The translations under genes and the position numbers were made by a program. Positions 1 to 64,000 of a stretch of 64,000 nucleotides of DNA are shown here, one piece after another. The stretch is from assembly GCA_964605725.1 (NCBI GenBank), contig CAZSDQ010000001.1, positions 12,090 to 76,089 on the forward strand, given 5' to 3'. The notes under the pieces were generated by a model. That model searched no databases and had not been told where the DNA came from. It saw nothing but the letters and a program-made list of their open reading frames with translations. The DNA comes from an uncultured Candidatus Saccharibacteria bacterium (GTDB lineage Bacteria > Patescibacteriota > WWE3 > UBA101185 > UBA10185). Position 1 is the first letter of the stretch, and each line of letters starts with the position of its first letter.

Positions 1-666
1 GATTCTTACGATATAAAACTTAGGGAATACGAAGAGTCGTTAAGTCAAGCTGAAGCTGCTTACCAAGCCCAACTTTCGCTTTTATCAAATTACTACATAT
101 ACGCACCTTTTGATGGAACAGTAGTTAAATTGTCACAAAAAGAGGGGGAGACCGCAACCCCAGGTGTGCCTGTGATTACCGTAGCCGATTTAAGCGACAT
201 TATTTTTGAAGTAGTGTTGGATCAAGAAGATTTTTCTACTGTTAAAGAAGGGCAGGAGGTAGAGATAGATTTAGATTCTTATGAAAACCATAGATTTACA
301 GGAAAAGTGAAAAGTCTATCTCTATATTCAGATCCTGTAAAAGGTGGTTTTGTTGTAAAAAATGTTTTTGAAAGTAATGGTAAAAGTATTAAAGTTGGTA
401 TGACAGGAGATGCCTACATGATTACAGATAAAACAGAAGGAGAAGTTCCTTCGTTACTTTTTAATGAAATCTCATATAATGAGAACGGTGATCCGTTCGT
501 ATGGATTTTAGATAGTAAAAAAGTAAAAAAAGAGTCAGTAGAATTAGGTTTAGAAGGAGATCTATATAGTGAAATCAAATCAGACCTCGAAGGTAAGACA
601 ATCTTAGTTCCGGCAACTGATGATACAAAAATAGAAGAAGGTTATGTAGCAAAAATTATTAATTAA
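1..666 (+). CDS. Efflux transporter periplasmic adaptor subunit (HlyD/MacA family), 5' end cut by window edge
   Basis: Frame 1 is open from nt 1 (DSYDIKLREYEESLSQAEAAYQAQL...YAPFDGTVVKL), a coiled-coil then barrel segment typical of HlyD-type adaptors. It is followed directly by a MacB-type ABC ATPase and an FtsX-type permease. Confidence 0.75.
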   Translation, partial: DSYDIKLREYEESLSQAEAAYQAQLSLLSNYYIYAPFDGTVVKLSQKEGETATPGVPVITVADLSDIIFEVVLDQEDFSTVKEGQEVEIDLDSYENHRFTGKVKSLSLYSDPVKGGFVVKNVFESNGKSIKVGMTGDAYMITDKTEGEVPSLLFNEISYNENGDPFVWILDSKKVKKESVELGLEGDLYSEIKSDLEGKTILVPATDDTKIEEGYVAKIIN

Positions 667-668
667 AA

Positions 669-1346
669 ATGACCCCCGTATTACAAGCAAAAAATCTTTG
701 CAAAGGATATGAAGTAGGAGATGAAGTTATTACAGCTGTATGTAATATAAATCTCACTATTAATAAAGGCGATTTTATTGCTATAACAGGTAAATCTGGA
801 TCAGGAAAATCAACTTTAATGCATATGCTCGGGCTTTTAGATACACCTACTTCAGGCGAACTTATTTTAAATGGTAAAAATACAAAAGGAATGAGCGAGA
901 AAGAATTGGCACAAGTACGAAATACTGATATTGGATTTGTATTTCAAGCCTTTAATTTATTACAAAGAACGACTGTTTTAGAGAATGTAATGCTTCCACT
1001 TATATATAGTAGAATCCCAAATTCAGAACACGAAAAAAAGGCTTTAGAAGTTATAGAACAAGTTGGTCTAACACATCGTTTAAAAAATAAATCTAATGAA
1101 TTATCTGGTGGAGAGAGACAGAGAGTCGCTATCGCCCGAGCTTTAGTCAATAACCCGTCACTAATATTAGCAGATGAACCTACTGGAAATTTAGATTCTA
1201 AAATGGGCGAGGAGATTGAAAAGATTTTAATAAATTTAAATAACGAAGGAAGAACTTTGATACTCGTTACTCACGATGATGATTTAGCTAAAATAGCTAA
1301 AAGGCAGGTTATTTTAAAAGATGGAGCAATTTTAAGTGAACGTTAA
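669..1346 (+). CDS. ABC transporter ATP-binding protein (MacB/LolD family)
   Basis: Walker A GKSGSGKST, ABC signature LSGGERQRVAIARAL, Walker B LILADEPT, H-loop VTHD. Confidence 0.9.
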   Translation: MTPVLQAKNLCKGYEVGDEVITAVCNINLTINKGDFIAITGKSGSGKSTLMHMLGLLDTPTSGELILNGKNTKGMSEKELAQVRNTDIGFVFQAFNLLQRTTVLENVMLPLIYSRIPNSEHEKKALEVIEQVGLTHRLKNKSNELSGGERQRVAIARALVNNPSLILADEPTGNLDSKMGEEIEKILINLNNEGRTLILVTHDDDLAKIAKRQVILKDGAILSER

Positions 1347-2520
1347 AGAAACATTATCGGCAGCATTAAAATCGCTGTTACTAAATAAAATAAGATCCTT
1401 TTTAACAATGTTGGGTGTAATCATTGGGGTATTTGCTGTTATTTCGTTAGTCTCTCTTGTAGGTGGGATTCAGAATTATGTTGAAGATCAATTTAATGAC
1501 CTTGGTGCTAATCTTATTTTTGTATCAAGTGGTAATAACAATTATAGAGGGGGCAGGCCAGGTCAGAATTTATCATCAAGTAATCTTAAGGAAGAGCACA
1601 TAGAGTTAATAGAAAAGGAGGCCGGTGATTACATTGATTACGTTACTCCAACTGTTCAAACTGTTAAAACTATTAAATATAAAACGAATAACTTCTATAC
1701 AACAATCATCGGTGTTAGTAATACAGCAGATAAAATATTCTCAATAAATGCTGCAGAAGGAAGATTCCTAAACAAATCAGAGGTTAATAATAGTTCTAAG
1801 TCAGTTGTAATTGGATATGCTATGAAAAAGAGATTATTTAGCCAAGAAAATCCTCTTAAGAAAAATATAAAGATAGATGGGAAATCATACGAGGTAGTAG
1901 GAATACTTGCAAAGAAAAATCCTGAATATGACGAAGCTTTAATAATGCCGTATACAACTCTCCGAGATAATTTTGATGGTACTACAATAATATCTATTGT
2001 TTCAAAAGCAAAAAGCCAGTTTCCAATTACAAAGGCAGCGGAAAGCGTTAAACTAGCGATGTACAGAGATCTACACGACGATGAATTTTCAGTAATGACA
2101 CAGGAAGATATTCTCGAATCTATAAATAGTATACTAGGAATTTTAGCTGTAGCTTTAGCTACAATATCAGGTATATCTTTATTGGTCGGTGGTATAGGGA
2201 TTATGAACATCATGTTAGTATCAGTTACAGAGAGAACGAGGGAGATAGGTTTAAGAAAAGCACTGGGTGCCACATCATTTGATATCAAACGCCAGTTCAT
2301 GATAGAGGCAGTAATTATTAGTTTATCTGGAGGTTTAATTGGGCTGTTACTTGGTTGGTTAAGTACATTGGCTATTAAGAACCTAGTTAGAGCTACCGTG
2401 CCTTTTTGGGCCATACCACTGGCGCTCGGATTTTCAGTACTGGTAGGAGTAGTATTTGGAACTTACCCTGCTGTAAAAGCAAGCAAAAAAGATCCAATTG
2501 AAGCACTAAGATACGAATAA
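1336..2520 (+). CDS. ABC transporter permease (MacB/FtsX-like, N-terminal MacB periplasmic domain)
   Basis: GTG start overlaps the ATPase stop by 11 nt. N-terminal TM, large periplasmic domain, C-terminal FtsX-type 3-TM block (ERTREIGLRKALGA...). Confidence 0.85.
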   Translation: MNVKETLSAALKSLLLNKIRSFLTMLGVIIGVFAVISLVSLVGGIQNYVEDQFNDLGANLIFVSSGNNNYRGGRPGQNLSSSNLKEEHIELIEKEAGDYIDYVTPTVQTVKTIKYKTNNFYTTIIGVSNTADKIFSINAAEGRFLNKSEVNNSSKSVVIGYAMKKRLFSQENPLKKNIKIDGKSYEVVGILAKKNPEYDEALIMPYTTLRDNFDGTTIISIVSKAKSQFPITKAAESVKLAMYRDLHDDEFSVMTQEDILESINSILGILAVALATISGISLLVGGIGIMNIMLVSVTERTREIGLRKALGATSFDIKRQFMIEAVIISLSGGLIGLLLGWLSTLAIKNLVRATVPFWAIPLALGFSVLVGVVFGTYPAVKASKKDPIEALRYE

Positions 2521-2529
2521 CAATTTGGG

Positions 2530-2964
2530 TTATTTTTCTAATATTTTTAGCTCGTAAGTTTTTCCTTTTTCTAAGTTCAACTTATCGATTTTTAATGTAA
2601 TGTCTTCGTTATCTTTTAGAATTGCCCATTTAAAACCATCCTTGGGTTTGATACCGTTGACCGATTCGATATCTACACCATAAGTGTACTTTACTATCTC
2701 ATAAGAAATATCACCCGAGCTTCTGATTTTTTTCATTAACTCTTCTACCGAATCCGTATTTTTTAATGTCTTAGTAAATTCTTTTGTTATTTTTCCGTTA
2801 ATCAATTTTAATGTTACGTCTACAGAGTAGGATTCCTCAACTTCTATTTTTTTCTTTTCATAAATTTTAAGATCGTCTCTTTTTAAAATTGATTTTACAT
2901 AAAATACAAGAATCGTACTTAAAAATATGTAACTTATTATCATGATAATTTTTGTTTTATTCAT
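2530..2964 (-). CDS. Hypothetical membrane-anchored protein (possible DUF4430-like)
   Basis: I trimmed the 2530..3228 ORF to the internal ATG at 2964 (MNKTKIIMIISY...) because the upstream part runs through tRNA-Arg. N-terminal TM helix; C-terminal GFKWAILKDNE-type segment. Confidence 0.5.
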   Translation of the reverse strand: MNKTKIIMIISYIFLSTILVFYVKSILKRDDLKIYEKKKIEVEESYSVDVTLKLINGKITKEFTKTLKNTDSVEELMKKIRSSGDISYEIVKYTYGVDIESVNGIKPKDGFKWAILKDNEDITLKIDKLNLEKGKTYELKILEK

Positions 2965-3024
2965 CTTTATAATTTTAACACGGAAAATTATGTATAATAT
3001 AACTAAGTACGATTGTTTTATCCT

Positions 3025-3102
3025 GCCCCCATAGCTCAGCGGATTTAGAGCACTCGTCTTCGGAACGAGGGGTCGGGGGTTCAAATCCCTCTGGGGGCGC
3101 CA
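3025..3102 (+). tRNA. tRNA-Arg (anticodon UCG), CCA encoded
   Basis: Manual cloverleaf: acceptor GCCCCCA/TGGGGGC, D arm GCTC..GAGC, anticodon stem CTCGT/ACGAG with loop CTTCGGA, T arm GGGGG-TTCAAAT-CCCTC, discriminator G then CCA. Confidence 0.9.
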
Positions 3103-3225
3103 TTTGATGTAAAGGTATTGAGCAAGGGATTTGAATGTCGGAGTGAACGAAGTGAAAGAGACGGGGTCGCGAGCTTTACAGATTGTTTGAGCGTAAGCGA
3201 GATAAAATGTGTTAAGACTTGTGAC

Positions 3226-3246
3226 CAAATCCCTCTGGGGGCACCA
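3226..3246 (+). repeat. Duplicate of the tRNA-Arg 3' end (T-loop to CCA)
   Basis: CAAATCCCTCTGGGGGC at 3226-3242 is a 17/17 match to 3082-3098 and is followed by ACCA (GCCA in the gene). The copies are separated by about 125 nt of non-coding sequence. Confidence 0.8.
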
Positions 3247-3539
3247 ATTATTTTTATATTAATATCCAAAATATTATTTTATTTGAGTATAAAAATATTT
3301 TTTATTTAAAATAATTCATTAAATAGTGTAGAAATATCAACAAATAAATATGGTTGTTATACATTGTCGTGTCAATGTATACACAGATACACCATATTGA
3401 CATTTCCATAAATACTCTGCAAAATTTTATTATATTAAAATGAATAAATTTCTGCCCAAAAAAATTTATTTAAATAAAAAATTTATTAGGACACTTCGTT
3501 AGAGAAGGTGTCCTTATTTTTATTAGGAGAAAATTAATA

Positions 3540-3718
3540 ATGATTACAAAAGAAGAAATAAGAAAAAAGTTAAAAGAAGATCCAAATTTTACATTAGAGG
3601 ATGACGCTTCGGATGAAGATTGGGATTTATATTTTGAAGTTAAAGATGAGATAAGTGAAGAAACCGGATCAGATGAACAAGACTCGTGGGAAGAAGATGA
3701 TGACGAGGAAATTATTTA
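3540..3718 (+). pseudogene. Small highly acidic protein, apparently frameshifted near its start
   Basis: AGGAG-N10-ATG at 3540 opens only 6 codons (MITKKK*). The next frame from 3542 is open for 58 codons to TAA 3716-3718 (DYKEEIRKKLKEDPNFTLEDDASDEDWDLYFEVKDEISEETGSDEQDSWEEEDDDEEII) and has no ATG/GTG/TTG. One extra A in the A-run at 3548-3550 would fuse the two. Confidence 0.3.
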
Positions 3719-3775
3719 ATAATTTAGGATTGTGTTTGTTAGGAGTAATTATTTAGCCAAAGGAGGGCCCCTAAG

Positions 3776-3844
3776 ATGGCAGTAAAGAAAAAAGCAGTTA
3801 AAAAAGCTGCACCAAAGAAAAAAACTGTAAAGAAGAAGAAATAA
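3776..3844 (+). CDS. 22-aa lysine-rich micro-ORF (MAVKKKAVKKAAPKKKTVKKKK)
   Basis: SD AAAGGAGGG 8 nt upstream of the ATG. A hairpin plus T-run terminator lies about 20 nt after the stop. Too short for the ORF track. Confidence 0.4.
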   Translation: MAVKKKAVKKAAPKKKTVKKKK

Positions 3845-3862
3845 CGTTTTTTTCGATAAAAT

Positions 3863-3902
3863 AAACAGCGGTCTAAGGATTTTCCAAAGATCGCTGTTTT
3901 CG
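3863..3902 (+). terminator. Rho-independent terminator candidate
   Basis: AAACAGCGGTCT ... AGATCGCTGTTT stem (one mismatch) followed by TTTTCG. Confidence 0.5.
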
Positions 3903-3943
3903 TAATTCAAATAAAATTGGTTAAATAATATTGGTAAATATAT

Positions 3944-3951
3944 TGTATAAT
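3944..3951 (+). promoter_or_regulatory. Extended -10 box TGtATAAT upstream of tRNA-Lys
   Basis: TGTATAAT lies 14 nt upstream of the tRNA 5' end. Similar TATAAT boxes precede tRNA-Leu (4955 region), tRNA-Leu (6853 region), tRNA-Gly (8822 region) and tRNA-Cys (9072 region). Confidence 0.45.
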
Positions 3952-3965
3952 TTGTTGATATTTAT

Positions 3966-4040
3966 GGGGACGTAGCTCAGTGGTAGAGCATTCGGCTCTT
4001 AACCGAAGTGTCGAGGGTTCGAGCCCCTCCGTCCTCACCA
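3966..4040 (+). tRNA. tRNA-Lys (anticodon CUU), CCA encoded
   Basis: Acceptor GGGGACG/CGTCCTC, anticodon stem TTCGG/CCGAA with loop CTCTTAA, T arm GAGGG-TTCGAGC-CCCTC. Confidence 0.9.
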
Positions 4041-4049
4041 GTTAAATTG

Positions 4050-4688
4050 ATGAAATCTAAATACAAAAACAATCTCATATTTGACTTCGACGGAACACTT
4101 GCTGATACTTTAGCATTTACAGTCAATGCTGCCACTGAAATTAATAGAAGCTTACATTTACTAAGTGACGAAAAAATAGATTTTGAAAAATTTAGATCAA
4201 CAGATACGATAGGGTTTTTTAAAGATCTAGAAATTCCCACCTACAAACTAATTTTCTTTCTGTATAAGTATCAAAGGAAACAATCAAAACAAATAGATAA
4301 TGTGAAAGTGTTTGATGAACTTCCTGCAGTTTTAAATCAATTAAAAAATAATGGTATAGGTTTAGGGGTTGCAACTTCTAATTCAACTAAAAACGTTAAA
4401 TTGTTTTTGAAAAATAATAACTTGAATATGTTTAATTTTATTTATAGTTCGATTGACTATTTTCATAAAAATAAAATCTTGGAGAGAGCAATAAAAAAAT
4501 ATGGAATGGAAAAAGAAAATGTAATTTATGTTGGAGATGAAATTAGAGATATAAAAGCAGCAAAAGAAGCTGGTATTAAAATAGCGTCGGTAACTTGGGG
4601 TTATAATTTCGAAAATGTTTTAAATAAATATAAACCTGATTTCATGATAAATCGACCAGAAGAGCTTTTAAATCTCTATTTACCGTAG
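4050..4688 (+). CDS. HAD-superfamily hydrolase (phosphoglycolate phosphatase-like)
   Basis: Start moved to ATG 4050 because the track start at 4008 lies inside tRNA-Lys. HAD motif I FDFDGTLADT, motif III/IV YVGDEIRDIKAAKEAG. Confidence 0.8.
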   Translation: MKSKYKNNLIFDFDGTLADTLAFTVNAATEINRSLHLLSDEKIDFEKFRSTDTIGFFKDLEIPTYKLIFFLYKYQRKQSKQIDNVKVFDELPAVLNQLKNNGIGLGVATSNSTKNVKLFLKNNNLNMFNFIYSSIDYFHKNKILERAIKKYGMEKENVIYVGDEIRDIKAAKEAGIKIASVTWGYNFENVLNKYKPDFMINRPEELLNLYLP

Positions 4689-4732
4689 TATCATGTTCAT
4701 CAATAACAATCTATCTTAAAGAAAGGGTGAGA

Positions 4733-4879
4733 ATGCGTACGATAGACTATGGATGCAGAGAGGCAATGATTTGTTATAAATGGAATCAATGGTTTAAAAA
4801 ATATCACAGACCAAAATTTGCATCAAGACACAGAAGAGAAAAGAAAGGACAGAAAAAGATAGAAAATAAAGAGAGATAG
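4733..4879 (+). CDS. 48-aa basic hypothetical protein
   Basis: MRTIDYGCREAMICYKWNQWFKKYHRPKFASRHRREKKGQKKIENKER. GGGTGAG SD-like element just upstream; a strong terminator hairpin follows. Below the ORF-track size cutoff. Confidence 0.45.
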   Translation: MRTIDYGCREAMICYKWNQWFKKYHRPKFASRHRREKKGQKKIENKER

Positions 4880-4895
4880 GTAAGTTTATAACCAA

Positions 4896-4929
4896 GCTCG
4901 GAATTATTAATTTAAATCCGAGCCTTTTT
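4896..4929 (+). terminator. Rho-independent terminator candidate
   Basis: GCTCGGA ... TCCGAGC stem followed by CTTTTT. Confidence 0.55.
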
Positions 4930-4967
4930 ATGTTATTGAGGATTTTTTTGTATAATGATGTTTATAA

Positions 4968-5052
4968 GCCGGAGTGGTGGAATGGTATACACGCAGTGTT
5001 CAGAACGCTGTGTCCAAAAGACTTGCAGGTTCGAGTCCTGTCTCCGGCACCA
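4968..5052 (+). tRNA. tRNA-Leu (anticodon CAG), long variable arm, CCA encoded
   Basis: Acceptor GCCGGAG/CTCCGGC, anticodon stem CAGTG/CGCTG with loop TTCAGAA, long variable arm, T loop TTCGAGT. Confidence 0.9.
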
Positions 5053-5064
5053 ACTATAAAATTA

Positions 5065-6801
5065 CTAATATTTACAAAAGGTCCTAACAAACATTTTTTC
5101 CCCAATCAAATTATAAATAGGTGTTGTGTATTCCTCACTCATTATTAATCTATCATTTAGATCAAAATCATTGTCTTTTGACTTTAATAGAGAAACATTT
5201 TCTATTCTAGGGTTTGGTAAATGTTTAATTATTATCGGGTGTTCATTAAGATAGTTAAATAATTTAGCTAAGTAATTTCCGTTCCCCTCACTATATTCCT
5301 GAATAAAACATATTGGGTTATAGTCATCAATATTTAATAATTTCATACCACTATAATTATCACGCTCTTCCATTAAGGCAGACTTAATATATACAGAATC
5401 TAAAAAAATATCAGTATTTTTGACCTCACCTGCCCTAGTAATTTCTTCGACCATTTTCCATTTTAAATTCATCTGCCTGTAGTAATCTACAGTAATTAAA
5501 AAGGTAATTGAGGATACTAAAAAGATTATAAAGTACATTATTAAAAGATTTTTATAATTATACTTATTTACTTTTAAAGCCGAATATATAGTAGTAATGA
5601 CAAAAAAATTTAATAAATATCTATCGTAAAATTTGTCTGTGATCAATGCAATTAAATAAAAACTAAGGATCAATATTTCTAGTAATAAACTGGTTTTTGA
5701 AATATGGATTTTAAAATTATGTTTTTCACTAAAAGATTTAATCGATTTTTTAATAATACTTTCGACTATTACTACTATGGATATAGATATAAGAAAGGAT
5801 AGAAGTAATTTAAAAGGAATATTGTTTAGTAGGTTTAGCCGTATATTGTTGAACATTTTTGCATACAAACCCTCCAAGTAAAAAATATTTCCAATTTTAA
5901 ATAAGTTTCCTTCATAAATATATAAACCAACAAAAGCTGAGATTATTCCTATTGATATTTTCTCTTTTCTTTTCAAGTCTATAAATTTACTGATAGTAAA
6001 AGGTAGTAAAATAAAACCAGAGTAAGAGAGATAGTGAATATTAAAAATCCTTCCAAATAGAGATTTAAGACTTGTAAAAAGCATCAGAATATTAAAACTT
6101 TTTGGAAATTCAGGATTAATATATTTTGGATATAGAAATCCAAACGTACTTATAACCACAAAAGGTAATACAATTGCTAAAAAACGCGAAATTTTTCTTT
6201 GAGAAGGTTTGTAATAATCTATAATTAAAAATATCGGAAATAATACAAATCCGTATTGTCTAATTAAGGTGGAAAGGCCTCCAAATATTGAAGAAATAAC
6301 CAAATATCTAATTTTGTCGTTACTTTGAGATTTAATAAAAAAGAAAATTGATAAAAGCCCAAATAATAAAAAATAATTTTCGGTCATGAAAGTCAAAGAG
6401 CTTGCAAAAAAAATTGGGTTAAATGTTATAGATAGAAGACAGGGTAGTATTAATGTTTTTTTTACATTCAGTGTTAATAAAATTTTAAAGATTATATATA
6501 AACATAAAATAGATATGAAAATAGTAAGAAACCTCAATGATACGTAGGAAATACCGAATAAAGCGGACCACAGTAGACCTAAATATCCTTGAAGTATAAA
6601 GGTTGGCGTAATTAATGCACTTTTTTTAAACACCCCTATAGAAAAAGCTCGAACCTGGGTATAGTAGTAGAAATCGTCATTTACAGGATAATTTCCCCAT
6701 GGCTGTACTATTAAAATACTTATTAAGTACAAACTTACTGTAACTAAAAGAGGATATCTAGAAATAAATTCAATGATTTTGCTTAATGTATTTTTGAACA
6801 T
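5065..6801 (-). CDS. Polytopic GT-C-type glycosyltransferase (ArnT/PMT_2-like)
   Basis: 578 aa with more than 10 predicted TM helices. Acidic motif in the first loop (YPVNDDFYYY), as in GT-C/GT39/GT83 enzymes. C-terminal soluble domain. Confidence 0.55.
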   Translation of the reverse strand: MFKNTLSKIIEFISRYPLLVTVSLYLISILIVQPWGNYPVNDDFYYYTQVRAFSIGVFKKSALITPTFILQGYLGLLWSALFGISYVSLRFLTIFISILCLYIIFKILLTLNVKKTLILPCLLSITFNPIFFASSLTFMTENYFLLFGLLSIFFFIKSQSNDKIRYLVISSIFGGLSTLIRQYGFVLFPIFLIIDYYKPSQRKISRFLAIVLPFVVISTFGFLYPKYINPEFPKSFNILMLFTSLKSLFGRIFNIHYLSYSGFILLPFTISKFIDLKRKEKISIGIISAFVGLYIYEGNLFKIGNIFYLEGLYAKMFNNIRLNLLNNIPFKLLLSFLISISIVVIVESIIKKSIKSFSEKHNFKIHISKTSLLLEILILSFYLIALITDKFYDRYLLNFFVITTIYSALKVNKYNYKNLLIMYFIIFLVSSITFLITVDYYRQMNLKWKMVEEITRAGEVKNTDIFLDSVYIKSALMEERDNYSGMKLLNIDDYNPICFIQEYSEGNGNYLAKLFNYLNEHPIIIKHLPNPRIENVSLLKSKDNDFDLNDRLIMSEEYTTPIYNLIGEKMFVRTFCKY

Positions 6802-6870
6802 GTTGATTTTAAGTATTTCTATTATAGTTCATATATCAGTAGAAATTTATAGTATAATTCTAGATGTTAT

Positions 6871-6957
6871 GGGCGGGTGGCGGAATTGGTATACGCGCAA
6901 CGTTGAGGTCGTTGTGGGGTAAAACCCGTGCAGGTTCAACTCCTGTCTCGCCCACCA
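6871..6957 (+). tRNA. tRNA-Leu (anticodon GAG), long variable arm, CCA encoded
   Basis: Acceptor GGGCGGG/CTCGCCC, anticodon stem CAACG/CGTTG with loop TTGAGGT, T loop TTCAACT. Confidence 0.9.
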
Positions 6958-6968
6958 AAGTAATGTAA

Positions 6969-8804
6969 ATGAAAATCAAAAACATCAGATTATTTTTATT
7001 ACTTTCGATTGTCACACTTTCATTTGTAACCCCAGCAAAAGTATTTGCTGAAAGAATATCTGACTTTAATTCAGAAGTAGACATACGAAAAGATGGTACA
7101 GTTGAGATATCAGAGACAATAAAATATGACTTTGAATCAGCACAAAAACACGGTTTAGTTAGAGAGATAATCTATAAAAGAACAAATCAAGATAACAAAA
7201 CCTACATTATTGATATTGATGTTCTAAGTGTGACAGACGAAAACGGCAATCCTTATAATTTTTCTACATCTAAAATTGGAAGTTACATAGAATTAAAAAT
7301 TGGTGATGCAGATAAATTAATTTCAGGTCAGAAAACCTACATTATAAAATACAAACTTTCAGGTTCAATGACGTACTTTACTGACCACGATGAGTTTTAC
7401 TGGAATCTTGTTGGTTTTGATTGGCTAATACCTATTAGAAATTTCACTGCATCAATTTCAGTACCCGGATCTATCCGTCAAGACGATCTAAAATATATTT
7501 GTTACGAAGGGGTAAAGGACAGCACTTCCCAATCTTGTTTGATAAATTTTTCTGAAAACAAAATTCAAGTGTCTTCTAGTAAAAGTCTTAATCCAGGTGA
7601 AAATGTTACCGTCTCGTTGTCGTTTCCCAAAAATGCTATTGAAGTTCTTGAACCAAGAGAAGACAAGTCAGGAATTTTTTTACTAATATTCCAAGTATTT
7701 TTAGGAATATTGGCTTCACTTTGGTATCTTTTTTTACCCATCAAAATATTTTCAGATTATGTTAAACAAAAAAGTTTTTTAAAGAGTCACGAAAGAATAG
7801 TTTCCGCTTGGTTTGAACCTCCCCAATACGATGGCGGTAATGTGTTTTCACCCGCAGAAACAGGATTTATTGTTGATGGAGTAATAGATCATAAGGAGTT
7901 AACGGCTACCATAATACATTTAGCCCAAAGAGGATTTCTAAAAATCAAAGAGGACGATAAAAAGCACTTCTCGTTTGTGAGATTAAAAAGTATAGATTCT
8001 CCCGATCTTAGAAATTTTGAACAACAGGTTATGAGCGCAATCTTTAAAGAAGGGGTTTCAATTAAAGATCTTGATGAAAAATCACTTGAAAATTTAAACC
8101 AAGGATTACCTAATTTGGAAAAGTTTAACGATCTTATAAAAATCCCACAACTAGTTAATCTTGAAAACGAGATCAAGGGTACTCCTGTAGATGTGAAAGA
8201 GGAGGTAAGAGACACCGATTTGAAAAAATCGAAAACAATGTTTGGAAAAATCACTAAATTTAATAAATACGTGGAAGAAGAAGTAGTAGAAAAAGGTATG
8301 TTTGAAGATAAACCCACAGAAACTTATACAAAGAATATGACACTGTTCGCCCTAGGATTAACGACTTTAAACCCTTTGTTATCAATTGCAGGATTTGTTG
8401 CTGGAAGAAAATCAACAAAAAGAACATTAAAGGGAATTGAAAAGTATTCTGAAGCAATGTCTTTAATGAATTTTTTAAAATCTCAGGATGAACAAATAAA
8501 TTTTCAAGCAATGAACCAAATGTTTTTTGAAAAACTTTTACCTTATGCCGCTGCTTTTGGTGTTGAAAAACAATGGGCAAAGAGATTCAAGGATATTTAT
8601 TTAACAAAACCTGATTGGTATGAAGGAGAAAACTTTTCTAATAGCGTTTTTATTAGTTCGATGACTGGTAATATTGGCGGTTCTATGAAATCTTCTTACA
8701 GTTCTGGCATGTCTTCTACAAGATCTTCTTCAGGTTTTTCGTCCGGGTTTTCAGGAGGTTCTTCGGGAGGTGGCGGCGGTGGAGGTGGTGGAGGTAGCTG
8801 GTAA
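6969..8804 (+). CDS. DUF2207-family membrane protein with Gly/Ser-rich C-terminal tail
   Basis: Signal peptide, N-terminal beta-rich ectodomain, central and C-terminal TM helices. The tail SSGFSSGFSGGSSGGGGGGGGGGSW is typical of DUF2207 proteins. Confidence 0.7.
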   Translation: MKIKNIRLFLLLSIVTLSFVTPAKVFAERISDFNSEVDIRKDGTVEISETIKYDFESAQKHGLVREIIYKRTNQDNKTYIIDIDVLSVTDENGNPYNFSTSKIGSYIELKIGDADKLISGQKTYIIKYKLSGSMTYFTDHDEFYWNLVGFDWLIPIRNFTASISVPGSIRQDDLKYICYEGVKDSTSQSCLINFSENKIQVSSSKSLNPGENVTVSLSFPKNAIEVLEPREDKSGIFLLIFQVFLGILASLWYLFLPIKIFSDYVKQKSFLKSHERIVSAWFEPPQYDGGNVFSPAETGFIVDGVIDHKELTATIIHLAQRGFLKIKEDDKKHFSFVRLKSIDSPDLRNFEQQVMSAIFKEGVSIKDLDEKSLENLNQGLPNLEKFNDLIKIPQLVNLENEIKGTPVDVKEEVRDTDLKKSKTMFGKITKFNKYVEEEVVEKGMFEDKPTETYTKNMTLFALGLTTLNPLLSIAGFVAGRKSTKRTLKGIEKYSEAMSLMNFLKSQDEQINFQAMNQMFFEKLLPYAAAFGVEKQWAKRFKDIYLTKPDWYEGENFSNSVFISSMTGNIGGSMKSSYSSGMSSTRSSSGFSSGFSGGSSGGGGGGGGGGSW

Positions 8805-8838
8805 GTTATCTATTTTTTGTTTATAATGTTTTAGTTAT

Positions 8839-8913
8839 GCGACGGTAGTTCAGTGGTAGAATGTCTCCTTGCCAAGGAGAAGGTCGCCGGTTCGAATCCG
8901 GTCCGTCGCTCCA
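8839..8913 (+). tRNA. tRNA-Gly (anticodon GCC), CCA encoded
   Basis: Acceptor GCGACGG/CCGTCGC, anticodon stem TCTCC/GGAGA with loop TTGCCAA. Confidence 0.9.
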
Positions 8914-8963
8914 AGTTTTTGTTTTGAAAAGGTAACAAGTTAGGTTGTACGTTTTTTAGTTAT

Positions 8964-9038
8964 GCGACGGTAGTTCAGTGGTAGAATGTCTCCCTTCCAA
9001 GGAGAAGGTCGCCGGTTCGAATCCGGTCCGTCGCTCCA
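8964..9038 (+). tRNA. tRNA-Gly (anticodon UCC), CCA encoded
   Basis: Identical to the GCC gene except for the anticodon loop (CTTCCAA). Lies 125 nt downstream in tandem. Confidence 0.9.
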
Positions 9039-9093
9039 CTTTTTTATATAATTTTTTCCAAATAATTAAGGTATAATTGAGGCGTTACATACT

Positions 9094-9167
9094 GGCCTGG
9101 TCGCCAAGTGGTAAGGCAAGGGTCTGCAAAACCCTTATCGCGGGTTCGATTCCCGCCCAGGCCTCCA
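9094..9167 (+). tRNA. tRNA-Cys (anticodon GCA), CCA encoded
   Basis: Acceptor GGCCTGG/CCAGGCC, anticodon stem AGGGT/ACCCT with loop CTGCAAA, T loop TTCGATT. Confidence 0.9.
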
Positions 9168-9214
9168 TATTGCTAAAAGTGTGTAATAATTGGTAGAATT
9201 TAGTGTTTAAACAT

Positions 9215-9290
9215 GGGGCGGTAGCCAAGGTGGTCAAGGCACCGGTCTGAAAAACCGGCTATGTGGGTTCGACTCCCACCCTCCCCACCA
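9215..9290 (+). tRNA. tRNA-Phe (anticodon GAA), CCA encoded
   Basis: Anticodon stem CCGGT/ACCGG with loop CTGAAAA, T arm GTGGG-TTCGACT-CCCAC. The acceptor stem has one C-U mismatch. Confidence 0.8.
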
Positions 9291-9342
9291 AATCCTGATA
9301 TATGTTGTTGTAGCAACTAATTAATTATCTAATAAATAATTT

Positions 9343-9807
9343 TTACTTGACCAATTTCTTCTCCATGCAGACCATCTCTATATCCCCGAATAGTATATTT
9401 TCTAAGGTTTTAAACCCTAAACTAGTATAAAAACGCTTAGCATTTAAAGTAGCGTTTAAAGATATCTTATTTTTGTTATTTTTTATAAATTCCTTTTCAA
9501 TATATCTATACAATTTCTTACCGTAACCTTTTCCTTGATAATCCGGATCTATCTGTATTTGGTAAAGATTCTGATCTTCCAAATCATATTGAGCAAAGCC
9601 AATTATCTTATTGCTCTTTTTAATAATTATCCAAGAAGTGTTATCAAATTGAGATAGCACATTTTTTTCATTAATTTGCCCTAACCATGACTCAATAACT
9701 TTAGGATCGTAGATATCTGCATTAGTTTCTACAATGCATTTTTTATGTATTATTACGATGTTTTTTATATTCTCTTTTTTTGCTTGGGTGATTATTGAAT
9801 TATTCAT
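9343..9807 (-). CDS. GNAT-family N-acetyltransferase
   Basis: Acetyl-CoA binding motif A QIDPDYQGKGYGKKLYRYIE. About 150 aa, typical GNAT size. Confidence 0.8.
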   Translation of the reverse strand: MNNSIITQAKKENIKNIVIIHKKCIVETNADIYDPKVIESWLGQINEKNVLSQFDNTSWIIIKKSNKIIGFAQYDLEDQNLYQIQIDPDYQGKGYGKKLYRYIEKEFIKNNKNKISLNATLNAKRFYTSLGFKTLENILFGDIEMVCMEKKLVK

Positions 9808-9821
9808 TTATATTTAATGAT

Positions 9822-9873
9822 AAAAAAGATGGGGACGATATACATAGAATTAAAATTCATGTTTAAAGTCCCC
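9822..9873 (-). terminator. Hairpin plus T-run after the small peptide ORF (terminator/attenuator candidate)
   Basis: On the minus strand: GGGGAC ... GTCCCC outer stem with inner AACATGAATT/AATTCTATGT pairing, followed by ATCTTTTTT. Confidence 0.45.
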
Positions 9874-9890
9874 TCTGGTTTGGCCAATAA

Positions 9891-10001
9891 TTAATCACCG
9901 TGCTTTTTCTTGCAACCCCCATCTTGCTTACAACATCCAGGATGGGAATGTCCCGTAACACGAGTTTTATTCTTGGGCCAAGTTACTAACACTTTCTTCA
10001 T
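9891..10001 (-). CDS. 36-aa Cys/His/Lys-rich peptide, candidate RiPP precursor
   Basis: My own translation: MKKVLVTWPKNKTRVTGHSHPGCCKQDGGCKKKHGD*. SD AAGGAGAGGAGG then 7 nt then ATG. It starts 28 nt after the rSAM/SPASM stop on the same strand and is followed by a hairpin and T-run. Absent from the ORF track because of its size. Confidence 0.6.
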   Translation of the reverse strand: MKKVLVTWPKNKTRVTGHSHPGCCKQDGGCKKKHGD

Positions 10002-10029
10002 TATGGTACCTCCTCTCCTTCGTCATGAT

Positions 10030-11289
10030 TTAGAATCGGTCTATATCAACCTCATCTATAACGATTGGGGCAATTCTATCATCTGTAGCTATCAACAGCA
10101 ATAGCTCCGGTATTAGCGTGTGTTGAACTACACATGTGAAATTAGATTTTTTAAGTGGAAAACCATTTTTCCAAATACTAGCCATCGGACATCCACCATG
10201 GCATATCATTCTGAGATTGCAGTTTGAACAACCACCTAATTGATTCACAAAGTGTATATCTTCGAGTTTTTTCTTTTTGTTTAAATCAAATACCAAACCA
10301 TTTTCCACCTTACCGTAGATAAAAATATCAGCGTAAGGATCATTAGGTCTTGCAACTTCTACACAAGATGTAATTAGCCCGTGTGGTGTTAAAACTTTAT
10401 TACCGTTTGGCATTCCGCAGTAAAATTCATTGCTAGGCTCTGATAAAAAACCTGTATCTAACGTTATTTTATATCCTTTGTCTGCAATGTGTTTTATTAC
10501 TTCTATCATTGCTCTGGAAAACTTTATTGGATCAGGTTCCATAGACAAATCTGCTCTTGACACATCAGTAGATAGCGCAGGTTCAATTTTTATACTTTTT
10601 ACACCTAAAGAGCTTACTAAATCTACAGTAGATATAAGCGTATCTAATCCTTCTGACGTAACAATACACTGTACTATAACATCTACTCCTGATTGGATTA
10701 ATTTTTTGATGTTTTCAATTACTATACTTGAGGATCCACTACCATCAGCAAAAGGTCTTTGAATATTTTGCCTTACGCCATCAAATGATACACGAACACC
10801 AGCATTATTTTTAATTAGCCATTCACAAGCATTATTTCCGAAAGTTCCATTGCTAACAACGTTAACTTGGACTTCATCAAATAGTGTTTTTGCGTATTCT
10901 ACAATTTCCAAAACCCTTTCGAAGTATAATAAAGGTTCTCCGCCACCCACTAGAAATAAATCGAGATAATCTCCATCAGAGCTCTCTCGTACGGAATTAA
11001 GAGCTTCTTTTGCTGTTTCAAAGGAGATTAACTCCTTTGATTCTCCTCCTCGTGCGTAGCAATATTCACACCTGAGATTACAATCAAAAGTCACTATAAT
11101 TCCTAAGGAGGCGTTGTTCCTTGAGTGTTCATTTATATTTTCAATGGGAACAGAATAAGCCTCGAACATTAAACTTTCTAAATCCTCATCAGTAGCATCT
11201 AATCCAAATAAGATGTTTCCAGGGTAAACAACGGCAAAGTTTCTTATTCCGGGTAATTTAACAACACACACCTCATTTTTCTCAACCAT
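10030..11289 (-). CDS. Radical SAM / SPASM-domain peptide-modifying enzyme (maturase-like)
   Basis: CX3CX2C = CNLRCEYC at about aa 70. C-terminal 7-Cys SPASM pattern: C-x17-C (with G-x4-C), CSNCNLRMICHGGC (C-x2-C-x5-C-x3-C) and a trailing Cys in FTCVV. SD AAGGAGAGAGAA lies upstream. Confidence 0.9.
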   Translation of the reverse strand: MVEKNEVCVVKLPGIRNFAVVYPGNILFGLDATDEDLESLMFEAYSVPIENINEHSRNNASLGIIVTFDCNLRCEYCYARGGESKELISFETAKEALNSVRESSDGDYLDLFLVGGGEPLLYFERVLEIVEYAKTLFDEVQVNVVSNGTFGNNACEWLIKNNAGVRVSFDGVRQNIQRPFADGSGSSSIVIENIKKLIQSGVDVIVQCIVTSEGLDTLISTVDLVSSLGVKSIKIEPALSTDVSRADLSMEPDPIKFSRAMIEVIKHIADKGYKITLDTGFLSEPSNEFYCGMPNGNKVLTPHGLITSCVEVARPNDPYADIFIYGKVENGLVFDLNKKKKLEDIHFVNQLGGCSNCNLRMICHGGCPMASIWKNGFPLKKSNFTCVVQHTLIPELLLLIATDDRIAPIVIDEVDIDRF

Positions 11290-11354
11290 TTCTCTCTCCT
11301 TATTCTAAAGATAATTTTTTATTGGGCTGATTCTACATTATGCTTTAAATAGAA

Positions 11355-11855
11355 TCAAATCATAGTTACTAACCCAATGTTTTTAGGCCCCTCAAAATCA
11401 AAAGTTACTACCTTATATTTCACACCGTTAGATTCGTAGAATTTGGATATTTCACTAATCATTGCATCTCTTCCTAGTTTTTTATTTTGATTCCAAAAAT
11501 TACAACAAGGTATTAAAATTGTATTCGTCCCTAGAGCGGACTTAGCTACTTCAATTGTGGCTTCATCCGGATGTAAACCAATAACTAGATCGTAATAAGA
11601 TGCGTCTTCGGAGGAAAACTCTTCTTGTAAGTTATCAACTCCTAATAGCGGGTATCCTCTGGGGTCAACCACGGTAGATTTATAGTTATATTTTTTATTT
11701 AACACTCTCGATAACATACCTCTTCCTCCGGCAACATCAGCAATATATTCAATGTTTCTTCCAAATGTCTCAAAAACAAAACCAGCCACAACCTCAAATC
11801 TTTGAGGGTCCCCGTGAAATTTATGTCCTTTATATGTACCACCCTTAGTGCTCAT
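11355..11855 (-). CDS. Putative class I SAM-dependent methyltransferase-like protein
   Basis: Rossmann motif I-like IADVAGGRGMLS (DxGxGxG) followed by an acidic loop (VVDPR). 166 aa. The assignment rests on motifs only. Confidence 0.45.
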   Translation of the reverse strand: MSTKGGTYKGHKFHGDPQRFEVVAGFVFETFGRNIEYIADVAGGRGMLSRVLNKKYNYKSTVVDPRGYPLLGVDNLQEEFSSEDASYYDLVIGLHPDEATIEVAKSALGTNTILIPCCNFWNQNKKLGRDAMISEISKFYESNGVKYKVVTFDFEGPKNIGLVTMI

Positions 11856-11861
11856 AGAGGG

Positions 11862-11867
11862 ATTATA
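11862..11867 (-). promoter_or_regulatory. -10 box TATAAT (minus strand) 6 nt upstream of ATG 11855
   Basis: The minus strand reads TAGTATAATCCCTCTATG. No SD is present, which is leaderless geometry. Confidence 0.4.
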
Positions 11868-11900
11868 CTAGAGAAAATGTATTGCTAATAAATTATTAAG

Positions 11901-11933
11901 TTCCCAACAACCTCCCAGATAGTCCACCAAATT
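11901..11933 (+). repeat. 33-nt direct repeat, copy A (intergenic)
   Basis: TTCCCAACAACCTCCCAGATAGTCCACCAAATT. Matches copy B at 32/33 and copy C at 30/33. Confidence 0.85.
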
Positions 11934-11972
11934 ATTGGTATTGCTGTTATAACAATAAATAACATAACCTGA

Positions 11973-11978
11973 TATAAT
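11973..11978 (+). promoter_or_regulatory. -10 box TATAAT 6 nt upstream of ATG 11985
   Basis: GATATAATTTACCCATG with no SD, which is leaderless geometry. Confidence 0.4.
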
Positions 11979-11984
11979 TTACCC

Positions 11985-12539
11985 ATGAAAAAATGGAAAT
12001 TAAAATCATCAAAACCTGTATTTGAATCCAAATGGCTAACAATAAAATCAAATGATTATGAACTACCTAATGGAGATATAGCAAAAGAATACTACCATCT
12101 CTATCGTCCTGATTATGTTTTAGTGATTGCACATATGGATAATAATATTTTAATAGAAAAACAATATCGTAGAGGAGTTGATGATTTTGTTTATGAATTA
12201 CCCGCAGGATGGGTTGATAAAAATGAAACTCCAGAACAAGCTGCAATTAGAGAACTAAAAGAGGAAACAGGATATACTGGAGACGCTACTTTTTTAGGTA
12301 CTCTTTATCCTCAACCCGGTTTTAGTTCTATGCTTGCACATATTGTAGAAATAGAATTAAACGGGACTATTGAGGATAGAAATTTGGAAAAAGATGAAAA
12401 CATTGAATTTGAATTAATGAATATTGAAAAAGTGGATTCGATGATAAGCGAGAATAAATTTCAAGACATGGGTATGCTTGCTGCTCTAAATTTACTCAGA
12501 CAAAAAATTGGTAACAATTCTCAACAACCTCCCAGATAG
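11985..12539 (+). CDS. Nudix hydrolase (ADP-ribose pyrophosphatase-like)
   Basis: Nudix box GWVDKNETPEQAAIRELKEETGY (GX5EX7REUXEEXGU). The last 6 codons and the stop lie inside repeat copy B. Confidence 0.85.
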   Translation: MKKWKLKSSKPVFESKWLTIKSNDYELPNGDIAKEYYHLYRPDYVLVIAHMDNNILIEKQYRRGVDDFVYELPAGWVDKNETPEQAAIRELKEETGYTGDATFLGTLYPQPGFSSMLAHIVEIELNGTIEDRNLEKDENIEFELMNIEKVDSMISENKFQDMGMLAALNLLRQKIGNNSQQPPR

Positions 12540-12550
12540 TCCACCAAATT
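12518..12550 (+). repeat. 33-nt direct repeat, copy B (3' end of the Nudix gene)
   Basis: TTCTCAACAACCTCCCAGATAGTCCACCAAATT. Encodes ..SQQPPR* and extends 11 nt past the stop. Confidence 0.85.
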
Positions 12551-12614
12551 TTTTATTTTATAATAACAGCCAAAAGTAAGTGTAATTTTTGGATAGTGGG
12601 TGGTAAAGTCGAAC

Positions 12615-12623
12615 TGGTATAAT
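12615..12623 (+). promoter_or_regulatory. Extended -10 box TGgTATAAT 6 nt upstream of ATG 12630
   Basis: CTGGTATAATAATTTTATG with no SD. Confidence 0.4.
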
Positions 12624-12629
12624 AATTTT

Positions 12630-13325
12630 ATGACATCTATCGCGGAAATACTTGGACCAGAAAAAGTTGAGGAGCTGACAAGCATACAGTTTGAAACCTC
12701 GGAATCAATACAACCGAAAAGAGATAAATATGAGCCGTATAAGGAAATACTTGAAACAAATAATGGGTTATGTGAACAAATTCAAAGAGTATTCTCACAT
12801 TCTCACATTGTTCCCGCAGTGCACATAACTTCTAGTGCATTTAAAAATGAAATGGGTGAAGTAACCTCTGGATTTTTAGACAATATAGCAGCAAATGGTT
12901 TTAGAGCAAAAGATACGAATGTTGGCGTTTTTATGAAAAGAGAGGGATTACGAGAACCAGCTATACCAGTAAATTTTGTGGAGAGACCAGAGAAATTTTT
13001 AAGAGAGCTTGAGACAATTATAAGACACTATTATCATCATGGAGTACGAACTAATAAGGCATTATTGAGAGATAGTAGAAATATAGGCACAGGTGTTCCC
13101 GTGATGTTATTAATAGATACAAGTAACATAGATTTAGAGCGAGGTAGTGATTACGAGGATCACTATAAACTTGGTACGAGTGCTTCTATCAGTAGGATTG
13201 TTGGAGAAATAGACTTGGAGGGAATTGGAACTGAAATTAGAGAAAAATTACCAGAAATCGCTACTAAATTTTTAGAATTAACTGAGTCTTACCTAGATAA
13301 AACTTCCCAACATCCTCCCAGATAG
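12630..13325 (+). CDS. Hypothetical protein
   Basis: I prefer ATG 12630 (MTSIAEILGPEK...) to the track's GTG 12600 because of the -10 box geometry. I recognise no motif. The last 6 codons and the stop lie inside repeat copy C (..SQHPPR*). Confidence 0.6.
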   Translation: MTSIAEILGPEKVEELTSIQFETSESIQPKRDKYEPYKEILETNNGLCEQIQRVFSHSHIVPAVHITSSAFKNEMGEVTSGFLDNIAANGFRAKDTNVGVFMKREGLREPAIPVNFVERPEKFLRELETIIRHYYHHGVRTNKALLRDSRNIGTGVPVMLLIDTSNIDLERGSDYEDHYKLGTSASISRIVGEIDLEGIGTEIREKLPEIATKFLELTESYLDKTSQHPPR

Positions 13326-13336
13326 TCCACCAGATC
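13304..13336 (+). repeat. 33-nt direct repeat, copy C (3' end of the hypothetical gene)
   Basis: TTCCCAACATCCTCCCAGATAGTCCACCAGATC. Confidence 0.85.
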
Positions 13337-13362
13337 TATCACAAATATTATCTGTGCTTTGC

Positions 13363-13368
13363 TATACT
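13363..13368 (+). promoter_or_regulatory. -10 box TATACT 7 nt upstream of GTG 13376
   Basis: GCTATACTCTCATTAGTG with no SD. Confidence 0.35.
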
Positions 13369-13375
13369 CTCATTA

Positions 13376-14056
13376 GTGAATTTAGAGAAATTAAATATCA
13401 GTAAAAATTCAAAAGTTCTATTTATCTATCCCCATCCAGATGATGAAACCTATTTTAATGCTGGACTGATTCAGAATTTAGTTAAAGAAAATATCACCAC
13501 TAGGATTTTATGTTTAACTAAAGGAGAGGCTTCTTCTCTTAAATATGGGATTAAGCATAATAATTTAGGAGAAATAAGGAAAAAAGAGTTCGAATCGGTC
13601 ATGAAATTTTTAAAAGTTTCTGAACACAAGATTTTAGATTTTGAAGATGGAAATTTAGGTAATGAAAATTCCCTTTCTGAGATACTAGAAAAAGAAATTA
13701 ATTTATTTGAACCTGATGTGGTAATAACTTTCGAACCAAGCGGAGTATATGGGCACAGGGATCATATCGTGGTATCACAGGTTGTGACTGATCTCAAAAA
13801 ACTTAGAAAATTTAATTTAATATATTCTACTGTTCCATTTAATTACCACACCTCCCAAAAAAACTCATTAAATTTTAAAATTGATAGTAAACCGCTAGAA
13901 CCCGATATGATTTTAAAACTGAGTCCAAATGAAGTTGTTAATAAACTAATATGTTTAATAAAATATAAGAGTCAGGTAAACAACGAAAGATTGATTCAAA
14001 TAATCCTAAAGCCTTATTTGTACAAAGAATGCTATTGTATCTACCCAAATCTATAA
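13376..14056 (+). CDS. PIG-L/LmbE-family N-acetylglucosaminyl deacetylase
   Basis: Family motifs YPHPDDETYFNAG and GHRDHIVV (HxDH). Confidence 0.8.
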   Translation: MNLEKLNISKNSKVLFIYPHPDDETYFNAGLIQNLVKENITTRILCLTKGEASSLKYGIKHNNLGEIRKKEFESVMKFLKVSEHKILDFEDGNLGNENSLSEILEKEINLFEPDVVITFEPSGVYGHRDHIVVSQVVTDLKKLRKFNLIYSTVPFNYHTSQKNSLNFKIDSKPLEPDMILKLSPNEVVNKLICLIKYKSQVNNERLIQIILKPYLYKECYCIYPNL

Positions 14057-14129
14057 GTAACGTAAACTTTCGGTGTTTAAAAAATGATAAAATACCTAAT
14101 AATTTTTAATTGCTTTTTTTTAACTCAAC

Positions 14130-15233
14130 ATGATCAATATTAGAAAAAAAAGAATATTTGTATTAGTTCTGATACTCACGATAATAATTTTGAGTTTGAT
14201 TATTTACCTACTCTTTAACAAATTATCTGGCTCGTCTAATCTAAAAGAAGAAACCACCCAAATACCTGAAAAATCAAACTCTTCTTCAGATAGTAATTCT
14301 GAAGATTCTAATACAGAATCAACAGAGGATTATTCTTTTGAAGATCTCACAATTCCTTATCTGCGCTCAAGACAATACACAGGAAAATTAGGTAATTTAG
14401 AAAAATATAGCGAAAACGGCTCTTATACTAGCTATTTAACCAGTTACGATTCCGATGGTTTGCGCATTAACGGTCTTATTACTATCCCGAAGGATGAAAA
14501 ACCTGAAGACGGGTGGCCTGCAATAGTGTTTGTTCACGGTTATATCCCGCCTCAAGACTACCAAACAACTAAAAATTATGAGAGCTATGTTGACTATTTA
14601 GCTAAAAACGGCTTTGTGGTCTTTAAAATCGACCTTAGAGGTCACGGAAAATCAGAAGGTGAGGCCGAGGGCGGTTATTACTCTTCTGGCTACGTAATTG
14701 ATACTTTAAACGCGTATAACGCCCTTCTGACAAGCGATTTTGTAAATCCTGAGAAAGTAGGACTTTGGGGTCATAGTATGGCGGGAAATGTTATTTTTAG
14801 AGCTTTTGTAGCTAAAAAAGACATTAAAGCCATTTCAATTTGGGCTGGGGCAGTTTACACGTATTCGGATTTATCAGAATACGGTATTTCTGATAACAGC
14901 TACAAACCACCTTCTCAAGAATCAGAATCCAGGAAAAAGCGAAACCTGTTATTTGAAAAATACGGTAATTTTGATCCAAATAATGAATTTTGGATGAAGG
15001 TAGTTCCTACAAACTATCTAGGAGGTTTAGATGGGGTAGTTCAAATTAATCACGCAGTGGATGATCCTGTTGTTAGCATTGAATATACAAGAAACTTAAG
15101 CTCTGTTCTTCTTGAAACCACTTTGAAACACGAAATAAACGAATATTCAACCGGCGGACACAATATTTCGGGGTCTTCTTTTGATAAAGCTATGCAAAAT
15201 ACCGTGGATTTTTTTAAGAGAACGTTTGAATAG
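14130..15233 (+). CDS. Alpha/beta hydrolase (S9 peptidase / dienelactone hydrolase-like), membrane anchored
   Basis: N-terminal TM, Ser-rich linker, oxyanion VFVHGY, nucleophile elbow GHSMAG, C-terminal catalytic His region (TGGHN). Confidence 0.75.
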   Translation: MINIRKKRIFVLVLILTIIILSLIIYLLFNKLSGSSNLKEETTQIPEKSNSSSDSNSEDSNTESTEDYSFEDLTIPYLRSRQYTGKLGNLEKYSENGSYTSYLTSYDSDGLRINGLITIPKDEKPEDGWPAIVFVHGYIPPQDYQTTKNYESYVDYLAKNGFVVFKIDLRGHGKSEGEAEGGYYSSGYVIDTLNAYNALLTSDFVNPEKVGLWGHSMAGNVIFRAFVAKKDIKAISIWAGAVYTYSDLSEYGISDNSYKPPSQESESRKKRNLLFEKYGNFDPNNEFWMKVVPTNYLGGLDGVVQINHAVDDPVVSIEYTRNLSSVLLETTLKHEINEYSTGGHNISGSSFDKAMQNTVDFFKRTFE

Positions 15234-15250
15234 TATATAATCCAGTCACT

Positions 15251-16423
15251 ATGAAGAAATTTACAGTTATCTTAGTCTTGACATTAACAACAGCTATCGT
15301 GATAGCTTTGTTTTATAAAATTAACCAAGACCCCCCACTTGATACTAAATTTGTGCAAAATGTGAGAGATAACGAGCAAAATACAAATAACTTAACTCCA
15401 AAAACTGAAGGAGAGAGCAGTACCAGCGGTTCTGAGTTGATACCCGATTTGAAGGTAAAATCAAACTCAGTAAATTTAAAAGAGCCTGGAGAATACGCAC
15501 AACTAATCAACAACTATCATGTATACCAATCATTCAATAACTGTGGTCCGGCAACTCTGTCGATGGCGATGGCTTGGTATGGGGTAAAAGTCTCTCAAGA
15601 AGAACTAGCTAAAAATATGAGACCGTTTCAACATCCAAAGGGGGACAACGATGATAAAACCATATTTACCTATGAATTTGTAAATTGGGCTAATGAGTAT
15701 GGTCTTGAGGCTATTGGCAGAGTTAACGGCGACATAGAACTTCTTAAAAAATTTATTTCAAACGGTATTCCAGTTGTGGTAAAAACTTGGTTAAAACCAA
15801 ACGAGGATATTGGTCATTTTAGATTTGTGACTGGGTACGATGAAAATAAACAGATAATAGTTCAAGATGATTCCTACGAAGGTCCTAATAAAAAGATTGG
15901 TTATTATGACTTTTTAAGCATGTGGCAGGTCTTTAATTACAGTTATGTGGTTGTGTACACATCTGATTTAAAAGATAAAGTAGAGTCAATAATTGGTGAA
16001 GAGGTAGATGAGAAAATAGCTTGGGAAAATGCCTTAAAGAGAGCGGAGGAGGAAACTTTAAAAGATGAAAATAATCTATACCCGCATTTCAACATATCAA
16101 CAGCTTCATACCATTTAGGTGATTACGAAAGATCTGTAAAAGAGTATGAAAAAATAGAAAACAATTTACCTAGAAGAATGCTTTGGTACCAGATAGAGCC
16201 AATTAAAGCTTATCAAGAGTTAGGAGATTACGACAAAGTTTTTGAAATAATTGAAAAAATACTTGAAAATGGTAATAGATCATTTTCCGAGCTTTACGTT
16301 ATTAGAGGGGAGATTTATCTTGAGCAGGGTTTAAAAGTAAAAGCCAAAGAGCAGTTTGAACTTGCTTTGAAGTACAATGAAAATCAAAAAACCACTATTA
16401 CCGTATTTAGGCAATTGGAGTAA
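15251..16423 (+). CDS. Peptidase C39-like domain protein with C-terminal TPR repeats, membrane anchored
   Basis: N-terminal TM. Catalytic-Cys context QSFNNCGPATLSMAMAWYG and a downstream GHF His, typical of C39-like/BtrH-like papain-fold domains. TPR-like helices at the C-terminus. Confidence 0.6.
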   Translation: MKKFTVILVLTLTTAIVIALFYKINQDPPLDTKFVQNVRDNEQNTNNLTPKTEGESSTSGSELIPDLKVKSNSVNLKEPGEYAQLINNYHVYQSFNNCGPATLSMAMAWYGVKVSQEELAKNMRPFQHPKGDNDDKTIFTYEFVNWANEYGLEAIGRVNGDIELLKKFISNGIPVVVKTWLKPNEDIGHFRFVTGYDENKQIIVQDDSYEGPNKKIGYYDFLSMWQVFNYSYVVVYTSDLKDKVESIIGEEVDEKIAWENALKRAEEETLKDENNLYPHFNISTASYHLGDYERSVKEYEKIENNLPRRMLWYQIEPIKAYQELGDYDKVFEIIEKILENGNRSFSELYVIRGEIYLEQGLKVKAKEQFELALKYNENQKTTITVFRQLE

Positions 16424-16453
16424 TAATATATTTCATACTAGAGTGTAAAAAAC

Positions 16454-16730
16454 GGGGCTATTTGTAAAGAAAGATTGTGAAACAGGCATACTGTTTAAAC
16501 TCCAATCTTCTTTGCAGAATAGCCCCTACATATCATTACATCGCCGACCAGTTGAAATTTATGTCTATGACATAAAAAAACATTCAACTATAAACTAGCT
16601 TATTTTCTATACTTGTAAGCTAGTTTACCGATCGATCCACCCTACATGCTTCTCAGGAAGCCATCAAGTGGTTCATCTTAGAGGTAAGGGGTATAGACCC
16701 GACGTTTTTTTTACGTCCTTTCCCCACAAA
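16454..16730. ncRNA. Candidate structured RNA locus (unclassified)
   Basis: A 430-nt gap between convergent genes with locally higher GC. It contains a long imperfect hairpin (16454-16527), a perfect 11-bp hairpin (16592-16626), a GCTTC-TCAG-GAAGC hairpin and a GACGT-T7-ACGTC hairpin. On the minus strand the long hairpin is followed by TTTTTT. I could not match tmRNA, RNase P, SRP or 6S RNA signatures by eye. Confidence 0.25.
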
Positions 16731-16853
16731 GATGTTTCGATGTAATAACTTATAGTATACTACAGATATCTGATATGTCAAGTATCAATTTATAATTAGT
16801 AGATTTAATTTGTAACAGTAATGATTCGAAGAAATGTCTAATAGATATCTAAA

Positions 16854-17642
16854 TTAACCCTTCTTGGGAGGAAGTGGGAAGAAAATGCTAGTTTTTTTAG
16901 CATACTTTTTAAAATCAGGATCATCCCCGTACTTTTTTTCTAATAAAGGAACTCCAGAAACTTTAAGGATAAGATAAGTTATGGTTACAGGGCTAATTAT
17001 AGTTATTGGCCAGTAATTTGTCCCAACGGAAATTAAAAATATACCCCACCACATGGTAACCTCTCCAAAATAATTAGGATGCCTTGAATATTTCCACAAA
17101 CCTTCGTCCATTATTTTCTTCTCTTTACCTTTTTTCTTTTTAATAAAATTTTTAAGTTGGGCATCTGCAACTGATTCAAACACAAATCCTATTACCCAAA
17201 CTAATAAACCTAAATAGTAAAAAGGGTTATTGTTTCCTGGCCCAAAAATATTTATCACGGATATTACAAAACTTACAAGGTACATTAAAAATCCCTGCAA
17301 AAGAAATATCACCACGTATTCCTTCAGTAATTTGTTTTTCTTCCAGTTTTTTTTAATTTCAACATATCGCAAATCTTCTTTTGTTTTTCTAAACCTTAAA
17401 AAAAGATACGTGGATAATCTAATTCCCCAAATTAAAACAAGTAGGGTAGTGATAATTGATATAACGTTTGCATAACGGCTAATAAAAAGAGTAAGAAGTG
17501 CAACAAGAATGAATCCAAACCCCCAAGCTATGTCCACAAAATCGGTCCTTTTTAGGTATTTTGAAAAAAGAAAACAAAGGGACATGTAGACAACGATTGA
17601 TAAAGGTACGGTAACTATTAAGTTAAATATTTCGTAACTCAT
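16854..17642 (-). CDS. DUF1295 / steroid 5-alpha-reductase-like membrane protein
   Basis: Polytopic protein. C-terminal motif [14 protein letters not shown] is characteristic of the DUF1295/ICMT-like fold. Confidence 0.7.
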
Positions 17643-18038
17643 TTATTTTTTTAATATTAAATAAGACAAAAAAGAGACGCTTCCTGTTAAAAAAGTGCCC
17701 CAAACTATGTCTACAATTGTAACGTGAAGAGGCCAGTTTTTTAAGGTTGCCAAATTCGTAAGATCATAAGTTGCGTAAGCAATAAAACCTAAAAAAGCTC
17801 CTAGTAGAATTGCTAAAGTTGGTGATTTTTCTTTTAAAGCTGGATTTATAGCAAAAACAATTATCCCAATAACATAAAAAATATAAAAAACTAGTGCTGC
17901 TAGTAGGTTTGCTTTATCAGCTAAAAGATGTCCGATTGTTTTTGAGTAGAAGTTTTTTGCTATTAATCCAAGCCAAATCCCGTCAATTCCTAGAAAGATC
18001 AGAAAAGTAACTATAAATTTAGTTAAATATGTTGTCAT
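17643..18038 (-). CDS. Small 4-TM membrane protein (DUF2177-like)
   Basis: 131 aa. Its stop abuts the downstream gene's start (17643/17642). The N-terminal GIDGIWLGLIAKNFY segment resembles DUF2177. Confidence 0.5.
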   Translation of the reverse strand: MTTYLTKFIVTFLIFLGIDGIWLGLIAKNFYSKTIGHLLADKANLLAALVFYIFYVIGIIVFAINPALKEKSPTLAILLGAFLGFIAYATYDLTNLATLKNWPLHVTIVDIVWGTFLTGSVSFLSYLILKK

Positions 18039-18057
18039 ATTTAAATATTAACATTTT

Positions 18058-18957
18058 CTAATAGTTATTTACGAATTCAGCAACATATTGATTTACCCTA
18101 TCAAAACTTTCATCAGTGATTTCTTTACTCATTAAACACAAAATCAAGTCCTTGTTCTCACTTCTAATAATCCCACAGTTATGATACATTGCAGTTGAAA
18201 AACCTACTTTGTGATAAAAGGCTAAATTTTCTTTTAAATATGGATTTAAAGCTTCGTCGTAGGAAGTAGGGTTTAGGTAACTTAATAACAAATTGACACT
18301 TTCATCGGAAATCCATTTTTTATAAAAAATACCTTCTATAAGATAGCCACACTTTTTTGGATTTGTTAGAAGCTCCTCATCAAAAAGATCGGCAGTTTCA
18401 TATCCAGAAATCTTCTTAAACTCGGTATTTAAATACTCTTCTCCTAGGTGTCTTTTCAAAATAATTGGTGCGGCGTTATCTGACTCTCTGAGCATCAATT
18501 CCACTACTTTTTTTAATTCATATTTCGAACCAAATCCAAAGGAGTGAATTGTTCCGTATTGATTGAAAAAGTCTCCGGGTTTATATATAAGGGTATCGTC
18601 CCATTTTAATTCACCTCTTTCAACGTCTCTAGTAACAATGTAAGCTATTGGTAATTTAAATAGAGATAGCGGATAAAATTCTTCATTCGCGTTCATTTCA
18701 AATACTGTCCCACCTATCATGTCTTTAATGTATATCCCGTAAACACCTTCCTCATATGATACTTTATTTTTTAGCTCTTCGAATCTTTCGTTATTAATTT
18801 GTGTTATATCTTTTTCTTGAGGAAGGTCAAAATCAAAATTTATATTATGCAAGAGATTTTTTATTTGAGAGTTATTACCTAGTTCATTTTTAAATACTAT
18901 TGTTATAAATAGAATTGAGGATATGAATACTATTATCTGCCATGTTTGTTTTTTCAC
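18058..18957 (-). CDS. Serine hydrolase, class A beta-lactamase-like fold
   Basis: SxxK (SLFK), SDN (RESDNAA) and a KTG-like triad (HKVGFS). N-terminal TM or signal sequence. Confidence 0.65.
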   Translation of the reverse strand: MKKQTWQIIVFISSILFITIVFKNELGNNSQIKNLLHNINFDFDLPQEKDITQINNERFEELKNKVSYEEGVYGIYIKDMIGGTVFEMNANEEFYPLSLFKLPIAYIVTRDVERGELKWDDTLIYKPGDFFNQYGTIHSFGFGSKYELKKVVELMLRESDNAAPIILKRHLGEEYLNTEFKKISGYETADLFDEELLTNPKKCGYLIEGIFYKKWISDESVNLLLSYLNPTSYDEALNPYLKENLAFYHKVGFSTAMYHNCGIIRSENKDLILCLMSKEITDESFDRVNQYVAEFVNNY

Positions 18958-19019
18958 ATATGTATTTTATATGATTTTTGTTACGTGTTAAAATACAAGC
19001 ATTCGGTTTTAGAAAATTT

Positions 19020-19053
19020 GGGTCTGTAGCTTAGTGGTAGAGCGCCCGGTTTT
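19020..19053 (+). other. tRNA 5' half fragment (acceptor 5' strand, D arm, anticodon stem 5' strand, up to about nt 34)
   Basis: GGGTCTG-TA-GCTT-AGTGGTA-GAGC-G-CCCGG-TTTT, then the tRNA structure stops. Confidence 0.6.
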
Positions 19054-19062
19054 AAAAAGTTT

Positions 19063-19139
19063 GGGCGATTAGCTCAGTTGGTTAGAGCATTCGGTTTACA
19101 TCCGAAAGGTCGTAGGTTCGATCCCTACATCGCCCACCA
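19063..19139 (+). tRNA. tRNA-Val (anticodon UAC), CCA encoded
   Basis: Acceptor GGGCGAT/ATCGCCC, anticodon stem TTCGG/CCGAA with loop TTTACAT, T arm GTAGG-TTCGATC-CCTAC. Confidence 0.9.
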
Positions 19140-19166
19140 AAATTTTGCTGTGAGTGAAACGAACAG

Positions 19167-19208
19167 ACATCCGGTAGGTCCTTGGTTCGAATCCATGCGG
19201 ACCCACCA
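19167..19208 (+). other. tRNA 3' half fragment 1 (from anticodon nt 35 to CCA), acceptor strand complementary to the 19020 fragment
   Basis: ACAT-CCGGT-AGGTC-CTTGG-TTCGAAT-CCATG-CGGACCC-A-CCA. CGGACCC pairs 7/7 (one G-U) with GGGTCTG at 19020-19026. Confidence 0.6.
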
Positions 19209-19235
19209 AATTTTCGTACGCGAACGAAGTGAGCG

Positions 19236-19278
19236 TACATCCGAAAGGTCACAGGTTCGAATCCTTTACCACCCACCA
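19236..19278 (+). other. tRNA 3' half fragment 2 (Val-like, from anticodon TAC to CCA)
   Basis: TACATCCGAAAGGTC is identical to the intact tRNA-Val over 15 nt. It then has a different T arm (ACAGG-TTCGAAT-CCTTT) and acceptor strand ACCACCC-A-CCA. I saw no matching 5' half in the window. Confidence 0.6.
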
Positions 19279-19301
19279 AACTTTAATTTAGATAAAAAAA
19301 T

Positions 19302-19338
19302 CCCCCGATCTTGTGATTAATCAGGGGTTTGTTGTTTT
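19302..19338. terminator. Bidirectional terminator candidate between the tRNA array and the convergent nuclease gene
   Basis: A7-CCCCCGAT...ATCAGGGG-TTTGTTGTTTT: a hairpin flanked by an A-run and a T-rich run. Confidence 0.45.
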
Positions 19339-19348
19339 GTACCAATCT

Positions 19349-20254
19349 TTAGGTAAAAGGCAGACTTAATTGTTTAACGATTTCAGGTCTACACTGAAAT
19401 ACATAATCACAATAAGCACAACTAGGAGTGAGATTCTTCCGAAACTTATGATCTGTTATACTTTTAGCCATTCTTTGAAAAACTAGATCTAACAAATCAC
19501 GATATTCTTTTAAGTCACCATTTATAAGCAATTTGTTATTAGATTCATATCTTAGCCAATAAATAAGATATCCGACCGGATACGTTCCAAATTGTTGTTT
19601 ATACAGCATTATGTTCATTGCTGCCTGTATTATCAACCCATCAGGTAATAATATTAAAGTAGGGTTTCTATCTTTAAAAACAGGGTCCAACATGCTCGTA
19701 CTGTATTTAACGATTAGATTAGGGGAATAATCCTTTGTCAAATCGCCATTTTCTATTATTTCCGGACGCGCTGCTTTTATCCATGAGATATCGCACGGTA
19801 CAATATGATCTAATCTCCCTGAAAGATAATTATAGGGTAACCCGGAACACTTTATTCGAACAGTGTATTCAATATTTTTAATTTTGAGGGGTTCAGGACT
19901 ATCCAAATTTTGAATCCAATAGTTTTTAATGCAGGCTGCTCCAATTTTACTTTGTTCTTTAGCGATACCTTTATCAACAAAAGAGAGTACTTCAGAGTTG
20001 TCTTTCATAGCAATATCCCACACTCTATACCAATCTCTCGTAGCTGATTTAATACTATAATAAAAGAACTTTCTGTAGCCTGTGTGTTTTCTGTATAAGT
20101 TTCTGATAAATTTACTTACTTCTGCTCCTCTTATACGGTAATAGTCAGTTTTTCTAGGTTGTCTCCCACTAAAGTTCAAGAATTCGAACAGTTTAGCACA
20201 TCTTGCGTAAGCCAATACTGAGGACACGCTCACTACTGATTTCGTCTTTCCCAT
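19349..20254 (-). CDS. PD-(D/E)XK-superfamily nuclease, Cas4/RecB-like with Fe-S cysteine pattern
   Basis: One N-terminal Cys (YARCAKLF) plus a C-terminal C-x2-C-x5-C (SCAYCDYVFQC), the 4-Cys arrangement of Cas4/AddB-type nucleases. No CRISPR array or other cas genes lie nearby. Confidence 0.55.
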   Translation of the reverse strand: MGKTKSVVSVSSVLAYARCAKLFEFLNFSGRQPRKTDYYRIRGAEVSKFIRNLYRKHTGYRKFFYYSIKSATRDWYRVWDIAMKDNSEVLSFVDKGIAKEQSKIGAACIKNYWIQNLDSPEPLKIKNIEYTVRIKCSGLPYNYLSGRLDHIVPCDISWIKAARPEIIENGDLTKDYSPNLIVKYSTSMLDPVFKDRNPTLILLPDGLIIQAAMNIMLYKQQFGTYPVGYLIYWLRYESNNKLLINGDLKEYRDLLDLVFQRMAKSITDHKFRKNLTPSCAYCDYVFQCRPEIVKQLSLPFT

Positions 20255-20365
20255 TTCTCACCTCTTATCTATTTTTTTAAAGTGCTTTACATGCTTTATA
20301 TACGTTTTATGTTGTAAAATCAAATGAAAATAGAGCGGGTTTGTATATTTTTATTATAAATGTGC

Positions 20366-20374
20366 TGGTATAAT
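20366..20374 (+). promoter_or_regulatory. Extended -10 box TGgTATAAT upstream of tRNA-Gln
   Basis: Lies 17 nt upstream of the tRNA 5' end. Confidence 0.45.
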
Positions 20375-20391
20375 AGTTGTTGGTATATCTT

Positions 20392-20465
20392 TGGGGGATC
20401 GTCTAATGGTAGGACGCCGGACTTTGAATCCGTTAATTGGGGTTCGACTCCCTGTCCCCCAGCCA
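20392..20465 (+). tRNA. tRNA-Gln (anticodon UUG), CCA encoded
   Basis: U1-A72 acceptor TGGGGGA/TCCCCCA, anticodon loop CTTTGAA, T loop TTCGACT. Confidence 0.88.
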
Positions 20466-20694
20466 GTAAGAGCAACACCACTAGGGACAAAGTTCTAACC
20501 CAGCCAAATCAAGCCCAAAACAGTGTTCGAACTCTAGATATCAAAAAGGGTAGGATTGAGGACAGATGTTGTGGAAAGAACACAATAGGTGTTGTCAGAT
20601 CAACATAAAAACCTTCTAAATTTTAGGTTCGAACTCGATGTGTAAGCTTTACTTGTAAGCACGTTTCTTGTAAGATTGTGGACAGTATATAAAT

Positions 20695-21669
20695 ATGCAT
20701 ATTTTTCAAAAAAGAATTAACTATCAAGGTTATTTGGAGCCACTCTTAAAAAAAGCGTGTATAGATTTTTCTATCGGAGAATATAAATCTTATAAGATTG
20801 TTCCTATTGGATATGAGGATTTCAATATATTTCTTTACACCAACAAGGGGATATTCTTTATTAAAATATTTGGTTCTTTTAGAGATGAAAAAGAATGCTC
20901 ACGTTATGTGGATATTATAAAGACAGCTCTTGATAGTAATATTTCTCATCCAAAATTATACCAATCTAATAAAGGATATTTGTACGAAACCGATACAGGG
21001 CAAAAGGATCGGTTGATTGTAATGGAATATGTTGATGGAAATATTTTTTACGAACTTAAAACAACACCAACAGTTGATGAAATTAAGTTCATTGTGAAAC
21101 AGGCAGCATTAATCAATCAAATCAATATAAAGCCTGAGTTTATTTATGACCATTGGGCAATAACTAGTCTGCCAACTGAGTACGAGGAAAAAAAGCAATA
21201 TCTTTCAGACTCAGATAAAGAATTAATACAACCCTTGGTAGACTGGTTTAACACTTTGAAATTAGAAAACATTCCACACTGTTTTGTTCATGGTGATATC
21301 ACAAAAACAAATGCTATGAGAGCTGTAGATGGAAAAATATATATACTGGATTTCGCCGTTTCTAACTGGTTTCCAAGAATACAAGAACTTTCGGTAATGC
21401 TATGTGATCTCTTTTTTGATCCAGATAAAAAAACTGATTTCGAAAGTACATACAATTTAGTTTTATCTGAATATCAAAAGTATATAAATTTAACAGAACA
21501 AGAAATAAAATTGTTACCCAACTATCTTAGGTTAGCTCATGTAATGCATGTGTTGTTAGCGAATTACGAAAAAGTTGTAAATGGTAATACCTCTGTTGAG
21601 AACGAGTACTTTCTTAACATGGGTAGACAAGGACTGCACTATATGAATGAACAGTTTGGCTCTCATTGA
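20695..21669 (+). CDS. Phosphotransferase-family kinase (APH / choline-kinase / homoserine kinase II-like)
   Basis: Catalytic loop FVHGDITKTNAM (HGDxxxxN) and metal-binding ILDFAVS (DF) motif. Confidence 0.7.
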   Translation: MHIFQKRINYQGYLEPLLKKACIDFSIGEYKSYKIVPIGYEDFNIFLYTNKGIFFIKIFGSFRDEKECSRYVDIIKTALDSNISHPKLYQSNKGYLYETDTGQKDRLIVMEYVDGNIFYELKTTPTVDEIKFIVKQAALINQINIKPEFIYDHWAITSLPTEYEEKKQYLSDSDKELIQPLVDWFNTLKLENIPHCFVHGDITKTNAMRAVDGKIYILDFAVSNWFPRIQELSVMLCDLFFDPDKKTDFESTYNLVLSEYQKYINLTEQEIKLLPNYLRLAHVMHVLLANYEKVVNGNTSVENEYFLNMGRQGLHYMNEQFGSH

Positions 21670-21791
21670 AATCTTTCATCTAGCGTCAGCAGGAAGGTCT
21701 AGGACGCTATTTTGCGTGATGGTGAATACACTTGAAACTCTACTTCGGTGTTAATGAAATAGTTTCGAACTTCGTCGCACGTTCGCAGCCA

Positions 21792-21800
21792 TGATACAAT
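21792..21800 (+). promoter_or_regulatory. Extended -10 box TGaTACAAT 6 nt upstream of ATG 21807
   Basis: CATGATACAATTCATCAATG with no SD. Confidence 0.4.
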
Positions 21801-21806
21801 TCATCA

Positions 21807-22340
21807 ATGAATAACGTAGAAATATCGCCTACGCCTAATTATGTTACCGAAGATTCAAGGTCAGTAGAAATACAAATGAAAAAAATTCTTGAAACGGCAG
21901 TTAGCTATGGGATTGATATAAGTTCAGAAATACTTAATAGAGAAACTTTATTAAACTCAGTTAGAAATCACGTGCCTGAAAGGTATCAATTAGTTTCCGA
22001 TAAACTGGCTACGGAAGGTTTGATTTTGGAACAACTAGATGATAAGACTATCTATGATCGGATGCTTGGAATAGATTATCTAATCAGGTTTAATGGACAT
22101 TTAATAGCTATCGACGTAACAAGTGGAAACGGCACTTTACTTTACAACAAAAAGAGAAAGTTTGAGGAGCTAAAACCAGTATTTGATGATTTGGGTATAT
22201 CCCACGCAGTCGTAATTTCTCTAAAAGGCGGGATAACGGATGATCAGGTTATTTCAATTTTTGAAAAGATAGATGACCTAAAAGATTATGAATTTACGAC
22301 AGTTCTGAAATATAGAAATGAGCTCAGAAATAATTTATAG
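21807..22340 (+). CDS. Hypothetical protein
   Basis: 177-aa ORF with a leaderless-type start. The GIDYLIRFNGHLIAIDVTSG segment is faintly reminiscent of restriction-endonuclease-like folds, but no firm assignment is possible. Confidence 0.5.
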   Translation: MNNVEISPTPNYVTEDSRSVEIQMKKILETAVSYGIDISSEILNRETLLNSVRNHVPERYQLVSDKLATEGLILEQLDDKTIYDRMLGIDYLIRFNGHLIAIDVTSGNGTLLYNKKRKFEELKPVFDDLGISHAVVISLKGGITDDQVISIFEKIDDLKDYEFTTVLKYRNELRNNL

Positions 22341-22402
22341 ATATTTCAAATAGCTTTCAAAATTCCTGAGTAGACCTTTAAATTTTTGGTACAATATGAA
22401 AC

Positions 22403-22648
22403 ATGAATAATAAAGTTATGGAAATAGTAGGCTGGTATGGAACCTTAGCAATTCTAGCAGCTTACGCGCTTTCAAATTTTAACATTATCTCAACCCAAAC
22501 ACTTCTTTATCAAAGTCTAAATGTTACTGGAGCTTTAGGAATTGTTCTTATTTCTATAAAAAGAAAAACCTATCAACCAGCAGTATTAAATATGATATGG
22601 GCTGCTATCGGTATGGTAATTCTACTTAAAATTCTTCTTAAATATTAG
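22403..22648 (+). CDS. Small 3-TM membrane protein
   Basis: 81 aa with three hydrophobic helices. TGgTACAAT lies 7 nt upstream of the ATG. Confidence 0.5.
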   Translation: MNNKVMEIVGWYGTLAILAAYALSNFNIISTQTLLYQSLNVTGALGIVLISIKRKTYQPAVLNMIWAAIGMVILLKILLKY

Positions 22649-22841
22649 TTCTATATCATGTGTAGGACTGCATATCGTCCTAAAATTCTTTTAAGATTTT
22701 TCCGAACACATGCTAAACACTCCGATGAACTAGATTTTTCAAGTCAGTGTATTTATCTTAGATATTTATTCAATTCATTTAACTCTGTTAAATTTCTATA
22801 ATGTGGTATTATCTCCATAAAAATAGTGAAAGGAGTAAAAA

Positions 22842-23528
22842 ATGTGGTTTGTGACGTTGATGAGAGTGGTAAAATTCTTACTTTCATTCAGGCTGAAAGT
22901 TAATGTAATTGGAAAAGAAAATATTCCTGAAGAAGGTCCTGTAATAGTGTGTTTTAACCATACCGATATCCTTGACCCGCTTTATATTATGTTTGCCCTA
23001 ATGAGGGACATGTGGGCATTAGTAGCATCTAGTTATAGCAAAAACATCATTATCAGGTTTTTCTCTATGACTGGAAAGGCTATATTAGTTGATAGAAATA
23101 CAACTGATATGAATGCTCTAAATAAATCTATTGAGGTTTTAAAAACCGGAAAATTTTTGGGGGTTTCTCCGGAAGGAACTAGAAGTAAAGACGGTTTATT
23201 GCACAAGGGAAAGTTCGGACTGGGTTATTTAGCTGGTATGACAGACTCAACAATACTTCCACTAGGATTAGTTGGTTCCTACGGAGCTTCAAAAAGAATG
23301 CTAACACAAAGCTTATTGAAAAAAGTGGAAGTAACTGTGAACATAGGTAAATCGTTTAAGCTTAAGGATATTGAACACTTAAAAAGAGACTATCCACAAG
23401 GAAATACCAGGGAAGACAGAGAAATCAAACGCATAATCCTAGTTAAGGGGGGAGAAGCAACTAATACTCAAATTATGCCAAAAATCGCGAAATTGTTACC
23501 ACAAGAAATGAGAGGGAAATTCGAATAA
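22842..23528 (+). CDS. plsC: 1-acyl-sn-glycerol-3-phosphate acyltransferase (PlsC family)
   Basis: HX4D motif (NHTDILD) and SPEGTRS motif. SD GAAAGGAG upstream. Confidence 0.8.
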   Translation: MWFVTLMRVVKFLLSFRLKVNVIGKENIPEEGPVIVCFNHTDILDPLYIMFALMRDMWALVASSYSKNIIIRFFSMTGKAILVDRNTTDMNALNKSIEVLKTGKFLGVSPEGTRSKDGLLHKGKFGLGYLAGMTDSTILPLGLVGSYGASKRMLTQSLLKKVEVTVNIGKSFKLKDIEHLKRDYPQGNTREDREIKRIILVKGGEATNTQIMPKIAKLLPQEMRGKFE

Positions 23529-23629
23529 TTTTATTAGTATTAAAAAAGGCTATTTTAACTTTATGTTTTAGTAGCCTTTATTAAATAAATATTACCTTTA
23601 CCCACATTTTTAAGGTGTAAAATATAATT

Positions 23630-23947
23630 ATGTTTAATAATAAATCCAAACCATTTATAGGATTCTTACAAGCTAGTGGTCTAGTAACTTACATCCTAAT
23701 TATTTCTGTTTTCTTAAACAATGTTGAAAATATTTTTCACAAAGATACTGGGGAATATATAGCACCTATTTTAATGTTGCTGCTTTTCATCATTTCTGCA
23801 GTAATCTCTTCTTCATTAGTACTTGGTAGAGCAGGGGTATTATTTTGGGAAAAGAAATATTCTGAAGCTTTTACTCTTCTTGCTTGGACAATGGGTTGGG
23901 GAGTGTTTTACTTTGTACTTCTTCTAGCGGTTCTTTATTTAGTTTAA
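23630..23947 (+). CDS. Small 3-TM membrane protein
   Basis: 105 aa, hydrophobic. TAAAAT lies 6 nt upstream of the ATG. Confidence 0.5.
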   Translation: MFNNKSKPFIGFLQASGLVTYILIISVFLNNVENIFHKDTGEYIAPILMLLLFIISAVISSSLVLGRAGVLFWEKKYSEAFTLLAWTMGWGVFYFVLLLAVLYLV

Positions 23948-23954
23948 GTATTTC

Positions 23955-25151
23955 CTAAAGTCCTTCTTTCATTTTAATATTTAACTCTAAATTTTTATCT
24001 TCATCCCATCTATATATTTCAACTTTTACCCTATCTCCAATTTTAGTTTTATTTACAAGCTCACTTAAACTCTTTTCGGTTAATTTAACACCATCAAAAG
24101 ATACTATTATATCGCCCTCTTTAATGCCACCCTCATCTGCACTTGAATCTTTGATAACCTCCGTTACATAAGCACCAACTGGAACCTCATTTTTTAGTGC
24201 CGCTTGTTCCGAAATCATGGTGTATTTAACTCCCAACAAAGCTCTATCAAATTTTCCCGTATTTTCAAAATTATCTAAAGATTTTTTTAAGACGTTTACT
24301 GGAATAGAAAATCCAATGTTTTCCGCATTACTAGATACTGCAACATTTATCCCAATTACTTCTCCACATCTATTGATAAGAGGTCCTCCAGAATTACCTG
24401 GGTTTATTGCCGCATCTGTCTGAATAACATTATCAATTGACTCTACAAAACCTCCCAAACCGTCACTAGCTGTAATACCTCTTCCTAAACCTGAAATAAC
24501 TCCTGTGGTTACTGTGTGTCTAAACTCCCCCAAGGCTGTCCCAATAGCTACAACGTCCTCACCAACTCTAATTTTATCTGAATCACCTAAAACAATTGAG
24601 TCAACTTTTAGACCATCGACCTGCAAAATAGCCAAATCATTAGCGGGATCTCTATAAATTTTTGAAACTACGTACTCATTATCGTCTTTATCAACTATTT
24701 TATATTCAGCCTCTGTATCTGATACAACGTGTTTATTAGTAATAACAAATTTTTCTTCTCCGACGACAAAACCGGTCCCGATGTCTTGTTGCACTTCCTC
24801 ATAATCTTCAGGTCTGAAACCTGGAGACAAATTAAAAAAACCAAAAAGGCCGAGACCACCTCTAACACTAGATTTTAAATTCAGTCTTTTAACTGCCACT
24901 GTAACAACAGAATCCGATAATTCTTCAGTAATATTTGCAGTGCTTTCGTCACATGATGATAGGTCGTACACATCCCTTTCTCTTTCTCTCAATCTCTGAT
25001 TAACTAAATTCTCACCTTTGTTAATCAAATCTGATTTACCGTTTTTACCAAAGTAGATGCCGCCTACAAAAATAGCTATAAGGACAAACAATCCTAAAAT
25101 CCATAGGAGTACAAACTTCGTAACTTTTTTACCAATATTTATCATAACCAC
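23955..25151 (-). CDS. htrA: HtrA/DegP-family serine protease with C-terminal PDZ domain
   Basis: N-terminal TM. Catalytic His (ITNKHVV), Asp (NDLAIL) and Ser motif TDAAINPGNSGGPL. PDZ-like C-terminus. Confidence 0.9.
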   Translation of the reverse strand: MVMINIGKKVTKFVLLWILGLFVLIAIFVGGIYFGKNGKSDLINKGENLVNQRLRERERDVYDLSSCDESTANITEELSDSVVTVAVKRLNLKSSVRGGLGLFGFFNLSPGFRPEDYEEVQQDIGTGFVVGEEKFVITNKHVVSDTEAEYKIVDKDDNEYVVSKIYRDPANDLAILQVDGLKVDSIVLGDSDKIRVGEDVVAIGTALGEFRHTVTTGVISGLGRGITASDGLGGFVESIDNVIQTDAAINPGNSGGPLINRCGEVIGINVAVSSNAENIGFSIPVNVLKKSLDNFENTGKFDRALLGVKYTMISEQAALKNEVPVGAYVTEVIKDSSADEGGIKEGDIIVSFDGVKLTEKSLSELVNKTKIGDRVKVEIYRWDEDKNLELNIKMKEGL

Positions 25152-25183
25152 TCCTTTTGTAGGCGGGCCTCCGCTTAAATAAA

Positions 25184-25633
25184 TTATTGTATTTCGATCT
25201 TCTTAGATTTTATCTCATCTGATTTAGGTAACATTAAAGTCAGAATTCCATTTTCATATTTGGCTACAGCTTTATCACTATCAAATCTTGCAGGCAAATT
25301 GAAGGTTTGTTCAAAAGAATTATCAATACTCTTAAAGTAATAGTTTTTCTTATCATTAACTTTCTCTTCTTCTTTTTTGGCACATCCTTTGATAGTTATA
25401 GCCTCAGGAGTTGTTGTAATCTCAATGTTGTCTTTATTTACTCCTGGTAATGCCATTTTAATAAAGAAATTATCGTCTTCTTCCCAAACGTCTGCATAAA
25501 GGTTCTTAGATGGAAAAGTCTTATCAAAAATCTCATCCATCCATGAATTAGATGAAATGAAATCATCTAACATGGATCTAAATGGAACGTAGGGTGTTAA
25601 CCCATTACTAGTGTTTCTTTTTACTATTTTCAT
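25184..25633 (-). CDS. Hsp20/alpha-crystallin small heat-shock protein
   Basis: Alpha-crystallin domain with a C-terminal ENGILTLMLPK motif. Confidence 0.85.
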   Translation of the reverse strand: MKIVKRNTSNGLTPYVPFRSMLDDFISSNSWMDEIFDKTFPSKNLYADVWEEDDNFFIKMALPGVNKDNIEITTTPEAITIKGCAKKEEEKVNDKKNYYFKSIDNSFEQTFNLPARFDSDKAVAKYENGILTLMLPKSDEIKSKKIEIQ

Positions 25634-25678
25634 ATAGGCCTCCTTTTTAAAATTTATAATATTGAATTAGATGTTTTC

Positions 25679-25695
25679 TGACACCAAAAGTGTCA
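25679..25695. promoter_or_regulatory. Perfect palindrome TGACAC-N5-GTGTCA in the hsp20/peroxiredoxin divergent region (operator candidate)
   Basis: 6-bp arms with a 5-nt spacer. It overlaps a TTGACA hexamer on the hsp20 strand. Confidence 0.3.
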
Positions 25696-25868
25696 ATTAA
25701 GTAAAAATGGGTGTAAGGTGCCTAACCTGATTTCTCTAATGTAAATAAGAGTAGTAGGGCATCAACACCATCTCACTTACAAAAATAATTTAATATAGGT
25801 AAAAAAGTTTGTCAAGATATCGTTGTGTTAAAATACCTCAATGTATCAAATCTTTTGAAAGGATTCTT

Positions 25869-26591
25869 ATGGAACAAACTAATCAAACAGAAGCTTTCAC
25901 AATGCCTCGTATCGGGGAGCCGGCACCCTCTTTTAAGGCCGTCACAACCCAAGGAGAAATAAATTTTCCCGCTCAGTATAAAGGTAGCTGGGTTATACTT
26001 TTTAGTCACCCTGCAGACTTTACTCCGGTATGTACTTCGGAATTTATGACCTTTGCATCAATGGAGAAAAAATTTAATGATGCAAACTGTAAGCTGGTTG
26101 GTCTATCTGTAGATGGACTCTATAGTCACATTGCTTGGCTAAGAACTATAAAAGAAAAAATTGAATATAAAGGAATGAAGGATGTAGAAGTAAAATTTCC
26201 TTTGATTGAAGATATTACTATGGAAGTTGCTAATAAGTACGGTATGGTTCAACCCGGGGAAAGTAACACTAAAGCCGTAAGGGCAGTATTTTTTATTGAT
26301 CCTAAAGGAATTATTAGAACAATTATTTATTATCCTTTAAGTCTTGGTAGAAATTTTGATGAGTTATACCGAGTTTTAGTCGCACTTCAAACAGCTGATA
26401 ATTTCTCTGTTGCTTTGCCAGCAGATTGGAGACCTGGAGATGACGTTATAGTACCAACCGCAGGTTCTTGTGGAGTGGCTAAACAAAGAATGGAAAGTAA
26501 AAAAGATATGAAATGTTACGATTGGTTTTTTTGCACTAAGAAATTGTCCAAAGATGAGGTTGAGAAAGCCCTACAGTCAAAAAAGAAGTAA
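25869..26591 (+). CDS. Peroxiredoxin (Prx/AhpC-TSA family)
   Basis: Start moved to ATG 25869 from the track's TTG start at 25809. Peroxidatic Cys motif HPADFTPVCTSE; a second CxxxxC-like region lies near the C-terminus. Confidence 0.85.
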   Translation: MEQTNQTEAFTMPRIGEPAPSFKAVTTQGEINFPAQYKGSWVILFSHPADFTPVCTSEFMTFASMEKKFNDANCKLVGLSVDGLYSHIAWLRTIKEKIEYKGMKDVEVKFPLIEDITMEVANKYGMVQPGESNTKAVRAVFFIDPKGIIRTIIYYPLSLGRNFDELYRVLVALQTADNFSVALPADWRPGDDVIVPTAGSCGVAKQRMESKKDMKCYDWFFCTKKLSKDEVEKALQSKKK

Positions 26592-26604
26592 ATAACCACG
26601 GCTG

Positions 26605-27888
26605 TTAACCGAACATTAGAATTTCGGGGCGGAATAGTAATAAAACGCCAATGGCTACCATTAATATTCCGCCTATCAGCCTGGACCACTTAACATATTT
26701 TGTGGTAATTCCTGTCATCTGTAAAGTTTTCATTGCTACAAAAAACACAAACAAATCGTCAAACATAAAAAATAATATATAGAGCAATAAATAAAAATCG
26801 TATACAATTTTACTCAAATTACTGAGAACTAAAACTTGGGTATAAACCGCGGGAAGACCGGCAGAGCATACTAACTCTACTAAATTTACCGCAAATGACA
26901 GTGCAATTATTCCAACCAAAGCTAACAAGAATGATTTATTAGAAGTAATTTTCCCTAACTTCTCAAAAATACTTCTTCTTTTCTCATCTCCCTCAACATC
27001 ACATCCTGGCGTACCCTTGTTTAAAAACTTTTTTAAACTCTTATAACCACCGACAAACGCGATACCTGCAATTAACACCCTAATCCAGTAAATATAACCA
27101 ACGAATAAAAAGAAGTTTAACCACGCAAACATAAATAAGAAATAGACAAGAGCAGATGAGATTATAAAAGCCAAACCTAAAATCCACATCTTTTTTCTAT
27201 CCTTCATATCTAAAAGAAGGCTTATTAAAAAAAGTAGAACCCACATTGCACAGGGATTGAAACCATCTAAAAATCCTAATACTACCGTTAATGCCGGAAG
27301 AGAAAGTTGTTCTAGGTCAAAATTTGCAAATTTTGGTAATGTCGGCCCTTTCAAATCTTCGTTTGGGGCACAGATGCCTGTACCTCCCGAATCTTCTGTT
27401 TCGCATGAGTCTTGTCCCGATTCTACGTTGTAAATTTCTGATATTTCAGCATCACTTATATTAATTTCTCCCGGACAGTCAACCTCATCACTGTGCATAT
27501 TTAGTAAATCAATACAACCATTTTTTCTATATTCTTCGATAATATTTTCAATCTCTTTGCCAGTAGAATCCTCTCCAAGAAAACCATAAATGGACTTATC
27601 GCCTATGACAAGAAATGGAAAACCTTTGAAATCTGTATTTAGTTTTTCAATCGCCTGCTGTAGTTTTTTTTGATTATCCTTGTTTTTAGATACCTCAAAT
27701 GTGTGGAGATGCAAATCTTCATTTGAATCAATAAGTTTTTGAAGAAAAATCTTTTCTTCTTTGCAACGTGGGCAGCCCTCAGTCCAAAATAAGTAAAGAT
27801 TAATCTTATCGGCAGCATATATGCGATTAGAACCTAAAAAGGTTAATAGTGAAAATATTAAAATGCCGATAAATTTGTTAATCCTCAT
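26605..27888 (-). CDS. Fusion of a secreted CxxC thioredoxin/glutaredoxin-like domain to a polytopic DsbD/CcdA-like membrane domain
   Basis: Signal peptide, WTEGCPRCKEEK (CPxC), then about 6 TM helices with a conserved DGFNPC motif. The membrane-domain family assignment is tentative. Confidence 0.55.
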   Translation of the reverse strand: MRINKFIGILIFSLLTFLGSNRIYAADKINLYLFWTEGCPRCKEEKIFLQKLIDSNEDLHLHTFEVSKNKDNQKKLQQAIEKLNTDFKGFPFLVIGDKSIYGFLGEDSTGKEIENIIEEYRKNGCIDLLNMHSDEVDCPGEINISDAEISEIYNVESGQDSCETEDSGGTGICAPNEDLKGPTLPKFANFDLEQLSLPALTVVLGFLDGFNPCAMWVLLFLISLLLDMKDRKKMWILGLAFIISSALVYFLFMFAWLNFFLFVGYIYWIRVLIAGIAFVGGYKSLKKFLNKGTPGCDVEGDEKRRSIFEKLGKITSNKSFLLALVGIIALSFAVNLVELVCSAGLPAVYTQVLVLSNLSKIVYDFYLLLYILFFMFDDLFVFFVAMKTLQMTGITTKYVKWSRLIGGILMVAIGVLLLFRPEILMFG

Positions 27889-27890
27889 TA

Positions 27891-28160
27891 TTACTTATCT
27901 ATATTATCATTAATAACTTTAACTAATTCTTCTTTATCAACCTCGCCCGTCAACCTCAAAATTTCATTTTCATCCTTGTCTAAAAATATAAAGACAGGAA
28001 GTTTATGGTCAATACCGTATTTTTCCATTACTTCTTTATCTTTATCAAAGTCATAATACTCCGTCAAAAGCTCGGGCATTTCTTTTTCAATTTCAGCCCA
28101 TCTGGGTTTCATGATTAAACACCCTGAACACCAAACGGCACCAATTTTTAAAACTTTCAA
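27891..28160 (-). CDS. Thioredoxin-fold protein
   Basis: 89 aa with a WCSGC redox motif. Separated by 2 nt from the downstream gene. Confidence 0.7.
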   Translation of the reverse strand: MKVLKIGAVWCSGCLIMKPRWAEIEKEMPELLTEYYDFDKDKEVMEKYGIDHKLPVFIFLDKDENEILRLTGEVDKEELVKVINDNIDK

Positions 28161-28161
28161 G

Positions 28162-28452
28162 CTAATCCACCTCCTTACCTAATCGAAACTTAATAGCTTT
28201 CCCTTTAATAAGAGCTTCCGCTACCTTTTTATTGGCTGATGATAGTGTACGTGCAAAAGTGGGTTGAGAAATATCCATTTTTTTGGCCGCGTCGGTTTGA
28301 TCCAAACTATCTACTAAATAAAGTTTTATTGCTTCAACCTCGTCAGGGTACAACTCAACCTCCTCGAGTTCCATAAGCGGAATTCCTCGAGGCTTAAAAT
28401 AACTCACGTCCGGATTAAAATGTAATCTTCTTTTTATTCTCGGTCTCGTCAT
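28162..28452 (-). CDS. DUF134 (UPF0251) predicted DNA-binding protein
   Basis: Close match to the family pattern: MTRPRIKRRLHFNPDVSYFKPRGIPL...ISQPTFARTLSSANKKVAEALIKGKAI. Confidence 0.8.
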   Translation of the reverse strand: MTRPRIKRRLHFNPDVSYFKPRGIPLMELEEVELYPDEVEAIKLYLVDSLDQTDAAKKMDISQPTFARTLSSANKKVAEALIKGKAIKFRLGKEVD

Positions 28453-28470
28453 ATGTTTAAGTTACTATTT

Positions 28471-28731
28471 TTAATTCTCTTCCTCAAGCTTTTTCTTCTC
28501 AGTTTTAATTACTTCTAACTCTTCTTCTAAACCTTTCTGGTACTTGTCAAGATCTTTTTTAATATCTTCTTTCGATGGGGCAGCACTCCAAAATCTAAAA
28601 CCTCTGCCTCTACCGTAACCTCTTCTACCAAAACCTCTTCTTCCATAACCATAACCATCTCCACAAGGACCCATACCTCTACCTGTCTGTGGTCCAAAAC
28701 CTTGAGGACCTGTTCCGTTAAATACTGGCAT
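28471..28731 (-). CDS. DUF5320 family protein
   Basis: Gly/Arg-rich N-terminus MPVFNGTGPQGFGPQTGRGMGPCG and a C-terminal coiled coil, the usual partner of DUF134. Confidence 0.75.
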   Translation of the reverse strand: MPVFNGTGPQGFGPQTGRGMGPCGDGYGYGRRGFGRRGYGRGRGFRFWSAAPSKEDIKKDLDKYQKGLEEELEVIKTEKKKLEEEN

Positions 28732-28890
28732 TTAATTCACCTCCTTAATAAAACTATATTGAATACATATTCATAATACAATTTTAAGATGAGGAGTCAA
28801 GATATTTTAATGACTAGACTAATTAGGCCCAGTTGTTAAAAACTTCTTAGTATAATTTTAAAATTTGCAAACAACTGATACAATAAAAAC

Positions 28891-29406
28891 ATGGAAAATA
28901 CAGAAAATAATAAACCAATAGATAGTAGTGAAAAAGTTGAAGTCAAAGAGGTTAAGAAGACAAAGAAATCCTTTAAACAAATAACCGGTACTAAAAAGGT
29001 TAGGCTTTGGGTGATAATTATTCTTTTGGCTATTGTGGCAGTATTATTTTTCTTCTTTAAAAAAGCAAGAATTGCTCTTGCAGTAGCTTTTTTTGCATTA
29101 CTAGCCGCCTTGGGTTTGGAAGTTTCAAACAAAGATTACGATATGAAAACGTTGATGAAAACAAGATCCTTTGAACAGTCAGAAGTTCAAAGAGATTCTG
29201 CAGGAAACGTCCTTTACGATATTTTCGGTGAAATTACTACCGATGCGTCAAAAGGAAAAACTGCAAATGAATACAATTGTGAGGATTTCGGATCTCAGCC
29301 AGAAGCTCAAACTTTTTTTGAAAAAGTTGGCGGTGTTGGAAACGATGTAAATAGGCTTGATGGAGATAAGGACGGAGAAGCCTGCGAAAGTTTACCTAAA
29401 AAATAA
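28891..29406 (+). CDS. Membrane protein with C-terminal Excalibur calcium-binding domain
   Basis: NCEDFGSQPEAQTFFEKVGG...LDGDKDGEACESL matches the Excalibur pattern (C..F..AQ...DxDxDGxxCE). Confidence 0.65.
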   Translation: MENTENNKPIDSSEKVEVKEVKKTKKSFKQITGTKKVRLWVIIILLAIVAVLFFFFKKARIALAVAFFALLAALGLEVSNKDYDMKTLMKTRSFEQSEVQRDSAGNVLYDIFGEITTDASKGKTANEYNCEDFGSQPEAQTFFEKVGGVGNDVNRLDGDKDGEACESLPKK

Positions 29407-29502
29407 AACTAAGCTGATTTTTAAAAAATATAAAAGGCTTATTCATACACTTTCAGTATAGAGTTTAATATTGCTAAAACCACAAAAGCTAGACAAAAAA
29501 GT

Positions 29503-30531
29503 ATGAAAAAGGTAAACCGAAACAAACTAAAAGGTGTAAATTTAGGAGGGTGGTTAGTTTTAGAGAAATGGATAACACCATCGTTATTTGAAGGATACAA
29601 AGCCGATGACGAGTACTCCTTATTGAATAAGTTTCCTAAAAAAGCCATTAGAGAGCACTATAAAACCTTTATAAAAGAAGAAGATTTTCTTTTTTTATCT
29701 CAAAATGGAATAAATGCAATTAGAATACCTGTAGGGTATTGGATATTCGGGGATTTCCCACCATACGAAAAGAGTATTCAATACTTGGATTTTGCTTTTG
29801 ACATGGCAGAAAAACACGGTCTAAAAGTCTTAATTGACTTGCACGGAGCTCCTGGTAGTCAAAACGGTTATGATCACAGTGGAAAATCAGGAGAGATTGG
29901 TTGGGATAAAGATTCTACCAATATTAAACTTACATTAAAAATTATTGAAAAAATTGCCGAAAGATACTGTAGGAAAAAAGTCTTCTTTGGAATTGAAGTG
30001 TTAAACGAGCCTCATATTTCTATTGATATAGACTTATTAAAATCATTTTACGAGGAAGCATATCGAATAATAAGAAAGGTCTGTGGTGAAAAAATTGCTG
30101 TGGTTATCAGCGATTCTTTCAGACCGTTGGAATTTAAAAACTTCTTGCCTTATCCAAAATTTACAAATGTATTTTTGGATTCCCATTTTTATCAATGTTT
30201 TTCAGATGAGTTTAAAAAAATTAAATTAAGAGCTTTTCTAAGAAAAGGCAAAAGAGAGTGGGGCAGTACTATAAAAAAAATGCAGAAACACTTGCCAATG
30301 ATATCCGGTGAATGGAGTTTAGCTTTGAATTCGAGAGATTTTAACGAAAAATTATCAGTAAATAATGTGCAAGAAAAGCAGATATTTAAAAATTATCAAA
30401 ATTTCCAAAAAATGCAGAATAAAGTTTTTAATAAGTCTGCAGGGTGGTTTTTTTGGACATATAAGACTGAGGATACAACTGACTGGGCTTGGAATTTCAG
30501 AAAGCTTATTGAAAACGGATTTAAGTTTTAG
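29503..30531 (+). CDS. Glycoside hydrolase family 5 (exo-beta-1,3-glucanase-like)
   Basis: GVNLGGWLVLEKWITPSLF N-terminus, acid/base EVLNEPH, nucleophile GEWSLA. Confidence 0.8.
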   Translation: MKKVNRNKLKGVNLGGWLVLEKWITPSLFEGYKADDEYSLLNKFPKKAIREHYKTFIKEEDFLFLSQNGINAIRIPVGYWIFGDFPPYEKSIQYLDFAFDMAEKHGLKVLIDLHGAPGSQNGYDHSGKSGEIGWDKDSTNIKLTLKIIEKIAERYCRKKVFFGIEVLNEPHISIDIDLLKSFYEEAYRIIRKVCGEKIAVVISDSFRPLEFKNFLPYPKFTNVFLDSHFYQCFSDEFKKIKLRAFLRKGKREWGSTIKKMQKHLPMISGEWSLALNSRDFNEKLSVNNVQEKQIFKNYQNFQKMQNKVFNKSAGWFFWTYKTEDTTDWAWNFRKLIENGFKF

Positions 30532-30532
30532 G

Positions 30533-31468
30533 TTATTTTAATATCAATGACACTTTTGAGATTAAAGAATCAATAGTATATTTGATTCTATTTTTTGTGA
30601 CATTGAAAAGGGTGTTTTCTTCACAAAATGAATTTACTAACTCTTTGTCGGCAGACTTAATTCCGGTGGTCTCAGATACTATTGGATTCATCATCGCTCC
30701 CTCTTCCTCTATGTGGTCTAGTCCTAGGGAGTGACCCAGCTCATGAGCAAGAATATTTACTAAATTGGCGTCATCGGTATAGAAAAATATATCAATCTTC
30801 TCCTCTCCTGAGGTATAAAACCCAACCTCGGGCTTCTGCTCTAACACTGTGTTAAATTTAGTAACCATGTTGTTAAAAGTACCAATATTTTTATTTACAT
30901 CGTCTACGGCTTGGTTAAGTTTGTTTGCATATGAATTCAGCTCATCAATCTTAGAGTTTAGATTCTCCTGCATTTTTGTTAAGGCTCTAAACTCAGGCTC
31001 GGGAGCACCACCTTTGCTGTTCCAATAGTCTATTTGTTTGTTTAACTCAGTTATTTGCTTTTCAAGTTCTGCTACTTTTTGATCATAGATTGCGTTTTCT
31101 TCCTCCAAAGAAAGCTTTTTATCACTAACATTGGTTTCCATGTTCTCAATATTTTCAAAACTTCCCTGTCTTTCATCGTAAATTAAATTAACTTCAAGAT
31201 CGGAGTTTTGATCATAAACAAATAGTCTTTTACCGTAAGCATTTGTCCACAAATTTGAAGCTTCTTCTATTTTGTCCAAAAGCTCGGTCTCGGTTATTTT
31301 AAATTTTGGATCGATTGAACCAACCTTGTATTTCACAGGTTCATCACAAATAGATGAATTCGCTTTTTCTTTTAGGGTTAGTACGTCGTTAAGGCTAATA
31401 TCAAAAACATAATGGAGGAGAAGGAAAATACCAACGATCCAGAAAATAAGTTTAATTATTAACTTCAT
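30533..31468 (-). CDS. Matrixin-like zinc metalloprotease with N-terminal anchor and coiled coil
   Basis: HExxHxxGxxH = HELGHSLGLDH followed by a Met-turn (GAMMNP). Confidence 0.7.
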   Translation of the reverse strand: MKLIIKLIFWIVGIFLLLHYVFDISLNDVLTLKEKANSSICDEPVKYKVGSIDPKFKITETELLDKIEEASNLWTNAYGKRLFVYDQNSDLEVNLIYDERQGSFENIENMETNVSDKKLSLEEENAIYDQKVAELEKQITELNKQIDYWNSKGGAPEPEFRALTKMQENLNSKIDELNSYANKLNQAVDDVNKNIGTFNNMVTKFNTVLEQKPEVGFYTSGEEKIDIFFYTDDANLVNILAHELGHSLGLDHIEEEGAMMNPIVSETTGIKSADKELVNSFCEENTLFNVTKNRIKYTIDSLISKVSLILK

Positions 31469-31604
31469 TTACTAAATTTTATTAGTATTGAGATAAATAC
31501 ACAAGTTATGAGGTGTTTTAAGGTTTTTGGATATCATTGACTATAGGTTTTTATAGTGTTAAAATTCTGAAAATCACGTCAAAAAAATAGAAAAGGAGAA
31601 AAAA

Positions 31605-32240
31605 ATGAAAAAAGCAAGTGAATTTAAGAGAAATGTAGGGAGTTACCTGGATGAAACCCGACCAAAAAGACAGAGAACTACAGGATACATCGCATTCTTT
31701 GTTATTATGCTGTTTGCTGCCTATGTTTTTGGTAGAAATGATGCCAGTTCAGAAAAAGCCATGGCGGCAGCCTTACCAATATCGGTAGAGCCGGCTGAAC
31801 AAGGAGAGAAGTGTGAACTTCCTGAAATTCACCCAAATCCTAGCTACCAATCAAGTTGGGAAAACGTACTTTTTTATTGTAATGAGATAATTGATACATC
31901 TCGTAGATATAATCTGGAACCAGAGCTTGTCTCTTCAATAATTTTGTTGGAATCAGGAGGAGATTCTAACGCAATTTCTCAAAGTGGAGCAGTTGGTCTT
32001 ATGCAGATTATGTCCTCCGACGGACTTTCAAGGCAACTTTACGGAGACTATTTTTCTGATAGACCTACGGTCTCAGAACTACTGAACCCTGTATACAACA
32101 TTGAATGGGGAGTAAGCCATCTCGCAGGACTTGTCGAGATTTACCGTGATCTTAGAGAGGCTCTGTACCATTATGGGCCTATTGACGTAGGATATGATTA
32201 CGCAGACAGCATCATGAGTATGTTTGATGCTTTAAATTAA
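31605..32240 (+). CDS. Lytic transglycosylase (SLT domain), membrane anchored
   Basis: Catalytic LLESGGD and GLMQI motifs. SD AAAAGGAG upstream. Confidence 0.75.
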   Translation: MKKASEFKRNVGSYLDETRPKRQRTTGYIAFFVIMLFAAYVFGRNDASSEKAMAAALPISVEPAEQGEKCELPEIHPNPSYQSSWENVLFYCNEIIDTSRRYNLEPELVSSIILLESGGDSNAISQSGAVGLMQIMSSDGLSRQLYGDYFSDRPTVSELLNPVYNIEWGVSHLAGLVEIYRDLREALYHYGPIDVGYDYADSIMSMFDALN

Positions 32241-32260
32241 AAAACGAGATTCATTTTAAA

Positions 32261-32298
32261 AGGACATAAAATGCCAAAAGCAAATTATGTCCTTTTTC
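32261..32298 (+). terminator. Rho-independent terminator candidate
   Basis: AGGACATAA ... TTATGTCCT stem followed by TTTTTC. Confidence 0.5.
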
Positions 32299-32335
32299 AT
32301 GCTAATTCTTCACAAAGTGATATCATATCCTAGTT

Positions 32336-33127
32336 ATGAAGATAAAATATCGAATTTCTAAGGACAAAAGATGCAAAGAGATTAACGACTTCATCCAAAA
32401 AGAATTTCCACATTTACTTAAAGAGAGAAAGCCGGACCTTATACTAGTATCCGGAGGAGATGGAGCAATTCTTCACGCTATTCAAGAATACAATCATCAC
32501 AAAGTACCATTTTTAGGCTATGGCACTGGTACTTTAAATTTTTTAATGAATGATATGAATTTAGAACAACTAAAAAAATTCATTCAAAAACTGGAAAAAG
32601 ACGAGATAAAATTAAAAACCATAGGAACAACAAAAATAAGTGTAAGTTTGCAAAAAAAGAGAAATGGTAAAAAAATTAAAATCGGTCAAGCTGTAAATGA
32701 GGTAGTTTTAGGATCTAAATTAATGGGATATCACTCATTTTCTATAAACTCAAACGATGGGTCATTCAATGACTTTGAAATCAAAGGATCCGGTATCTGC
32801 ATAAGTACTGACTTAGGCTCAACTGGCTATAATTTTAACCTCGGTGGAGCTGTTTTACCCTTAGGAAGTAATCTTTGGTCGTTATTAGGCATAGTATGCA
32901 ACAGATATCTAGAAGACATTTTAAACACAGATAACATAGTCATTGAAAACATTTCAAAAAGACCGGGGCTTTCAATATTTCTAGACAGTATTAAACAAAA
33001 TGTATCAATAAGTTACGGGGATAAAATCATTATTAAAAAAGGTGATGCGGTTAAGTTAGCCTTCTATAATCAAAAGAAATTTTTTGAAAAAAGAATAGAT
33101 ATTAGCTCTAGATATCGAAAAGGGTAA
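32336..33127 (+). CDS. nadK: NAD(+) kinase
   Basis: GGDG motif (VSGGDGAILHA), NEVVL motif and TGYNFNLGG (TAYS-like) region. Confidence 0.8.
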   Translation: MKIKYRISKDKRCKEINDFIQKEFPHLLKERKPDLILVSGGDGAILHAIQEYNHHKVPFLGYGTGTLNFLMNDMNLEQLKKFIQKLEKDEIKLKTIGTTKISVSLQKKRNGKKIKIGQAVNEVVLGSKLMGYHSFSINSNDGSFNDFEIKGSGICISTDLGSTGYNFNLGGAVLPLGSNLWSLLGIVCNRYLEDILNTDNIVIENISKRPGLSIFLDSIKQNVSISYGDKIIIKKGDAVKLAFYNQKKFFEKRIDISSRYRKG

Positions 33128-33180
33128 TAAAAAACCTAGCTTTGCAAATAATAATAAAGAGCAAAACTAGGTTTAATAAA

Positions 33181-33381
33181 TTATCTGAAAGTTGGAGGGT
33201 CAACATACTTATCTAACTCTCTCAACCTCTTCTTATCTTGATAATCGAAGACAAGAGATGAGATAAATAAAACGCCACTAACAATGTTATATAAAGCACC
33301 CCCAACGAAAAACAAAATAATTAGTATCTTTAAAAAGGGACTAATACTGCTTGTCATGAAAGCATTAACAAATTCAATCAT
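33181..33381 (-). CDS. Small 2-TM membrane protein
   Basis: 66-aa hydrophobic ORF with no recognisable motif. Confidence 0.35.
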   Translation of the reverse strand: MIEFVNAFMTSSISPFLKILIILFFVGGALYNIVSGVLFISSLVFDYQDKKRLRELDKYVDPPTFR

Positions 33382-33442
33382 TTCTCTCCTTCGTGTGATT
33401 TATTAAATGTATTTTACTACTATGGGACTATTTATCAAGTCT

Positions 33443-34078
33443 TTAAGGGTTAGGAATATACTGCTCAAGAGAAACTGGCTCACTAATGAAAACAGTCATA
33501 TTTACAGTGCACGGGCATTGTAAATATGCAGGCTCGTTTTCGGGGGTAATCCAGTTACCGTCATAAAGATAGCTAAGAACAATCGTCCTGACCTGTTTAT
33601 TTTCAACTCTGACATACCCTGTAACACTACCTTTTATAGTGCTGAAAGCTATTCCCGAAATCAAATGATTTCCGTATCTAGTGCTAGTTGACCAACCAGA
33701 ACTTTCTAAATTCTTTTTCATAAGACTACCAACTGCAAATCCTGCATTATTGTAATTCCAATCTTTGTTTGTTAAGTTAACCGAGTAAATCTTTCCAGGT
33801 GTTAATATTTCACCGGAAATCGGAGTCTCTGATTGATTTTTTAAAAACCTATCATCAAAAATAATCTTGTTATTTTTTATATCCTCATCGTTTGCATCAT
33901 TTTCTACCCAATTAAAATTTTCCGGAAGAGCGGGGATACGCCAATTTATCTCTTTGTTTTGAGTGTTTTGAAAACCTGAAGGATTGCGTCTTAAAAAAAA
34001 TGAGACAACACCTGAGATTAATAACAATGCCAGAAAAATTTTACCGAGAGAACCTAACTTAGATTTACTTTTCTCCAT
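33443..34078 (-). CDS. Hypothetical membrane-anchored protein
   Basis: 211 aa with an N-terminal TM. No recognisable motif. Confidence 0.45.
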   Translation of the reverse strand: MEKSKSKLGSLGKIFLALLLISGVVSFFLRRNPSGFQNTQNKEINWRIPALPENFNWVENDANDEDIKNNKIIFDDRFLKNQSETPISGEILTPGKIYSVNLTNKDWNYNNAGFAVGSLMKKNLESSGWSTSTRYGNHLISGIAFSTIKGSVTGYVRVENKQVRTIVLSYLYDGNWITPENEPAYLQCPCTVNMTVFISEPVSLEQYIPNP

Positions 34079-34173
34079 AAGTAAATATTATCACATAAGA
34101 ACATTCAGTTTTAAATTATTGGGGTCTAAACTTCATGTTATGATAAACTTTTATTAACTTTTAATTTTACATA

Positions 34174-36627
34174 ATGGATAATTTAAACAATACAATTTCA
34201 AATAACGGTTTAAGTAAAGAGGAAGCTATTAAAAGACAACAAGAATATGGATTAAACGTCCTTCCCGAAAAAAAGCCTCCAAGTAAATTTAGTATATTTT
34301 TAAGTCAATTAAAAAGCCCGTTGGTTTTTGTTTTATTGGGAGCTTCTGCAGTAACAGTTTTTATTGGACATGCAAACGATGCTTTAATTATAATGATCGC
34401 AGTAACAATAAACACTATACTTGGTTTTGTTCAAGAAAATAAAACTTCAAACTCACTTGCCGCTTTGAAAAAATTTATTTCTACAAAAACTACTGTTTTA
34501 CGAGATGGACAAAGAGAGCAGATTGATACCGTTTACGTTGTACCCGGCGACGTGGTGTTTTTGAACAGAGGTGACAAGATACCTGCGGATGGTAATTTGT
34601 TATCAATCAATAGATTCACCGCAAACGAGGCTGTGTTGACTGGAGAAAGTATTCCAGTTGAAAAAAAGGTGAGCGAGAAGGTCTTTATGGGGACCACCGT
34701 TGCTTCGGGTCAGGCCGTCATGTTAGTAGAACAAACAGGCTCAAAGACAGAAGTTGGGAAAATTGCAGATAAAATTCAGGACAAAGACGAAATCACCCCA
34801 TTTCAAATACAATTAAAAAAATTTAGCAATCAACTACTGATAGTAATCGGGGGAATTATTTTATTTGTTTTTATTGTTGGTGTTTTAAGGGGCATGGATT
34901 TAACAGAAATTTTTATTACATCGGTTGCGCTAGCTGTTTCTAGCATTCCTGAGGGCCTTCTAGTTTCCTTAACAATAGTATTAACCATAGGAATGCAAAA
35001 AATATTGAAAAGAAGAGGTTTAGTTAGAAAGCTGGCAGCAGCGGAGACGCTGGGAGGGGTTTCAGTCATATGTGTAGACAAAACAGGCACATTAACATTG
35101 GGCCAAACAGAGGTTTCTGACTTTATTGGAGATAAATTATCTTTAGCTACTCAACTAATAGTAGCAAACGATCTAGACGACCCTGTCTTAATTTCAGCTT
35201 ATAAATGGGCAAAAGAAATTTACAAAGAAGATTCAAATAGATATAAAAGAATTGACAGCATACCTTTTTCGTCTAAGGAAAAATTTTTCATATCACTAAA
35301 TGAGTGGGATGAGGATAAAAATATTGTTTTTGTTAATGGGGCTCCAGAATTGTTGTTGAATTGGACAAACCTGAATGAAGACAAGAAAAAGGAAGTGGTA
35401 GCAGATATTGAAAATTTCACCAATAAGGGTAAAAGGGTTTTGGGATTTGCAAAAAAGTTAGTTGATTTAGATAAAAAAAGTTTGGATATTTCAGATGCAA
35501 AGGAGGGTTTAGAGTGGGTAGGGATTGTTGCTTTTTCAGACCCGGTAAGAGACGGGTTAAAAAACTCAATAAAAGAAACCATGGATGCGGGTATAAAAAC
35601 GGTGGTTATTACAGGAGATTATGTAAACACATCTATCTACGTGTTATCTCAGCTTGGTATTGAGGTGCTTGAAGACGAGTACATGACAGGAACAGAGCTT
35701 TTAGAGCTATCAGACGAAGAATTAGATAAGAAAATTAGCAAGATAAAGCTTTTTGCCAGAACTACACCCGAGCAAAAATTAAGAATCGTGAATGCCTTTA
35801 AAGACAACGGAGAAGTAGTAGCAATGATCGGAGACGGCGTTAACGATGCTCCTGCACTTCACAGGTCGGATATTGGAATAGTTGTAAATGAAGCGTCCGA
35901 TGTTGCGAGAGAAACTGCAGATCTTGTTTTGCTTGATTCAAGTTTTTCTACTATTGTGCATGCAATTGAGGAGGGGAGGGTGATGTTTGAAAATATCAGA
36001 AAAATAATTTTGTATCTTTTGTGCGATGCTTTTGAAGAGATTTTAGTAGTTTTAACAGGAATTATTTTAGGCCTTCCTTTACCCGTAACTGCGGTGCAGA
36101 TACTTTGGGTGAATCTGGTTTCTGACGGCCTTCCTAACTTATCTCTTACTGTAGATCCCAAGAGACGTGGAATTATGAAGGATAAGCCACGTTCTCCGGA
36201 CGAACATATTATAACTTCATGGATGATAAATTTAATTTTATTTGTTAGTGTAATTGCGGGATTAACCGCTTTTCTATCCTTCTACTTTGTTTATAAAAAT
36301 ACAGAAAATATTGTTTTAGCAAGATCAGTGACTTTTGTTACCATTGGGATTAACTCACTTGTGTACGTATTTTCAGTCAGAGCTCCCTTTACCTCATTTA
36401 TAAAATCAAGAATGTTTAAAAACAAATGGCTGGGATTATCTGTACTTGCTGGGTTCGGGCTTCAATTTTTACCATTTGCTACTGAAACCACTAGAAACTT
36501 TTTTAAAATTGAGAAAATATCAGTAAGTTATTGGTCCGTGGCCTTTGGATTATCTATACTAATGTTTTTAGTAGTAGAAATGTTCAAACACGTCTTTCAT
36601 GCAAACATTGTAAAAGGTCACGAGTAA
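34174..36627 (+). CDS. Cation-transporting P-type ATPase (type II, Ca2+/cation-like)
   Basis: TGES, PEGL, phosphorylation site DKTGTLT, TGDYVNT, GDGVNDAPAL. Confidence 0.9.
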   Translation: MDNLNNTISNNGLSKEEAIKRQQEYGLNVLPEKKPPSKFSIFLSQLKSPLVFVLLGASAVTVFIGHANDALIIMIAVTINTILGFVQENKTSNSLAALKKFISTKTTVLRDGQREQIDTVYVVPGDVVFLNRGDKIPADGNLLSINRFTANEAVLTGESIPVEKKVSEKVFMGTTVASGQAVMLVEQTGSKTEVGKIADKIQDKDEITPFQIQLKKFSNQLLIVIGGIILFVFIVGVLRGMDLTEIFITSVALAVSSIPEGLLVSLTIVLTIGMQKILKRRGLVRKLAAAETLGGVSVICVDKTGTLTLGQTEVSDFIGDKLSLATQLIVANDLDDPVLISAYKWAKEIYKEDSNRYKRIDSIPFSSKEKFFISLNEWDEDKNIVFVNGAPELLLNWTNLNEDKKKEVVADIENFTNKGKRVLGFAKKLVDLDKKSLDISDAKEGLEWVGIVAFSDPVRDGLKNSIKETMDAGIKTVVITGDYVNTSIYVLSQLGIEVLEDEYMTGTELLELSDEELDKKISKIKLFARTTPEQKLRIVNAFKDNGEVVAMIGDGVNDAPALHRSDIGIVVNEASDVARETADLVLLDSSFSTIVHAIEEGRVMFENIRKIILYLLCDAFEEILVVLTGIILGLPLPVTAVQILWVNLVSDGLPNLSLTVDPKRRGIMKDKPRSPDEHIITSWMINLILFVSVIAGLTAFLSFYFVYKNTENIVLARSVTFVTIGINSLVYVFSVRAPFTSFIKSRMFKNKWLGLSVLAGFGLQFLPFATETTRNFFKIEKISVSYWSVAFGLSILMFLVVEMFKHVFHANIVKGHE

Positions 36628-36629
36628 TT

Positions 36630-37943
36630 TTATTCTAGCGATAAAGCTATATCTATCAAATCCTGTTTACTAGAATTGGTAGTTGAAAGAGAAACCAGTA
36701 CATTATCTGATTTTTGAAAAACAAGGTTTAAATTATCCCCGCCCATCTCTAAAGTATTTGAAATTAGGTATCCAACACCACCTACTGTATTTGGAATATT
36801 TACTGTACTAGTCTGTGAATACACCCCGGAAATAGTTGAAATATAATCCTTAATAACAAAACTCCTATGAACACCAACTTGTTTCACAATCACAGGCCTT
36901 GATTTTTTAAGGTCAACAACTTCTTCTAAAGCATAATCATACACAACCTGGACTGCATCTTTTAAACCTGCCATTTCCTTACCAGTTGTAAAATTTGAAG
37001 TATAAACAAGGCCCAGGGGCATAACTTTAGGTTTATAAATGTGATATCTAGTTCTTGAAACAGCTCTAGAGTATCCAAAATCGTCGTTTTTTGCAACCGA
37101 GTAGCCTTTCAAAACTACAAATAATGTGGGTATCATAAATAGACAAATAAAAAACGTTAAATAACCCATATTTTTAGCTGTCATTTTGTTGTTTTTAAAA
37201 TGAAATTTTTTGTAGGAAAAAACTAGAATACAAAGAGTAATAAACGAAATTAAAAACGCAGGTTCACTGAAAACCCCAATGAACAAAGTGTAGGTTCCCG
37301 AAGGTATTTTTGGAGCATTTTCACCTAAATTTATTGACTGTGTTGAAAAATAAGATCCAACTGAATGCATGAGATTGTAGTTAATAAATAATAAAGAGGC
37401 GGGCAGTATTATTAAGGACAGCAAACCTATGATAAAAGAAGGTCTAGAGGCAATTCTTATTTTAAAAGAGTTAAATAAAAATGCTGAAGCAGATAAAGCA
37501 AACGCTACTACAACCCACCCGTACATTGGAAATTGCTTTAAAAAGTAATACATAGAACCCTCGGTGTAAGAAAAATGATCTATGATACTCATTATTGCTA
37601 CCATCATCCCAGCTTTGTATATAAACAAAAATGAAATAACAATAAAAAGCATTGAAATTACACCTACAAGTACACTTGCTTTATCTCCGACTGGGATTTC
37701 CACGTGCTCTCTTACCACAGTTGCAGGATGAGCAACTGAACTATCAACAACAAATACACTATCCCGATCTTTTTTGTGAATATCAAAAGGAGTATCAGAC
37801 TCTAAGCTACCAACTTTATTAAGAGCATTTTTTATGTCATCTTCGGCCCAATTATTTTCCAATAATTCTTTTACAATAATCTCCTCATCAATTTTTTTGG
37901 ATTTTTGGTACTTTATATATTCAATGAGTTCTTGTGTAACCAT
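36630..37943 (-). CDS. Hypothetical polytopic membrane protein with C-terminal extracytoplasmic domain
   Basis: 437 aa. About 7 TM helices in the middle; soluble N- and C-terminal domains. No motif recognised. Confidence 0.5.
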   Translation of the reverse strand: MVTQELIEYIKYQKSKKIDEEIIVKELLENNWAEDDIKNALNKVGSLESDTPFDIHKKDRDSVFVVDSSVAHPATVVREHVEIPVGDKASVLVGVISMLFIVISFLFIYKAGMMVAIMSIIDHFSYTEGSMYYFLKQFPMYGWVVVAFALSASAFLFNSFKIRIASRPSFIIGLLSLIILPASLLFINYNLMHSVGSYFSTQSINLGENAPKIPSGTYTLFIGVFSEPAFLISFITLCILVFSYKKFHFKNNKMTAKNMGYLTFFICLFMIPTLFVVLKGYSVAKNDDFGYSRAVSRTRYHIYKPKVMPLGLVYTSNFTTGKEMAGLKDAVQVVYDYALEEVVDLKKSRPVIVKQVGVHRSFVIKDYISTISGVYSQTSTVNIPNTVGGVGYLISNTLEMGGDNLNLVFQKSDNVLVSLSTTNSSKQDLIDIALSLE

Positions 37944-38037
37944 CCTATTTAATTAAAACAAAAGATTTATGATATGTCCAAAAATTTTTATATACTTATA
38001 TAGTAAAAAATAAATTTTAGAAAATTTAAAAATATAA

Positions 38038-38259
38038 ATGAAAATTGAGGTTTGCGTACACGCTAATTCTAAATCTCAAAGAACAGATAGAACTCCTGAC
38101 GGTATTATGCACATCTATGTTAGAGAACCAGCCATAGAAGGAAAGGCGAATAGGGTAGTGGTTGAAGTACTTTCAGAATTATATAAAACACCAAAATCCT
38201 CAATAAATCTGATTCACGGAATAAAATCAAAGAAAAAGATATTTGAGATAAACAAATAA
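38038..38259 (+). CDS. DUF167 (YggU-like) protein
   Basis: 73 aa. EPAIEGKANRVVVEVLSELYKTPKSSINLIHGIKSKKKIFEI matches the DUF167 pattern. Confidence 0.7.
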   Translation: MKIEVCVHANSKSQRTDRTPDGIMHIYVREPAIEGKANRVVVEVLSELYKTPKSSINLIHGIKSKKKIFEINK

Positions 38260-38260
38260 G

Positions 38261-39670
38261 CTATCTTAATTCTTCAAGTGCCGGAATATTATCTCTCACA
38301 GCTCCGATCATATTTTCAACTTCTAAGAATTTTTCTATCACCAGATTCTTAGTTTTAGCTTCTAAGTTTATTCTTAGAAGAGGTTGAGTATTAGAAGTTC
38401 GTAAATTAAACCTCCAATCTTCAAATTCGACGGAAAGACCATCAATTTTTTCAATTTTTGCTCCTTGATTTTTGTAAAACTCCTCAATTTGATTGATCAA
38501 ACCTATCGCGTTTTCAACCCTGTAATTCACCTCACCTGAATTTGGGTAATTTTCAAATAAATAATCGACTGCTTGAGTCAGTTCAAAACCGTCAAAGTAC
38601 ATATTTAGCATCTGAGCAATTGTTACCATACCTGAATCACAATTATAAAAATCGCGGTAATAGAAGTGTGCGCTTGCTTCAGCTCCAAACAAAGCTTGTT
38701 TCTCTGCCATAGCTGCTTTAAAAAAAGAGTGCCCGGCCATACACTGATAAACTTCAGCACCCAACTTTTGAGCCTCCTTTATAAACGGCCAGGTAATTCT
38801 TGGGTCGTGAACAATTTTTTTATTACCTGGATCGTTGCTTAATATACTTTTTGCAAGTAATACACCAACGTAAACACCATCGGGTCTTCTGCCTTTATTA
38901 TCAATAAAAAAGGCTCTATCTGCATCACCATCTATTGCTATTCCAAAATCAGCACCTTTTTCTACAACTCTTTTTTTAATTTCTTCTACATTTTCTTCTT
39001 CCATAGGATTTGGTACGTGGTTGGGGTATGTACCGTCGGGATCAAAATACATACGTTCAACATTTAAAAATTCATTTTCTAAATCACAAAAAATGTAATC
39101 AAAAACCTTTCCGCCAATCCCATTTCCTGCGTCAACGACAATCTTTAATGGTTTTTTATTTTCAGAGGTTATAAAAGATAAAACCTTTTTCTTATATTCC
39201 GGCATTACATCCATGGTAGAAACAGCGCCTTTTACATCTCTCACTTTTTCATATCTATTTTCAAGAATTATCTTCTTTAGATCCATTAAACCGGTTGTAC
39301 CACTAATTGGTTTGGCGTTTTTAGTTACCATTTTGCAACCGTTCCAACCTGCACCGTTGTGTGAGGCAGTGACAACTAAACCACCATCGAAAGTTTCTGG
39401 ATACTCGCCTGTAGCAAAATACAATGCTTCTGTTGGTACTTCACCTATGTCAACAACATCACAACCCATTTCACATAAACCTTTAGCAAGTGAATCTTTC
39501 ATTTCAATACTTTCAGGTCTGATATCGTAACCCACAGCAACCTTAGTGGGTTTAAAAAAAGTGACATAAGCCTTACCTAAATTTTCATAAAACTGTGAGT
39601 TAAGTTCAGAAGGATACCTTCCTCTAATATCATAAGCACGAAAAATAGTATCTAATATTTGTTTATCCAT
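38261..39670 (-). CDS. Phosphomannomutase/phosphoglucomutase
   Basis: Active-site TASHNG, metal-binding DGDADR, sugar-binding EASAH-type loop. Confidence 0.9.
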   Translation of the reverse strand: MDKQILDTIFRAYDIRGRYPSELNSQFYENLGKAYVTFFKPTKVAVGYDIRPESIEMKDSLAKGLCEMGCDVVDIGEVPTEALYFATGEYPETFDGGLVVTASHNGAGWNGCKMVTKNAKPISGTTGLMDLKKIILENRYEKVRDVKGAVSTMDVMPEYKKKVLSFITSENKKPLKIVVDAGNGIGGKVFDYIFCDLENEFLNVERMYFDPDGTYPNHVPNPMEEENVEEIKKRVVEKGADFGIAIDGDADRAFFIDNKGRRPDGVYVGVLLAKSILSNDPGNKKIVHDPRITWPFIKEAQKLGAEVYQCMAGHSFFKAAMAEKQALFGAEASAHFYYRDFYNCDSGMVTIAQMLNMYFDGFELTQAVDYLFENYPNSGEVNYRVENAIGLINQIEEFYKNQGAKIEKIDGLSVEFEDWRFNLRTSNTQPLLRINLEAKTKNLVIEKFLEVENMIGAVRDNIPALEELR

Positions 39671-39681
39671 CTTAGAACCTC

Positions 39682-42600
39682 CTAAATTACCAAATAAATA
39701 TCAATGTTTCCCATATCACTTCTAAAATAGATCTTTGAATCATCCATTTTGTTTCCATTTACAAAAAGACCTTTTTTCTCACCTCTTTCAACTTTTATAC
39801 TGTAGTAGGTATTGTTGTGAGAGTAGATCATTTCATATTCGGTCCATTCTTTTGGTAAAACTGGCTCTAATGTAAAATAGTCCTGCTTAACCTTAAAACC
39901 TAAAATATCCTCGATTGCTACCCGATACAACCAACCTGCAGATCCTGTATACCAACTCCAGCCACCTCTAGCTAAATGTTGCGGGTTAGAATAAATATCT
40001 CCAGCCATAACATACGGCTCGGATTTATAAATATTTACGCTATCTCTATCAAGAGTTCTATTTATAGGATTCAATGTATTAAACAACTCATAGGCTTTAT
40101 CGCCATTTTTCATCATCGCGTAAGCTTTCATTGCCCAGACAGCTCCGTGGGTATACTGACCGCCGTTTTCCCTAATACCTTCGGGGTAACCCTGAATATA
40201 ACCGGGGAATGGAGTAGATTCTTTAAAAGGCGGCGTCAGCAGTTTTATAATTTTGTTCTTCTTATCCTCAAGATATTTTTCGTGGCTCAACATAGCTTTT
40301 TCAAGCTTCCCTGGTGACGCCGCCCCTGATATTACAGCCCAAGATTGCGAAATAGAGTCTATAGTGCATTCATTGTTTAAATGAGTTCCCAAGGGGCTTC
40401 CATCATCAAAAAAGGCCCTTTTGTACCATTCTCCGTCCCAACCATTTTCATTTACATTATTCTTAAGTTGTTCAACTACAGACCGCAATCTTTCGATCTC
40501 ATTTCTTCTGTCTGTTTTTTCAAGAATCTTTATAAAATTCTCAATTACAGTTATTAAAAACCAAGCAAGCCACACACTTTCTCCCTTACCTTCATCCCCG
40601 ACACTACTTAACCCGTCGTTCCAATCTCCTGAACCTATTAGAGGTAATCCGTGTGACCCGAATCGTAATGATCTATTTATGGCCCTTATACAGTGGTCCA
40701 ACACATTACCTCTTTCATCTGAAACGTTGGGTATGCCGTACAAACTTTCTTCATGAGATTGCAGTTGTTGCATTTCTAAATACGGTACCTCTATTTTTAA
40801 AATATCCATATCTCCGGTTTTTTCAATGTAGTAAGCTACAACATACGGCAACCAAAGCAAATCATCACTAATTTTTGTCCTAACCCCCGCCCCCGAAGGA
40901 TAGTGCCACCAATGTTGGACATCCCCTTCTTTAAATTGATGCGCACAACACAATGTTAGGTGATCTCTAACTTTACTGGGATTACAATAAACCAATGACA
41001 TCACATCCTGAAGCTGGTCTCTAAATCCGAAAGCACCTGCTGCTTGATAAAAGGCTGTTTTTCCGTCAACTCTACAAGATAATACTTGATATAACATCCA
41101 ATTATTTATCAAGTAATTAAATTTTGTATCCGGAGTATTAATTTTGATCTTAGACTTTACTTGATTCCATTTTTCCTGAATGTCTTTAACACTTTGTTCA
41201 ACTGCCTCTAGATTAGTATATTTATCTATTAATCTATTAACGTTGTCTACGTTATCATCCTGACCCAATATAAATAACAGGCTTACTTTAGAATTTTTAG
41301 GAATTTCTACTTCCGTAGTAATAACACCACATTTATCAGAAACTGATTTAAATCCTGTAATTCCTCTCACATTTTTATAAATCCATAAAGGCACCTTTTT
41401 AGAATTGCCCATTCCAAAGAATTTTTTTCTATCAGAAGTTGCTGCCACAACAGGTCTGTTTGTTGCCATAAAAGCTGTTTGATTCGAAAAATTATTGCTA
41501 TAAGGATTTTGGGCTAGGATTGACTGTCTAACAGGGTCAAATTCAATTTTTAAATTCTCTTGATTAGTATACCTGTCTTCTCCCAATGTAAATTCCACAT
41601 AATATGTGGCTTCCATTGTTTTTGTGTATTTACTATTGTTTTTTAGTGTTAATTTAAGAATCTTAACCGGGTCATTAATATCAACTAAAACTTTTAAGGT
41701 GTGATCTACGTCAAAACTTTCACCTTTGTATTCGGTATAACCTTGGGAATGAGTTACTCTAAAATTACCACTTTTGTTGGGGAGCGGAGTAGCGCTAATT
41801 ACCTTTTCTGAATCAGCATCTTTTAGATATATTATTTCGCCCTGAATATCACTTACAAAATCATTAGACCACGGGGATATCTTATTCATCTGACTATTAA
41901 TATTCCACGTGTAACCTAAACCCGATTCTGTTACCATAGTACCGAATCTTTCGTTAGCAATTACATTAGACCACGGGAGTGGGGTAGGGTTCTCTGCTGA
42001 AATATCCATAACATAGTTCTCACCATCTTTTGAAAATCCGCCTATGCCGTTATAGAATTCTAAACCTTCTTTAAAATCTACTGCGGGTACTATACTTTCA
42101 ACATAGTCCTCGTAAACAACATCCTTAATACCTACGGATTCAGGTTCAGAATATTTAGACGCAAGGTTTATCTGGTCATCAAGTGATCCTAAAGAAGAAT
42201 CTAATACAACCTTAGCCAATGACAGTATCGTGTACCTTTCTTCTAAAGTCATATTAATAACATTGAGAACATATACGCCTGAATCTTTGTATGGGTGAGA
42301 TAACGAATTTTCTACAACCTCATAAACATCCTGCTCCAATGTTTCCTCGTAGCTAATCTTCTCGTCTACTATAAAAACCAGGTCAAAGTTAAATCTCAAC
42401 ATTCTCAAATATTCATGTAATAGAACTAAGTTTCTAACTAGCTCAATATTTTTACTATTTACCTTAACGGCAAGTATCCTATTTTCACCGGATATTGAAA
42501 ATCTATATAAAAGACTTCTACCGGTAGTATGATCAATACTTTGAGTCTCTTTTAATCTGTAATCCGGATAAACCAATCTTGAAAATAGTTTTTGAAATAG

Positions 42601-45600
42601 TATTTCCTGACGTACATCTATTCCCAAATGAGTTCTTTTTGCTTCTATATAATGAGTGTTAAGATAACGGAGCTCGTTCATCTGCTCACCGGTAAATAAA
42701 AGCTCCCTCGCTGCTTTAATTTCATGGATATTGTTGGCGTAACCGTATATAAAGTGTATTTTTTTGGATTCACCAGGTTTTAATGAAATCTTGTATCTTA
42801 TACTAAAAATGGGGTCCAGAACTGTTCCAATACTATTTGTTAATTCGGAGACCATAGCTGCAGGGTTTTGAATGTGTTTAATCCTCCCTATAAAATTTTG
42901 CCTGCTTGTTTCATAAGAATCTGTTTTTAAATTTACATCTTCAGAAAAACCAAAATGAAAAGCATATTTTTCAATATCTCTAATGTATCGTTTCTTTCTT
43001 TTAGCAATTAGTACACCGTTTTCGTAAGCAGTTTCAATAAAAAGTTTATTAAAAACAGGATGTGATAGACCTGCTTTTAAATCATCAAGCATTATCTCGC
43101 TGTATGTAGTAATTTCATACTCTTTACTGTTATCCGATTGATTAGTAAGTGTAAGCTCTCTTATCTCAAAGTTTTTTTCAGGTGGAACAAATATGTTTAA
43201 ATTAGTTAAAGTCTTCTTATCTAACCTACTAAATTCAGCATATTCTGTGTAGAACCTAACCTCATAATTATCCGGTTTTACTAAGGTTGGTTGGTATGTA
43301 GCAGACCAAAAATAACTATTTTCTACATCCTTTATAAAAATATGGTTCCCCGAATCATCTAAAGTAAGATCTTCATTATATCTATTAATAAACGTATCTC
43401 GGAATTTGCTGAACCCAGCTCCGGAATTTGAAATCATTACGGAATATTTTCCATTACCGTATAGTTGGGCTATTGGGAATAAGGTATTTGGAGTATTTGA
43501 GTACCTCACTCTTTCTTTTTCATACCTTCTAACAGTACTTAATTTTCTATCAAATCCGTATTGATTAGCTTCAACTATATTTGATACTTGAGGTATTTTT
43601 TCATCTAATAAAATGTCACAAGACTTTATATAATCGTTGCTATGCAGTCTGCCCACCATTATTCTATTATTAAGTGCGTTATTGATTGCTACCAAACTCA
43701 TACCTTGGTGGTGAGCAGTATAAATTTTTACATTTTCTCCAACTTTCGGTTCGTTTGTAGATCTGTTAAAATCAACAGCTTCGTAAAAACCGTAAGGGCC
43801 TAAAACACCATCATCTTCCAATCTATGCAGGTTTCTCTCTGATTCTTCGGGAGCAATCATTAATGATAGAAATGATGAATAAGGAGATACTACCAAATCT
43901 CTTGAGTCATATCTTTTAAGTGCTATCTCAGGAACTCCCATCATCTTATATTGATAGTTAGAATCAAAGTCGAATGCATCAAAATTAGATTCTGAGATTC
44001 CCCACGGAATACCGTTTTCTTCCGCATATTTTTTTTGAATATAAAATATTTGCTCGGTAGTTTGACTCAAGAAAGTATTTTTCTTTTCATTTAACAAGAG
44101 CGCCGGTAGAAGATATTCAAACATAGTCCCACCCCATGACATAAGGTAAAACTTTCCTTTCCTGATTCTTACCGGACGTGATAGATTGAACCAATGCTTA
44201 ACCTCAACTTGATCTAAAGCTATAGCCACATAACTAGCTATTCTTGCCTCCGACGCTAAGATATCGTAGTAACTAGAATCTCTCTGTCTTGCAGAGACGT
44301 TATAACCAATAGAAAACACCGACATGTTTTTATCATAAAGAAATGTAAAATCAGTTTTTTGATAAATTCTTCTTGAAAGTTTTGATAGTTGGAGAAACTT
44401 CTTGCTAATTTCAAGGTTAGACTTTTTAAGTGCACTAGACATTGACGAACAAGCTTCCTCAGCTAACATCAGAGCAGCAACAAAATTACCACTATCTGCT
44501 GTGGATATATATGGGTTAAGTGGTTCCAATTTTTTCAAGTCATACCAGTTAAACAAATGTCCTCTATATTTTTTTAATCTATAAACAATATTAAGAGTGT
44601 TCCATAATCTTGAAACGTAAGTTTCTAAATCTATTATTTTCAAGTCATATGCAGAGATCAGGGATAGTATGTAAAAACCAATATTTGTCGGGGACGTTCT
44701 ATAAGTAATTTTTTTTGAAGGTGTTAGTTGTATATTGTCAGGCGGGAGATGATTACTTTCTTCATTTACATGCTGTTCAAAAAATGACCAAATCATTTTT
44801 GAATAACTAAGCATTTTATCCTTATCTTTGAGCCTGTCTGAAATTTGTATTTGTTTATACGGTTTACTAATTACAAAAACAAATATAGGAGACAAGATCC
44901 AAATAAATAAGGTAAAAATATTTAAAACAGTTAGTTTTCCCAAAACAAATAAAGAAAACAGAATAATTAGATTTAAATACACCGCCTTTGAAGTCAGGAA
45001 GTATCCAAGGATATTATTTTCACTTTTAACATGCTCTGCCTCACTGTGTGTCATCCATTCAAGTAGATTTCTATGGGTAATGAGCCTTTTTAAAGTTCTA
45101 AAAATTGAGAGTATTTTATTTATAGCAGTAACAGATGCCATAATAAAAAATGAGGAAGTAAGTATAATTTTCTGCAACATAAAAGAGAGAGTTAAACGTA
45201 TTTTTTCTGAAATAGGAAGTTTATGTACCCAATATCTCTTTATAGAAAAAAATTCAAACAATAGATGTCCAAAAAATAAGACAAGGATATAGATATTAAT
45301 TGCTTCAGAAGATGAAAAAAACCAGTTTATATAAAGTAAAATAATAAATATCGGTACTACCAAACTTCTTCTAAGATTATCTATAATCATCCACAAAGAC
45401 ATCATATCCAAGGGATTTTTTGCTTTCGTACCGTTAGCAAGAGGTATCATAGGGCATAACCACGGTAATAATTGCCAGTCACCTCTTACCCATCTGTTAT
45501 CTCTATTAACATAACTTTTATATGAAGTAGGAAAATCTTCTACTAAGCTGGTATCTGACAAAAATCCGGATTTTGCAAAGCAACTTTCTATCAAGTCGTG

Positions 45601-47745
45601 GCTTAAAAGAGCATTTTCCGGGAATTTTCCTAACAAAGTCTCTTTTACAGCCCTTACATCAAATATGCCCTTACCCATAAAATTAGATCTATTAAAAACA
45701 TCCTGATAAATATCAGATATAGCTGTGGAGTATGAGTCAAAACCGCTATCTGTTACAAATATTCTTGTAAAAGGAGAGTTATGTTCTGTTTCAGGTTTTA
45801 TGATAATCCTAGGCTGTAAAAACCCATAACCTCTCTTAATTATTTTTTTATCTTCATCTAAAATCGGAAAATTTAATGGGTGCGCCATCGCACCTATCAA
45901 TTTTAACGAAACATCAGCAGGTATTGAGGTATCTTCGTCCAATGTAATAACGTACCTTACGCCATACAATCTTGAGACATCGCCATCTACAACGGAGAAT
46001 GATTTATTTTCCGACTTGTTTTTTTCAGATAACCATTCTACCAGCTGCATTAATTTTCCTCTTTTCCTCTCCCAACCCATCCAGCAACCTTCTCTTGGAT
46101 TGAAAAGTCTTTTTCTATGGAAAAGATAAAATACATCAAAACCGGAAGACTTGTATTTCATATTTAACTGTTTTATCTTTTTTCTTAGATAAGTTAGGTC
46201 TTTACTATCTTGATCGGTTTCTTCATAAGGGGAATCTTTAAAATCACTTAAAAGTGCAAAATAAAGATTATTAAACTTGTTCGTTAAAAATCTTTTTTCT
46301 AAATTTTCTACTAATATATCTACTTTCCCTTTCCCGGAAAAAATAGACGGAACAACAACCAATGTCTTATATTCTTCGGGTATGTGGTTTTCAAATTCTA
46401 GTTTTGGAGGTAGCGCCGGCGGCATTAACCATGTAAAAAATTTATTCGTAAAGAAAATACAAAGATTTGATGAAGGTACAATCTGTAGAAACGTTAAAAT
46501 AATCGTAAGTAAAAGGTTTTGTGTATTTTTAAAAAAGAACGAAAATGAGAAAAGTGAAAGTAAAATAACCAAACTTACATTCAACCCAAAATACGATAAA
46601 TCCGGATACTTTTTTACTAGTATTTTAAGTGCACCTTTCAGAGGAGGTTTATAACCTATCTTTCTAGCAAAAGAATAATAACCATCATCTATTAAATAAT
46701 ATCCAACATGTCTTTGAACATCTATATTTGCTTCGGAAGATTGTTCAACTAGTTTTCTGGCAATTTCTGACTCACTGAAATTACTGTTTGAGCTCATATC
46801 CTCAATAATATGTCGATATCTATCGCGGCTAATATCATCCATTAACGGGTATATACCGGAAGGATCAATTGATAAAGTGTTTTCTACAATACTTACCTTT
46901 GTAAAAAACTTGCTCCAATTTATGTATGAAAAATTACGGATCGAGGTTACTGCATTATTTAAACCTTGTTTCAAATCTAAATCCCTTAAAACACTTGCTC
47001 GTGTAAACTCTTCGAGGTTCAAGTCCTCTTCGTGAATTTTTCCTTCAACAAGCTTCAAGGCCTCTTCTACACGATAATCTAGTTCTCTTATGTCTTCTAA
47101 GACTAATAATAGTACATGGGGGCTAACTGAAACATCTTTTATAATTTTTTTAATTCTTTTGGCTGGATTTTTACCTTTATCTATGTCTGAAGATATGTCT
47201 GAAACAATACTTGCAGCTAATTTACTATTTTCTATTTTTTCTTTTATTTCTAACCCTTTATCTAAAATTGATTTTATAATTTCAAATTTAATAATTGTTG
47301 GTAAAACCCAAAGTTCCAAACTTGATAGAGGGTATATTTTTTGATAACCCTTAAGAAAAGGTATTAATGTTTCTTCAGAAAATTCATATATTGATGCCTC
47401 CAAATACTTTCTAGCGATGTAATGAATTTGAAAATATATTTTACTGTACTCTGATAAGGGTAACTTATTTAATATTTTTGGTTTAAATGTTTCTGAAAAA
47501 TAGGAAGATTGCTGATTAATTAAGTAATAATTATCTAGTATCCATGAAGATGACAAGGGAACAATTTCAGGATTTTTCTCAAACTCAATCACTAGATATG
47601 AATATAATGAATCTATATTTTCTATTAAACTCTTGTAATCAAGCTGTCTATCAAAATTAAATTTTGAAAATAAACGTTTCGAAGGAAACTTTTTTTTGAT
47701 AGCAATATCCCTACCTAGGGTATAAAAATTTACTTTATTCTCCAT
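39682..47745 (-). CDS. ndvB: Cyclic beta-1,2-glucan synthase-like giant protein (NdvB/ChvB/Cgs architecture: membrane GT84 domain plus C-terminal GH94 phosphorylase-like domain)
   Basis: 2687 aa. TM segments flank a GT domain (VITLDEDT, RWVRGDWQLLPW). The C-terminal GH94-like region carries GSGDWNDGLS and RENGGQYTHGAVWA motifs. Confidence 0.85.
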   Translation of the reverse strand: MENKVNFYTLGRDIAIKKKFPSKRLFSKFNFDRQLDYKSLIENIDSLYSYLVIEFEKNPEIVPLSSSWILDNYYLINQQSSYFSETFKPKILNKLPLSEYSKIYFQIHYIARKYLEASIYEFSEETLIPFLKGYQKIYPLSSLELWVLPTIIKFEIIKSILDKGLEIKEKIENSKLAASIVSDISSDIDKGKNPAKRIKKIIKDVSVSPHVLLLVLEDIRELDYRVEEALKLVEGKIHEEDLNLEEFTRASVLRDLDLKQGLNNAVTSIRNFSYINWSKFFTKVSIVENTLSIDPSGIYPLMDDISRDRYRHIIEDMSSNSNFSESEIARKLVEQSSEANIDVQRHVGYYLIDDGYYSFARKIGYKPPLKGALKILVKKYPDLSYFGLNVSLVILLSLFSFSFFFKNTQNLLLTIILTFLQIVPSSNLCIFFTNKFFTWLMPPALPPKLEFENHIPEEYKTLVVVPSIFSGKGKVDILVENLEKRFLTNKFNNLYFALLSDFKDSPYEETDQDSKDLTYLRKKIKQLNMKYKSSGFDVFYLFHRKRLFNPREGCWMGWERKRGKLMQLVEWLSEKNKSENKSFSVVDGDVSRLYGVRYVITLDEDTSIPADVSLKLIGAMAHPLNFPILDEDKKIIKRGYGFLQPRIIIKPETEHNSPFTRIFVTDSGFDSYSTAISDIYQDVFNRSNFMGKGIFDVRAVKETLLGKFPENALLSHDLIESCFAKSGFLSDTSLVEDFPTSYKSYVNRDNRWVRGDWQLLPWLCPMIPLANGTKAKNPLDMMSLWMIIDNLRRSLVVPIFIILLYINWFFSSSEAINIYILVLFFGHLLFEFFSIKRYWVHKLPISEKIRLTLSFMLQKIILTSSFFIMASVTAINKILSIFRTLKRLITHRNLLEWMTHSEAEHVKSENNILGYFLTSKAVYLNLIILFSLFVLGKLTVLNIFTLFIWILSPIFVFVISKPYKQIQISDRLKDKDKMLSYSKMIWSFFEQHVNEESNHLPPDNIQLTPSKKITYRTSPTNIGFYILSLISAYDLKIIDLETYVSRLWNTLNIVYRLKKYRGHLFNWYDLKKLEPLNPYISTADSGNFVAALMLAEEACSSMSSALKKSNLEISKKFLQLSKLSRRIYQKTDFTFLYDKNMSVFSIGYNVSARQRDSSYYDILASEARIASYVAIALDQVEVKHWFNLSRPVRIRKGKFYLMSWGGTMFEYLLPALLLNEKKNTFLSQTTEQIFYIQKKYAEENGIPWGISESNFDAFDFDSNYQYKMMGVPEIALKRYDSRDLVVSPYSSFLSLMIAPEESERNLHRLEDDGVLGPYGFYEAVDFNRSTNEPKVGENVKIYTAHHQGMSLVAINNALNNRIMVGRLHSNDYIKSCDILLDEKIPQVSNIVEANQYGFDRKLSTVRRYEKERVRYSNTPNTLFPIAQLYGNGKYSVMISNSGAGFSKFRDTFINRYNEDLTLDDSGNHIFIKDVENSYFWSATYQPTLVKPDNYEVRFYTEYAEFSRLDKKTLTNLNIFVPPEKNFEIRELTLTNQSDNSKEYEITTYSEIMLDDLKAGLSHPVFNKLFIETAYENGVLIAKRKKRYIRDIEKYAFHFGFSEDVNLKTDSYETSRQNFIGRIKHIQNPAAMVSELTNSIGTVLDPIFSIRYKISLKPGESKKIHFIYGYANNIHEIKAARELLFTGEQMNELRYLNTHYIEAKRTHLGIDVRQEILFQKLFSRLVYPDYRLKETQSIDHTTGRSLLYRFSISGENRILAVKVNSKNIELVRNLVLLHEYLRMLRFNFDLVFIVDEKISYEETLEQDVYEVVENSLSHPYKDSGVYVLNVINMTLEERYTILSLAKVVLDSSLGSLDDQINLASKYSEPESVGIKDVVYEDYVESIVPAVDFKEGLEFYNGIGGFSKDGENYVMDISAENPTPLPWSNVIANERFGTMVTESGLGYTWNINSQMNKISPWSNDFVSDIQGEIIYLKDADSEKVISATPLPNKSGNFRVTHSQGYTEYKGESFDVDHTLKVLVDINDPVKILKLTLKNNSKYTKTMEATYYVEFTLGEDRYTNQENLKIEFDPVRQSILAQNPYSNNFSNQTAFMATNRPVVAATSDRKKFFGMGNSKKVPLWIYKNVRGITGFKSVSDKCGVITTEVEIPKNSKVSLLFILGQDDNVDNVNRLIDKYTNLEAVEQSVKDIQEKWNQVKSKIKINTPDTKFNYLINNWMLYQVLSCRVDGKTAFYQAAGAFGFRDQLQDVMSLVYCNPSKVRDHLTLCCAHQFKEGDVQHWWHYPSGAGVRTKISDDLLWLPYVVAYYIEKTGDMDILKIEVPYLEMQQLQSHEESLYGIPNVSDERGNVLDHCIRAINRSLRFGSHGLPLIGSGDWNDGLSSVGDEGKGESVWLAWFLITVIENFIKILEKTDRRNEIERLRSVVEQLKNNVNENGWDGEWYKRAFFDDGSPLGTHLNNECTIDSISQSWAVISGAASPGKLEKAMLSHEKYLEDKKNKIIKLLTPPFKESTPFPGYIQGYPEGIRENGGQYTHGAVWAMKAYAMMKNGDKAYELFNTLNPINRTLDRDSVNIYKSEPYVMAGDIYSNPQHLARGGWSWYTGSAGWLYRVAIEDILGFKVKQDYFTLEPVLPKEWTEYEMIYSHNNTYYSIKVERGEKKGLFVNGNKMDDSKIYFRSDMGNIDIYLVI

Positions 47746-47856
47746 ATCGGTTCTCCATAAATATTCTACATTAGATTGAATAGGAAATTAAGTATTTTAA
47801 AAGTAAAAATTCGATTAACTATCTAAATATTATTTAATATATTGTATTATTAACAT

Positions 47857-48243
47857 ATGAAAAAAATATTTAATTTTTTAATCATCGTTGGAATAGCATA
47901 CGGTATCTATTATTTCGCCGATCAAACAAGAATTTTTAAAAGATTGAATTGTTTAGGTCTTGGAGGAACTCCTGTAAATGTAAGGGAAGTTGGGGCTAAC
48001 ATTATAAGTAACGATATAGTATGCGCGGAACCTACTACCGACGCCAATAAAGAATGCTTTGATAATACTGACTGTAATGAAGATTGCATTTTAGAGAGAT
48101 ACTCAGACGAGTATCCTGATGTTACTACTTTTCTAGATAAACACGGGTACGATAAACGTGGTTATTGTCAACCTTATGAGGATATGGATTGTTACGTGTC
48201 GAGAGACAGGGGTACTATCGTTATCCATAAGTGTTCAAAATAA
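47857..48243 (+). CDS. Small secreted/anchored Cys-rich protein
   Basis: N-terminal hydrophobic helix plus about 9 Cys in the mature part. Leaderless-type start. Confidence 0.45.
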   Translation: MKKIFNFLIIVGIAYGIYYFADQTRIFKRLNCLGLGGTPVNVREVGANIISNDIVCAEPTTDANKECFDNTDCNEDCILERYSDEYPDVTTFLDKHGYDKRGYCQPYEDMDCYVSRDRGTIVIHKCSK

Positions 48244-48650
48244 TGAATCAAAAGATTGCAAATTATAAAAAATTTATAGAAGCTAATATAATAGAAGCAA
48301 AAAATGAGAAGGACTTAAATCTTTTACTAAAGTTAAACAGCTCCGCAATATCAAATTTTCAAGCTGAACGATTAATCCATTTGATAGTAACTATGTCCTT
48401 TGCTTTGTTTACATTAGTATTTATATATTTTTATCTATTTTTTGATGTTACTATTTTTGGAATAGTGTGTTTAATTACTATAGTTGTTTTGATATTCTAT
48501 ATACTGCATTATTACAAACTGGAAAACGGTGTTCAAAGTCTTTTGGAGTATGATCAAATAATTTTAAATCGAAAAAAAGAACTGGATCAGCAAAAATTAC
48601 CCACGAACCAAGTTGTTACTCAAACACCGCAGTTTAGAACGGGGTTATAA
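48243..48650 (+). CDS. Hypothetical 2-TM membrane protein
   Basis: I prefer ATG 48243, which overlaps the upstream TAA as TAATG, to the track's GTG 48231. Confidence 0.45.
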   Translation: MNQKIANYKKFIEANIIEAKNEKDLNLLLKLNSSAISNFQAERLIHLIVTMSFALFTLVFIYFYLFFDVTIFGIVCLITIVVLIFYILHYYKLENGVQSLLEYDQIILNRKKELDQQKLPTNQVVTQTPQFRTGL

Positions 48651-48677
48651 AAATAAAGTAATTGACGCTAAATAGTA

Positions 48678-48683
48678 TATAAT
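48678..48683 (+). promoter_or_regulatory. -10 box TATAAT 6 nt upstream of ATG 48690
   Basis: AGTATATAATTCCTCCATG. Confidence 0.4.
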
Positions 48684-48689
48684 TCCTCC

Positions 48690-49181
48690 ATGAATCACTT
48701 CTATTTATCTACTTTTCAACCTTCTGACATAGGCAGCGTTCCGATTGTTTTAACTAAACTAATTCCGGATATAAAAATAGATATAAACTCTGATAATTTT
48801 ATTTTTTATACTACTGGTTTTAATAATATAAAAGTTCTTGAGAATGATATTTTGAGAAACACGTTTGTTGTTATAAAAAAGTTTGATAAATTAACCGGAA
48901 ATTATTTTAAACCGATATTTCAGTGGTCTGGACGTCATAATTTTGAAGACATTTTACTTGCAATTAAATCTCTTGGGTACAAATCATTTAGATTAATACT
49001 AAATGATGATTTTAGAATTGTTTCCGGACATCGAAGAGCCGTAAAAGCACTTGAGAGACAAATATCAAGCCAAACGGGATTAAGAATTGATAGAGTAAAC
49101 CCATCAACCGAAATTTGGATTTTACACACAAAAGATGGGTATGGTTTTGTTATGTTAAAAATTTCAAATGTCAAAAAATAG
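48690..49181 (+). CDS. Hypothetical protein (weak THUMP-like resemblance)
   Basis: 163-aa ORF. The resemblance to THUMP-type RNA-binding domains is by eye only. Confidence 0.35.
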   Translation: MNHFYLSTFQPSDIGSVPIVLTKLIPDIKIDINSDNFIFYTTGFNNIKVLENDILRNTFVVIKKFDKLTGNYFKPIFQWSGRHNFEDILLAIKSLGYKSFRLILNDDFRIVSGHRRAVKALERQISSQTGLRIDRVNPSTEIWILHTKDGYGFVMLKISNVKK

Positions 49182-49240
49182 TATGTGCGAGGTGTTTACT
49201 TATTGTAAATATTTCCCACTTCCATCTCAATATTTATAAT

Positions 49241-49948
49241 ATGAAGAATATTTTAAACAAACTTAAAACAGAGTTAACCTCTAAAACTAATCAGAGTGGG
49301 ATAAAAAATTCTCAAAGATTTTTTAAGGACCCTATCAATACTTATGGGATGAAATCTAAAGATATAGGGATAATATCTCAAAAATATTTCCAATTAATAA
49401 AGAGTCTGTCAAAAGAGGAAATGTGTAAATTGTGTGAGGTTCTGTTTAAATCTGATATGTATGAAGAGTTTATGATTGCAGCAAATTGGATACAAAAAAG
49501 GGATAAAGAGTTTATATCTAAAGACATAGATTTATATGAAAATTGGATTAATAAATATGTTAATAACTGGGCAAAGTGCGATGTATTCTGCAATCACTCC
49601 GTCGGAAGTTTGGTAGAAAGATACCCAAAATTGATTAAATACCCTAAAAAGTGGGCAAAATCGAAAAATCTTTGGATGAGGAGAGCGTCCGCGGTATCAT
49701 TAATTATTCCAGCTAAAAATGGGCTATTTTTAAACGATATCTTTGAAATCTGCGATATTTTATTGGAGGATAGGGAGGATATGGTTCAAAAAGGTTACGG
49801 ATGGCTTTTAAAAGTTACCTCACAAATAAACTTAAAAATGGTTTTTGACTACGTAATGAAGAACAAAGGTAAAATGCCTCGTACTTCTCTAAGATATGCT
49901 ATAGAAAAAATGCCAAAGGATCTTAAAGAAAAAGCAATGAAAAAATAG
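49241..49948 (+). CDS. DNA alkylation repair protein (AlkD/HEAT-like repeat family)
   Basis: Start moved to ATG 49241; the track start at 49115 overlaps the upstream gene. NNWAKCDVFCNH and WMRRASAVSLI motifs are typical of the DNA_alkylation family. Confidence 0.7.
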   Translation: MKNILNKLKTELTSKTNQSGIKNSQRFFKDPINTYGMKSKDIGIISQKYFQLIKSLSKEEMCKLCEVLFKSDMYEEFMIAANWIQKRDKEFISKDIDLYENWINKYVNNWAKCDVFCNHSVGSLVERYPKLIKYPKKWAKSKNLWMRRASAVSLIIPAKNGLFLNDIFEICDILLEDREDMVQKGYGWLLKVTSQINLKMVFDYVMKNKGKMPRTSLRYAIEKMPKDLKEKAMKK

Positions 49949-49981
49949 TAATAAGATAGGTATTTCTGATATCATTTACAA

Positions 49982-50680
49982 ATGAGAACAAACGTTATCG
50001 CTACAATCGGACCCTCTTCCATTGATAAAGATATTCTTGGACAACTTATATCTGAAGGTGTGGATATAATTAGAATAAATACTTCATACGGAGATATTGA
50101 GCAATACAAAAAGGTTCTCCAAAATCTTAAAGAGGTAGACCCCAACTCCAGAGTAAAAAAGATGCTTGATATTAAAAGTGAAGATATTCTCAATTTTTGT
50201 GATGAAAATAAAATGGATTTCATAGCTGTTTCTTTTGCTGAATCAAAGGAACAAATTGAAAATATAAAAAATAAGCACCCCGACTGTGTACTAATCTCAA
50301 AGATTGAATCAGTTAAAGGTGTTACGAATTATCACGACATATTGGAAGTATCGGACGGTGTCATGATTGCTCGAGGAGATTTAAGCAGTGCCGTAACCTT
50401 GGAGAAAGTACCACCACTACAAAAACAATTTACAAAGGAAGCGATCTTAAAAAATAAATATGTTATTGCCGCAACTGAAATGCTTTTATCAATGACTGAT
50501 AAACCTTATCCAACCAACGCAGAGGTGTCTGACGTGGCCAATGCAGTTTTTGATGGGGTTAATGCAGTAATGTTATCCGAAGAGACAGCTGTAGGTAAAT
50601 ACCCTGTAGAATCAGTAAAGATTATGGAAAAAATAATAACCGAAGCAGAAAACTACACAAGGGAGCAGAACTTAATTTAA
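49982..50680 (+). CDS. Pyruvate kinase-like protein, A (TIM-barrel) domain only
   Basis: 232 aa. IATIGPSS, RINTSYG, ISKIESVKGV, MIARGDLS and MLSEETAVGKYPVESV align with PK barrel motifs. The B (lid) domain and the C-terminal domain are absent. Confidence 0.75.
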   Translation: MRTNVIATIGPSSIDKDILGQLISEGVDIIRINTSYGDIEQYKKVLQNLKEVDPNSRVKKMLDIKSEDILNFCDENKMDFIAVSFAESKEQIENIKNKHPDCVLISKIESVKGVTNYHDILEVSDGVMIARGDLSSAVTLEKVPPLQKQFTKEAILKNKYVIAATEMLLSMTDKPYPTNAEVSDVANAVFDGVNAVMLSEETAVGKYPVESVKIMEKIITEAENYTREQNLI

Positions 50681-50685
50681 GTCAA

Positions 50686-53208
50686 TCAAACGTTTTTAAC
50701 TTTATTTCTATAAATTGACAGCTTAACGAACTCGCTTGTAATAAAATATCCAGCAGCAATCACTATGATTGTTAATAAATTACTATATTTAAGAGGAGTA
50801 AATCCAAATGTGTTCTTTCCAAAAGGTAAGAAGGTTACTACAAACGTACTCACAGCTGCCAAAGAAGTTAAAAATATAATAATTCTGGAAGGTTTTGAAC
50901 GACTTTTTAATATAAATTTCTTTGTCCTAATGGAAAATATTAATAGCAGCTCTGTTAATATACTTTCTATAAACCACGCTGTCCTTAGTACCTCGGGCTT
51001 GCTCGACTTAAAGATAGCGAACAATAAAAGGTCGAAGACGGTGCTCACAATTCCCAGAAAAGTCGCCATAATTACTATTTCAGTATTGTTATAGACACAT
51101 GGATCTTTTATTTCCTCCTTCTCAACATTATCTGTAGCAATAGATATCATTGGAAAATCGGAAAGTAAGTTAACAAGTAAAATTTGAACAGGAAGCATTG
51201 GAAGGTATTCAATCAAAAGTGAGGCTATAGCAACAGCGTAAAAATTACCAAAATTAGATGATAATGTAGCTTTAATATATTTAGATGTGTTTACAAAGGT
51301 TTTCCTTCCTTCTTCAATTCCGTCAATAATAACTTTTAAATCCTGTTGTAACAAAATTAAGTCAGAGGCTTCTCTGGCAACATCTGAAGCACCGTTAACT
51401 ACAATAGCCACATTAGCAAGTTTTAATGCGGGTGCGTCGTTAATGCCATCTCCCAAGTAACCAACTGTATACTTCTTTTGAAGTATCTCAATAATTTGAA
51501 ATTTCTGTTCAGGAGAAACCCTAGCGAAAACATTTCCTTTCTCAACAGCAGATATTTTTTCTTCGTAATTCATTTTTTCAAGATCAAAACCAGAAATTAC
51601 CTCGCTATATGATTTGGCAATACCAACCTCGTAAGCAACTGCCCCTGCAACTTCAGCGCTGTCACCAGTAATTATTTTTATTCTCACACCTAACTCCTGT
51701 GCTTTATTAACAGCACTTCTAGAACTTATTTTTACGGGATCTGAAAAGGAAATTAAACCAACTAATTCTAAATTTGATTCCTCGTCTTCAACATCGTAAT
51801 CATCTTTACTAAATTCTTTCCTGGCGACAGTAATCACCCTTCGTCCTTTTTTACCTTGATCTAAAATCCATTCTAAAATATTCTTTTCATCTTCATTTGA
51901 AATATTTGAAACATATGGAAGTATACTTTCTTGGGCACCTCGAACAATAATATATCTTTTTGACTCAATTTCTACTAAAACACTATTTCTTCTTCGAACA
52001 GGGTTAAATGGATTTTCATTTAACCTTTTTACCTTTTTCAATTTTGTTAACTCAAAACGTCCTATTTTTTTAAATAATGCCAGATCAAATGAATTGTTTG
52101 CAGTTTTCTTTTTCCCAAAAACATCTCCCGCTAATGCAGAGTAGAGAAGTGTTTTATCCTTATCTTCCGAAAATATTTCCGAAACTGAAAGACTATTTTC
52201 AGTTAAAGTACCTGTCTTATCACTACATAAAATTTCTATGCTACCCAGATCTTCTATAGCTGATAATCTTTTAGCTACTACTTTCTTTTTAGCTAATTTT
52301 AAAGCACCTTGGGTTAATGAAAAAGTGGTAACTAAAGGAAGTGCTTCGGGGATCACTCCTACAGCTAGTGCTATAGAAAAAAGTATGAGTTCAGGTATAG
52401 CGATATCTTGACCTTTAATAAAAAGGTGGGCCAAAAAAACTACAACAAGTGTTACAGATGTCAGTATTAAAATGAACTTACTAAATTTATTAATGTGTTT
52501 TTCGAAACCACTTGTATCAGATGTCTCAACCGTCAATTTAGTTATTTTCCCAATCTCTGTGTTTTTGCCCGTGAATATGACTATGCCTTTTGAGTTACCT
52601 TCTGAGACTGTCGTTCCCATAAATACAATATTGCTAGCTTTATAAATTTGGGTTTCCTTTTCTTTAAGTGGAGTTGAAATTTTCTTAACGGGAACTGACT
52701 CACCTGTTAAAGAAGACTCGTCGACATAGAAATTGTCTTCCATAACTAAACGAATATCCGCGGGTACTATGTCACCAACCTCCAAGAGCACCACATCTCC
52801 CGGTACTAAATCAGTAGATGAAATATACCGTACTTGATCTGATCTTATAACTCTTACCTGTCTATCAACTAAATTTTTTAAATATGAAAGTGCTTTCTGA
52901 GATTTAAATTCTTGATAAAACCCTAAACCTGTATTTATAACCACAAAAAGAAGAATCATTAGTGAATCGAAACGATTATTAAGTAAAAAAGAAATTACAG
53001 ACGCTGCTATCAACAGGTAAATGAAAGCTGATTTAAATTGCCTTAATAAAATATCAAACCACGTAGATTCGTTAGCTCGAAGAGTGTTAGGACCGTATCT
53101 ACCTTTTCTAATATTAGCTTTTTGAAATGAGAGGCCTTTTTCAATATCAGTATTAAATTCTTCACATAATGTTTGATTGGTTTTAGTTGTGTATTCAGAA
53201 AATTTCAT
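50686..53208 (-). CDS. Cation-transporting P-type ATPase (Mg2+/H+-type-like)
   Basis: TGES, PEALP, CSDKTGTLTEN, TGDSAEVA, GDGINDAPAL. Confidence 0.9.
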   Translation of the reverse strand: MKFSEYTTKTNQTLCEEFNTDIEKGLSFQKANIRKGRYGPNTLRANESTWFDILLRQFKSAFIYLLIAASVISFLLNNRFDSLMILLFVVINTGLGFYQEFKSQKALSYLKNLVDRQVRVIRSDQVRYISSTDLVPGDVVLLEVGDIVPADIRLVMEDNFYVDESSLTGESVPVKKISTPLKEKETQIYKASNIVFMGTTVSEGNSKGIVIFTGKNTEIGKITKLTVETSDTSGFEKHINKFSKFILILTSVTLVVVFLAHLFIKGQDIAIPELILFSIALAVGVIPEALPLVTTFSLTQGALKLAKKKVVAKRLSAIEDLGSIEILCSDKTGTLTENSLSVSEIFSEDKDKTLLYSALAGDVFGKKKTANNSFDLALFKKIGRFELTKLKKVKRLNENPFNPVRRRNSVLVEIESKRYIIVRGAQESILPYVSNISNEDEKNILEWILDQGKKGRRVITVARKEFSKDDYDVEDEESNLELVGLISFSDPVKISSRSAVNKAQELGVRIKIITGDSAEVAGAVAYEVGIAKSYSEVISGFDLEKMNYEEKISAVEKGNVFARVSPEQKFQIIEILQKKYTVGYLGDGINDAPALKLANVAIVVNGASDVAREASDLILLQQDLKVIIDGIEEGRKTFVNTSKYIKATLSSNFGNFYAVAIASLLIEYLPMLPVQILLVNLLSDFPMISIATDNVEKEEIKDPCVYNNTEIVIMATFLGIVSTVFDLLLFAIFKSSKPEVLRTAWFIESILTELLLIFSIRTKKFILKSRSKPSRIIIFLTSLAAVSTFVVTFLPFGKNTFGFTPLKYSNLLTIIVIAAGYFITSEFVKLSIYRNKVKNV

Positions 53209-53283
53209 AGGCAGTTAAATAAATTTTACACTTTTAAATTAAACTAATACACACAGTTATTTTTTGAAGGGGATAGGTGGTAT

Positions 53284-54324
53284 TTATAGACTCGAGTAGT
53301 TAAGATGCATTGCTTCTTTAGTTCTTTCCAATGTCTTTTGTGCCAAATTACGAGCAAACACGGTACCTTCATCTAAAATTCCTTTGATATCTTCTTTTTC
53401 GTGTTTTTTTCTACTTTCTCTGATAGGCTCTAAAAACTCCTGAATAGATTTTTCCAACTTTTCTTTAACCTCGACGTCACCAACCGTTCCTTTTTTGTAT
53501 CGATTTTTTAAATCTTCAACCTCTTCTTTATTTATATTAAAAACGTCGTGATAAATAAAAACCGGATTACCTTCAACTGTACCCGGATCATTAGGATGAA
53601 TTCTTTTTGGGTCTGTATACATAGTTTTAATCATTTTTTTAACAGTATTTTCGTCATCTTTTAAGAAGATAGCGTTATTTAGGGACTTGGACATTTTTGC
53701 TTGACCATCAGTTCCCACAAGCCTCCCAATTTTACCAACAAGTGCATCACACTCCACAAAAGTTGGGGAGTAAGTTCTATTAAATGCTGAAACAATGTTA
53801 TTGGTATCTCTAAGGTGGGGAACCTGGTCCTCTCCCACGGGAACTAAAATAGGTTCTTTTGACTTTTTTGGGTCGGGAGATGAAAAAAGTATGTCTGCGG
53901 CCTGGCTTACCGGATAATACATAAAACCTGTAGAAATATTTTTTCCTAGATATTTTGATTCTGTTTGAATTGTGGGGTTACTCTGCATCCATGTAAAAGG
54001 TGTAACCATGGACAAATACACCGTAAGCTCGGTGAGTTCGGGCATTGCACTTTGCAAAATAAAATGAACATTTTCTTTACGAGGATTAAGGCCGATCGAT
54101 AAAAAATCTAAAACTACTTCCCGTACGGATTCCTCAATTAATTTAGGATTATCGGAATGAGTAGTTAAAGCCTGAATATCAGCTATCATGAAAAAACATT
54201 CGTATTTATCCTGAAGTTCAACCCAATTTTTTAAGGCACCTACATAGTGGCCAAGGTGTAGCGGTCCTGTAGGTCTGATCCCTGTCATCAGATTACTTAA
54301 TGTATTCTTTGGTTCTGAAATCAT
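53284..54324 (-). CDS. trpS: Tryptophan--tRNA ligase
   Basis: HIGH-type motif ([12 protein letters not shown]), KMSKS, and a TrpRS-typical [12 protein letters not shown] segment. Confidence 0.9.
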
Positions 54325-54420
54325 ATATAAATTTTACACTATTAAAACCATTTTATTAATATTAAGAGGTATAAAAGATAGTTTAAGCAAATAGGGAAGT
54401 CGGTTATTATAAAGATAAGC

Positions 54421-54494
54421 TGGCACCGGCGGGAGGAATCGAACCTCCACCAGCGGTTTTGGAGACCGCTACTCTACCACTAAGCTACGCCGGT
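54421..54494 (-). tRNA. tRNA-Trp (anticodon CCA), CCA end encoded
   Basis: The minus strand reads ACCGGCG-TA-GCTT..., anticodon stem GCGGT/ACCGC with loop CTCCAAA, T arm GGAGG-TTCGATT-CCTCC. Confidence 0.9.
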
Positions 54495-54514
54495 AAATTA
54501 ATATTAAAAGTATA

Positions 54515-55105
54515 TCAAAAAAAGCTTAGACTTACTAAAACGAAGGACATAGTGGCAATTAAAAAATAGAAAATCGAAAGAAATCTTGGTACAAAGTATT
54601 CCTTACCTTTCAAAAAGATAAAAAACATAAAAAGAAGTATGAATTCTAAGATCATGTATTCCGATAATAAATATTGAGTAAGACGATTTCCTCGATTATG
54701 GTCAATATGTAAATTAAAACCAAAAACCTTAGGATAGAAGGGTGCAAAAACGGCTACGCCTCCGATTATGAAATCTATAAAAAGGTGAGTTGTGATACCA
54801 AATAAAAAAACAGCTGCTGCAACTTTAAAAAATTTCCTTCCGAATTCATCCTTTTTTTGAAAATAACTAAATCCATAAATGACTAAAAATGCCAACAAAT
54901 ACAAGAATAATCCATGGGTAACAAAACTTCGATGATCCTCTAAATTTTTAATAACTGAATAAGCAATATCAAAATCTGGTAGCACACCCGAGGTTATACC
55001 TATAAACCAAAGAACAGTTTTTTCTTTAGCAGAAAAAAGATCATCGTACTTTTTCATAATGGGCTTCATTATCAAAGCCCCTGCTGTAGCGTGATTAAAA
55101 TACAT
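54515..55105 (-). CDS. Membrane-bound metal-dependent hydrolase-like protein (DUF457/YdjM-like)
   Basis: 196 aa, polytopic, with conserved His/Asp in the first helices (NHATAG, PDFD, HRSFVTHG). Confidence 0.5.
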   Translation of the reverse strand: MYFNHATAGALIMKPIMKKYDDLFSAKEKTVLWFIGITSGVLPDFDIAYSVIKNLEDHRSFVTHGLFLYLLAFLVIYGFSYFQKKDEFGRKFFKVAAAVFLFGITTHLFIDFIIGGVAVFAPFYPKVFGFNLHIDHNRGNRLTQYLLSEYMILEFILLFMFFIFLKGKEYFVPRFLSIFYFLIATMSFVLVSLSFF

Positions 55106-55187
55106 AAAGTAAATTATACACGTAAGAAACCAATACCCATTTCAAAATTATTAAAAACAAGATAAAATTATTGTATAAACACTGCCT

Positions 55188-56042
55188 ATGAAAGCTAAAA
55201 AATATTTCGAAAAAGCAAAAAATGAAAGTTTTGGAATTGGTGCTTTCAATGCAGCAAATCTTGAAAGTATGAAGGCAGTGGTTGCTGCCGCATTCAAATT
55301 TCAATCACCAGTAATTATAGAGTTTTCACCCGGTGAAGTTGACCATATGGGGGTGGATCAAGCTGTCGCACTTGGAAGAGCTTTTGAGAAACAGTATTCT
55401 GTCCCGATTATTTTAAATTTAGACCATGGTACAAATCCTGAGAAAATTATACAAGCCATCGATGCAGGTTTTGATTATGTTCATTACGATGGAGGAAAAA
55501 TTCCTTTTGAAGAAGCTTTAAAAACAGGAAAAATGCTTGCTGACTATGCTCATGGTAAAGGAGTGTTGATAGAAGGTGAGATTGACCACATAGAAGGAAG
55601 CTCCGCAGACCACACAGATTCTAAACCTGATGTAGATTCAAAACTTTACACCGACCCAAATCAAGCTAAAGAATTTATTGAGAAAACAGGTTTTGACGTT
55701 TTTGCCAGTTTTGTCGGGAATTTACATGGAATTTATGCTGAAAGTAAAAATTTAAACTTGGAACTGCTTAAAAATATTCAAGAAACCTTACCCAATACCT
55801 ATCTATCTCTCCACGGAGGCTCGGGAATAGTAGAAGAGGATATTAAAAAAGCCATTGAGATAGGAATAGTAAAAATCAACGTAAACTCAGAACTTCGTAT
55901 TGCTTTTAAAATGGTATTGCAGGAGGTTTTAAATAATTCTAACGAAATAGCCGCATATAAGTTCATGCAAAAGCCAATAGAGGAAATGCAAAAAGTTGTG
56001 GAACAAAAAATAAAGATGTTTGGAAGTGCAAATAAGATTTAG
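55188..56042 (+). CDS. Class II ketose-bisphosphate (fructose/tagatose-1,6-bisphosphate) aldolase
   Basis: LNLDHG, HYDGG, SLHGGSG and KINVNSEL motifs of the class II FBA family. Confidence 0.85.
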   Translation: MKAKKYFEKAKNESFGIGAFNAANLESMKAVVAAAFKFQSPVIIEFSPGEVDHMGVDQAVALGRAFEKQYSVPIILNLDHGTNPEKIIQAIDAGFDYVHYDGGKIPFEEALKTGKMLADYAHGKGVLIEGEIDHIEGSSADHTDSKPDVDSKLYTDPNQAKEFIEKTGFDVFASFVGNLHGIYAESKNLNLELLKNIQETLPNTYLSLHGGSGIVEEDIKKAIEIGIVKINVNSELRIAFKMVLQEVLNNSNEIAAYKFMQKPIEEMQKVVEQKIKMFGSANKI

Positions 56043-56146
56043 TTTTTCACAACACGGTAATATTAAAGTAGAAATTACATTTCCAGCTTAAATCCACGCA
56101 CCTATAAACTATTTAAAAAACACCGCAAACCATATAGAATACTGGT

Positions 56147-56959
56147 ATGGATTTAAATAAATTTACCGAAAATGGTAACTATTTAATGCTGGCCTTTGAC
56201 CACAGAGAAAACTTTAAGAAATACATTAATCCAAAATTCCCTGATAAAGTTACAGACGAAGAAACCATCAATTCAATAAAAAACATTATAAAAAGTATAA
56301 AAGGTGATTTTAGCGGGATACTTCTAGATGAAATATACAGTCTACCTGCTTTTAAAGATTTAAATATTAATAAAGCTTTTTTACTCCCTATCGAAAAAAG
56401 TGGTTTTGAAATGTCCGGAAATGAAAAAATTACTGTAATCGAGAAAAATGCAATTCAAATTAAGAATATCGGAGCAAGCGGGCTAAAAATATTGGTATAT
56501 CTTAGCCCTCATTCAAATAAATCTGACGAGATACTTAAAGTTGTAGAACATTCAATAGAGGATGGTCGTAAAGAGAATCTTCCAACATTTCTTGGAGTTA
56601 TATCAGAGGACATTGAAAATACCGAAAGAGTTTTTGACAGTGTGGAATTCTTTTTAAAAAAGGGCGTTATACCTGATGTTTTTGCTTTGGAATTTCCCGG
56701 AAGTGACTACTTATGCAGAAAAGTTAGCAACGCACTGGGATCAATTCCCTGGATAGTTATATCAGGTGGCGCAGATTATATTTTATTTAAAGAACAATTA
56801 AAAATTGCAGCTGAAAACTATTGCAGAGGTTTTATTGTAGGAAGATCCCTGTGGCAAGAGTATTTTGATATTGCGGAACCTGAGAGAAAAGAACACTTTC
56901 TAGAATTTACACTACCTCTAAGATTTAAGGAAATAAAAGAGATAATGCAGCGATCATGA
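56147..56959 (+). CDS. Class I aldolase-like TIM-barrel protein (LacD/YihT/DUF2090-like)
   Basis: The N-terminal YLMLAFDHRENF segment resembles tagatose-bisphosphate/sulfofructosephosphate aldolase families. Substrate unknown. Confidence 0.5.
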   Translation: MDLNKFTENGNYLMLAFDHRENFKKYINPKFPDKVTDEETINSIKNIIKSIKGDFSGILLDEIYSLPAFKDLNINKAFLLPIEKSGFEMSGNEKITVIEKNAIQIKNIGASGLKILVYLSPHSNKSDEILKVVEHSIEDGRKENLPTFLGVISEDIENTERVFDSVEFFLKKGVIPDVFALEFPGSDYLCRKVSNALGSIPWIVISGGADYILFKEQLKIAAENYCRGFIVGRSLWQEYFDIAEPERKEHFLEFTLPLRFKEIKEIMQRS

Positions 56960-57050
56960 AAATATGTTCTTGGAATGTTAATGGAATAAGATCTGTATCC
57001 CAAAACTAAGCACTATACACAATCCGACCCTCTAATATATACTTAGCTAT

Positions 57051-58232
57051 ATGAAATTTCCTGCCCATTTCATGTGGGGTACAGCTACCGCTGCCTACCA
57101 AATCGAAGGTAATAACTCAAACACCGACTGGTGGTATTGGGAAAATAATAAAAAACGTGGACAAAAATATCCCTTGGAATCTTCCGGTTTAGCTTGTGAT
57201 TCTTACAATCGTTACGAAGAAGATTTTGATCTTTGCAAACAATTAAACAATAACGCGGTAAGAATATCAGTAGAGTGGTCCAGAATCGAGCCTTCAGAAG
57301 GCAAGTTTGATTACCGAGAAATTGCTCATTACAAAAAGGTATTATCAGCAGCCAAAGACCGAGGTTTAAAAACTTTTGTAACACTACATCACTTCACAAA
57401 TCCTCTTTGGTTTTATAAAAAAGGAGGTTGGACTAACATAAAATCACCTCATTACTTTTCCCGTTACGCAAAAGAATGTGCTAAAGAATTTGGAGCACTC
57501 GCTGATGTTTACCTTACAATCAACGAGCCTCAAGTTTACGCACTTATGAGCTATACAGTTGGTAAATGGCCGCCAAACAAATCTAATCTGTTTTTATCAC
57601 TAATAGTTCAACTAAATTTAATGTCAGCCCATAACGAAGCGTATAAAAAAATTAAATCGGTTGGAAAATATACCGTAGGACTTGTAAAACAAGTCGTTTG
57701 GTATGAAACATTTGAACAAAAACCATACTTCTGGGATTCCTGGTATGCAAAAATAGTTTTCTGGTTAAACTGTGATTTCTTTTTAAAATTTATTAAAAAT
57801 AATCTCGATGTCGTCGGCCTTAATTACTATTTTACAAATCAAATTAAAGGTTTAAGGGCAACTCATCCTAAGGGAATGGTGAGTAACTTGAACTGGTGGA
57901 TTAATCCCGATGGTTTGAAAAACGTTCTTTTACATCTTAAAAAATATGATCTTCCTATCTACATAACCGAAAACGGCCTTGCAGATTCTCAAGACAGACT
58001 TAGAGAAATGTTTATAAAAAATATGCTAACCGCCACATACGAAGCCATGCAAAAGGGTTCACAGGTTAAGGGATATTTTCATTGGTCATTAATAGACAAC
58101 TTTGAGTGGCACGAGGGCTACTGGCCTAAATTCGGACTTGTCGCAATAGATAGAAAAACTTTAGAAAGAAAACCGAGAAAATCCTTTTATTATTATGCAA
58201 AAATCTGCAATAATAATTCATTGGATGAATGA
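57051..58232 (+). CDS. Glycoside hydrolase family 1 beta-glucosidase
   Basis: FMWGTATAAYQIEG, acid/base TINEP, nucleophile YITENG. Confidence 0.9.
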   Translation: MKFPAHFMWGTATAAYQIEGNNSNTDWWYWENNKKRGQKYPLESSGLACDSYNRYEEDFDLCKQLNNNAVRISVEWSRIEPSEGKFDYREIAHYKKVLSAAKDRGLKTFVTLHHFTNPLWFYKKGGWTNIKSPHYFSRYAKECAKEFGALADVYLTINEPQVYALMSYTVGKWPPNKSNLFLSLIVQLNLMSAHNEAYKKIKSVGKYTVGLVKQVVWYETFEQKPYFWDSWYAKIVFWLNCDFFLKFIKNNLDVVGLNYYFTNQIKGLRATHPKGMVSNLNWWINPDGLKNVLLHLKKYDLPIYITENGLADSQDRLREMFIKNMLTATYEAMQKGSQVKGYFHWSLIDNFEWHEGYWPKFGLVAIDRKTLERKPRKSFYYYAKICNNNSLDE

Positions 58233-59332
58233 GTGATATAAATATGTTTAAATTTTTAAAACAAAAAAACTACTTCAGTGCAGAACTTAAAAAAGCTTGG
58301 ATACTTATAAAAAAATTATTCTCGCTAAAAGCTATAAAAATAATCTTAGTAATACTTCTGTTTTTACTACTCGCCCCATTTATTTTATTTTTTATCCTAA
58401 GACCTAAAGTACAAAAAAATATTAATTACGGAGTAACTTTTTCTAACAGATTTTGTGATCAAATGGGATTAAATTGGAGAGAAGTATACGTTAAATCTTT
58501 AGATGATCTTTATATAAAAAATATTAGATTGGTTGCTTATTGGGATGAAATAGAAAATGAAAGAGATTCCTACGACTATTCAAATATTAAATGGCAACTT
58601 GAAGAAGCTGAAAAAAGAAATGTAAATGTTTTACTTTCTATCGGAAGAAAAGTACCAAGATACCCAGAATGTTTTGAACCCAAGTGGTGGGATGAACTTC
58701 CGGGAGAAAATCTAAAAGAGCAGGAATTGTTAGAATATATTAAACAAACCGTCAACGAACTGAAAGGTTTTAAAGCCATTAAAATTTGGCAAGTAGAAAA
58801 CGAACCATTTTGGCCATTTGGAGATTGCCAAAATCCCGAAATTAAAAAAGAAACTGTATTAAAAGAAATCGAATTAACAAGAAGTCTGGACTCAAGGCCA
58901 ATTTTAGTTCAAGACAGCGGCGAGGGTGGGGTTTGGAGGCCAACCTATGAAATGGGTGATTACCTTGGAATATCTATGTATAGGAGGATTTGGTATGACT
59001 TTTGGGGAGTATTCTTAGGAAGATTTATTTACTTCCAATATCCATTGGCCCACTGGACTTATAAAATTAAGGCTAACATTGTAGGAGTACCTGTAGATAA
59101 AATAATTATCACTGAACTTCAAGGTGAACCTTGGGGGCCAAGAATTAATTCCGAACTTACACAAGAAGAAAAAGATGAAACTATGTCAAAAAATCATTTT
59201 CTATCCACGCTTGATTACGCTCAAAAGTCAGGGTTTAAAGACCTATATCTTTGGGGGGTGGAGTGGTGGTATTTTGAAAAAGAAAACGGGAATCCTTTTT
59301 ACTGGGATACCGCAAAAGCACTGTTTAGATAA
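58229..59332 (+). CDS. Membrane-anchored clan GH-A-like glycoside hydrolase (family unassigned)
   Basis: ATGA start/stop overlap with the GH1 gene. N-terminal TM, QVENEPF (NEP acid/base-like), ITELQGEPW (candidate nucleophile). Confidence 0.45.
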   Translation: MSDINMFKFLKQKNYFSAELKKAWILIKKLFSLKAIKIILVILLFLLLAPFILFFILRPKVQKNINYGVTFSNRFCDQMGLNWREVYVKSLDDLYIKNIRLVAYWDEIENERDSYDYSNIKWQLEEAEKRNVNVLLSIGRKVPRYPECFEPKWWDELPGENLKEQELLEYIKQTVNELKGFKAIKIWQVENEPFWPFGDCQNPEIKKETVLKEIELTRSLDSRPILVQDSGEGGVWRPTYEMGDYLGISMYRRIWYDFWGVFLGRFIYFQYPLAHWTYKIKANIVGVPVDKIIITELQGEPWGPRINSELTQEEKDETMSKNHFLSTLDYAQKSGFKDLYLWGVEWWYFEKENGNPFYWDTAKALFR

Positions 59333-59727
59333 TCAGACAAAGAACTTTCCAAGTCACCGACATCTTCAAATTCAATATAAAGATCACACACACTTCTTAT
59401 TCTGGGTGATGAAGCACCCTCTTTAACTACCATTATTAATTTTTTATTCAATGCTTTAGCGTAACCAGCTTCCATAGCCATTCCTTCGCTAAGTTCGCTG
59501 TGATTAACATATGCAATTACTCCATCGCACTCTGCCATTGCGGAAAAAACCATTTTTGAAGACTCTTCTCGGGGTATTTCAATATTTTGCCAATTTTTAA
59601 TATCTCTATCGAAAATAAAACTATCGTGACCCATATCACTTAATATAGAAGATAGCTGTTCTAAGTCCTTTTCAAGTTGGTACTTATTTTTAGTAGTTGT
59701 GTATTTATAGATTATGCAAAATTTCAT
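59299..59727 (-). CDS. Nucleoside 2-deoxyribosyltransferase-like protein
   Basis: 142 aa. The flavodoxin-like pattern and AMEAGYAKALNKKLI segment resemble the NDT superfamily. Tentative. Confidence 0.4.
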   Translation of the reverse strand: MKFCIIYKYTTTKNKYQLEKDLEQLSSILSDMGHDSFIFDRDIKNWQNIEIPREESSKMVFSAMAECDGVIAYVNHSELSEGMAMEAGYAKALNKKLIMVVKEGASSPRIRSVCDLYIEFEDVGDLESSLSDYLNSAFAVSQ

Positions 59728-60560
59728 AAATTCTCCTTTAATAAAATAAACCCCCCATAAATTCCTGAATCATCTTCCAATGTTGACTTCCTGATTTCTG
59801 GGACCGTAAAAAAGTTCTGTTTTTTTATCTCATTTATCAAATGTTTATAGAAATTATCAAAATTATGTATCGACAAGCCACCACCTATAACAATAACTTC
59901 CGGATCCCACATTGAAACTATATTTATTATACCCGCAGATAAATAGTAAGAGTACTTCTTCCAATTTTCCTCACCTGCAGTAACATCCGGAGCAGCACCG
60001 TACCTTTTTTTAAAAAAAGATCCTGAGCAATAAGACTCCAGAGTACCTTTAATACCTGTGCCGTCGAATGTTGAATCGTCTAAGTTAACAACCTGATGCC
60101 CGGGCTCGGCGTTAATAAGAATATATTCATTTTCATATTTTTTAACAAAGGCCCCTCCTACTCCCGTACTTAAAGTTAGGTAAGCAATAGATTCTTTATC
60201 TTTTCCGGAACCAAAGTAAGCCTCACCCAGTGCTCCTAGTGCAGCATCATTTTCAACAAGAATCTTAGATTGGTTAAACCTTTCAGGAAAAATATTCTTA
60301 ATATTTAAACCTTCTATTTGAGGGTAATTCGCACTTTTTTCAAATACTTTTTTAAATTTATCCGTTATTCCCGGAAAACCAAATGAAATTGCATCTACTT
60401 CAGTACTTCCTGTAACCTCATCAAAAGCCTTATACATATTACTTTTTTGCAAATTAATATCTGATTCTGTCTTAAATTTAACAATTTTTAAAACACTCTT
60501 TAGATCAAGAGTTGAGGCAATTCTTGTTGTAGATCTTCCTAGGTCTATTGAGATATACAT
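59724..60560 (-). CDS. ROK-family sugar kinase (glucokinase-like)
   Basis: Start moved to ATG 60560 (MYISIDLGRSTTR, the ATP-binding DxGxT motif). ENDAALGALGE and GVGGAFV motifs. Confidence 0.8.
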   Translation of the reverse strand: MYISIDLGRSTTRIASTLDLKSVLKIVKFKTESDINLQKSNMYKAFDEVTGSTEVDAISFGFPGITDKFKKVFEKSANYPQIEGLNIKNIFPERFNQSKILVENDAALGALGEAYFGSGKDKESIAYLTLSTGVGGAFVKKYENEYILINAEPGHQVVNLDDSTFDGTGIKGTLESYCSGSFFKKRYGAAPDVTAGEENWKKYSYYLSAGIINIVSMWDPEVIVIGGGLSIHNFDNFYKHLINEIKKQNFFTVPEIRKSTLEDDSGIYGGFILLKENL

Positions 60561-60627
60561 TAGTACCTTAATAGTAGCAAGAAATACGTAGGTAAAAAAG
60601 TACAGCGCTTGTGATATATTATTTTTA

Positions 60628-61461
60628 ATGGAAAAAAATACCGTAAACACAAGAAAAAAAGTTGGATTAGCTCTAAGTGGAGGGGGTTGGAGGGGTATGG
60701 CTCACATCGGTGTTTTAAAAGTACTCGAAAAAAACAATATCCCCATAGATTTCATTGCTGGAACAAGCGCGGGAGCTTTAATGGGTGGTTTATATAGTTA
60801 CTATGGCAATATAAATCAATTAGAAGACTTTGTACTTAAATTCGGATATAAAGATCTTTTTAAAATGATAACCGACCCACGACTTAAAACAGGGATCATT
60901 AAAGGACAGAAAATTATTAAATATATAAATGAAAAAACAAGTTGCGCTAATATCGAAGATTTAAAAATACCATTTTCTGCAGTTGCTTCAGATTTAGTAT
61001 CCGGCAAACCATACTACTTTAAAAAAGGAAGCCTCGCAGAAGCAATAAGAACTAGTATTTCAATCCCGTTACTTTTTCAACCAACACAAAAAGACGGGAT
61101 GATTTTAATTGATGGGGGAGCTACAGAGAATGTACCGGTAAATTGCTTAAAGGAAATGGGTGCCGAATACATTATTGCCAGTAACGTAAATTCCGGAATA
61201 TTTCCGTTGGGGCCGGGAATGATAAAAAATGCTGGGAATATTGCCTTAGTATCAACAAGAACAATGTTAAACACCTTGTCTGACATATTAACATCACAAG
61301 CCGACTTTGCCATAGAATCTAAAATTCCAATAGAAAAGATGAAGATTGGTGTAGGTTACTTTTTAGAATTTATAAAGGAAAAAGAAGTAATCGCCATAGG
61401 AGAGAGGGCCGCAGAAAGTAGTATCAAAGAATTAAAAAAATATTTATCTGATAAAATATAG
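60628..61461 (+). CDS. Patatin-like phospholipase
   Basis: GGGWRG oxyanion motif, GTSAG nucleophile elbow, DGG catalytic Asp motif. Confidence 0.85.
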   Translation: MEKNTVNTRKKVGLALSGGGWRGMAHIGVLKVLEKNNIPIDFIAGTSAGALMGGLYSYYGNINQLEDFVLKFGYKDLFKMITDPRLKTGIIKGQKIIKYINEKTSCANIEDLKIPFSAVASDLVSGKPYYFKKGSLAEAIRTSISIPLLFQPTQKDGMILIDGGATENVPVNCLKEMGAEYIIASNVNSGIFPLGPGMIKNAGNIALVSTRTMLNTLSDILTSQADFAIESKIPIEKMKIGVGYFLEFIKEKEVIAIGERAAESSIKELKKYLSDKI

Positions 61462-61464
61462 CTT

Positions 61465-62409
61465 ATGAAAAATATTATCGTAACAGGAGGAGCTGGTTTT
61501 TTAGGTAGTCACTTATGCGAGTATTTAATAAAAAAAGGGGAGAAAGTAATCTGCATTGATAACCTCTTTACGGGTAATTTAAAAAATTTAGAAGATATTA
61601 AAGATCATCCAAATTTCGAGTTTATACAACACGATATTATTGATCCAATTTTCTTTGATGGCAGGAAAATAGATCAAATATATAATTTAGCTTGTCCGGC
61701 ATCCCCAATCCAATACCAAATAAATCCAGTTAGAACTGTAAAGGCTAATACAATTGGAGTTATAAACGTTTTGGGAATTGCAAAAAAACACAAAGCAAGA
61801 ATTTTTCAAGCTTCTACATCAGAGGTTTACGGCGACCCTTTAGAGCATCCTCAAACAGAGTCCTACAGGGGGAACGTAAATACTATTGGTGAGAGAGCTT
61901 GCTATGATGAGGGGAAAAGGGTCGCCGAAACCCTGTTTTTTGATTACCACAGGGAACACGGAGTCGAGATAAGAGTAGCGAGAATATTTAATACATATGG
62001 CCCAAGAATGTACGAGAATGACGGTAGAGTTGTATCTAATTTTATCGTCCAGGCACTAAATGACGATCCCATTACTATCTACGGCACTGGAGAACAAACA
62101 CGATCTTTTTGTTATGTAGACGACCTTATTGAAGCTATCTATAGAATTATGAATACGGAAAATATCACAGGTCCGATTAATATTGGTAATCCATGCGAGT
62201 TTACTATGCTAGAACTTGCAGATAAAATACTTAAAATTACAGATTCAAAATCTAGTATAATTTTTAAAGATCTTCCCAACGATGATCCTAAAAAAAGAAA
62301 GCCTGATATAACACTGGCAAAAGACCTGCTTGATTGGGAACCAAAAGTTACTATCGATGAAGGTCTTGTTCAAACAGTAAGTTATTTTAAAAAGGTATTA
62401 AATAAATGA
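61465..62409 (+). CDS. uxs: UDP-glucuronate decarboxylase (UDP-xylose synthase), SDR family
   Basis: [19 protein letters not shown], catalytic YDEGKR, and a typical UXS C-terminus ([16 protein letters not shown]). Confidence 0.85.
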
Positions 62410-63065
62410 ATAAATATGCACTATTAATATTAATAATTGTTCCTGTTGTAGTATTTATATTAACTATCAACTATAAAGATAAAACAATGCAGGGAGGAAA
62501 TCCTTATGACAATTCCAAAGACAGTGAAGTAATACTTACTGACAAAACTAATGTAAAACCACCTACAACAAAACTGGATATAATTAAGACTTACAAAGTT
62601 AAATTTAAAACTACCGAGGGGGATATTGTTATTAAGGTTAACGCACTCGATACAACAATGGCTTCTACGAACTTTGTATATTTATCCAGAATTGGTTTTT
62701 ATGACGGAACAATTTTCCACAGAGTAATTAAAAACTTTATGATCCAGGGTGGAGATCCTTTAGGAAACGGTGCAGGAGGTCCGGGTTACAATTTTAACGA
62801 CGAGCCTTTTGACGGAGAATATGTCAGAGGTACAGTAGCAATGGCAAACTCAGGACCTAATACTAATGGTAGTCAATTTTTTATAATCCATAAAGATTAC
62901 ACGCAACTCCCAAAAAATTACGTTATTTTTGGTAAAGTGATTGAAGGTATGGATGTCGTAGACAAAATTGCCGAAGTTCCTGTAGAAGATAACGGCACCG
63001 GTGAGATATCAAAGCCAATCTCACCTGTTACTATTACTAAAGCCGAAGTAATTGAAGAAAATTAA
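62406..63065 (+). CDS. Peptidyl-prolyl cis-trans isomerase (cyclophilin type), membrane anchored
   Basis: [30 protein letters not shown]. Confidence 0.9.
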
Positions 63066-63066
63066 T

Positions 63067-63486
63067 ATGTCTTTTTTGATAGGTTTTATATTAGCGTTCA
63101 TAAATATTATCTCAATATTGGGTGGTTTTTTGGTTTATCATTTAACTCAAGCTGAAACACAAAAACCCATTCAGATAATATCGGCTTGTACATTTTCAAT
63201 TGTTTTTTTTCTTTTACGGGGATTCTTATTCAGAAAGATATTCAAAAAAAAGGATTTAAAAACTAAAAAAGACTACTTTATAACGTATATATCAAGTCTG
63301 TTACTCTCACCGCTAATATTTATCACACTGCACTATATTTCCGAAGGATACTTGACATCTGCACAAAATATATATGCTATGTTGATGTTTCAAGTTCCCA
63401 CCAATCTGTTGGTACTAATAATTTACAAAAATTTCTCAAAAGTATTCGATCTTAACGAAAAACTAAAAGATATTGATAAAATATAG
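63067..63486 (+). CDS. Hypothetical 4-TM membrane protein
   Basis: The start is ambiguous: ATG 63052 overlaps the upstream gene, and ATG 63067 follows its stop. Confidence 0.4.
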   Translation: MSFLIGFILAFINIISILGGFLVYHLTQAETQKPIQIISACTFSIVFFLLRGFLFRKIFKKKDLKTKKDYFITYISSLLLSPLIFITLHYISEGYLTSAQNIYAMLMFQVPTNLLVLIIYKNFSKVFDLNEKLKDIDKI

Positions 63487-63558
63487 AGAATCAGACAACA
63501 CTTTCAAATCGCTGCTGTTGTATAATAAATCCAGTAAATAATTTGAAAGTATAATAAT

Positions 63559-63945
63559 ATGGACGAAAATAATCAAAATATCGATACCCCCTCTCCTGAA
63601 ATAAAAAAGGACGAACCTTCAGATAACGTAGGAATGGCGGCTATTGCATACATAGTTTTTTTCATACCTCTACTCACTGATTACAAGGATGATGAATTTA
63701 TAAAATTTCACGTAAAACAAAGTCTTTTAATATTTGTTTCCTACCTATTTTTCTATTTCTTAAGATTCTTTCCATTAATTGGAGGAATCATTTGGAGATT
63801 ATTTCCACTAATTTATTTATCAGAACTGGCACTAATGGTTATAGGAATTTTAAACGCACTTAGAAGAGAGAAGAAGGAGCTGCCTTTTATTGGGAAATAT
63901 GCAGATGGTTTATATAATTTTCTTAAGAAAGGTTTTACAAAATGA
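63559..63945 (+). CDS. Small membrane protein (DUF4870-like)
   Basis: 128 aa. The FHVKQSLLIF motif and 3 TM helices resemble DUF4870. Confidence 0.45.
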   Translation: MDENNQNIDTPSPEIKKDEPSDNVGMAAIAYIVFFIPLLTDYKDDEFIKFHVKQSLLIFVSYLFFYFLRFFPLIGGIIWRLFPLIYLSELALMVIGILNALRREKKELPFIGKYADGLYNFLKKGFTK

Positions 63946-64000
63946 AGAAATATATTTCTTTAGCAGCTCTATTAATAACTATTTCTCTGACGCTAACTGC
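63942..64000 (+). CDS. Start of a secreted/lipoprotein-like ORF, cut by window edge
   Basis: ATGA overlap with the upstream stop. MKKYISLAALLITISLTLT... looks like a signal peptide. Confidence 0.3.
   Translation, partial: MKKYISLAALLITISLTLT

What the first reader, a model, noticed from the sequence alone, without database searches (positions are those of the whole stretch)
9343..11855. Radical SAM/SPASM enzyme followed by an unannotated 36-aa Cys/His/Lys-rich peptide gene: candidate new RiPP locus
The gene order on the minus strand is as follows. First is a putative SAM-dependent methyltransferase (11855-11355). Next is a radical SAM enzyme (11289-10030) with CNLRCEYC and a complete 7-Cys SPASM signature: C-x17-C containing G-x4-C, then CSNCNLRMICHGGC, then a later Cys. 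After only 28 nt comes a 36-codon ORF that is not in the supplied ORF track (10001-9891, MKKVLVTWPKNKTRVTGHSHPGCCKQDGGCKKKHGD). It has one of the strongest Shine-Dalgarno sequences I saw in the window (AAGGAGAGGAGG, 7 nt, ATG). A hairpin and T-run follow directly after its stop (9873-9822). A GNAT acetyltransferase gene comes last (9807-9343). A SPASM maturase next to a short Cys-rich peptide gene with a terminal hairpin is the canonical layout of rSAM-modified RiPPs such as sactipeptides, ranthipeptides/SCIFF, streptide and darobactin. The roughly 60 aa preceding the CX3CX2C motif could be a peptide-recognition (RRE-like) domain. I do not recognise the peptide as belonging to any named precursor family. 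The methyltransferase and GNAT would be plausible tailoring enzymes. No exporter or leader protease is adjacent.
Basis: partly seen in the sequence, partly recalled or inferred. Interest (0 to 1): 0.85.

Follow-up and report, generated by a model that had tools for sequence, protein, structure and literature searches.

The report
Radical SAM enzyme with conserved Cys-peptide
This is a real, previously unnamed pair of genes found in tiny uncultured (Patescibacteria/CPR) bacteria: a radical-SAM enzyme and the 36-residue cysteine-containing peptide it most likely cross-links, which makes it a new family of a well-known kind of modified-peptide system.

Summary
The 36-codon ORF is a real gene. It sits next to orthologous radical SAM genes in 14 distinct loci (enzyme 39-100% identical). 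It always has a GGAGG ribosome-binding site, and codon differences fall mostly on third positions (461, against 116 and 55).

The peptide family has a leader, MKK[IV]x[IV]x[W/F], and a core, [SA]HPGCCxQxGGCxKKHG. Deeper relatives carry a short form that ends at ...HPGCCxQ and lies upstream of the enzyme.

The enzyme reaches no NCBIfam cutoff; the best hit is the PapB ranthipeptide maturase at 128 bits against 340. Its seven auxiliary-cluster Cys have the same spacing as in CteB, three for the first cluster and four for the second. A confident AF2 model is closest to CteB.

The most likely function is a Cys-to-carbon thioether cross-link in the HPGCC core. The chemistry is inferred, not shown.

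The 'methyltransferase' is not conserved with the system. The GNAT is conserved in one clade only and lies behind a conserved terminator. In the rest of the family a TlyA-type rRNA 2'-O-methyltransferase is the linked neighbour.

Verdict: a new family within a known kind, of moderate interest.

The parts
10030..11289 (-). Radical SAM / SPASM-type peptide maturase (419 aa). Radical SAM cluster: C70, C74, C77. By CteB spacing, auxiliary cluster 1 = C291, C309, C367 and auxiliary cluster 2 = C354, C357, C363, C386. An N-terminal beta-sheet domain spans residues ~8-55.
   Evidence: - PF04055 at 64 bits, above the 29.5 cutoff.
- Best NCBIfam hit is PapB at 128 bits, below the 340 cutoff.
- All ten Cys are invariant in 42 orthologues.
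- AF2 model has pLDDT 93.4.
- Foldseek top hits are CteB 5WHY/5WGG, E = 2e-19.
- Same Cys spacing as the CteB AC1/AC2 ligands listed in PMC10177961.
11293..11302 (-). Shine-Dalgarno-like AAGGAGAGAG ahead of the radical SAM start codon.
   Evidence: Read directly from the sequence.
10009..10020 (-). Shine-Dalgarno AAGGAGAGGAGG, 7 nt before the ATG of the peptide gene.
   Evidence: Sequence. A GGAGG-type motif sits 6-9 nt before the peptide start in all 12 loci examined.
9891..10001 (-). Precursor peptide gene (36 aa). Leader: MKKVLVTW.... Core: SHPGCCKQDGGCKKKHG.
   Evidence: - Conserved immediately next to the orthologous enzyme in 14 distinct loci.
- Codon-position differences are 116/55/461, with 369 synonymous against 134 non-synonymous codon differences.
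- 17 called homologues with the HPGCC core, P0121-P0137; P0138 is a weak partial match.
- 14 genuine hits among 1.84 billion cluster representatives, plus one repeat artefact.
- No Pfam or NCBIfam family.
9820..9876 (-). Hairpin (GAGGGGAC...GUCCCCAUC) followed by a U-run. It is the probable intrinsic terminator or attenuator that ends the enzyme-peptide transcript.
   Evidence: Fold of the 9812-9892 region at -18.8 kcal/mol, z = -3.66. A GC hairpin plus U-run is present at the same place in L081, L083, L084, L166, L168 and L170.
9343..9807 (-). GNAT acetyltransferase (154 aa). It is a conserved neighbour in one clade only, so it is a possible accessory gene rather than a demonstrated part of the system.
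   Evidence: PF13673 at 66 bits and PF00583 at 55 bits. Orthologues 48-63% identical follow the peptide in L081, L083, L084, L166 and L168. These loci form one clade in the enzyme tree. The RimI equivalog is not reached: 41 bits against 86.

Best explanation
The 419-aa protein and the 36-aa peptide are a RiPP-type maturase and substrate pair. They are transcribed as a two-gene unit: a Shine-Dalgarno site before each gene and a terminator after the peptide.

Proposed mechanism (all inferred):
1. The peptide's conserved N-terminal strand, MKK[IV]x[IV]x[W/F], docks on the enzyme's small N-terminal beta-sheet domain.
2. The C-terminal core, [SA]HPGCC..., enters the barrel.
3. A core Cys thiolate (C23 or C24, perhaps also C30) binds the open iron of auxiliary cluster 1, which has only three protein Cys ligands, as in CteB, PapB and Tte1186.
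4. The 5'-deoxyadenosyl radical abstracts a hydrogen from a nearby residue.
5. An intramolecular Cys-S-to-carbon thioether forms, of the sactionine or ranthionine type, with a loss of 2 Da per link.

Shown here: the gene is real, it is tightly and widely linked to the enzyme, and the enzyme has the cluster layout and fold of thioether-forming maturases. Inferred: that the peptide is the substrate, the binding mode, and the type and position of the cross-link.

The biological role of the product is unknown. No protease or exporter lies within about 2.5 kb of the pair in the window. The pair sits among housekeeping genes. This points to an intracellular, SCIFF-like role rather than a secreted bacteriocin.
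For: Linkage seen from the enzyme side:
- The long-form peptide lies 12-70 nt after the enzyme in 14 distinct loci, with enzyme identity of 39-100% to the window.

Linkage seen from the peptide side:
- All 9 places shown, which carry two peptide clusters (P0125, P0128), have a 417-428-aa radical SAM gene directly upstream.

The peptide is a real coding gene:
- Third-position bias of 461 against 116 and 55, with 369 synonymous against 134 non-synonymous codon differences in the core block.

Leader/core behaviour typical of RiPPs:
- The leader MKKxxxx[W/F] persists where the core has diverged (L167, L096).
- A short form ending ...HPGCCxQ lies upstream of deeper relatives (L093, L098, L099, P0149, P0150).

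The enzyme resembles thioether-forming maturases:
- Its best family matches are thioether-forming or Cys-rich-peptide maturases: PapB 128 bits, nif11 99, SCIFF 95, CcpM 79.
- The closest solved sequence and fold is CteB.
- It has seven invariant auxiliary Cys with the same spacing as CteB AC1 (C344, C362, C413) and AC2 (C400, C403, C409, C432). PapB and Tte1186 bind the substrate (seleno)cysteine at an Fe-S cluster; for Tte1186 this was assigned to AC1 (PMC10177961).
- An N-terminal extension domain is present ahead of the radical SAM core. From my own knowledge, anSME lacks such a domain; this was not checked here.
Against: - No biochemical data exist.
- SPASM enzymes also catalyse C-C and C-O cross-links, epimerisation and Cys oxidation, so thioether formation is a homology-based guess.
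- No family cutoff is reached: PapB 128 against 340, SCIFF 95 against 425.
- The attractive Cys-X3-Asp (PapB-type) reading fails. Position 27 is D, N, G or K across the family.
- Beyond G-C-C almost nothing in the core is strictly invariant. Q26 can be K or E. H20 is E in L094.
- L167 and L096 have cores with a single Cys.
- L097 shows no peptide at all.
- The N-terminal domain lacks two of the three helices of a canonical RRE and gives no PqqD hit.
- Enzyme-peptide docking could not be modelled.
Confidence: 0.62

Rival explanations
1. The pair is a maturase and its substrate, but the chemistry is different. The enzyme would install something other than a thioether in the HPGCC core. Candidates are a C-C or C-N cross-link involving His20, Cys oxidation to a formylglycine- or thioaldehyde-like residue as anSME does, or epimerisation.
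For: - anSME is the second-best structural match: 4K36, E = 7.5e-18, TM-score normalised to the target 0.78.
- The enzyme is far below every equivalog cutoff.
- The acceptor residue cannot be identified from conservation.
- His three residues before the first Cys is nearly invariant.
Against: - The 3+4 auxiliary Cys layout matches CteB/PapB/Tte1186. From my own knowledge, anSME clusters are fully Cys-ligated; this was not checked here.
- The peptide has no C/S-x-P/A-x-R sulfatase motif.
- The top sequence hits are thioether-forming enzymes.
Confidence: 0.2
2. The modified, Lys-rich peptide acts on the ribosome, either as a toxin or antibiotic or as an endogenous ribosome-associated factor. The linked TlyA-type rRNA 2'-O-methyltransferase would then be its functional partner: a self-protection or target-conditioning gene. 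In the window's clade the GNAT would play that role.
For: - A TlyA-family gene (NF049952, 194 bits) lies next to the enzyme in about 13 distinct loci across the whole family tree.
- The linkage survives rearrangements: downstream, overlapping the enzyme stop in L098, on the opposite strand in L094/L171, and upstream in L097.
- In L088 and L169 no terminator separates the peptide from TlyA.
- In L178 the enzyme-peptide-TlyA trio is flanked by an IS110 transposase and a serine recombinase.
- From my own knowledge, not tested here: rRNA methyltransferases and acetyltransferases are classic self-resistance genes for ribosome-targeting peptides. TlyA methylation also governs sensitivity to capreomycin.
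Against: - From my own knowledge, TlyA is a common housekeeping gene. Linkage could reflect inherited gene order in small genomes packed with translation genes.
- It is unknown whether the adjacent TlyA is a second copy.
- Short-form peptides are not basic; L093 is acidic.
- No exporter is linked.
- The window itself has no TlyA within 64 kb.
- The window has a terminator before the GNAT.
Confidence: 0.1
3. The small protein is not a substrate. It would instead be a metal-binding or Fe-S-related partner, using H20, C23, C24, C30 and H34 as a Zn or Fe site, or another small basic protein that is merely co-expressed with the enzyme.
For: The H-x2-C-C-x5-C-x3-H pattern is conserved in the long form. 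The whole peptide is unusually conserved for a RiPP precursor.
Against: - The short forms end at CCxQ and keep only H, C and C.
- L167 and L096 keep the leader but only one Cys. This is leader/core behaviour and does not fit a fixed metal site.
- Related paralogous radical SAM genes in the same genomes each have their own different Cys peptide (L171, L172, L101, L104).
Confidence: 0.05
4. The 36-codon ORF is a chance open frame in an intergenic spacer.
For: It is very short and has no database family.
Against: - Amino-acid conservation holds across loci whose DNA has diverged, with differences concentrated at third codon positions.
- Every locus has a conserved Shine-Dalgarno site and stop context.
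- The profile finds 14 genuine peptides (one other hit is a repeat artefact) among 1.84 billion representatives; every hit whose genomic context could be traced to a fetched locus lies beside the enzyme.
Confidence: 0.01

Closest known systems
SCIFF peptide / ScfB-CteB system of Clostridia (ranthipeptide; CteB structures 5WGG, 5WHY)
   Same: - A radical SAM enzyme with an N-terminal peptide-binding extension.
- The identical 3+4 auxiliary Cys spacing.
- The closest solved sequence (E = 1e-15) and fold (E = 2e-19).
- A short, highly conserved Cys peptide encoded beside the enzyme, in a lineage-wide, housekeeping-like context without protease or exporter.
   Different: - Only about 19% identity to CteB, and 95 bits against the 425 cutoff of TIGR03974.
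- The peptide has 3 Cys (2 in the short form), not 6, and no similarity to SCIFF.
- The N-terminal domain is about 40 residues shorter than in CteB (alignment offset).
- Found in Patescibacteria, not Firmicutes.
PapB / freyrasin ranthipeptide maturase (NF047865)
   Same: It is the best-scoring curated family (128 bits, E = 4.6e-37, aligned over nearly the full model). The window peptide happens to contain C23-x3-D27, the PapB motif.
   Different: The score is far below the 340-bit cutoff. The Asp is replaced by N, G or K in orthologous peptides, so the Cys-X3-Asp rule does not hold. There is a single short core instead of six repeats.
Anaerobic sulfatase-maturating enzyme (anSME, 4K36-4K39)
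   Same: The same radical SAM plus SPASM fold (TM-score normalised to the target 0.78).
   Different: - 64 bits against the 349 cutoff.
- This enzyme has an extra N-terminal domain and seven auxiliary Cys. From my own knowledge, anSME has eight and lacks that domain.
- No sulfatase gene or motif is nearby.
Sactipeptide maturases (AlbA, SkfB, ThnB)
   Same: The same general logic: a leader-guided Cys-to-carbon thioether made by a radical SAM enzyme with auxiliary clusters. SkfB is the second-best PDB sequence hit (E = 1.6e-8).
   Different: The similarity is weak and limited to the radical SAM core. There is no bacteriocin-type context of immunity gene, ABC exporter or protease.

Membership tests
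Radical SAM superfamily (PF04055) | CX3CX2C motif and an HMM score above the gathering threshold | tested here: met
   C70-x3-C74-x2-C77 is invariant in 42 orthologues. PF04055 scores 64.1 bits against 29.5.
SPASM-domain radical SAM subfamily | C-terminal CX9-15GX4C ... CX2CX5CX3C ... C motif that binds two auxiliary [4Fe-4S] clusters | tested here: met
   C291-x17-C309 (with G304-x4-C309), C354-x2-C357-x5-C363-x3-C367 and C386 are all invariant. The spacing is identical to the CteB ligands, and the fold matches CteB and anSME.
SPASM-domain radical SAM subfamily | Hit to the Pfam SPASM model PF13186 | tested here: not met
   PF13186 is not reported at E <= 0.1 for the window protein. It is also absent from the precomputed domains of all close orthologues.
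PapB family ranthipeptide maturase (NF047865) | HMM score at or above the curated cutoff of 340 bits | tested here: not met
   128 bits. The deeper relative L098 scores 90 bits.
PapB family ranthipeptide maturase (NF047865) | Substrate with conserved Cys-X3-Asp motifs | tested here: not met
   C23-x3-D27 exists in the window, but position 27 is D, N, G or K across the family.
SCIFF maturase ScfB (TIGR03974) with SCIFF peptide | HMM score at or above 425 bits, and an adjacent six-Cys-in-45 peptide | tested here: not met
   95.4 bits. The peptide hits no NCBIfam model and has 3 Cys.
Anaerobic sulfatase maturase (TIGR03942) | HMM score at or above 349 bits | tested here: not met
   64.1 bits.
RiPP recognition element (PqqD-like wHTH) | A domain of about 85-90 aa with a three-strand sheet plus three helices, and a PqqD-type HMM hit | tested here: inconclusive
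   The model shows strands 8-12, 17-22 and 25-29, then helix 34-46 and a short helix 52-55. That is a sheet with one long and one short helix. There is no PqqD hit at E <= 0.1. Leader binding could not be modelled.
RiPP precursor/maturase pair (generic) | A short gene adjacent to the maturase, with a conserved leader and a separately evolving core | tested here: met
   Adjacent in 14 distinct loci, plus variants. The leader is kept where the core diverges.
RiPP precursor/maturase pair (generic) | The peptide is actually modified by the enzyme | not testable with these tools
   This needs co-expression and mass spectrometry.
Sactipeptide or ranthipeptide (chemical class) | Cys sulfur linked to the alpha-carbon (sacti) or to a beta- or gamma-carbon (ranthi) of an acceptor residue | not testable with these tools
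   Supported only by homology of the enzyme.
GNAT acetyltransferase (PF13673/PF00583) | HMM score above the gathering threshold | tested here: met
   66.3 and 54.6 bits. The RimI equivalog is not reached: 41.3 bits against 86.4.
Class I SAM-dependent methyltransferase (upstream 166-aa ORF) | HMM score above the gathering threshold | tested here: not met
   Methyltransf_32 scores 18.1 bits against 27 with no significant stretch. The only NCBIfam hit has E = 0.046. No homologue lies next to any orthologous enzyme.

The most novel reading that the evidence does not exclude
The enzyme-peptide pair makes a small cross-linked, Lys-rich peptide whose target or partner is the ribosome. The ancestral neighbour TlyA is an rRNA 2'-O-methyltransferase. 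It would condition or protect the producer's own ribosome. In the window's clade the GNAT would take that role. That would be a ribosome-directed RiPP module carried by ultra-small episymbiotic bacteria, and in places it appears mobile, flanked by a transposase and a recombinase.
Probability: 0.1. Interest if true: 0.8.

Novelty: new member of a known kind. Interest (0 to 1): 0.5.

Why it matters
Patescibacteria/CPR genomes are usually reported as almost free of biosynthetic gene clusters. One MAG survey found none in its Patescibacteria bins (PMC11613949). This finding is a conserved maturase-peptide pair restricted to these organisms, with one archaeal relative. The enzyme is below all curated family cutoffs, and the peptide is absent from Pfam and NCBIfam.

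The minimal conserved core (HPGCC, with natural short and long forms) makes it a compact substrate for working out what this branch of SPASM enzymes does.

The old, rearrangement-resistant linkage to TlyA gives a testable lead to the physiological role of a SCIFF-like 'housekeeping' RiPP. From my own knowledge, that role is still unclear even for SCIFF itself.

Tried and rejected
1. The genome-contig scan with the enzyme returned only Firmicutes SCIFF-type loci at about 26% identity.
2. The metagenome scan hit the same limit, but about a dozen true family members came through.
It was repeated with a 51-aa extended ORF placed first.
4. I built fused enzyme-linker-peptide chains with a paired alignment to model docking.
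5. The PapB-type Cys-X3-Asp cross-link was considered and rejected, because the Asp is not conserved.
6. The idea that the peptide is a small basic ribosomal protein was considered and set aside, because short-form relatives are neutral or acidic.
7. The methyltransferase as a tailoring enzyme was rejected for lack of conservation.
8. Rfam found no riboswitch or other RNA element in 8700-12100 apart from four tRNAs.
9. Literature searches found no description of this family. They covered the motif strings and CPR/Patescibacteria combined with ranthipeptide, SPASM, radical SAM or TlyA. The library is incomplete, so this is not proof of absence.
10. P0139, the top hit of the representative search, is a translated tandem repeat that contains CHPGCCRQ by chance.


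Full report
**1. What is in the window.**
The minus strand carries four ORFs:
- a 166-aa ORF at 11855-11355
- a 419-aa radical SAM gene at 11289-10030
- a 36-codon ORF at 10001-9891 (MKKVLVTWPKNKTRVTGHSHPGCCKQDGGCKKKHGD)
- a 154-aa GNAT gene at 9807-9343

The gap between the enzyme and the small ORF is 28 nt. AAGGAGAGGAGG lies 7 nt before the ATG of the small ORF. After its stop codon, GAGGGGAC...GUCCCCAUC pairs and is followed by UUUUUU. The region folds at -18.8 kcal/mol (z = -3.66; 0 of 200 shuffles as good). The consensus terminator scan did not list it because the loop exceeds 8 nt. Four tRNA genes (Gly, Gly, Cys, Phe) lie just beyond the GNAT on the other strand.

**2. The enzyme.**
- Pfam finds Radical_SAM (64 bits) and Fer4_12, but not the SPASM model.
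- NCBIfam lists 82 families and none reaches its cutoff. The best are PapB ranthipeptide maturase (128 bits, cutoff 340), nif11-peptide maturase (99.5), SCIFF maturase (95.4, cutoff 425) and CcpM (79). anSME scores 64 against 349.
- About 90 orthologue clusters at 37-72% identity exist. Those that carry a name come from Patescibacteria or candidate division WWE3. The window protein itself is MBP7785716.1.
- In an alignment of 42 orthologues, C70/C74/C77 and seven C-terminal Cys (C291, C309, C354, C357, C363, C367, C386) are invariant, and there is no eighth.
- Their spacing is the same as that of the CteB ligands. AC1 in CteB is C344, C362 and C413. AC2 is C400, C403, C409 and C432. These are listed in PMC10177961, which also shows that the substrate (seleno)cysteine of PapB and Tte1186 binds an Fe-S cluster, assigned to AC1 for Tte1186.
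- By homology, AC1 here is C291/C309/C367 with an open iron site, and AC2 is C354/C357/C363/C386.
- CteB is the closest solved sequence (5WGG, E = 1e-15).
- An AF2 model built on the 42-sequence alignment is confident (pLDDT 93.4, pTM 0.91). Its best Foldseek matches are CteB (E = 2e-19), then anSME, ChlB and SuiB.
- Ahead of the barrel the model has three strands (8-12, 17-22, 25-29), a long helix (34-46) and a short one (52-55). This is smaller than a canonical RRE, and no PqqD-type hit is found. I call it RRE-like but unproven.

**3. The small ORF is a real, conserved gene.**
Directly after orthologous enzymes I found:
- MKKIRVSWPKDKTRVTGHSHPGCCTQDGGCGKKHGK (L081, enzyme 72% identical)
- MKKVAIRWTKRQKRIVGRSHPGCCAQDGGCTKKHGSAD (L083, 54%)
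- MKRVVVTWPKKMGKKRIVGHAHPGCCTKDGGCGKKHGG (L084, 50%)

Further members follow enzymes that are 39-46% identical: L088, L089, L091, L092, L166, L168, L169, L170, L173 and L178. With the window, that makes 14 distinct loci.

In the 17-codon core block, pairwise differences fall 116/55/461 on codon positions 1/2/3. There are 369 synonymous and 134 non-synonymous codon differences. Every locus has a GGAGG-type site 6-9 nt before the start.

A profile search returned 18 called hits, 17 of them with the HPGCC core. An exhaustive HMMER search of 1.84 billion cluster representatives found only 15 hits, one of which is a repeat artefact. The family is small, and gene callers mostly miss it. None of the peptides matches Pfam or NCBIfam.

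Starting from the peptide side, all nine places shown for P0125 and P0128 have the enzyme directly upstream.

**4. Anatomy of the peptide family.**
The consensus is MKK[IV]x[IV]x[W/F], then 4-16 variable residues, then [IVL]x[GSA]x[SA]HPGCCxQ[D/N/G/K]GGC[G/K/P/T]KKHG. Three observations fit a leader/core organisation:
- Deeper relatives of the enzyme (31-38% identical: L093, L098, L099; also P0149 and P0150) have a short form. It ends exactly at ...G[AS][AS]H[PN]GCCxQ-stop and lies upstream of the enzyme. The minimal conserved core is therefore HPGCC.
- In L167 and L096 the leader (MKKVTVTF, MKKILIKW) is kept while the core is replaced (...GRQKGECKH...STAKSECSEDG...).
- Paralogous radical SAM genes in the same regions each have their own different Cys-containing peptide (L171, L172, L101, L104).

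The window's C23-x3-D27 looks like the PapB Cys-X3-Asp motif. Position 27 varies between D, N, G and K, so that specific reading is rejected.

**5. Neighbours.**
The upstream 166-aa 'methyltransferase' is a sub-threshold match (18 bits against 27). It has no counterpart next to any orthologue. The upstream genes there are a cupin, a DUF6624 protein, an M28 peptidase-like protein, or unrelated ORFs. It is not part of the system.

The GNAT is a real GNAT. It follows the peptide in the window, L081, L083, L084, L166 and L168, at 48-63% identity. These six loci form one clade in a neighbour-joining tree of the enzymes. In all six, a GC-rich hairpin with a U-run separates the peptide from the GNAT. 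The basic transcription unit is therefore enzyme plus peptide, and the GNAT would be reached at most by read-through.

Elsewhere in the tree the linked neighbour is a TlyA-family rRNA 2'-O-methyltransferase (S4 + FtsJ domains; NF049952 at 194 bits, cutoff 250). Its position varies:
- directly downstream in L088, L089, L091, L093, L099, L100, L102, L169, L170 and L178
- overlapping the enzyme's stop in L098
- on the opposite strand in L094 and L171
- upstream in L097

This linkage spans the deepest splits of the family and survives rearrangements. It appears ancestral, with the GNAT clade derived from it.

No C39 protease or dedicated exporter is adjacent in the window. Its flanks are a DUF2207 membrane protein, NUDIX, PIG-L and an alpha/beta hydrolase. 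Across the fetched loci only L169 (an ABC transporter and an M28 peptidase-like gene) and L168 (an MFS transporter) have such genes within a few genes of the pair. Many flanks are translation genes such as ThrRS, IF3, L35, L20, TruB, ArgRS and SmpB. Some loci are flanked by transposases or a recombinase.

**6. Most likely mechanism.**
I read the pair as a RiPP-type maturase and its precursor. The leader strand docks on the N-terminal sheet. A core Cys thiolate binds the open iron of auxiliary cluster 1. The 5'-deoxyadenosyl radical abstracts a hydrogen. A Cys-to-carbon thioether closes a small ring in or next to HPGCC. The long form may gain a second link through C30.

Shown: a real gene, tight two-way linkage, leader/core behaviour, a CteB-like cluster layout and a CteB-like fold.

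Inferred: the substrate relationship, the binding mode, the chemistry and the site.

Rivals are set out separately:
- other radical chemistry on the same peptide (0.2)
- a ribosome-linked role with TlyA or the GNAT as partner (0.1)
- a metal-binding small protein that is not a substrate (0.05)
- a spurious ORF (0.01)

**7. Comparison and novelty.**
Functionally and structurally the closest system is SCIFF/CteB. PapB is the closest curated family. Membership of each named family was tested and not met.

No paper in the held library describes the motif or a radical SAM RiPP of this kind in CPR bacteria. One MAG study reports no BGCs at all in its Patescibacteria bins.

I classify the locus as a new member (a new enzyme subfamily plus a new precursor family) of a known kind, the radical SAM/SPASM-modified Cys peptides. 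It is of moderate interest, raised somewhat by the CPR restriction, the natural short and long cores, and the old TlyA linkage.

Noticed in passing
L171 256-6993; L094 and L095 (same arrangement): Three radical SAM genes sit around one TlyA gene. Each has its own short Cys-containing ORF: ...FAQCCKPGPCSPKQ; a variant of the family studied here; and ...CAEVLCYPATDGCCIKKGAS. This looks like a small array of paralogous maturase-peptide pairs that share a 'CC' theme. The middle peptide of L171 looks frameshifted relative to L094.
   Followed up: partly
L172 3802-5266: A 35%-identical homologue of the enzyme lies on an archaeal contig (MCM with intein, TBP, and a diphthamide synthase-like gene). 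Upstream of it is a different Cys/Asp-rich peptide, MSKEYVVLSVSMGRIPSYARDCEWQCDYDCDCATDCPSEGCTCDED.
   Followed up: no
L173-L177 and L178-L181: In these metagenomic contigs the enzyme-peptide pair, or the enzyme-peptide-TlyA trio, is flanked by transposase genes (DDE_Tnp_1, DDE_3, IS110) and a serine recombinase. This suggests the module can lie in mobile or rearranging regions.
   Followed up: partly
P0148 (112 aa, from the representative search): This is a chimeric ORF. The first ~90 residues of the radical SAM enzyme, up to just after the CX3CX2C motif, are fused in frame to the peptide core (...GKSHPGCCKKDGGCGKKHGD). It is probably a deletion derivative or an assembly artefact.
   Followed up: no
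L101 1668-2144; L104 5144-5390: Outgroup radical SAM genes (about 31% identical) are followed by longer, very Cys-rich ORFs, e.g. ...ATCGCEIDPGCNSYNCKGCGVQCPCNPDKPEKPNPKGDKKGHQTFFK. This is a separate candidate precursor family.
   Followed up: no
window 8839-9290 and 6871-6957: A tRNA cluster (Gly-GCC, Gly-TCC, Cys-GCA, Phe-GAA) on the plus strand converges on the end of the GNAT gene. A tRNA-Leu(GAG) lies just upstream of the DUF2207 gene.
   Followed up: yes
window 6969-8804: A DUF2207 membrane protein (611 aa) ends in a long Ser/Gly tail (…SSGFSSGFSGGSSGGGGGGGGGGSW).
   Followed up: no
window 12600-13325: A 241-aa ORF has no Pfam family at E <= 0.001. It lies between a NUDIX hydrolase gene and a PIG-L deacetylase gene.
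   Followed up: no
L167 12923-13248: The contig whose peptide core has diverged (MKKVTVTFHDDKRRGRQKGECKH) carries a second radical SAM gene about 5.7 kb downstream. Unlike the enzyme studied here, that gene does hit the Pfam SPASM model.
   Followed up: no
P0139 (1325 aa): The top hit of the peptide profile search is the translation of a long tandem repeat that contains CHPGCCRQ 22 times. It is unrelated and is a chance low-complexity match.
   Followed up: yes

What the first reader, a model, noticed from the sequence alone, without database searches (positions are those of the whole stretch)
9891..10001. Composition of the candidate precursor suggests crosslinking or metal binding
The 36-aa product has 8 Lys, 3 His, 3 Cys (CC-x5-C), 5 Gly and one Trp. 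The C-terminal half, GHSHPGCCKQDGGCKKKHGD, clusters His and Cys in a way that could chelate metal. Alternatively the Cys thiols could serve as donors for rSAM-installed thioethers, as in ranthipeptides and sactipeptides. The N-terminal part contains W8-P9-K10. This is a Trp-x-Lys spacing like the W3-S4-K5 pair that the rSAM/SPASM enzyme DarE joins in darobactin, and it has the same residue types as the Lys-Trp link of streptide. Which part is leader and which is core cannot be told from sequence.
Basis: inference. Interest (0 to 1): 0.6.

Follow-up and report, generated by a model that had tools for sequence, protein, structure and literature searches.

The report
Undescribed Cys-Cys peptide beside radical-SAM maturase

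Summary
The ORF at 9891..10001 (-) encodes exactly the peptide described. It has a GGAGG ribosome-binding site and lies 28 nt downstream of a 419-aa radical SAM/SPASM gene.

About 110 homologous peptides (32 clusters at 50% identity) sit beside orthologues of that enzyme in Patescibacteria and in Nano-/Woesearchaeota. None has a name or a Pfam/NCBIfam model. Codon changes are mostly synonymous, so the ORF is under protein-level selection.

Conservation across the family:
- **Invariant or nearly so:** G-C-C (all), Gln two residues after CC (103/110), His or Glu two residues before (84/26), and an N-terminal h-x-h-x-Trp strand.
- **Not conserved:** Lys10 of W-x-K (8/102), His18, and, in 39/110 peptides that stop right after CC-x-Q, the third Cys and the KKHG tail.

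The enzyme's closest solved relative is CteB, a thioether-forming maturase. It has the same 3+4 auxiliary-cluster cysteine spacing, which leaves an iron site open for a substrate Cys.

Best reading: N-terminal leader and C-terminal core, with a Cys-derived thioether installed by the enzyme. The acceptor residue is unknown and the chemistry is untested.

A TlyA rRNA methyltransferase gene adjoins the pair in most lineages. In the window's clade a GNAT acetyltransferase does instead.

The parts
9891..10001 (-). 36-aa precursor-like peptide gene (MKKVLVTWPKNKTRVTGHSHPGCCKQDGGCKKKHGD plus stop); class A, short-linker form of the family
   Evidence: Translation. Homologues lie next to orthologous enzymes. 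Codon changes show purifying selection.
9978..10001 (-). Residues 1-8, MKKVLVTW: conserved alternating-hydrophobic motif ending in Trp; inferred leader or recognition strand
   Evidence: Trp is present in 102/110 homologues and Phe in 5. Its distance to the CC motif varies from 12 to 33 residues. Alignments A2 and A5. The leader role is an inference.
9894..9953 (-). Residues 17-36, GHSHPGCCKQDGGCKKKHGD: inferred core region
   Evidence: The conserved block G-x-[AS]-[HE]-[PS]-G-C-C-x-Q is followed by the class-A tail GGC-x-KKHG.
9924..9944 (-). Residues 20-26, H-P-G-C-C-K-Q: the near-universal motif of the family (GCC invariant; Q26 is Gln in 103/110; H20 is His in 84 and Glu in 26)
   Evidence: Position statistics over 110 homologues. 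The motif was located at 9930..9944.
10009..10013 (-). Shine-Dalgarno GGAGG, 7 nt upstream of the ATG
   Evidence: Read directly from the sequence.
10030..11289 (-). 419-aa radical SAM/SPASM enzyme, the inferred maturase. Radical SAM cluster Cys are C70, C74, C77. SPASM Cys are C291, C309, C354, C357, C363, C367, C386. A small N-terminal three-strand plus helix domain spans residues 8-46.
   Evidence: Pfam Radical_SAM hit. NCBIfam best hits are PapB, nif11-like peptide maturase and SCIFF maturase, all below cut-off. Invariant Cys in 38 homologues. Best PDB match by sequence is CteB, E 2.4e-29. AlphaFold2 model pLDDT 93.5. Foldseek best match is CteB, TM 0.72-0.75.
9822..9876 (-). Stable hairpin followed by a U-run just after the peptide stop codon; possible intrinsic terminator or attenuator before the GNAT gene
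   Evidence: RNA fold gives -20 kcal/mol, z = -3.35, and 0 of 200 shuffles fold as well. The simple terminator scan did not flag it; the hairpin's central part is longer than the 3-8 nt loop that scan allows.
9343..9807 (-). 154-aa GNAT acetyltransferase, conserved immediately downstream of the peptide in this clade; possible tailoring or immunity gene
   Evidence: Pfam Acetyltransf_10/1/7 hits. Orthologues at 43-52% identity sit in the same position in L009, L010 and L089, and GNAT genes occupy that position in L174/L175, while other neighbours differ.

Best explanation
The ORF encodes the substrate peptide of the radical SAM/SPASM enzyme encoded just upstream. Together they form a two-gene cassette of the RiPP type (ribosomally synthesised, post-translationally modified peptide). 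The N-terminal strand MKKVLVTW acts as the leader, which docks on the enzyme's small N-terminal beta-sheet domain. The C-terminal part, built around H-P-G-C-C-K-Q, is the core. One of the two invariant cysteines binds through its thiolate to the open iron site of auxiliary cluster 1. The 5'-deoxyadenosyl radical abstracts a hydrogen atom from a nearby carbon, and a thioether ring closes, as in CteB and PapB. The most likely acceptor is the nearly invariant Gln two residues after the CC pair, but an alpha-carbon in the G-x-[AS]-[HE]-[PS]-G segment is also possible. In the window's class, a third Cys (C30) and the KKHG tail may allow a second link or metal binding. The GNAT downstream may acetylate the Lys-rich product or protect the producer.

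Shown: the gene is real, the peptide and enzyme co-occur, the conservation pattern is as described, and the enzyme has a CteB-like fold and cysteine pattern.

Inferred: the substrate relationship, the leader/core assignment, the thioether chemistry, the acceptor residue and the GNAT role.
For: Peptide and enzyme are adjacent in every sufficiently complete related locus. In bacteria the peptide is downstream. In archaeal-type loci it is upstream and overlaps the enzyme gene. In L169-171 the pair stands alone between transposase genes, which shows the two genes are the minimal unit.

GCC is invariant, Gln is at +2 in 103/110 and His/Glu at -2 in 84/26. The Trp motif sits at a variable distance of 12-33 residues.

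The enzyme has the CxxxCxxC motif plus exactly seven invariant SPASM Cys and no eighth. Their spacing (C291-18-C309; C354-x2-C357-x5-C363-x3-C367-19-C386) equals that of CteB C344/C362 and C400/C403/C409/C413/C432. In CteB, auxiliary cluster 1 has three Cys ligands, and Se-EXAFS on PapB and Tte1186 showed direct substrate Se-Fe binding (PMC10177961).

CteB is the best PDB match by sequence (E 2.4e-29, against 3e-15 for anSME) and by fold (TM 0.72-0.75 over the full length). The top NCBIfam hits are Cys-peptide maturases: PapB, nif11-like peptide maturase, SCIFF maturase, CcpM. The model shows an N-terminal three-strand plus helix domain.
Against: No chemistry was tested. All named maturase models score far below their cut-offs (PapB 128 bits against 340; SCIFF maturase 95 against 425), so the enzyme belongs to no characterised family, and SPASM enzymes of similar sequence can catalyse different reactions. 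The N-terminal domain gives no PqqD/RRE hit (RRE = RiPP recognition element). No protease or exporter is conserved nearby, which is unusual for a secreted RiPP. The CX3D motif present in the window peptide (C23...D27) is not conserved, and no acceptor can be assigned.
Confidence: 0.55

Rival explanations
1. The peptide is mainly a metal-binding peptide (metallochaperone or metallophore-like). H20, C23, C24, and in class A also C30 and H34, chelate Zn, Ni, Cu or Fe. The radical SAM enzyme either does not act on it or only prepares it.
For: The conserved His/Glu alternation two residues before CC (84 His, 26 Glu) is typical of interchangeable metal ligands. The vicinal Cys pair is invariant. Class A offers up to five ligands. 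No exporter or protease is conserved, which fits an intracellular role.
Against: Adjacency to a CteB-like maturase is strict. H18 is not conserved (3/110). H34 becomes Phe or Tyr in class B. C30 and H34 are absent in the 39/110 peptides that end after CC-x-Q. The nearly invariant Gln and the N-terminal Trp strand have no obvious role in metal binding.
Confidence: 0.12
2. The peptide is a scaffold for a small redox cofactor or small molecule, as with PQQ, mycofactocin or pearlins. The C-terminal CC-x-Q end is modified and then excised for use inside the cell.
For: In 39/110 homologues the peptide ends exactly two residues after CC, so the conserved motif is C-terminal, as in MftA. The hosts are genome-reduced symbionts that rarely carry antibiotic clusters. 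No exporter is conserved. The family is found in both Bacteria and Archaea.
Against: No peptidase, oxidoreductase or other pathway gene is conserved beside the pair. The MftC model scores far below its cut-off and PqqE is only a distant structural match. Classes A and B carry conserved C-terminal extensions that a C-terminal excision model does not need. The cassette decays repeatedly (split or truncated enzyme genes in L015, L096/97 and L177), which fits an accessory trait better than a core cofactor.
Confidence: 0.12
3. The enzyme makes a carbon-carbon or ether cross-link on Trp8 (Trp-Lys as in darobactin or streptide, or a three-residue cyclophane).
For: Trp8 is conserved (102/110) and W-P-K is present in the window peptide.
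Against: Lys at W+2 occurs in only 8/102 homologues; that position is mostly Ala, Gly, Glu or Pro. Phe replaces Trp in 5 homologues. The DynA model scores 58.8 against a cut-off of 450, GrrM/OscB 52.9 against 310 and AmcB 54.2 against 425. SuiB is a poorer structural match (TM 0.55) than CteB.
Confidence: 0.03
4. The peptide is not the enzyme's substrate. The radical SAM enzyme works with the neighbouring TlyA on RNA or the ribosome, and the small ORF is a ribosome-associated or regulatory mini-protein.
For: A TlyA-family rRNA methyltransferase gene adjoins the pair in about 15 distinct loci across Bacteria and Archaea. In L099 it lies between the peptide and enzyme genes. The class A peptide is very basic.
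Against: The enzyme's fold, SPASM domain and cysteine pattern are those of peptide maturases. The window clade, L012 and L169-171 lack tlyA next to the pair. Closely related TlyA genes occur without the cassette. Class C peptides are acidic, not basic.
Confidence: 0.08

Closest known systems
CteB/CteA (SCIFF maturase and thermocellin precursor, Clostridium thermocellum; PDB 5WGG/5WHY) and its relative Tte1186
   Same: Best PDB match by sequence (E 2.4e-29) and by fold (TM 0.72-0.75 over the full length). Same CxxxCxxC motif and identical spacing of the seven SPASM Cys, which implies a three-Cys auxiliary cluster 1 with an open site for the substrate Cys. Short Cys-containing peptide encoded next to the enzyme.
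   Different: About 19% identity. The SCIFF maturase model scores 95 bits against a cut-off of 425. The peptide is unrelated to SCIFF: no NCBIfam hit, 2-3 Cys rather than six, and a CC-x-Q motif. The N-terminal domain is much shorter (about 50 residues against about 90-100 before the radical SAM cluster motif, C70 against CteB C104) with no RRE sequence signal. Hosts are Patescibacteria and DPANN rather than Clostridia.
PapB/PapA (freyrasin ranthipeptide, Paenibacillus)
   Same: Best-scoring NCBIfam model (NF047865, E 4.6e-37). Thioether-forming SPASM maturase with the same Cys pattern (PMC10177961).
   Different: 128 bits against a cut-off of 340. PapA carries six CX3D repeats. Here C23-x3-D27 exists in the window peptide, but that position is Asp in only 23/110 homologues and is absent in class C.
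Anaerobic sulfatase-maturating enzyme (anSME)
   Same: Second-best structural and sequence match. It acts on a Cys or Ser in a peptide motif.
   Different: From my own knowledge of the anSME structure, both its auxiliary clusters are fully Cys-ligated through an extra upstream Cys. No eighth conserved Cys exists here. No sulfatase gene was identified among the neighbouring genes examined.
DarE/darobactin and StrB-SuiB/streptide (Trp-Lys cross-links)
   Same: Radical SAM/SPASM enzyme plus a short peptide containing Trp and Lys.
   Different: W-x-K is not conserved (8/102). The DynA model scores 58.8 against 450. SuiB TM 0.55.

Membership tests
Radical SAM/SPASM peptide maturase (generic class) | CxxxCxxC radical SAM cluster motif within a Radical_SAM domain | tested here: met
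   CNLRCEYC at C70/C74/C77, invariant in 38 homologues. Pfam PF04055 at 64 bits against a cut-off of 29.5.
Radical SAM/SPASM peptide maturase (generic class) | Seven-Cys SPASM motif C-x9-15-G-x4-C ... C-x2-C-x5-C-x3-C ... C | tested here: met
   C291-x12-G304-x4-C309, C354-x2-C357-x5-C363-x3-C367, and C386, all invariant. The Pfam SPASM model itself did not hit.
Radical SAM/SPASM peptide maturase (generic class) | Short substrate peptide encoded adjacent and co-conserved | tested here: met
   Homologous peptide found next to the enzyme in all sufficiently complete related loci.
Radical SAM/SPASM peptide maturase (generic class) | N-terminal RiPP recognition element (PqqD-like winged helix) | tested here: inconclusive
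   The AlphaFold2 model shows three strands plus one helix at residues 8-46, and the Foldseek alignment to CteB spans the full length. No PqqD or other Pfam hit to the N-terminal 65 residues of five homologues even at E<=10.
CteB/PapB-type thioether (ranthipeptide or sactipeptide) synthases | Auxiliary cluster 1 ligated by only three Cys, leaving a site for the substrate Cys | tested here: met
   Cys spacing identical to CteB C344/C362/C413 and C400/C403/C409/C432 (PMC10177961), with no eighth conserved Cys. This is a sequence-level inference; cluster ligation was not observed.
CteB/PapB-type thioether (ranthipeptide or sactipeptide) synthases | Score above the curated cut-off of PapB (NF047865), SCIFF maturase (TIGR03974) or another named maturase model | tested here: not met
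   PapB 128 against 340; SCIFF maturase 95.4 against 425; CcpM 79 against 500; StsB 62 against 625.
CteB/PapB-type thioether (ranthipeptide or sactipeptide) synthases | Cys sulfur to carbon thioether in the product (to the alpha-carbon for sactipeptides, to a beta- or gamma-carbon for ranthipeptides) | not testable with these tools
   Requires MS/MS and NMR of the modified peptide.
SCIFF peptides (six Cys in forty-five) | Match to the SCIFF precursor model, six Cys in about 45 residues | tested here: not met
   No NCBIfam or Pfam hit for five family peptides even at E<=10. The peptides have 2-4 Cys.
Darobactin/dynobactin-type or streptide-type Trp-Lys cross-linked peptides | Conserved Trp-x-Lys (or Lys...Trp) pair in the core | tested here: not met
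   Lys at W+2 in 8/102 homologues. The Trp lies in the N-terminal strand at a variable distance from the core.
Darobactin/dynobactin-type or streptide-type Trp-Lys cross-linked peptides | Enzyme matches the DarE/DynA or StrB/SuiB families | tested here: not met
   DynA 58.8 against 450. SuiB TM 0.55-0.58, rmsd about 11 A.
Cys/His metal-binding peptides | A conserved set of at least three or four metal-ligand residues | tested here: inconclusive
   Only [H/E]-x-x-C-C is universal. The third Cys is present in 71/110. The C-terminal His occurs only in class A (41/110). H18 is His in 3/110. Metal binding itself is not testable here.
TlyA family rRNA (cytidine-2'-O)-methyltransferase (the neighbouring gene in related loci, not in the window) | Score above the TIGR00478 cut-off; S4 plus FtsJ domains | tested here: met
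   Five neighbour proteins score 187-239 bits against a cut-off of 185.8. PF01479 plus PF01728.

The most novel reading that the evidence does not exclude
The peptide, radical SAM enzyme and tlyA form a functional module shared by ultra-small episymbiotic Bacteria (Patescibacteria) and Archaea (DPANN). The cross-linked CC-x-Q peptide acts on the ribosome at or near the TlyA-methylated h44/H69 bridge, where the peptide antibiotics capreomycin and viomycin bind. 2'-O-methylation by TlyA, or acetylation by the GNAT in the window's clade, tunes sensitivity or protects the producer. That would make it the first ribosome-directed modified peptide of these lineages, possibly used on the host cell.
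Probability: 0.08. Interest if true: 0.85.

Novelty: new variant of a known kind. Interest (0 to 1): 0.55.

Why it matters
Patescibacteria and DPANN archaea have tiny genomes and are usually reported to carry few or no natural-product gene clusters. This window contains a compact peptide-plus-maturase cassette with three notable properties:
- It is conserved across both groups, and so across the two prokaryotic domains.
- It has no name in Pfam or NCBIfam, and no paper in the searched literature describes it.
- Its precursor motif, a vicinal Cys-Cys followed by x-Gln, matches no characterised sactipeptide or ranthipeptide.

The cassette is only two genes and about 1.4 kb, so it can be tested directly by co-expression. 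That could reveal a new small thioether ring topology and give a first handle on what modified peptides do for obligate episymbionts. The repeated placement next to tlyA hints at a link to the ribosome, which is worth testing.

Tried and rejected
- **Trp-x-Lys cross-link (darobactin or streptide).** Rejected on conservation and enzyme model scores.
- **CX3D ranthipeptide motif as in PapA.** C23-x3-D27 is present in the window peptide, but the Asp is not conserved and is absent in class C.
- **TlyA as a dedicated immunity gene that travels only with the cassette.** Three long DPANN contigs carry closely related TlyA genes (51-58% identity) without an intact cassette, and one of them has a truncated enzyme remnant. 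TlyA is therefore a resident gene. Adjacency is real, but dedication is rejected.
- **The 166-aa methyltransferase-like gene upstream (11355..11855) as part of the system.** It is not conserved in L009, L010, L089 or other related loci.
- **Peptidase_C39-like gene at 15251..16423 as the leader protease.** It is on the opposite strand and is not conserved next to the cassette elsewhere.
- **RRE detection by sequence.** No hit.
- **Literature searches.** Searches for the HPGCC motif and for SPASM, radical SAM, RiPP or ranthipeptide together with Patescibacteria, CPR or DPANN taxa found nothing relevant.
- **Ribosomal protein L36 resemblance** (size, basic charge, Cys/His). Considered from memory only. 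The CxxC...C...H pattern is not shared, so it was not pursued.
Full report
**1. Observation.**
Window 9891..10001 on the minus strand translates to MKKVLVTWPKNKTRVTGHSHPGCCKQDGGCKKKHGD. A GGAGG Shine-Dalgarno (10009..10013) sits 7 nt before the ATG. The ORF begins 28 nt after the stop of a 419-aa ORF on the same strand (10030..11289). That ORF carries CNLRCEYC and a Pfam Radical_SAM domain. Downstream on the same strand is a 154-aa GNAT acetyltransferase (9343..9807). Between the peptide stop and the GNAT start there is a stable hairpin followed by a U-run (9822..9876; -20 kcal/mol, z = -3.35). This may be a terminator or attenuator.

**2. The ORF is a real gene and belongs to a family.**
The identical enzyme occurs on many metagenomic contigs and on a GenBank MAG labelled 'Patescibacteria group bacterium'. 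The 36-aa ORF was called by gene finders on four of the eight contigs shown. I fetched loci encoding enzyme homologues from genome and metagenome collections and scanned their flanks.

- Every sufficiently complete locus whose enzyme is at least about 32% identical carries a homologous small ORF beside it.
- Examples are L009 MKKVAVRWTKRQKRIVGRSHPGCCAQGGGCTKKHGSK, L089 MKRVVVTWPKKMGKKRIVGHAHPGCCTKDGGCGKKHGG, and L091 MKKIVIQWAAQKPNDSGKQSRRLVGAAHPGCCKKDGGCGKKHG.
- A profile search of 5.8 billion proteins returned about 110 peptide clusters. All are 'hypothetical' or unnamed.
- An exhaustive HMM scan of 1.84 billion representatives returned only 32 clusters at 50% identity. The family is therefore small and has essentially been seen in full.
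- No Pfam or NCBIfam model matches any class, even at E<=10.
- At the DNA level the 18-codon core differs from L009 at 22 of 54 positions, with 13 synonymous and 4 non-synonymous codon changes. Eight further loci give similar ratios. This is clear purifying selection on the protein.
- In GenBank the GNAT and the enzyme have consecutive accessions (MBP7785715.1 and MBP7785716.1), so the peptide appears not to be annotated there.

**3. Anatomy of the family.**
There are three classes.

- **Class A** (41 clusters, including the window): h-x-h-x-W, a linker, then [VT]-G-x-[AS]-H-[PS]-G-C-C-x-Q-x-G-G-(G)-C-x-K-K-H-G.
- **Class B** (26 clusters; source names include Gottesmanbacteria and Vogelbacteria): ...W...G-x-Q-S-R-Q-M-M-G-A-A-E-S-G-C-C-R-Q-x-G-S-P-C-S-x-K-K-[FY]-S.
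- **Class C** (39 clusters; includes Nanoarchaeota and Woesearchaeota MAGs): ...W...D-D-G-K-Q-S-x-x-L-T-G-A-[AS]-H-P-G-C-C-K-Q, then stop. The peptide ends two residues after the Cys pair.

Position statistics over the 110 clusters:

| Position | Residues |
|---|---|
| G-C-C | invariant in all 110 (one extra sequence has C-C-C) |
| +2 after CC | Gln 103, Lys 7 (Glu in two extra sequences) |
| -2 before the G of GCC | His 84, Glu 26 |
| -1 | Pro 76, Ser 33 |
| -5 | Gly 97 |
| Trp of the N-terminal motif | present in 102 (Phe in 5; the other 3 are truncated or fused ORFs) |
| Distance from Trp to the G of GCC | 12 to 33 residues |
| W+2 | Lys in only 8 of 102 |
| -4 (H18 in the window) | His in 3 of 110 |

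The third Cys and the KKHG tail are absent in all of class C. The tail His is Phe or Tyr in class B.

The His cluster and W-x-K do not. The pattern is a conserved N-terminal strand at variable distance, N-terminal extensions of variable length, and a conserved C-terminal block. This is what is expected for an N-terminal leader and a C-terminal core. One distant locus (L098) has an MKKILIKW start followed by an unrelated C-terminus. That is weak, single-case support for modularity.

**4. The enzyme.**
An alignment of 38 homologues (36-72% identity) shows invariant C70/C74/C77 plus exactly seven further invariant Cys: C291, C309, C354, C357, C363, C367 and C386. They are arranged as the canonical SPASM motif, and there is no eighth conserved Cys.

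- All named NCBIfam maturase models hit only below their cut-offs. The best are PapB (128 against 340), the nif11-like peptide maturase, the SCIFF maturase, CcpM, a ScfB-related model and the CXXX-repeat maturase. These are mostly maturases of Cys-rich or thioether-linked peptides.
- Against PDB sequences the best match is CteB (5WGG, E 2.4e-29), well ahead of anSME (3e-15).
- An AlphaFold2 model is confident (pLDDT 93.5, pTM 0.91). It shows a small N-terminal domain of three strands and a helix (residues 8-46) before the barrel.
- Foldseek against the PDB again ranks CteB first (TM 0.72-0.75 over the full length). It is followed by anSME, ChlB, SuiB and TigE.
- According to PMC10177961, CteB binds the radical SAM cluster with C104/C108/C111. 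It binds auxiliary cluster 1 with only three Cys (C344, C362, C413) and auxiliary cluster 2 with four (C400, C403, C409, C432). In PapB and Tte1186 a selenocysteine-substituted substrate binds iron directly, most likely at auxiliary cluster 1.
- The window enzyme reproduces these spacings exactly: 18 residues between the first two Cys, then x2, x5 and x3, then 19 residues.

This fits a mechanism in which an invariant substrate Cys ligates the open iron of auxiliary cluster 1, but it does not prove it. The N-terminal domain gives no PqqD/RRE hit by sequence, so calling it an RRE rests on the model only.

**5. Most likely mechanism (inference).**
The leader strand (V4, V6 and W8 on one face) docks on the N-terminal sheet. 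The core enters the barrel. C23 or C24 binds auxiliary cluster 1. Hydrogen abstraction at a nearby carbon is followed by C-S bond formation.

The acceptor cannot be assigned by computation. The nearly invariant Gln two residues after CC is the C-terminal residue in class C, and its only substitutes are Lys and Glu, which also have beta and gamma methylenes. It is my first candidate. An alpha-carbon link within G-x-[AS]-[HE]-[PS]-G is the alternative.

My confidence that the peptide is this enzyme's substrate is about 0.8. My confidence that the modification is a Cys-derived thioether is about 0.5.

**6. Genomic context.**
All-against-all clustering of neighbouring ORFs in 18 related loci gave only three shared families: the enzyme, a TlyA-like protein (11 loci) and the GNAT (4 loci).

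*TlyA.*
- A wider scan found TlyA immediately adjacent in about 15 distinct loci with G+C from 25% to 58%. It found none next to the roughly 140 more distant radical SAM loci.
- The gene order is enzyme-peptide-tlyA in bacterial class A loci. It is peptide-enzyme-tlyA, with overlapping genes, in archaeal-type loci (L014, L015, L095, L172). It is peptide-tlyA-enzyme in L099, and tlyA is convergent in L013 and L096/97.
- These proteins pass the TIGR00478 cut-off for the TlyA family and have S4 plus FtsJ domains.
- I tested whether this TlyA is dedicated to the cassette. Three long DPANN contigs carry TlyA at 51-58% identity to that of L014 and lack an intact cassette. One of them (L177) has a 192-aa remnant of the enzyme's SPASM half directly upstream of tlyA.
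- TlyA is therefore a resident gene. The cassette tends to sit beside it and decays in some lineages. Split enzyme genes also occur in L015 and L096/97.
- Whether the adjacency is functional or historical remains open.

*Window clade and minimal unit.*
- The window has no tlyA within 64 kb. In its clade (window, L009, L010, L089) an orthologous GNAT follows the peptide while other neighbours differ, and L174/175 carry GNAT genes in the same position.
- In L169-171 the pair stands alone between DDE transposase genes.
- No protease or exporter is conserved. The product may therefore act inside the cell, or be released by general machinery.

**7. Comparison with what is known.**
By mechanism, the closest systems are the CteB/Tte1186 (SCIFF) and PapB (freyrasin) thioether synthases. 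By membership, the enzyme fails every curated family cut-off and the peptide matches no curated precursor family. I therefore file it only under the generic class 'radical SAM/SPASM maturase with adjacent precursor'. Searches of the available literature found nothing that describes it. The searches covered the motif itself and combinations of SPASM, radical SAM, RiPP or ranthipeptide with Patescibacteria, CPR or DPANN names.

**8. Verdict.**

This is an undescribed precursor/maturase family with a CC-x-Q core. By source labels it is concentrated in genome-reduced Patescibacteria and DPANN archaea. Two MAG labels, 'Bacilli' and 'Azospirillaceae', are outliers that I did not verify.

It is a new variant of a known kind and is moderately interesting. 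A further point worth following up is the recurring placement next to tlyA.

Noticed in passing
Related loci: L011 5381-6187, L014 5136-5861, L090 5386-6186, L099 617-1333, L172 5411-6115 and others (not in the window): A TlyA-family rRNA 2'-O-methyltransferase gene (S4 plus FtsJ domains) lies directly next to the peptide/enzyme pair in about 15 distinct loci from Bacteria and Archaea. In L099 it lies between the two genes. It was not found next to more distant radical SAM loci. Closely related TlyA genes also occur without the cassette, so it is not a dedicated partner.
   Followed up: yes
L177 2426-3004; L015 3905-4363 and 4390-5157; L096 3412-4065 and 4138-4800: The enzyme gene is truncated (L177: only the SPASM half remains, upstream of tlyA) or split into two ORFs (L015, L096/97). 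This suggests repeated decay of the cassette, although assembly errors are not excluded for the split cases.
   Followed up: partly
window 9343-9807 (-); L009 5458-5931, L010 4689-5180, L089 5476-5967, L174 4175-5174: A GNAT acetyltransferase (two in tandem in L174/175) always follows the peptide in the window's clade, while the other neighbours differ. Its best NCBIfam hit is RimI-like but far below the cut-off.
   Followed up: partly
L169 768-1484 and 4432-6640; L170 and L171 4632-5479: The most frequently recovered family member (P0122, listed in 95 blocks of the contig collection) sits between DDE-type transposase genes in DNA of 55-60% G+C. This hints that the two-gene cassette is mobile.
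   Followed up: no
window 9822-9876 (-): A stable hairpin plus U-run lies right after the peptide stop codon (z = -3.35). The simple terminator scan did not report it.
   Followed up: partly
window 8839-9290 (+), also 3025-6957: Four tRNA genes (Gly-GCC, Gly-UCC, Cys-GCA, Phe-GAA) are packed just beyond the GNAT gene, and four more tRNA genes lie within 6 kb. The cassette therefore sits at the edge of a tRNA-rich stretch.
   Followed up: no
window 39682-47745 (-): A very long ORF of 2687 aa. It was not examined.
   Followed up: no
window 11355-11855 (-): A 166-aa ORF just upstream of the enzyme has a class I methyltransferase-like DVAGGRG motif and only a weak Pfam hit (Methyltransf_32, E 0.0027). 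It is present in the same-species contigs but not next to the cassette in other lineages.
   Followed up: partly
L106 5159-5386 and 5434-5565: A more distant enzyme homologue (31% identity) is followed by two small Cys-rich ORFs. One of them (…KPGCCFDERGRFLNGVCPKKFF…) echoes the PGCC…C-P-KK-F pattern but lacks the Gln.
   Followed up: no
L098 1410-1559: Downstream of a 34%-identical enzyme lies a peptide that starts MKKILIKW like the family leader but continues with an unrelated, CC-less C-terminus. It may be a divergent core or a decayed gene.
   Followed up: no
L096 7-1389 and 5888-7339 (same in L097): Two further radical SAM genes, about 22% identical to the window enzyme, flank the class B cassette in this locus.
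   Followed up: no
L011 (JBMNEQ010000001.1, labelled Bacilli) and L012 (JANQJV010000297.1, labelled Azospirillaceae): Two genome records that carry the cassette have taxonomic labels outside Patescibacteria and DPANN. L011 has 26% G+C and L012 has 58%. The labels were not checked.
   Followed up: no

Follow-up and report, generated by a model that had tools for sequence, protein, structure and literature searches.

Direct repeats that likely serve as recombination sites in a tRNA-Phe-anchored array of small gene cassettes of Patescibacteria

Introduction

Patescibacteria (CPR) have genomes of about 1 Mb with few recognised mobile elements and, to our knowledge, the exchange of accessory genes in these bacteria is poorly understood. 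The 64-kb stretch of Patescibacteria DNA analysed here as a whole (referred to below as the window) contains three direct copies of a short repeat located at gene boundaries, which raises the question of what such an element does there. In this contribution, we argue that the repeats are likely the recombination (attachment-type) sites of an array of small mobile gene cassettes that is anchored at tRNA-Phe.

The repeat and its copies

The copies are located as follows:

11901-11932, plus strand: repeat copy A (23-nt arm at 11901-11923, core CCACCA at 11924-11929, then AAT)
12518-12549, plus strand: repeat copy B (arm at 12518-12540, core at 12541-12546)
13304-13335, plus strand: repeat copy C (arm at 13304-13326, core at 13327-13332)

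Each copy consists of a 23-nt arm, TTCCCAACAACCTCCCAGATAGT, which forms the 3' end of a cassette, and the core CCACCA. The arm is near-invariant across unrelated cassettes and several species-level genomes. The initial annotation described three copies in one orientation, with identities of 32/33 and 30/33 to copy A, and a direct reading of the sequence bears this out. The 32-mer consensus has three matches in the window, all on the plus strand, and none in 100 shuffles; a repeat search of the window returned the same three copies as one family, and an nhmmer profile built from 17 copies found no further ones within the 64 kb. The copies of the window are confined to the array and do not belong to a genome-wide dispersed repeat. 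Elements of the REP, BIME and MITE type, which are usually palindromic and scattered over the genome in many copies, are ruled out because there are only three copies in 64 kb, all of them in the array.

The exact repeat core is present in only 4 of the 185,579 species genomes searched. Genuine copies in public data come from low-GC Patescibacteria contigs only, where there are 2-5 per locus, one between each pair of units and always co-oriented with each other and with tRNA-Phe. Intact repeats are present in the MAG to which the window belongs (Nudix protein MBP7785718.1) and in GCA_029569355.1, GCA_046128295.1, GCA_964569755.1 and JAHYJU01; the source metagenomes are from digesters (for example JGI 3300010351, 3300009696 and 3300010357 and ENA ERZ27257415). 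The same three copies recur in ten independently assembled contigs, and the array is thus not an assembly artefact. Six viral or metagenomic sequences (L017, L018, L020, L021, L024 and L025) contain 19-22-mer matches with unrelated flanks; since nothing else is shared and the matches lie inside phage coding sequence, a phage origin is rejected. The matches in L001, L003, L005, L019 and L022 are in high-GC DNA and are due to chance.

The absence of an internal dyad, noted initially, holds for the 33-mer taken alone and does not hold when the next 14 nt are added: in many junctions of relatives the longer stretch forms the dyad CAACAA-CC-TCCCA ... TGGGA-TTGTTG with its centre at CCA/CCA. Read directly, type-1 junctions have the dyad TCCCA-N18-TGGGA centred at the same point, and the type-2 junction and several others have no right dyad arm. 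In the window, only copy A retains the dyad, in a degraded form. The Xer/dif site is 28 bp long and consists of two 11-bp partly palindromic arms and a 6-bp spacer; a module of this type (IMEX, pdif) was rejected because the 32-mer has no internal dyad and the arms of the type-1 dyad are 18 nt apart.

Neither as RNA nor as DNA do any of the copies or the 100-nt junctions fold differently from shuffled sequences (z-scores about 0), and Rfam finds only tRNAs over the window, with no match at the repeat copies, on which grounds an RNA element was rejected. An intrinsic terminator is a GC-rich hairpin followed by a U-tract; no terminator-like site with these two parts is present at the repeat copies. 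A tRNA or tRNA fragment was likewise rejected: neither ARAGORN nor Rfam gives a match at the copies, and a parse by hand fails, as the stretch before the would-be 3' strand of the T-stem in the arm cannot pair with that strand and the segment from GTTC to CCA is 6 nt over tRNA length. A 48-aa minus-strand ORF over copy A (...WWTIWEVVGN) was dismissed because its frame is lost in copies B and C and in L006.

Units, gene ends and promoters

The window contains three full cassettes (reversed radical-SAM, Nudix and hypothetical gene) and then a PIG-L unit that has a promoter module and no 3' arm:

9215-9290, plus strand: tRNA-Phe(GAA) (ARAGORN, Rfam), with CCACCA as its last six bases (9285-9290)
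9291-11900, minus strand: body of cassette 1 (2.6 kb), with four reversed genes
9343-9807, minus strand: GNAT acetyltransferase, cassette 1 (Pfam)
9891-10001, minus strand: Cys-rich 36-aa peptide, cassette 1
10030-11289, minus strand: radical-SAM enzyme, cassette 1 (Pfam)
11355-11855, minus strand: 166-aa methyltransferase-like protein, cassette 1 (Pfam)
11930-11984, plus strand: type-1 promoter module of the Nudix cassette, with a degraded right dyad arm and the TTATAACAATAAATAAC motif
11985-12539, plus strand: Nudix hydrolase gene (Pfam NUDIX, E = 4.5e-15), last 7 codons and stop from copy B
12547-12629, plus strand: type-2 promoter module of the hypothetical-gene cassette, with the extended -10 TGGTATAAT at 12615-12623
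12630-13325, plus strand: hypothetical gene of 231 aa (hyp231; 241 aa from GTG 12600), last codons and stop from copy C
13333-13375, plus strand: short promoter module of the PIG-L unit, with TGCTATACT at 13360-13368 and the GTG start at 13376
13376-14056, plus strand: PIG-L/LmbE-type deacetylase gene (Pfam PIG-L, E = 1.6e-31), the last repeat-led unit

A cassette carries a single gene or, in a few cases, a block of four as its cargo, and both orientations are found. The gene products include hydrolases, transferases and transporters, as well as a putative peptide-maturation set, each with its own promoter. There are only cargo genes in the cassettes, with no recombinase or replication modules. 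The hyp231 gene has no family in Pfam or PHROGs. No repeat element follows the PIG-L gene in 14057-14129; having no recognisable 3' arm, this gene joins the conserved hydrolase-C39 flank.

That copies B and C provide two unrelated genes with the ends SQQPPR and SQHPPR and a stop codon in the same frame is evident from the translations: the Nudix and hypothetical genes enter the repeat in the same frame and both stop at its TAG (repeat positions 20-22). This TAG is the stop codon wherever a cargo ORF abuts the arm. Distant Nudix homologues end near ...LNLFKQKR, and a tail of the SSQQPPR type is found only in close relatives. The repeat array explains this annotation oddity of a C-terminal tail shared by unrelated proteins. 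As the initial annotation also pointed out, conservation extends 11 nt past the stop codon and copy A is intergenic: it lies between the minus-strand gene at 11355-11855 and the Nudix gene, with at most 10 open codons leading in.

The starts at 11985, 12630 and 13376 are indeed preceded, at a distance of 6-7 nt, by boxes of the -10 type (TGnTATAAT/TATACT). A strict promoter scan scores only the box before 11985, with a match that ends at 11978 and takes in the TG. The standard module consists of TGnTATAAT, about 6 nt and the start codon. In the Nudix module, the extended -10 is TGATATAAT (11970-11978) with the ATG 6 nt downstream, and this type-1 module is kept in L002, L026, L029, L035 and L037 whatever its left neighbour. 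The type-2 module includes GATAGTGGGTGGTAAAGTCGAAC, an inverted stretch resembling the T-loop of tRNA-Phe, and is found by alignment in 6 loci, where it follows CCACCA and leads 8 different genes. The short module also precedes PIG-L in L035, L036 and L039, with a PadR operon as the upstream neighbour. These modules presumably drive leaderless transcription. The -10 box is at a fixed distance of 40 nt after the 32-mer in five type-1 junctions, and in other junctions the repeat-to-promoter distance is 26-74 nt. No intrinsic terminators were found between the array genes.

Anchoring at the tRNA-Phe gene

The window was compared with about 12 related Patescibacteria loci; the more distant relatives L032, L033 and L043, with diverged or decayed arms, added little. 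An intact tRNA-Phe(GAA) gene directly precedes the array in 10/10 loci that include the left flank; the tRNA-Phe-led arrays include L023/L041, L026, L029, L032, L033, L034-39, L040 and L045. The tRNA's own ...CCCCACCA is the first site of the array and is followed in the window by the type-1-like module AATCCTGATATATGTTGTTGTAGCAAC.

The initial annotation likened the end of the element to the CCA end of a tRNA, and this likeness is upheld: at CCACCA, the repeat can take the place of the tRNA 3' end and vice versa. The tRNA-Phe 3' end (...CTCCCA-CCCTCC-CCACCA) and the repeat (...CTCCCA-GATAGT-CCACCA) have the form CTCCCA-N6-CCACCA, and only CCACCA, plus the CTCCCA six bases upstream, is shared. 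What stands to the left of the Nudix cassette is the true tRNA-Phe in L026 and L034-39 and copy A in the window, and the similarity of the window Nudix cassette to the tRNA-Phe-led loci begins exactly at CCACCA (11924). Cassette 1 is missing between tRNA-Phe and Nudix in L026, L029 and L034-39; the segment specific to the window extends from just past the CCACCA of the tRNA to the CCACCA of copy A. At this copy, cassette 1 has its 3' end and meets the Nudix cassette.

The opposite end of an array is seen in L040, where sites 7203 and 10139 consist of the arm, CCACCA and a hairpin, GGAAATCTCGC..., and the same hairpin flank follows the intact tRNA-Phe in L029 and L045. An array end made of arm, CCACCA and native tRNA flank is what integration at the tRNA should produce. 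Exact 18-20-nt duplicates of the tRNA-Phe 3' end are present in L029, L037, L040, L043 and L045, where they come with about 150 nt of non-coding remnant, and there are none in the window. Classical partial copies of a different tRNA, tRNA-Val, are located at 19166-19284 of the window.

Cassette variability among relatives

At least nine different array configurations with shared cassettes were found, among them the following orders:

Window: rSAM block / Nudix / hyp231 / PIG-L
L029: Nudix / AAA_18 / HIT / hyp231
L026: Nudix / MTase
L035: Nudix / PadR operon / PIG-L
L037: PadR operon / DUF4177 / rSAM / Nudix / HIT
L045: EamA / hyp231 / rSAM
L041: MTase / 197aa / SDR / SDR

The further cassettes of relatives carry HIT, an AAA_18 kinase-like protein, a PadR-ABC operon, EamA, SDRs and methyltransferases, and more than 20 different cassettes keep standard promoter modules and intact single genes. 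The proposal that this is a cassette array is upheld by the comparison of syntenic loci, in which the genes enclosed by the repeats differ between relatives and the boundaries coincide with the repeat.

The content and order of cassettes vary even among close relatives: those with 89-99% identical cassettes differ in both. Arrays of two different orders encode an identical Nudix protein, and one and the same hyp231 protein has two different neighbours in front of it; the hyp231 cassette, with 97.8% nucleotide identity to that of the window, comes after HIT in L029/L030 and after EamA in L045. Within one genome pair, L029 and L002, cassettes have diverged unevenly (HIT cassette 99%, Nudix cassette 88%). 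The backbone identity is mosaic as well, ranging from 71 to 99.5% between the window and L035 and from 73 to 95% between the window and L029. Compared to the window, L035 is 99.5% identical to the right of copy C (from 13304 rightward), despite a different left cassette (the PadR operon), 89% identical in Nudix and 71% in the left backbone. The locus is a compact hot spot at which single genes change between close relatives.

Breakpoints and possible explanations

On the right, the Nudix, hyp231 and HIT cassettes end just past the 6-nt core, and in one Nudix comparison just before it: the similarity of the Nudix cassette ends just past the core in the comparison with L029 and just before a variant core in the comparison with L002. 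For hyp231, the last position similar to L029 is 13332. In three loci a variant core, TTATCA, goes with HIT; this variant also occurs at a Nudix-to-PadR junction, and an arm variant, TTCA, is found with both HIT and EamA. The HIT/TTATCA data suggested a crossover at GT/CCACCA; the junctions of L035 and L045 break this pattern, and no single-point crossover is therefore claimed. The arm moves with the upstream gene and the promoter module moves with the downstream gene, and neighbouring junctions have about 60 nt in common.

The likely explanation, that the repeats are attachment-type sites, builds on the anatomy of the cassettes, their anchoring at tRNA-Phe, the interchange of tRNA end and repeat at CCACCA, the variable content and order among close relatives and the uneven divergence within one genome pair, all of which are shown by the present data. 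A cassette would span from one CCACCA core to the next and comprise a module with an extended -10, the cargo and the 23-nt arm. The tRNA-Phe 3' end would be the primary docking site, and recombination at or beside CCACCA would insert, delete and reorder cassettes and allow them to pass between lineages. A site-specific recombinase of the tyrosine or serine type presumably carries out the reaction; its gene would be located in another part of the genome or on a different element, and the cassettes presumably go through a circular form.

The initial annotation saw no recombinase nearby, and this still holds after Pfam and PHROGs scans, which detected no integrase or recombinase in the scanned window ORFs or in the gene tables of the fetched loci. 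The Pfam scan took in 37 ORFs of the window; PHROGs was used for 10 proteins, of which 9 are from the window and 7 are window ORFs without a Pfam assignment. Together the scans covered nearly all the larger ORFs of the window, except a 2687-aa gene and a few short ones. In relatives, gene tables within 10 kb on either side were checked, and the 133-kb contig that carries P0009 was checked by its gene table alone. Within this scope, neither an intI adjacent to the array nor an element-encoded integrase was found.

We put forward more tentatively, as a possibility, that the array is a self-contained gene-capture platform of Patescibacteria, integron-like but differently built, with docking at a tRNA, the arm and CCACCA in the place of attC, a leaderless promoter in each cassette and an unlinked recombinase, possibly a housekeeping Xer-like enzyme or a member of a new family. 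If this is true, a cassette-forming process would place cargo ORFs between a standard module on the 5' side and another on the 3' side.

Alternatively, the cassettes may be exchanged by homologous recombination with no dedicated recombinase, the junction (arm, core and module start, about 30-60 nt) acting as short RecA-type homology after DNA uptake, like "minimal mobile elements" between conserved flanks, with the array as a hot spot. We consider this rather unlikely. The lack of a recombinase in the scanned ORFs and gene tables, breakpoints on either side of the core (the TTATCA and TTCA linkages), the roughly 60 nt common to neighbouring junctions, which could support exchange, and the mosaic backbone, which shows frequent homologous exchange in the region, all agree with it. 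However, junctions led by the tRNA and by the repeat have nothing in common before CCACCA and yet join the same modules exactly there, the arm is almost constant across unrelated cassettes and several species-level genomes, the array end retains the native tRNA flank, and a site at a tRNA 3' end with a core-centred dyad has the hallmarks of an integrase site.

It is very improbable that the repeat is mainly an expression signal, either a regulon operator or upstream promoter element or an mRNA 3'-end, termination or processing signal, with the cassette layout being secondary. Such a role would account for the position of every copy upstream of a promoter, with the -10 fixed at 40 nt in five type-1 junctions, and at or just past a stop codon in an array without intrinsic terminators between genes, but not for the variable distance (26-74 nt) in the other junctions, the separate movement of arm and module with the upstream and downstream genes, the replacement of the repeat by the tRNA 3' end at the array start, the lack of a co-directional gene upstream of copy A or the confinement of the repeat to this one place in 64 kb. 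The copies also have no hairpin with a U-tract, fold z-scores of about 0 and no Rfam match. Least probable of all is a scenario of decay, in which ordinary large islands or prophages with an integrase were serially integrated at tRNA-Phe and then lost all but single cargo genes, with the repeats as scars in the form of displaced partial tRNA ends, since, for all the tRNA-Phe duplicates with remnants in five relatives and the tRNA-Val copies of the window, random decay would leave neither a near-invariant arm that differs from the tRNA nor standard modules with intact single genes in more than 20 cassettes, and near-identical cassettes in new orders among close relatives would be unexplained.

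Comparison with known systems

No description of a tRNA-Phe cassette system in Patescibacteria was found in the literature searched. Among attachment-site systems, the array belongs with the tRNA-anchored tandem islands, of which it is a miniature version without an integrase, and it is integron-like in behaviour. The ssrA genomic islands of Dehalococcoides are tandem, anchored at tRNA/tmRNA genes and bounded by att direct repeats (PMC3146451), and additive flexible genomic islands of Alteromonas are located at tRNA genes including tRNA-Phe (PMC4898812). As in these islands, the array lies downstream of a stable-RNA gene, its units are split by direct repeats that share the terminal CCACCA of that gene, and content differs between close relatives, with near-identical cassettes in diverged backgrounds. 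Dehalococcoides islands also have a conserved element-derived motif just upstream of the repeat, of 15 bp as compared to 23 nt here (PMC3146451). In contrast to the islands, units of the array are only 0.6-3.4 kb long, mostly single genes, and carry neither an integrase nor an integration module; what they have in common with the tRNA is CCACCA (plus CTCCCA) instead of 20-45 nt, and every unit has a standard leaderless-type promoter module.

The tycheposons of Prochlorococcus come with a recombinase of their own, of the tyrosine or large serine type, and in many cases with replication genes (10.1101/2020.12.28.424599). They resemble the array in that flexible genes of a streamlined genome are concentrated beside tRNA genes, with stacked elements separated by partial tRNA copies and plug-in-cassette cargo, whereas the cassettes here have no recombinase or replication module and the repeat differs from a simple partial tRNA. 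Cis-mobilizable elements (CIMEs), the decay products of ICEs or IMEs, range in length from kilobases to tens of kilobases. Through site-specific accretion, they form tandem arrays of non-autonomous segments with functional att sites at their ends and with the integrase provided in trans (PMC5704250), which is also what the array resembles. However, CIMEs have no standard promoter/arm architecture, and no helper element was found for the array.

Integrons consist of an intI integrase, an attI site and cassettes bounded by attC, and include chromosomal arrays in which the repeats are highly similar, such as the Vibrio VCRs. The attC site is an imperfect palindrome of 57-141 nt with R'' (RYYYAAC) and R' (GTTRRRY) boxes and the crossover in R'. 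Like integron cassettes, the cassettes described here are co-oriented and mostly single-gene, with one site per cassette over the 3' end and stop codon of the ORF; they are shuffled, gained and lost, and their cargo is accessory enzymes, transporters and unknown proteins. Unlike in integrons, the primary site is a tRNA 3' end instead of attI with no adjacent intI found, and the site is defined by sequence (23-nt arm and 6-nt core, 29-32 nt) and not by folding; an attC architecture was rejected because the folds are shuffle-like and the switch point is at the dyad centre (CCACCA), not in a terminal R' box. Integron cassettes are mostly promoterless and depend on Pc, whereas each cassette here has its own promoter (TGnTATAAT). 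If a dedicated recombinase is found, the array would provide a set of portable leaderless promoters, a short att pair (the tRNA-Phe end and a site of about 45 bp) for genetics in organisms that lack tools, and a second, independently built cassette platform to set against integrons.

Repeat copies and their distribution

The direct repeats are confirmed, and the evidence supports their interpretation as parts of a tRNA-anchored additive cassette array. The features of the region in the window are as follows:

9215-9290, tRNA-Phe(GAA)
9291-11929, inserted segment with all of its genes on the minus strand
11901-11932, plus strand, repeat copy A
11985-12539, Nudix gene (Pfam NUDIX)
12518-12549, plus strand, repeat copy B
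13304-13335, plus strand, repeat copy C
13325, end of hyp231, a hypothetical gene without a family (231 aa, or 241 aa from an alternative start)

The consensus matches the plus strand at these three places, and 100 dinucleotide-preserving shuffles gave 0 matches. Independent repeat-family detection (family D5) returned the identical three copies, and a search of the 64 kb with a profile built from 17 copies found no further ones. These three copies recur in ten contigs of this organism that were assembled independently, which excludes an assembly artefact. The initial annotation had correctly described a three-copy element in one orientation, with identities of 32/33 and 30/33 to copy A. It was also right that copy A is intergenic: the copy sits between divergent genes and zero ORFs run into it. 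As had been proposed, the Nudix gene and hyp231 enter the repeat in a common frame, and both stop at its TAG. The -10 boxes noticed after each copy are present as TGnTATAAT or TATACT, 6-7 nt ahead of the next start codon; of the three, a strict promoter scan detects the first alone.

An invariant 19-mer of the repeat was scanned against 185,579 species genomes, JGI metagenomes and IMG/VR. Genuine matches, which also keep the flank TTCNCAACA, all lie on low-GC Patescibacteria/"Saccharibacteria" contigs (L002, L004, L006, L023; L-numbers denote fetched public loci). Such loci have 2-5 copies by approximate and profile searches, invariably co-oriented, with a single copy separating each consecutive gene pair. 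Matches in high-GC sequences and marine phage contigs were rejected as chance because only a 19-22-mer within coding sequence is common to them. In the marine phage-like contigs (L017, L018, L020, L021, L024, L025), CCTCCCAGATAGTCCACCAAAT occurs by chance, opposite the sense strand of a membrane-protein gene at its 5' end (MNKERPTAFGGLSGRQDSPMEKF...), and has no relation to the Patescibacteria element.

Cassette anatomy

Unit limits were derived from pairwise local alignments of the same cargo in different contexts. On their right-hand side, the Nudix, hyp231 and HIT units end just past the 6-nt core CCACCA, or, in one Nudix comparison, just before it. The 23-nt arm sits at the 3' end of the upstream cargo, and the sequence right of the core moves together with the downstream gene. 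This sequence comes in two main module types: type 2 is paired with hyp231 in the window and L029, and one identical type-1 variant is paired with HIT in L029, L002 and L037. The type-1 module reads CCTTGGGATTGTTGTTATAACAATAAATAAC...TGATATAAT and opens with the inverted counterpart of the arm's CAACAA-CC-TCCCA; the axis of this dyad, read directly, falls in the core, with one CCA triplet on either side. The type-2 module (~75 nt) follows CCACCA before eight different genes, independently of whether its left neighbour is a repeat or the tRNA (alignment A2). Window positions 12590-12613 and the type-2 modules of L002, L029, L040 and L041 contain GATAGTGGGTGGTAAAGTCGAAC, the reverse complement of which (GTTCGACTTTACCACCCAC...) resembles the T-loop-to-acceptor stretch of tRNA-Phe, GTTCGACTCCCACCC; the type-2 module therefore holds an inverted tRNA-like piece ~55 nt right of the core.

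ORFs that reach the arm (Nudix, hyp231, AAA_18, a small L040 ORF) do so without exception in a single frame with the arm's TAG as stop, and the remaining cargo genes stop at most 20 codons ahead of it. Distant homologues of Nudix terminate ~8 residues sooner, which identifies the SSQQPPR tail as read-through into the arm.

Variability and anchoring at tRNA-Phe

To retrieve related contexts, homologues were sought of Nudix, of hyp231 and of the DUF2207 gene lying upstream. These contexts bear out the cassette-array interpretation of the initial annotation, since relatives differ in cassette sets and orders, with at least nine configurations.

Array configurations in the window and related loci; (-), minus strand
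Window, after tRNA-Phe: reversed radical-SAM block (-) / Nudix / hyp231 / PIG-L - hydrolase
L029/30, after tRNA-Phe: Nudix / AAA_18 / HIT / hyp231 / radical-SAM (-)
L026, after tRNA-Phe: Nudix / MTase185 / hydrolase
L034-39, after tRNA-Phe: Nudix / PadR-FtsX-ABC-BSH / PIG-L
L037, after tRNA-Phe: PadR operon / DUF4177 / radical-SAM (-) / Nudix / HIT
L002: EamA / Nudix / HIT
L045/46, after tRNA-Phe: EamA / hyp231 / radical-SAM (-) / hydrolase
L023/41, after tRNA-Phe: MTase215 / 197aa / SDR / SDR / hydrolase
L040, after tRNA-Phe: 243aa / ... / 373aa / 247aa

One identical Nudix protein is present in two cassette orders, and one identical hyp231 protein lies behind either HIT or EamA. L035 and L037 share the Nudix cassette (99.2% nt identity) and the PadR operon (93.7%) in swapped positions. 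Divergence is uneven: L029 and L002 are 99% identical in HIT and 88% in Nudix. Between the window and L035, identity forms a sharp mosaic, with 99.5% from copy C to the right (13304-14608 vs 8896-10199), 89% for Nudix and ~71% for the DUF2207/tRNA backbone left of the array (6870-9038 vs 6-2197). Judging from these identities, the array appears to be a boundary between segments of different history.

In every locus having the left flank, the array starts immediately 3' of tRNA-Phe(GAA) (the window, L023/L041, L026, L029, L032, L033, L034-39, L040, which is the full contig of L004, L043 and L045). The Nudix cassette stands directly after the genuine tRNA-Phe in L026 and L034-39, after a repeat in the window, L002 and L037, and in L029 after a 20-nt stretch that duplicates the tRNA 3' end exactly. 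All six junctions are alignable exactly from CCACCAAAT, left of which they are unrelated (alignment A1). The resemblance of the element's end to a tRNA CCA end, remarked on earlier, is thus substantiated: tRNA end and repeat interchange at CCACCA. In an ungapped alignment, CTCCCA-CCCTCC-CCACCA of the tRNA end and CTCCCA-GATAGT-CCACCA of the repeat have both outer hexamers in common.

A degraded type-1 module follows the window's own tRNA-Phe, and 9291-11929 is therefore one inserted unit, which is missing from L026, L029 and L035; its cargo comprises GNAT, a 36-aa Cys-rich peptide, a radical-SAM enzyme and a 166-aa protein. At the far array end of L040, arm and core give way to the hairpin flank that L029 and L045 have after the intact tRNA-Phe; integration at the tRNA predicts the native flank there.

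The reversed cassette (9343-11855, minus strand) may be a small peptide-maturation (RiPP-like) set, judging by the peptide MKKVLVTWPKNKTRVTGHSHPGCCKQDGGCKKKHGD (9891-10001), the radical-SAM enzyme (10030-11289), the methyltransferase-like 166-aa protein and GNAT. In L040, a radical-SAM gene with 25% identity is located beyond the array.

A non-coding segment of ~130-180 nt is found repeatedly behind the core of either tRNA-Phe or a repeat (L029 9633-9793; L037 2234-2403; L040 7232-7412; L043 14440-14572; L045 430-590). Its parts are a hairpin resembling a terminator (GGAAAGCTCGC...GCGAGCTTTTC or variant), a CGAACNAAGTGAG motif and, copied exactly, 18-20 nt of the tRNA-Phe 3' end. The segment behaves like an array unit that lacks a gene.

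Neighbouring tRNA loci

Other tRNA genes of the cluster are insertion points too in relatives (L026 240-1800; L041 12082-12707; L034 7012-9310; L043 12087-14363; L029 4244-5748). Between tRNA-Gly(tcc) and tRNA-Cys the insert is DUF5680 (with or without AAA_33) or a 614-aa protein; tRNA-Cys and tRNA-Phe are separated by an Orn/Arg decarboxylase, and tRNA-Arg and tRNA-Lys by an FtsK-like gene. The L026 insert ends in a short ...TCCTCCAAAAT copy of the tRNA-Gly end. In the window, tRNA-Gly(gcc) and tRNA-Gly(tcc) with flanks form a 92-nt tandem pair (8829-8920 / 8954-9045), 96% identical and differing chiefly in the anticodon, which points to recent duplication with a later switch of anticodon.

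Downstream, tRNA-Val(TAC) (19063-19139) is followed by partial tRNA-Val-like copies running from anticodon loop to CCA (19166-19214 and 19236-19284), ~70 nt apart with no genes between, each after a small GCGAACGAAGTGAGCG-type hairpin; L026 has an equivalent arrangement (87% identity). The copies look like stacked classical att remnants, a site type unlike that of the tRNA-Phe array.

Mechanism

The reading with most support is that cassette junctions recombine with the tRNA-Phe end at or beside CCACCA. Such recombination would build an additive array, with cassettes inserted, lost and reordered, and would let lineages exchange them. We infer a site-specific recombinase acting in trans because of the tRNA 3'-end target, the conserved arm, the core-centred dyad and the retained native flank; none of these four features proves an enzyme. 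In agreement with the initial annotation, no recombinase was found in the scanned window ORFs (Pfam, PHROGs) or in the gene tables of the fetched loci.

Homologous recombination within the ~60-nt shared junction is a serious rival. The variant core TTATCA is tied to HIT in three loci and also to one Nudix-to-PadR junction, and the arm variant TTCA accompanies both HIT and EamA. These linkages do not fit a single crossover point, which is why homologous recombination stays in contention beside recombination at CCACCA. TTATCA (L029 10996; L002 1638; L034-39, e.g., L035 5417; L037 7986; L047 28) differs from CCACCA by three C-to-T changes and marks one junction lineage, ahead of HIT and the PadR operon.

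Two other explanations, simple decay of large islands as the origin of the repeats and a purely regulatory or RNA role for them, fit poorly. An Rfam scan of the window returned tRNAs only, and ARAGORN predicts none at the copies. As RNA or as DNA, neither the copies nor the 100-nt junctions fold better than shuffled sequence, and no terminator-like site is present. A minus-strand 48-aa ORF over copy A is without conservation in the other copies.

Comparison with known systems

The tRNA-Phe array resembles an integron in behaviour but fails the defining tests: it has no intI and no attC structure, and its cassettes have their own promoters. Its architecture is closest to tandem islands at tRNA/tmRNA genes. 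Dehalococcoides islands are stacked downstream of ssrA and separated by a 20-bp repeat of this gene's 3' end, with a conserved 15-bp motif of element origin ahead of it, and they encode a serine integrase module (PMC3146451). Alteromonas "additive" islands at tRNA genes, including tRNA-Phe, have near-identical cassettes in diverged genomes (PMC4898812), and Prochlorococcus tycheposons are stacked at tRNAs with partial tRNA copies between them (10.1101/2020.12.28.424599). Literature searches found no published description of such a system in Patescibacteria. The tRNA-Phe array is set apart by its host phylum and by units that are miniature, carry no integrase and mostly hold a single gene. Also specific to it are a tRNA-derived core that is very short, a standard arm and leaderless-type promoter modules.
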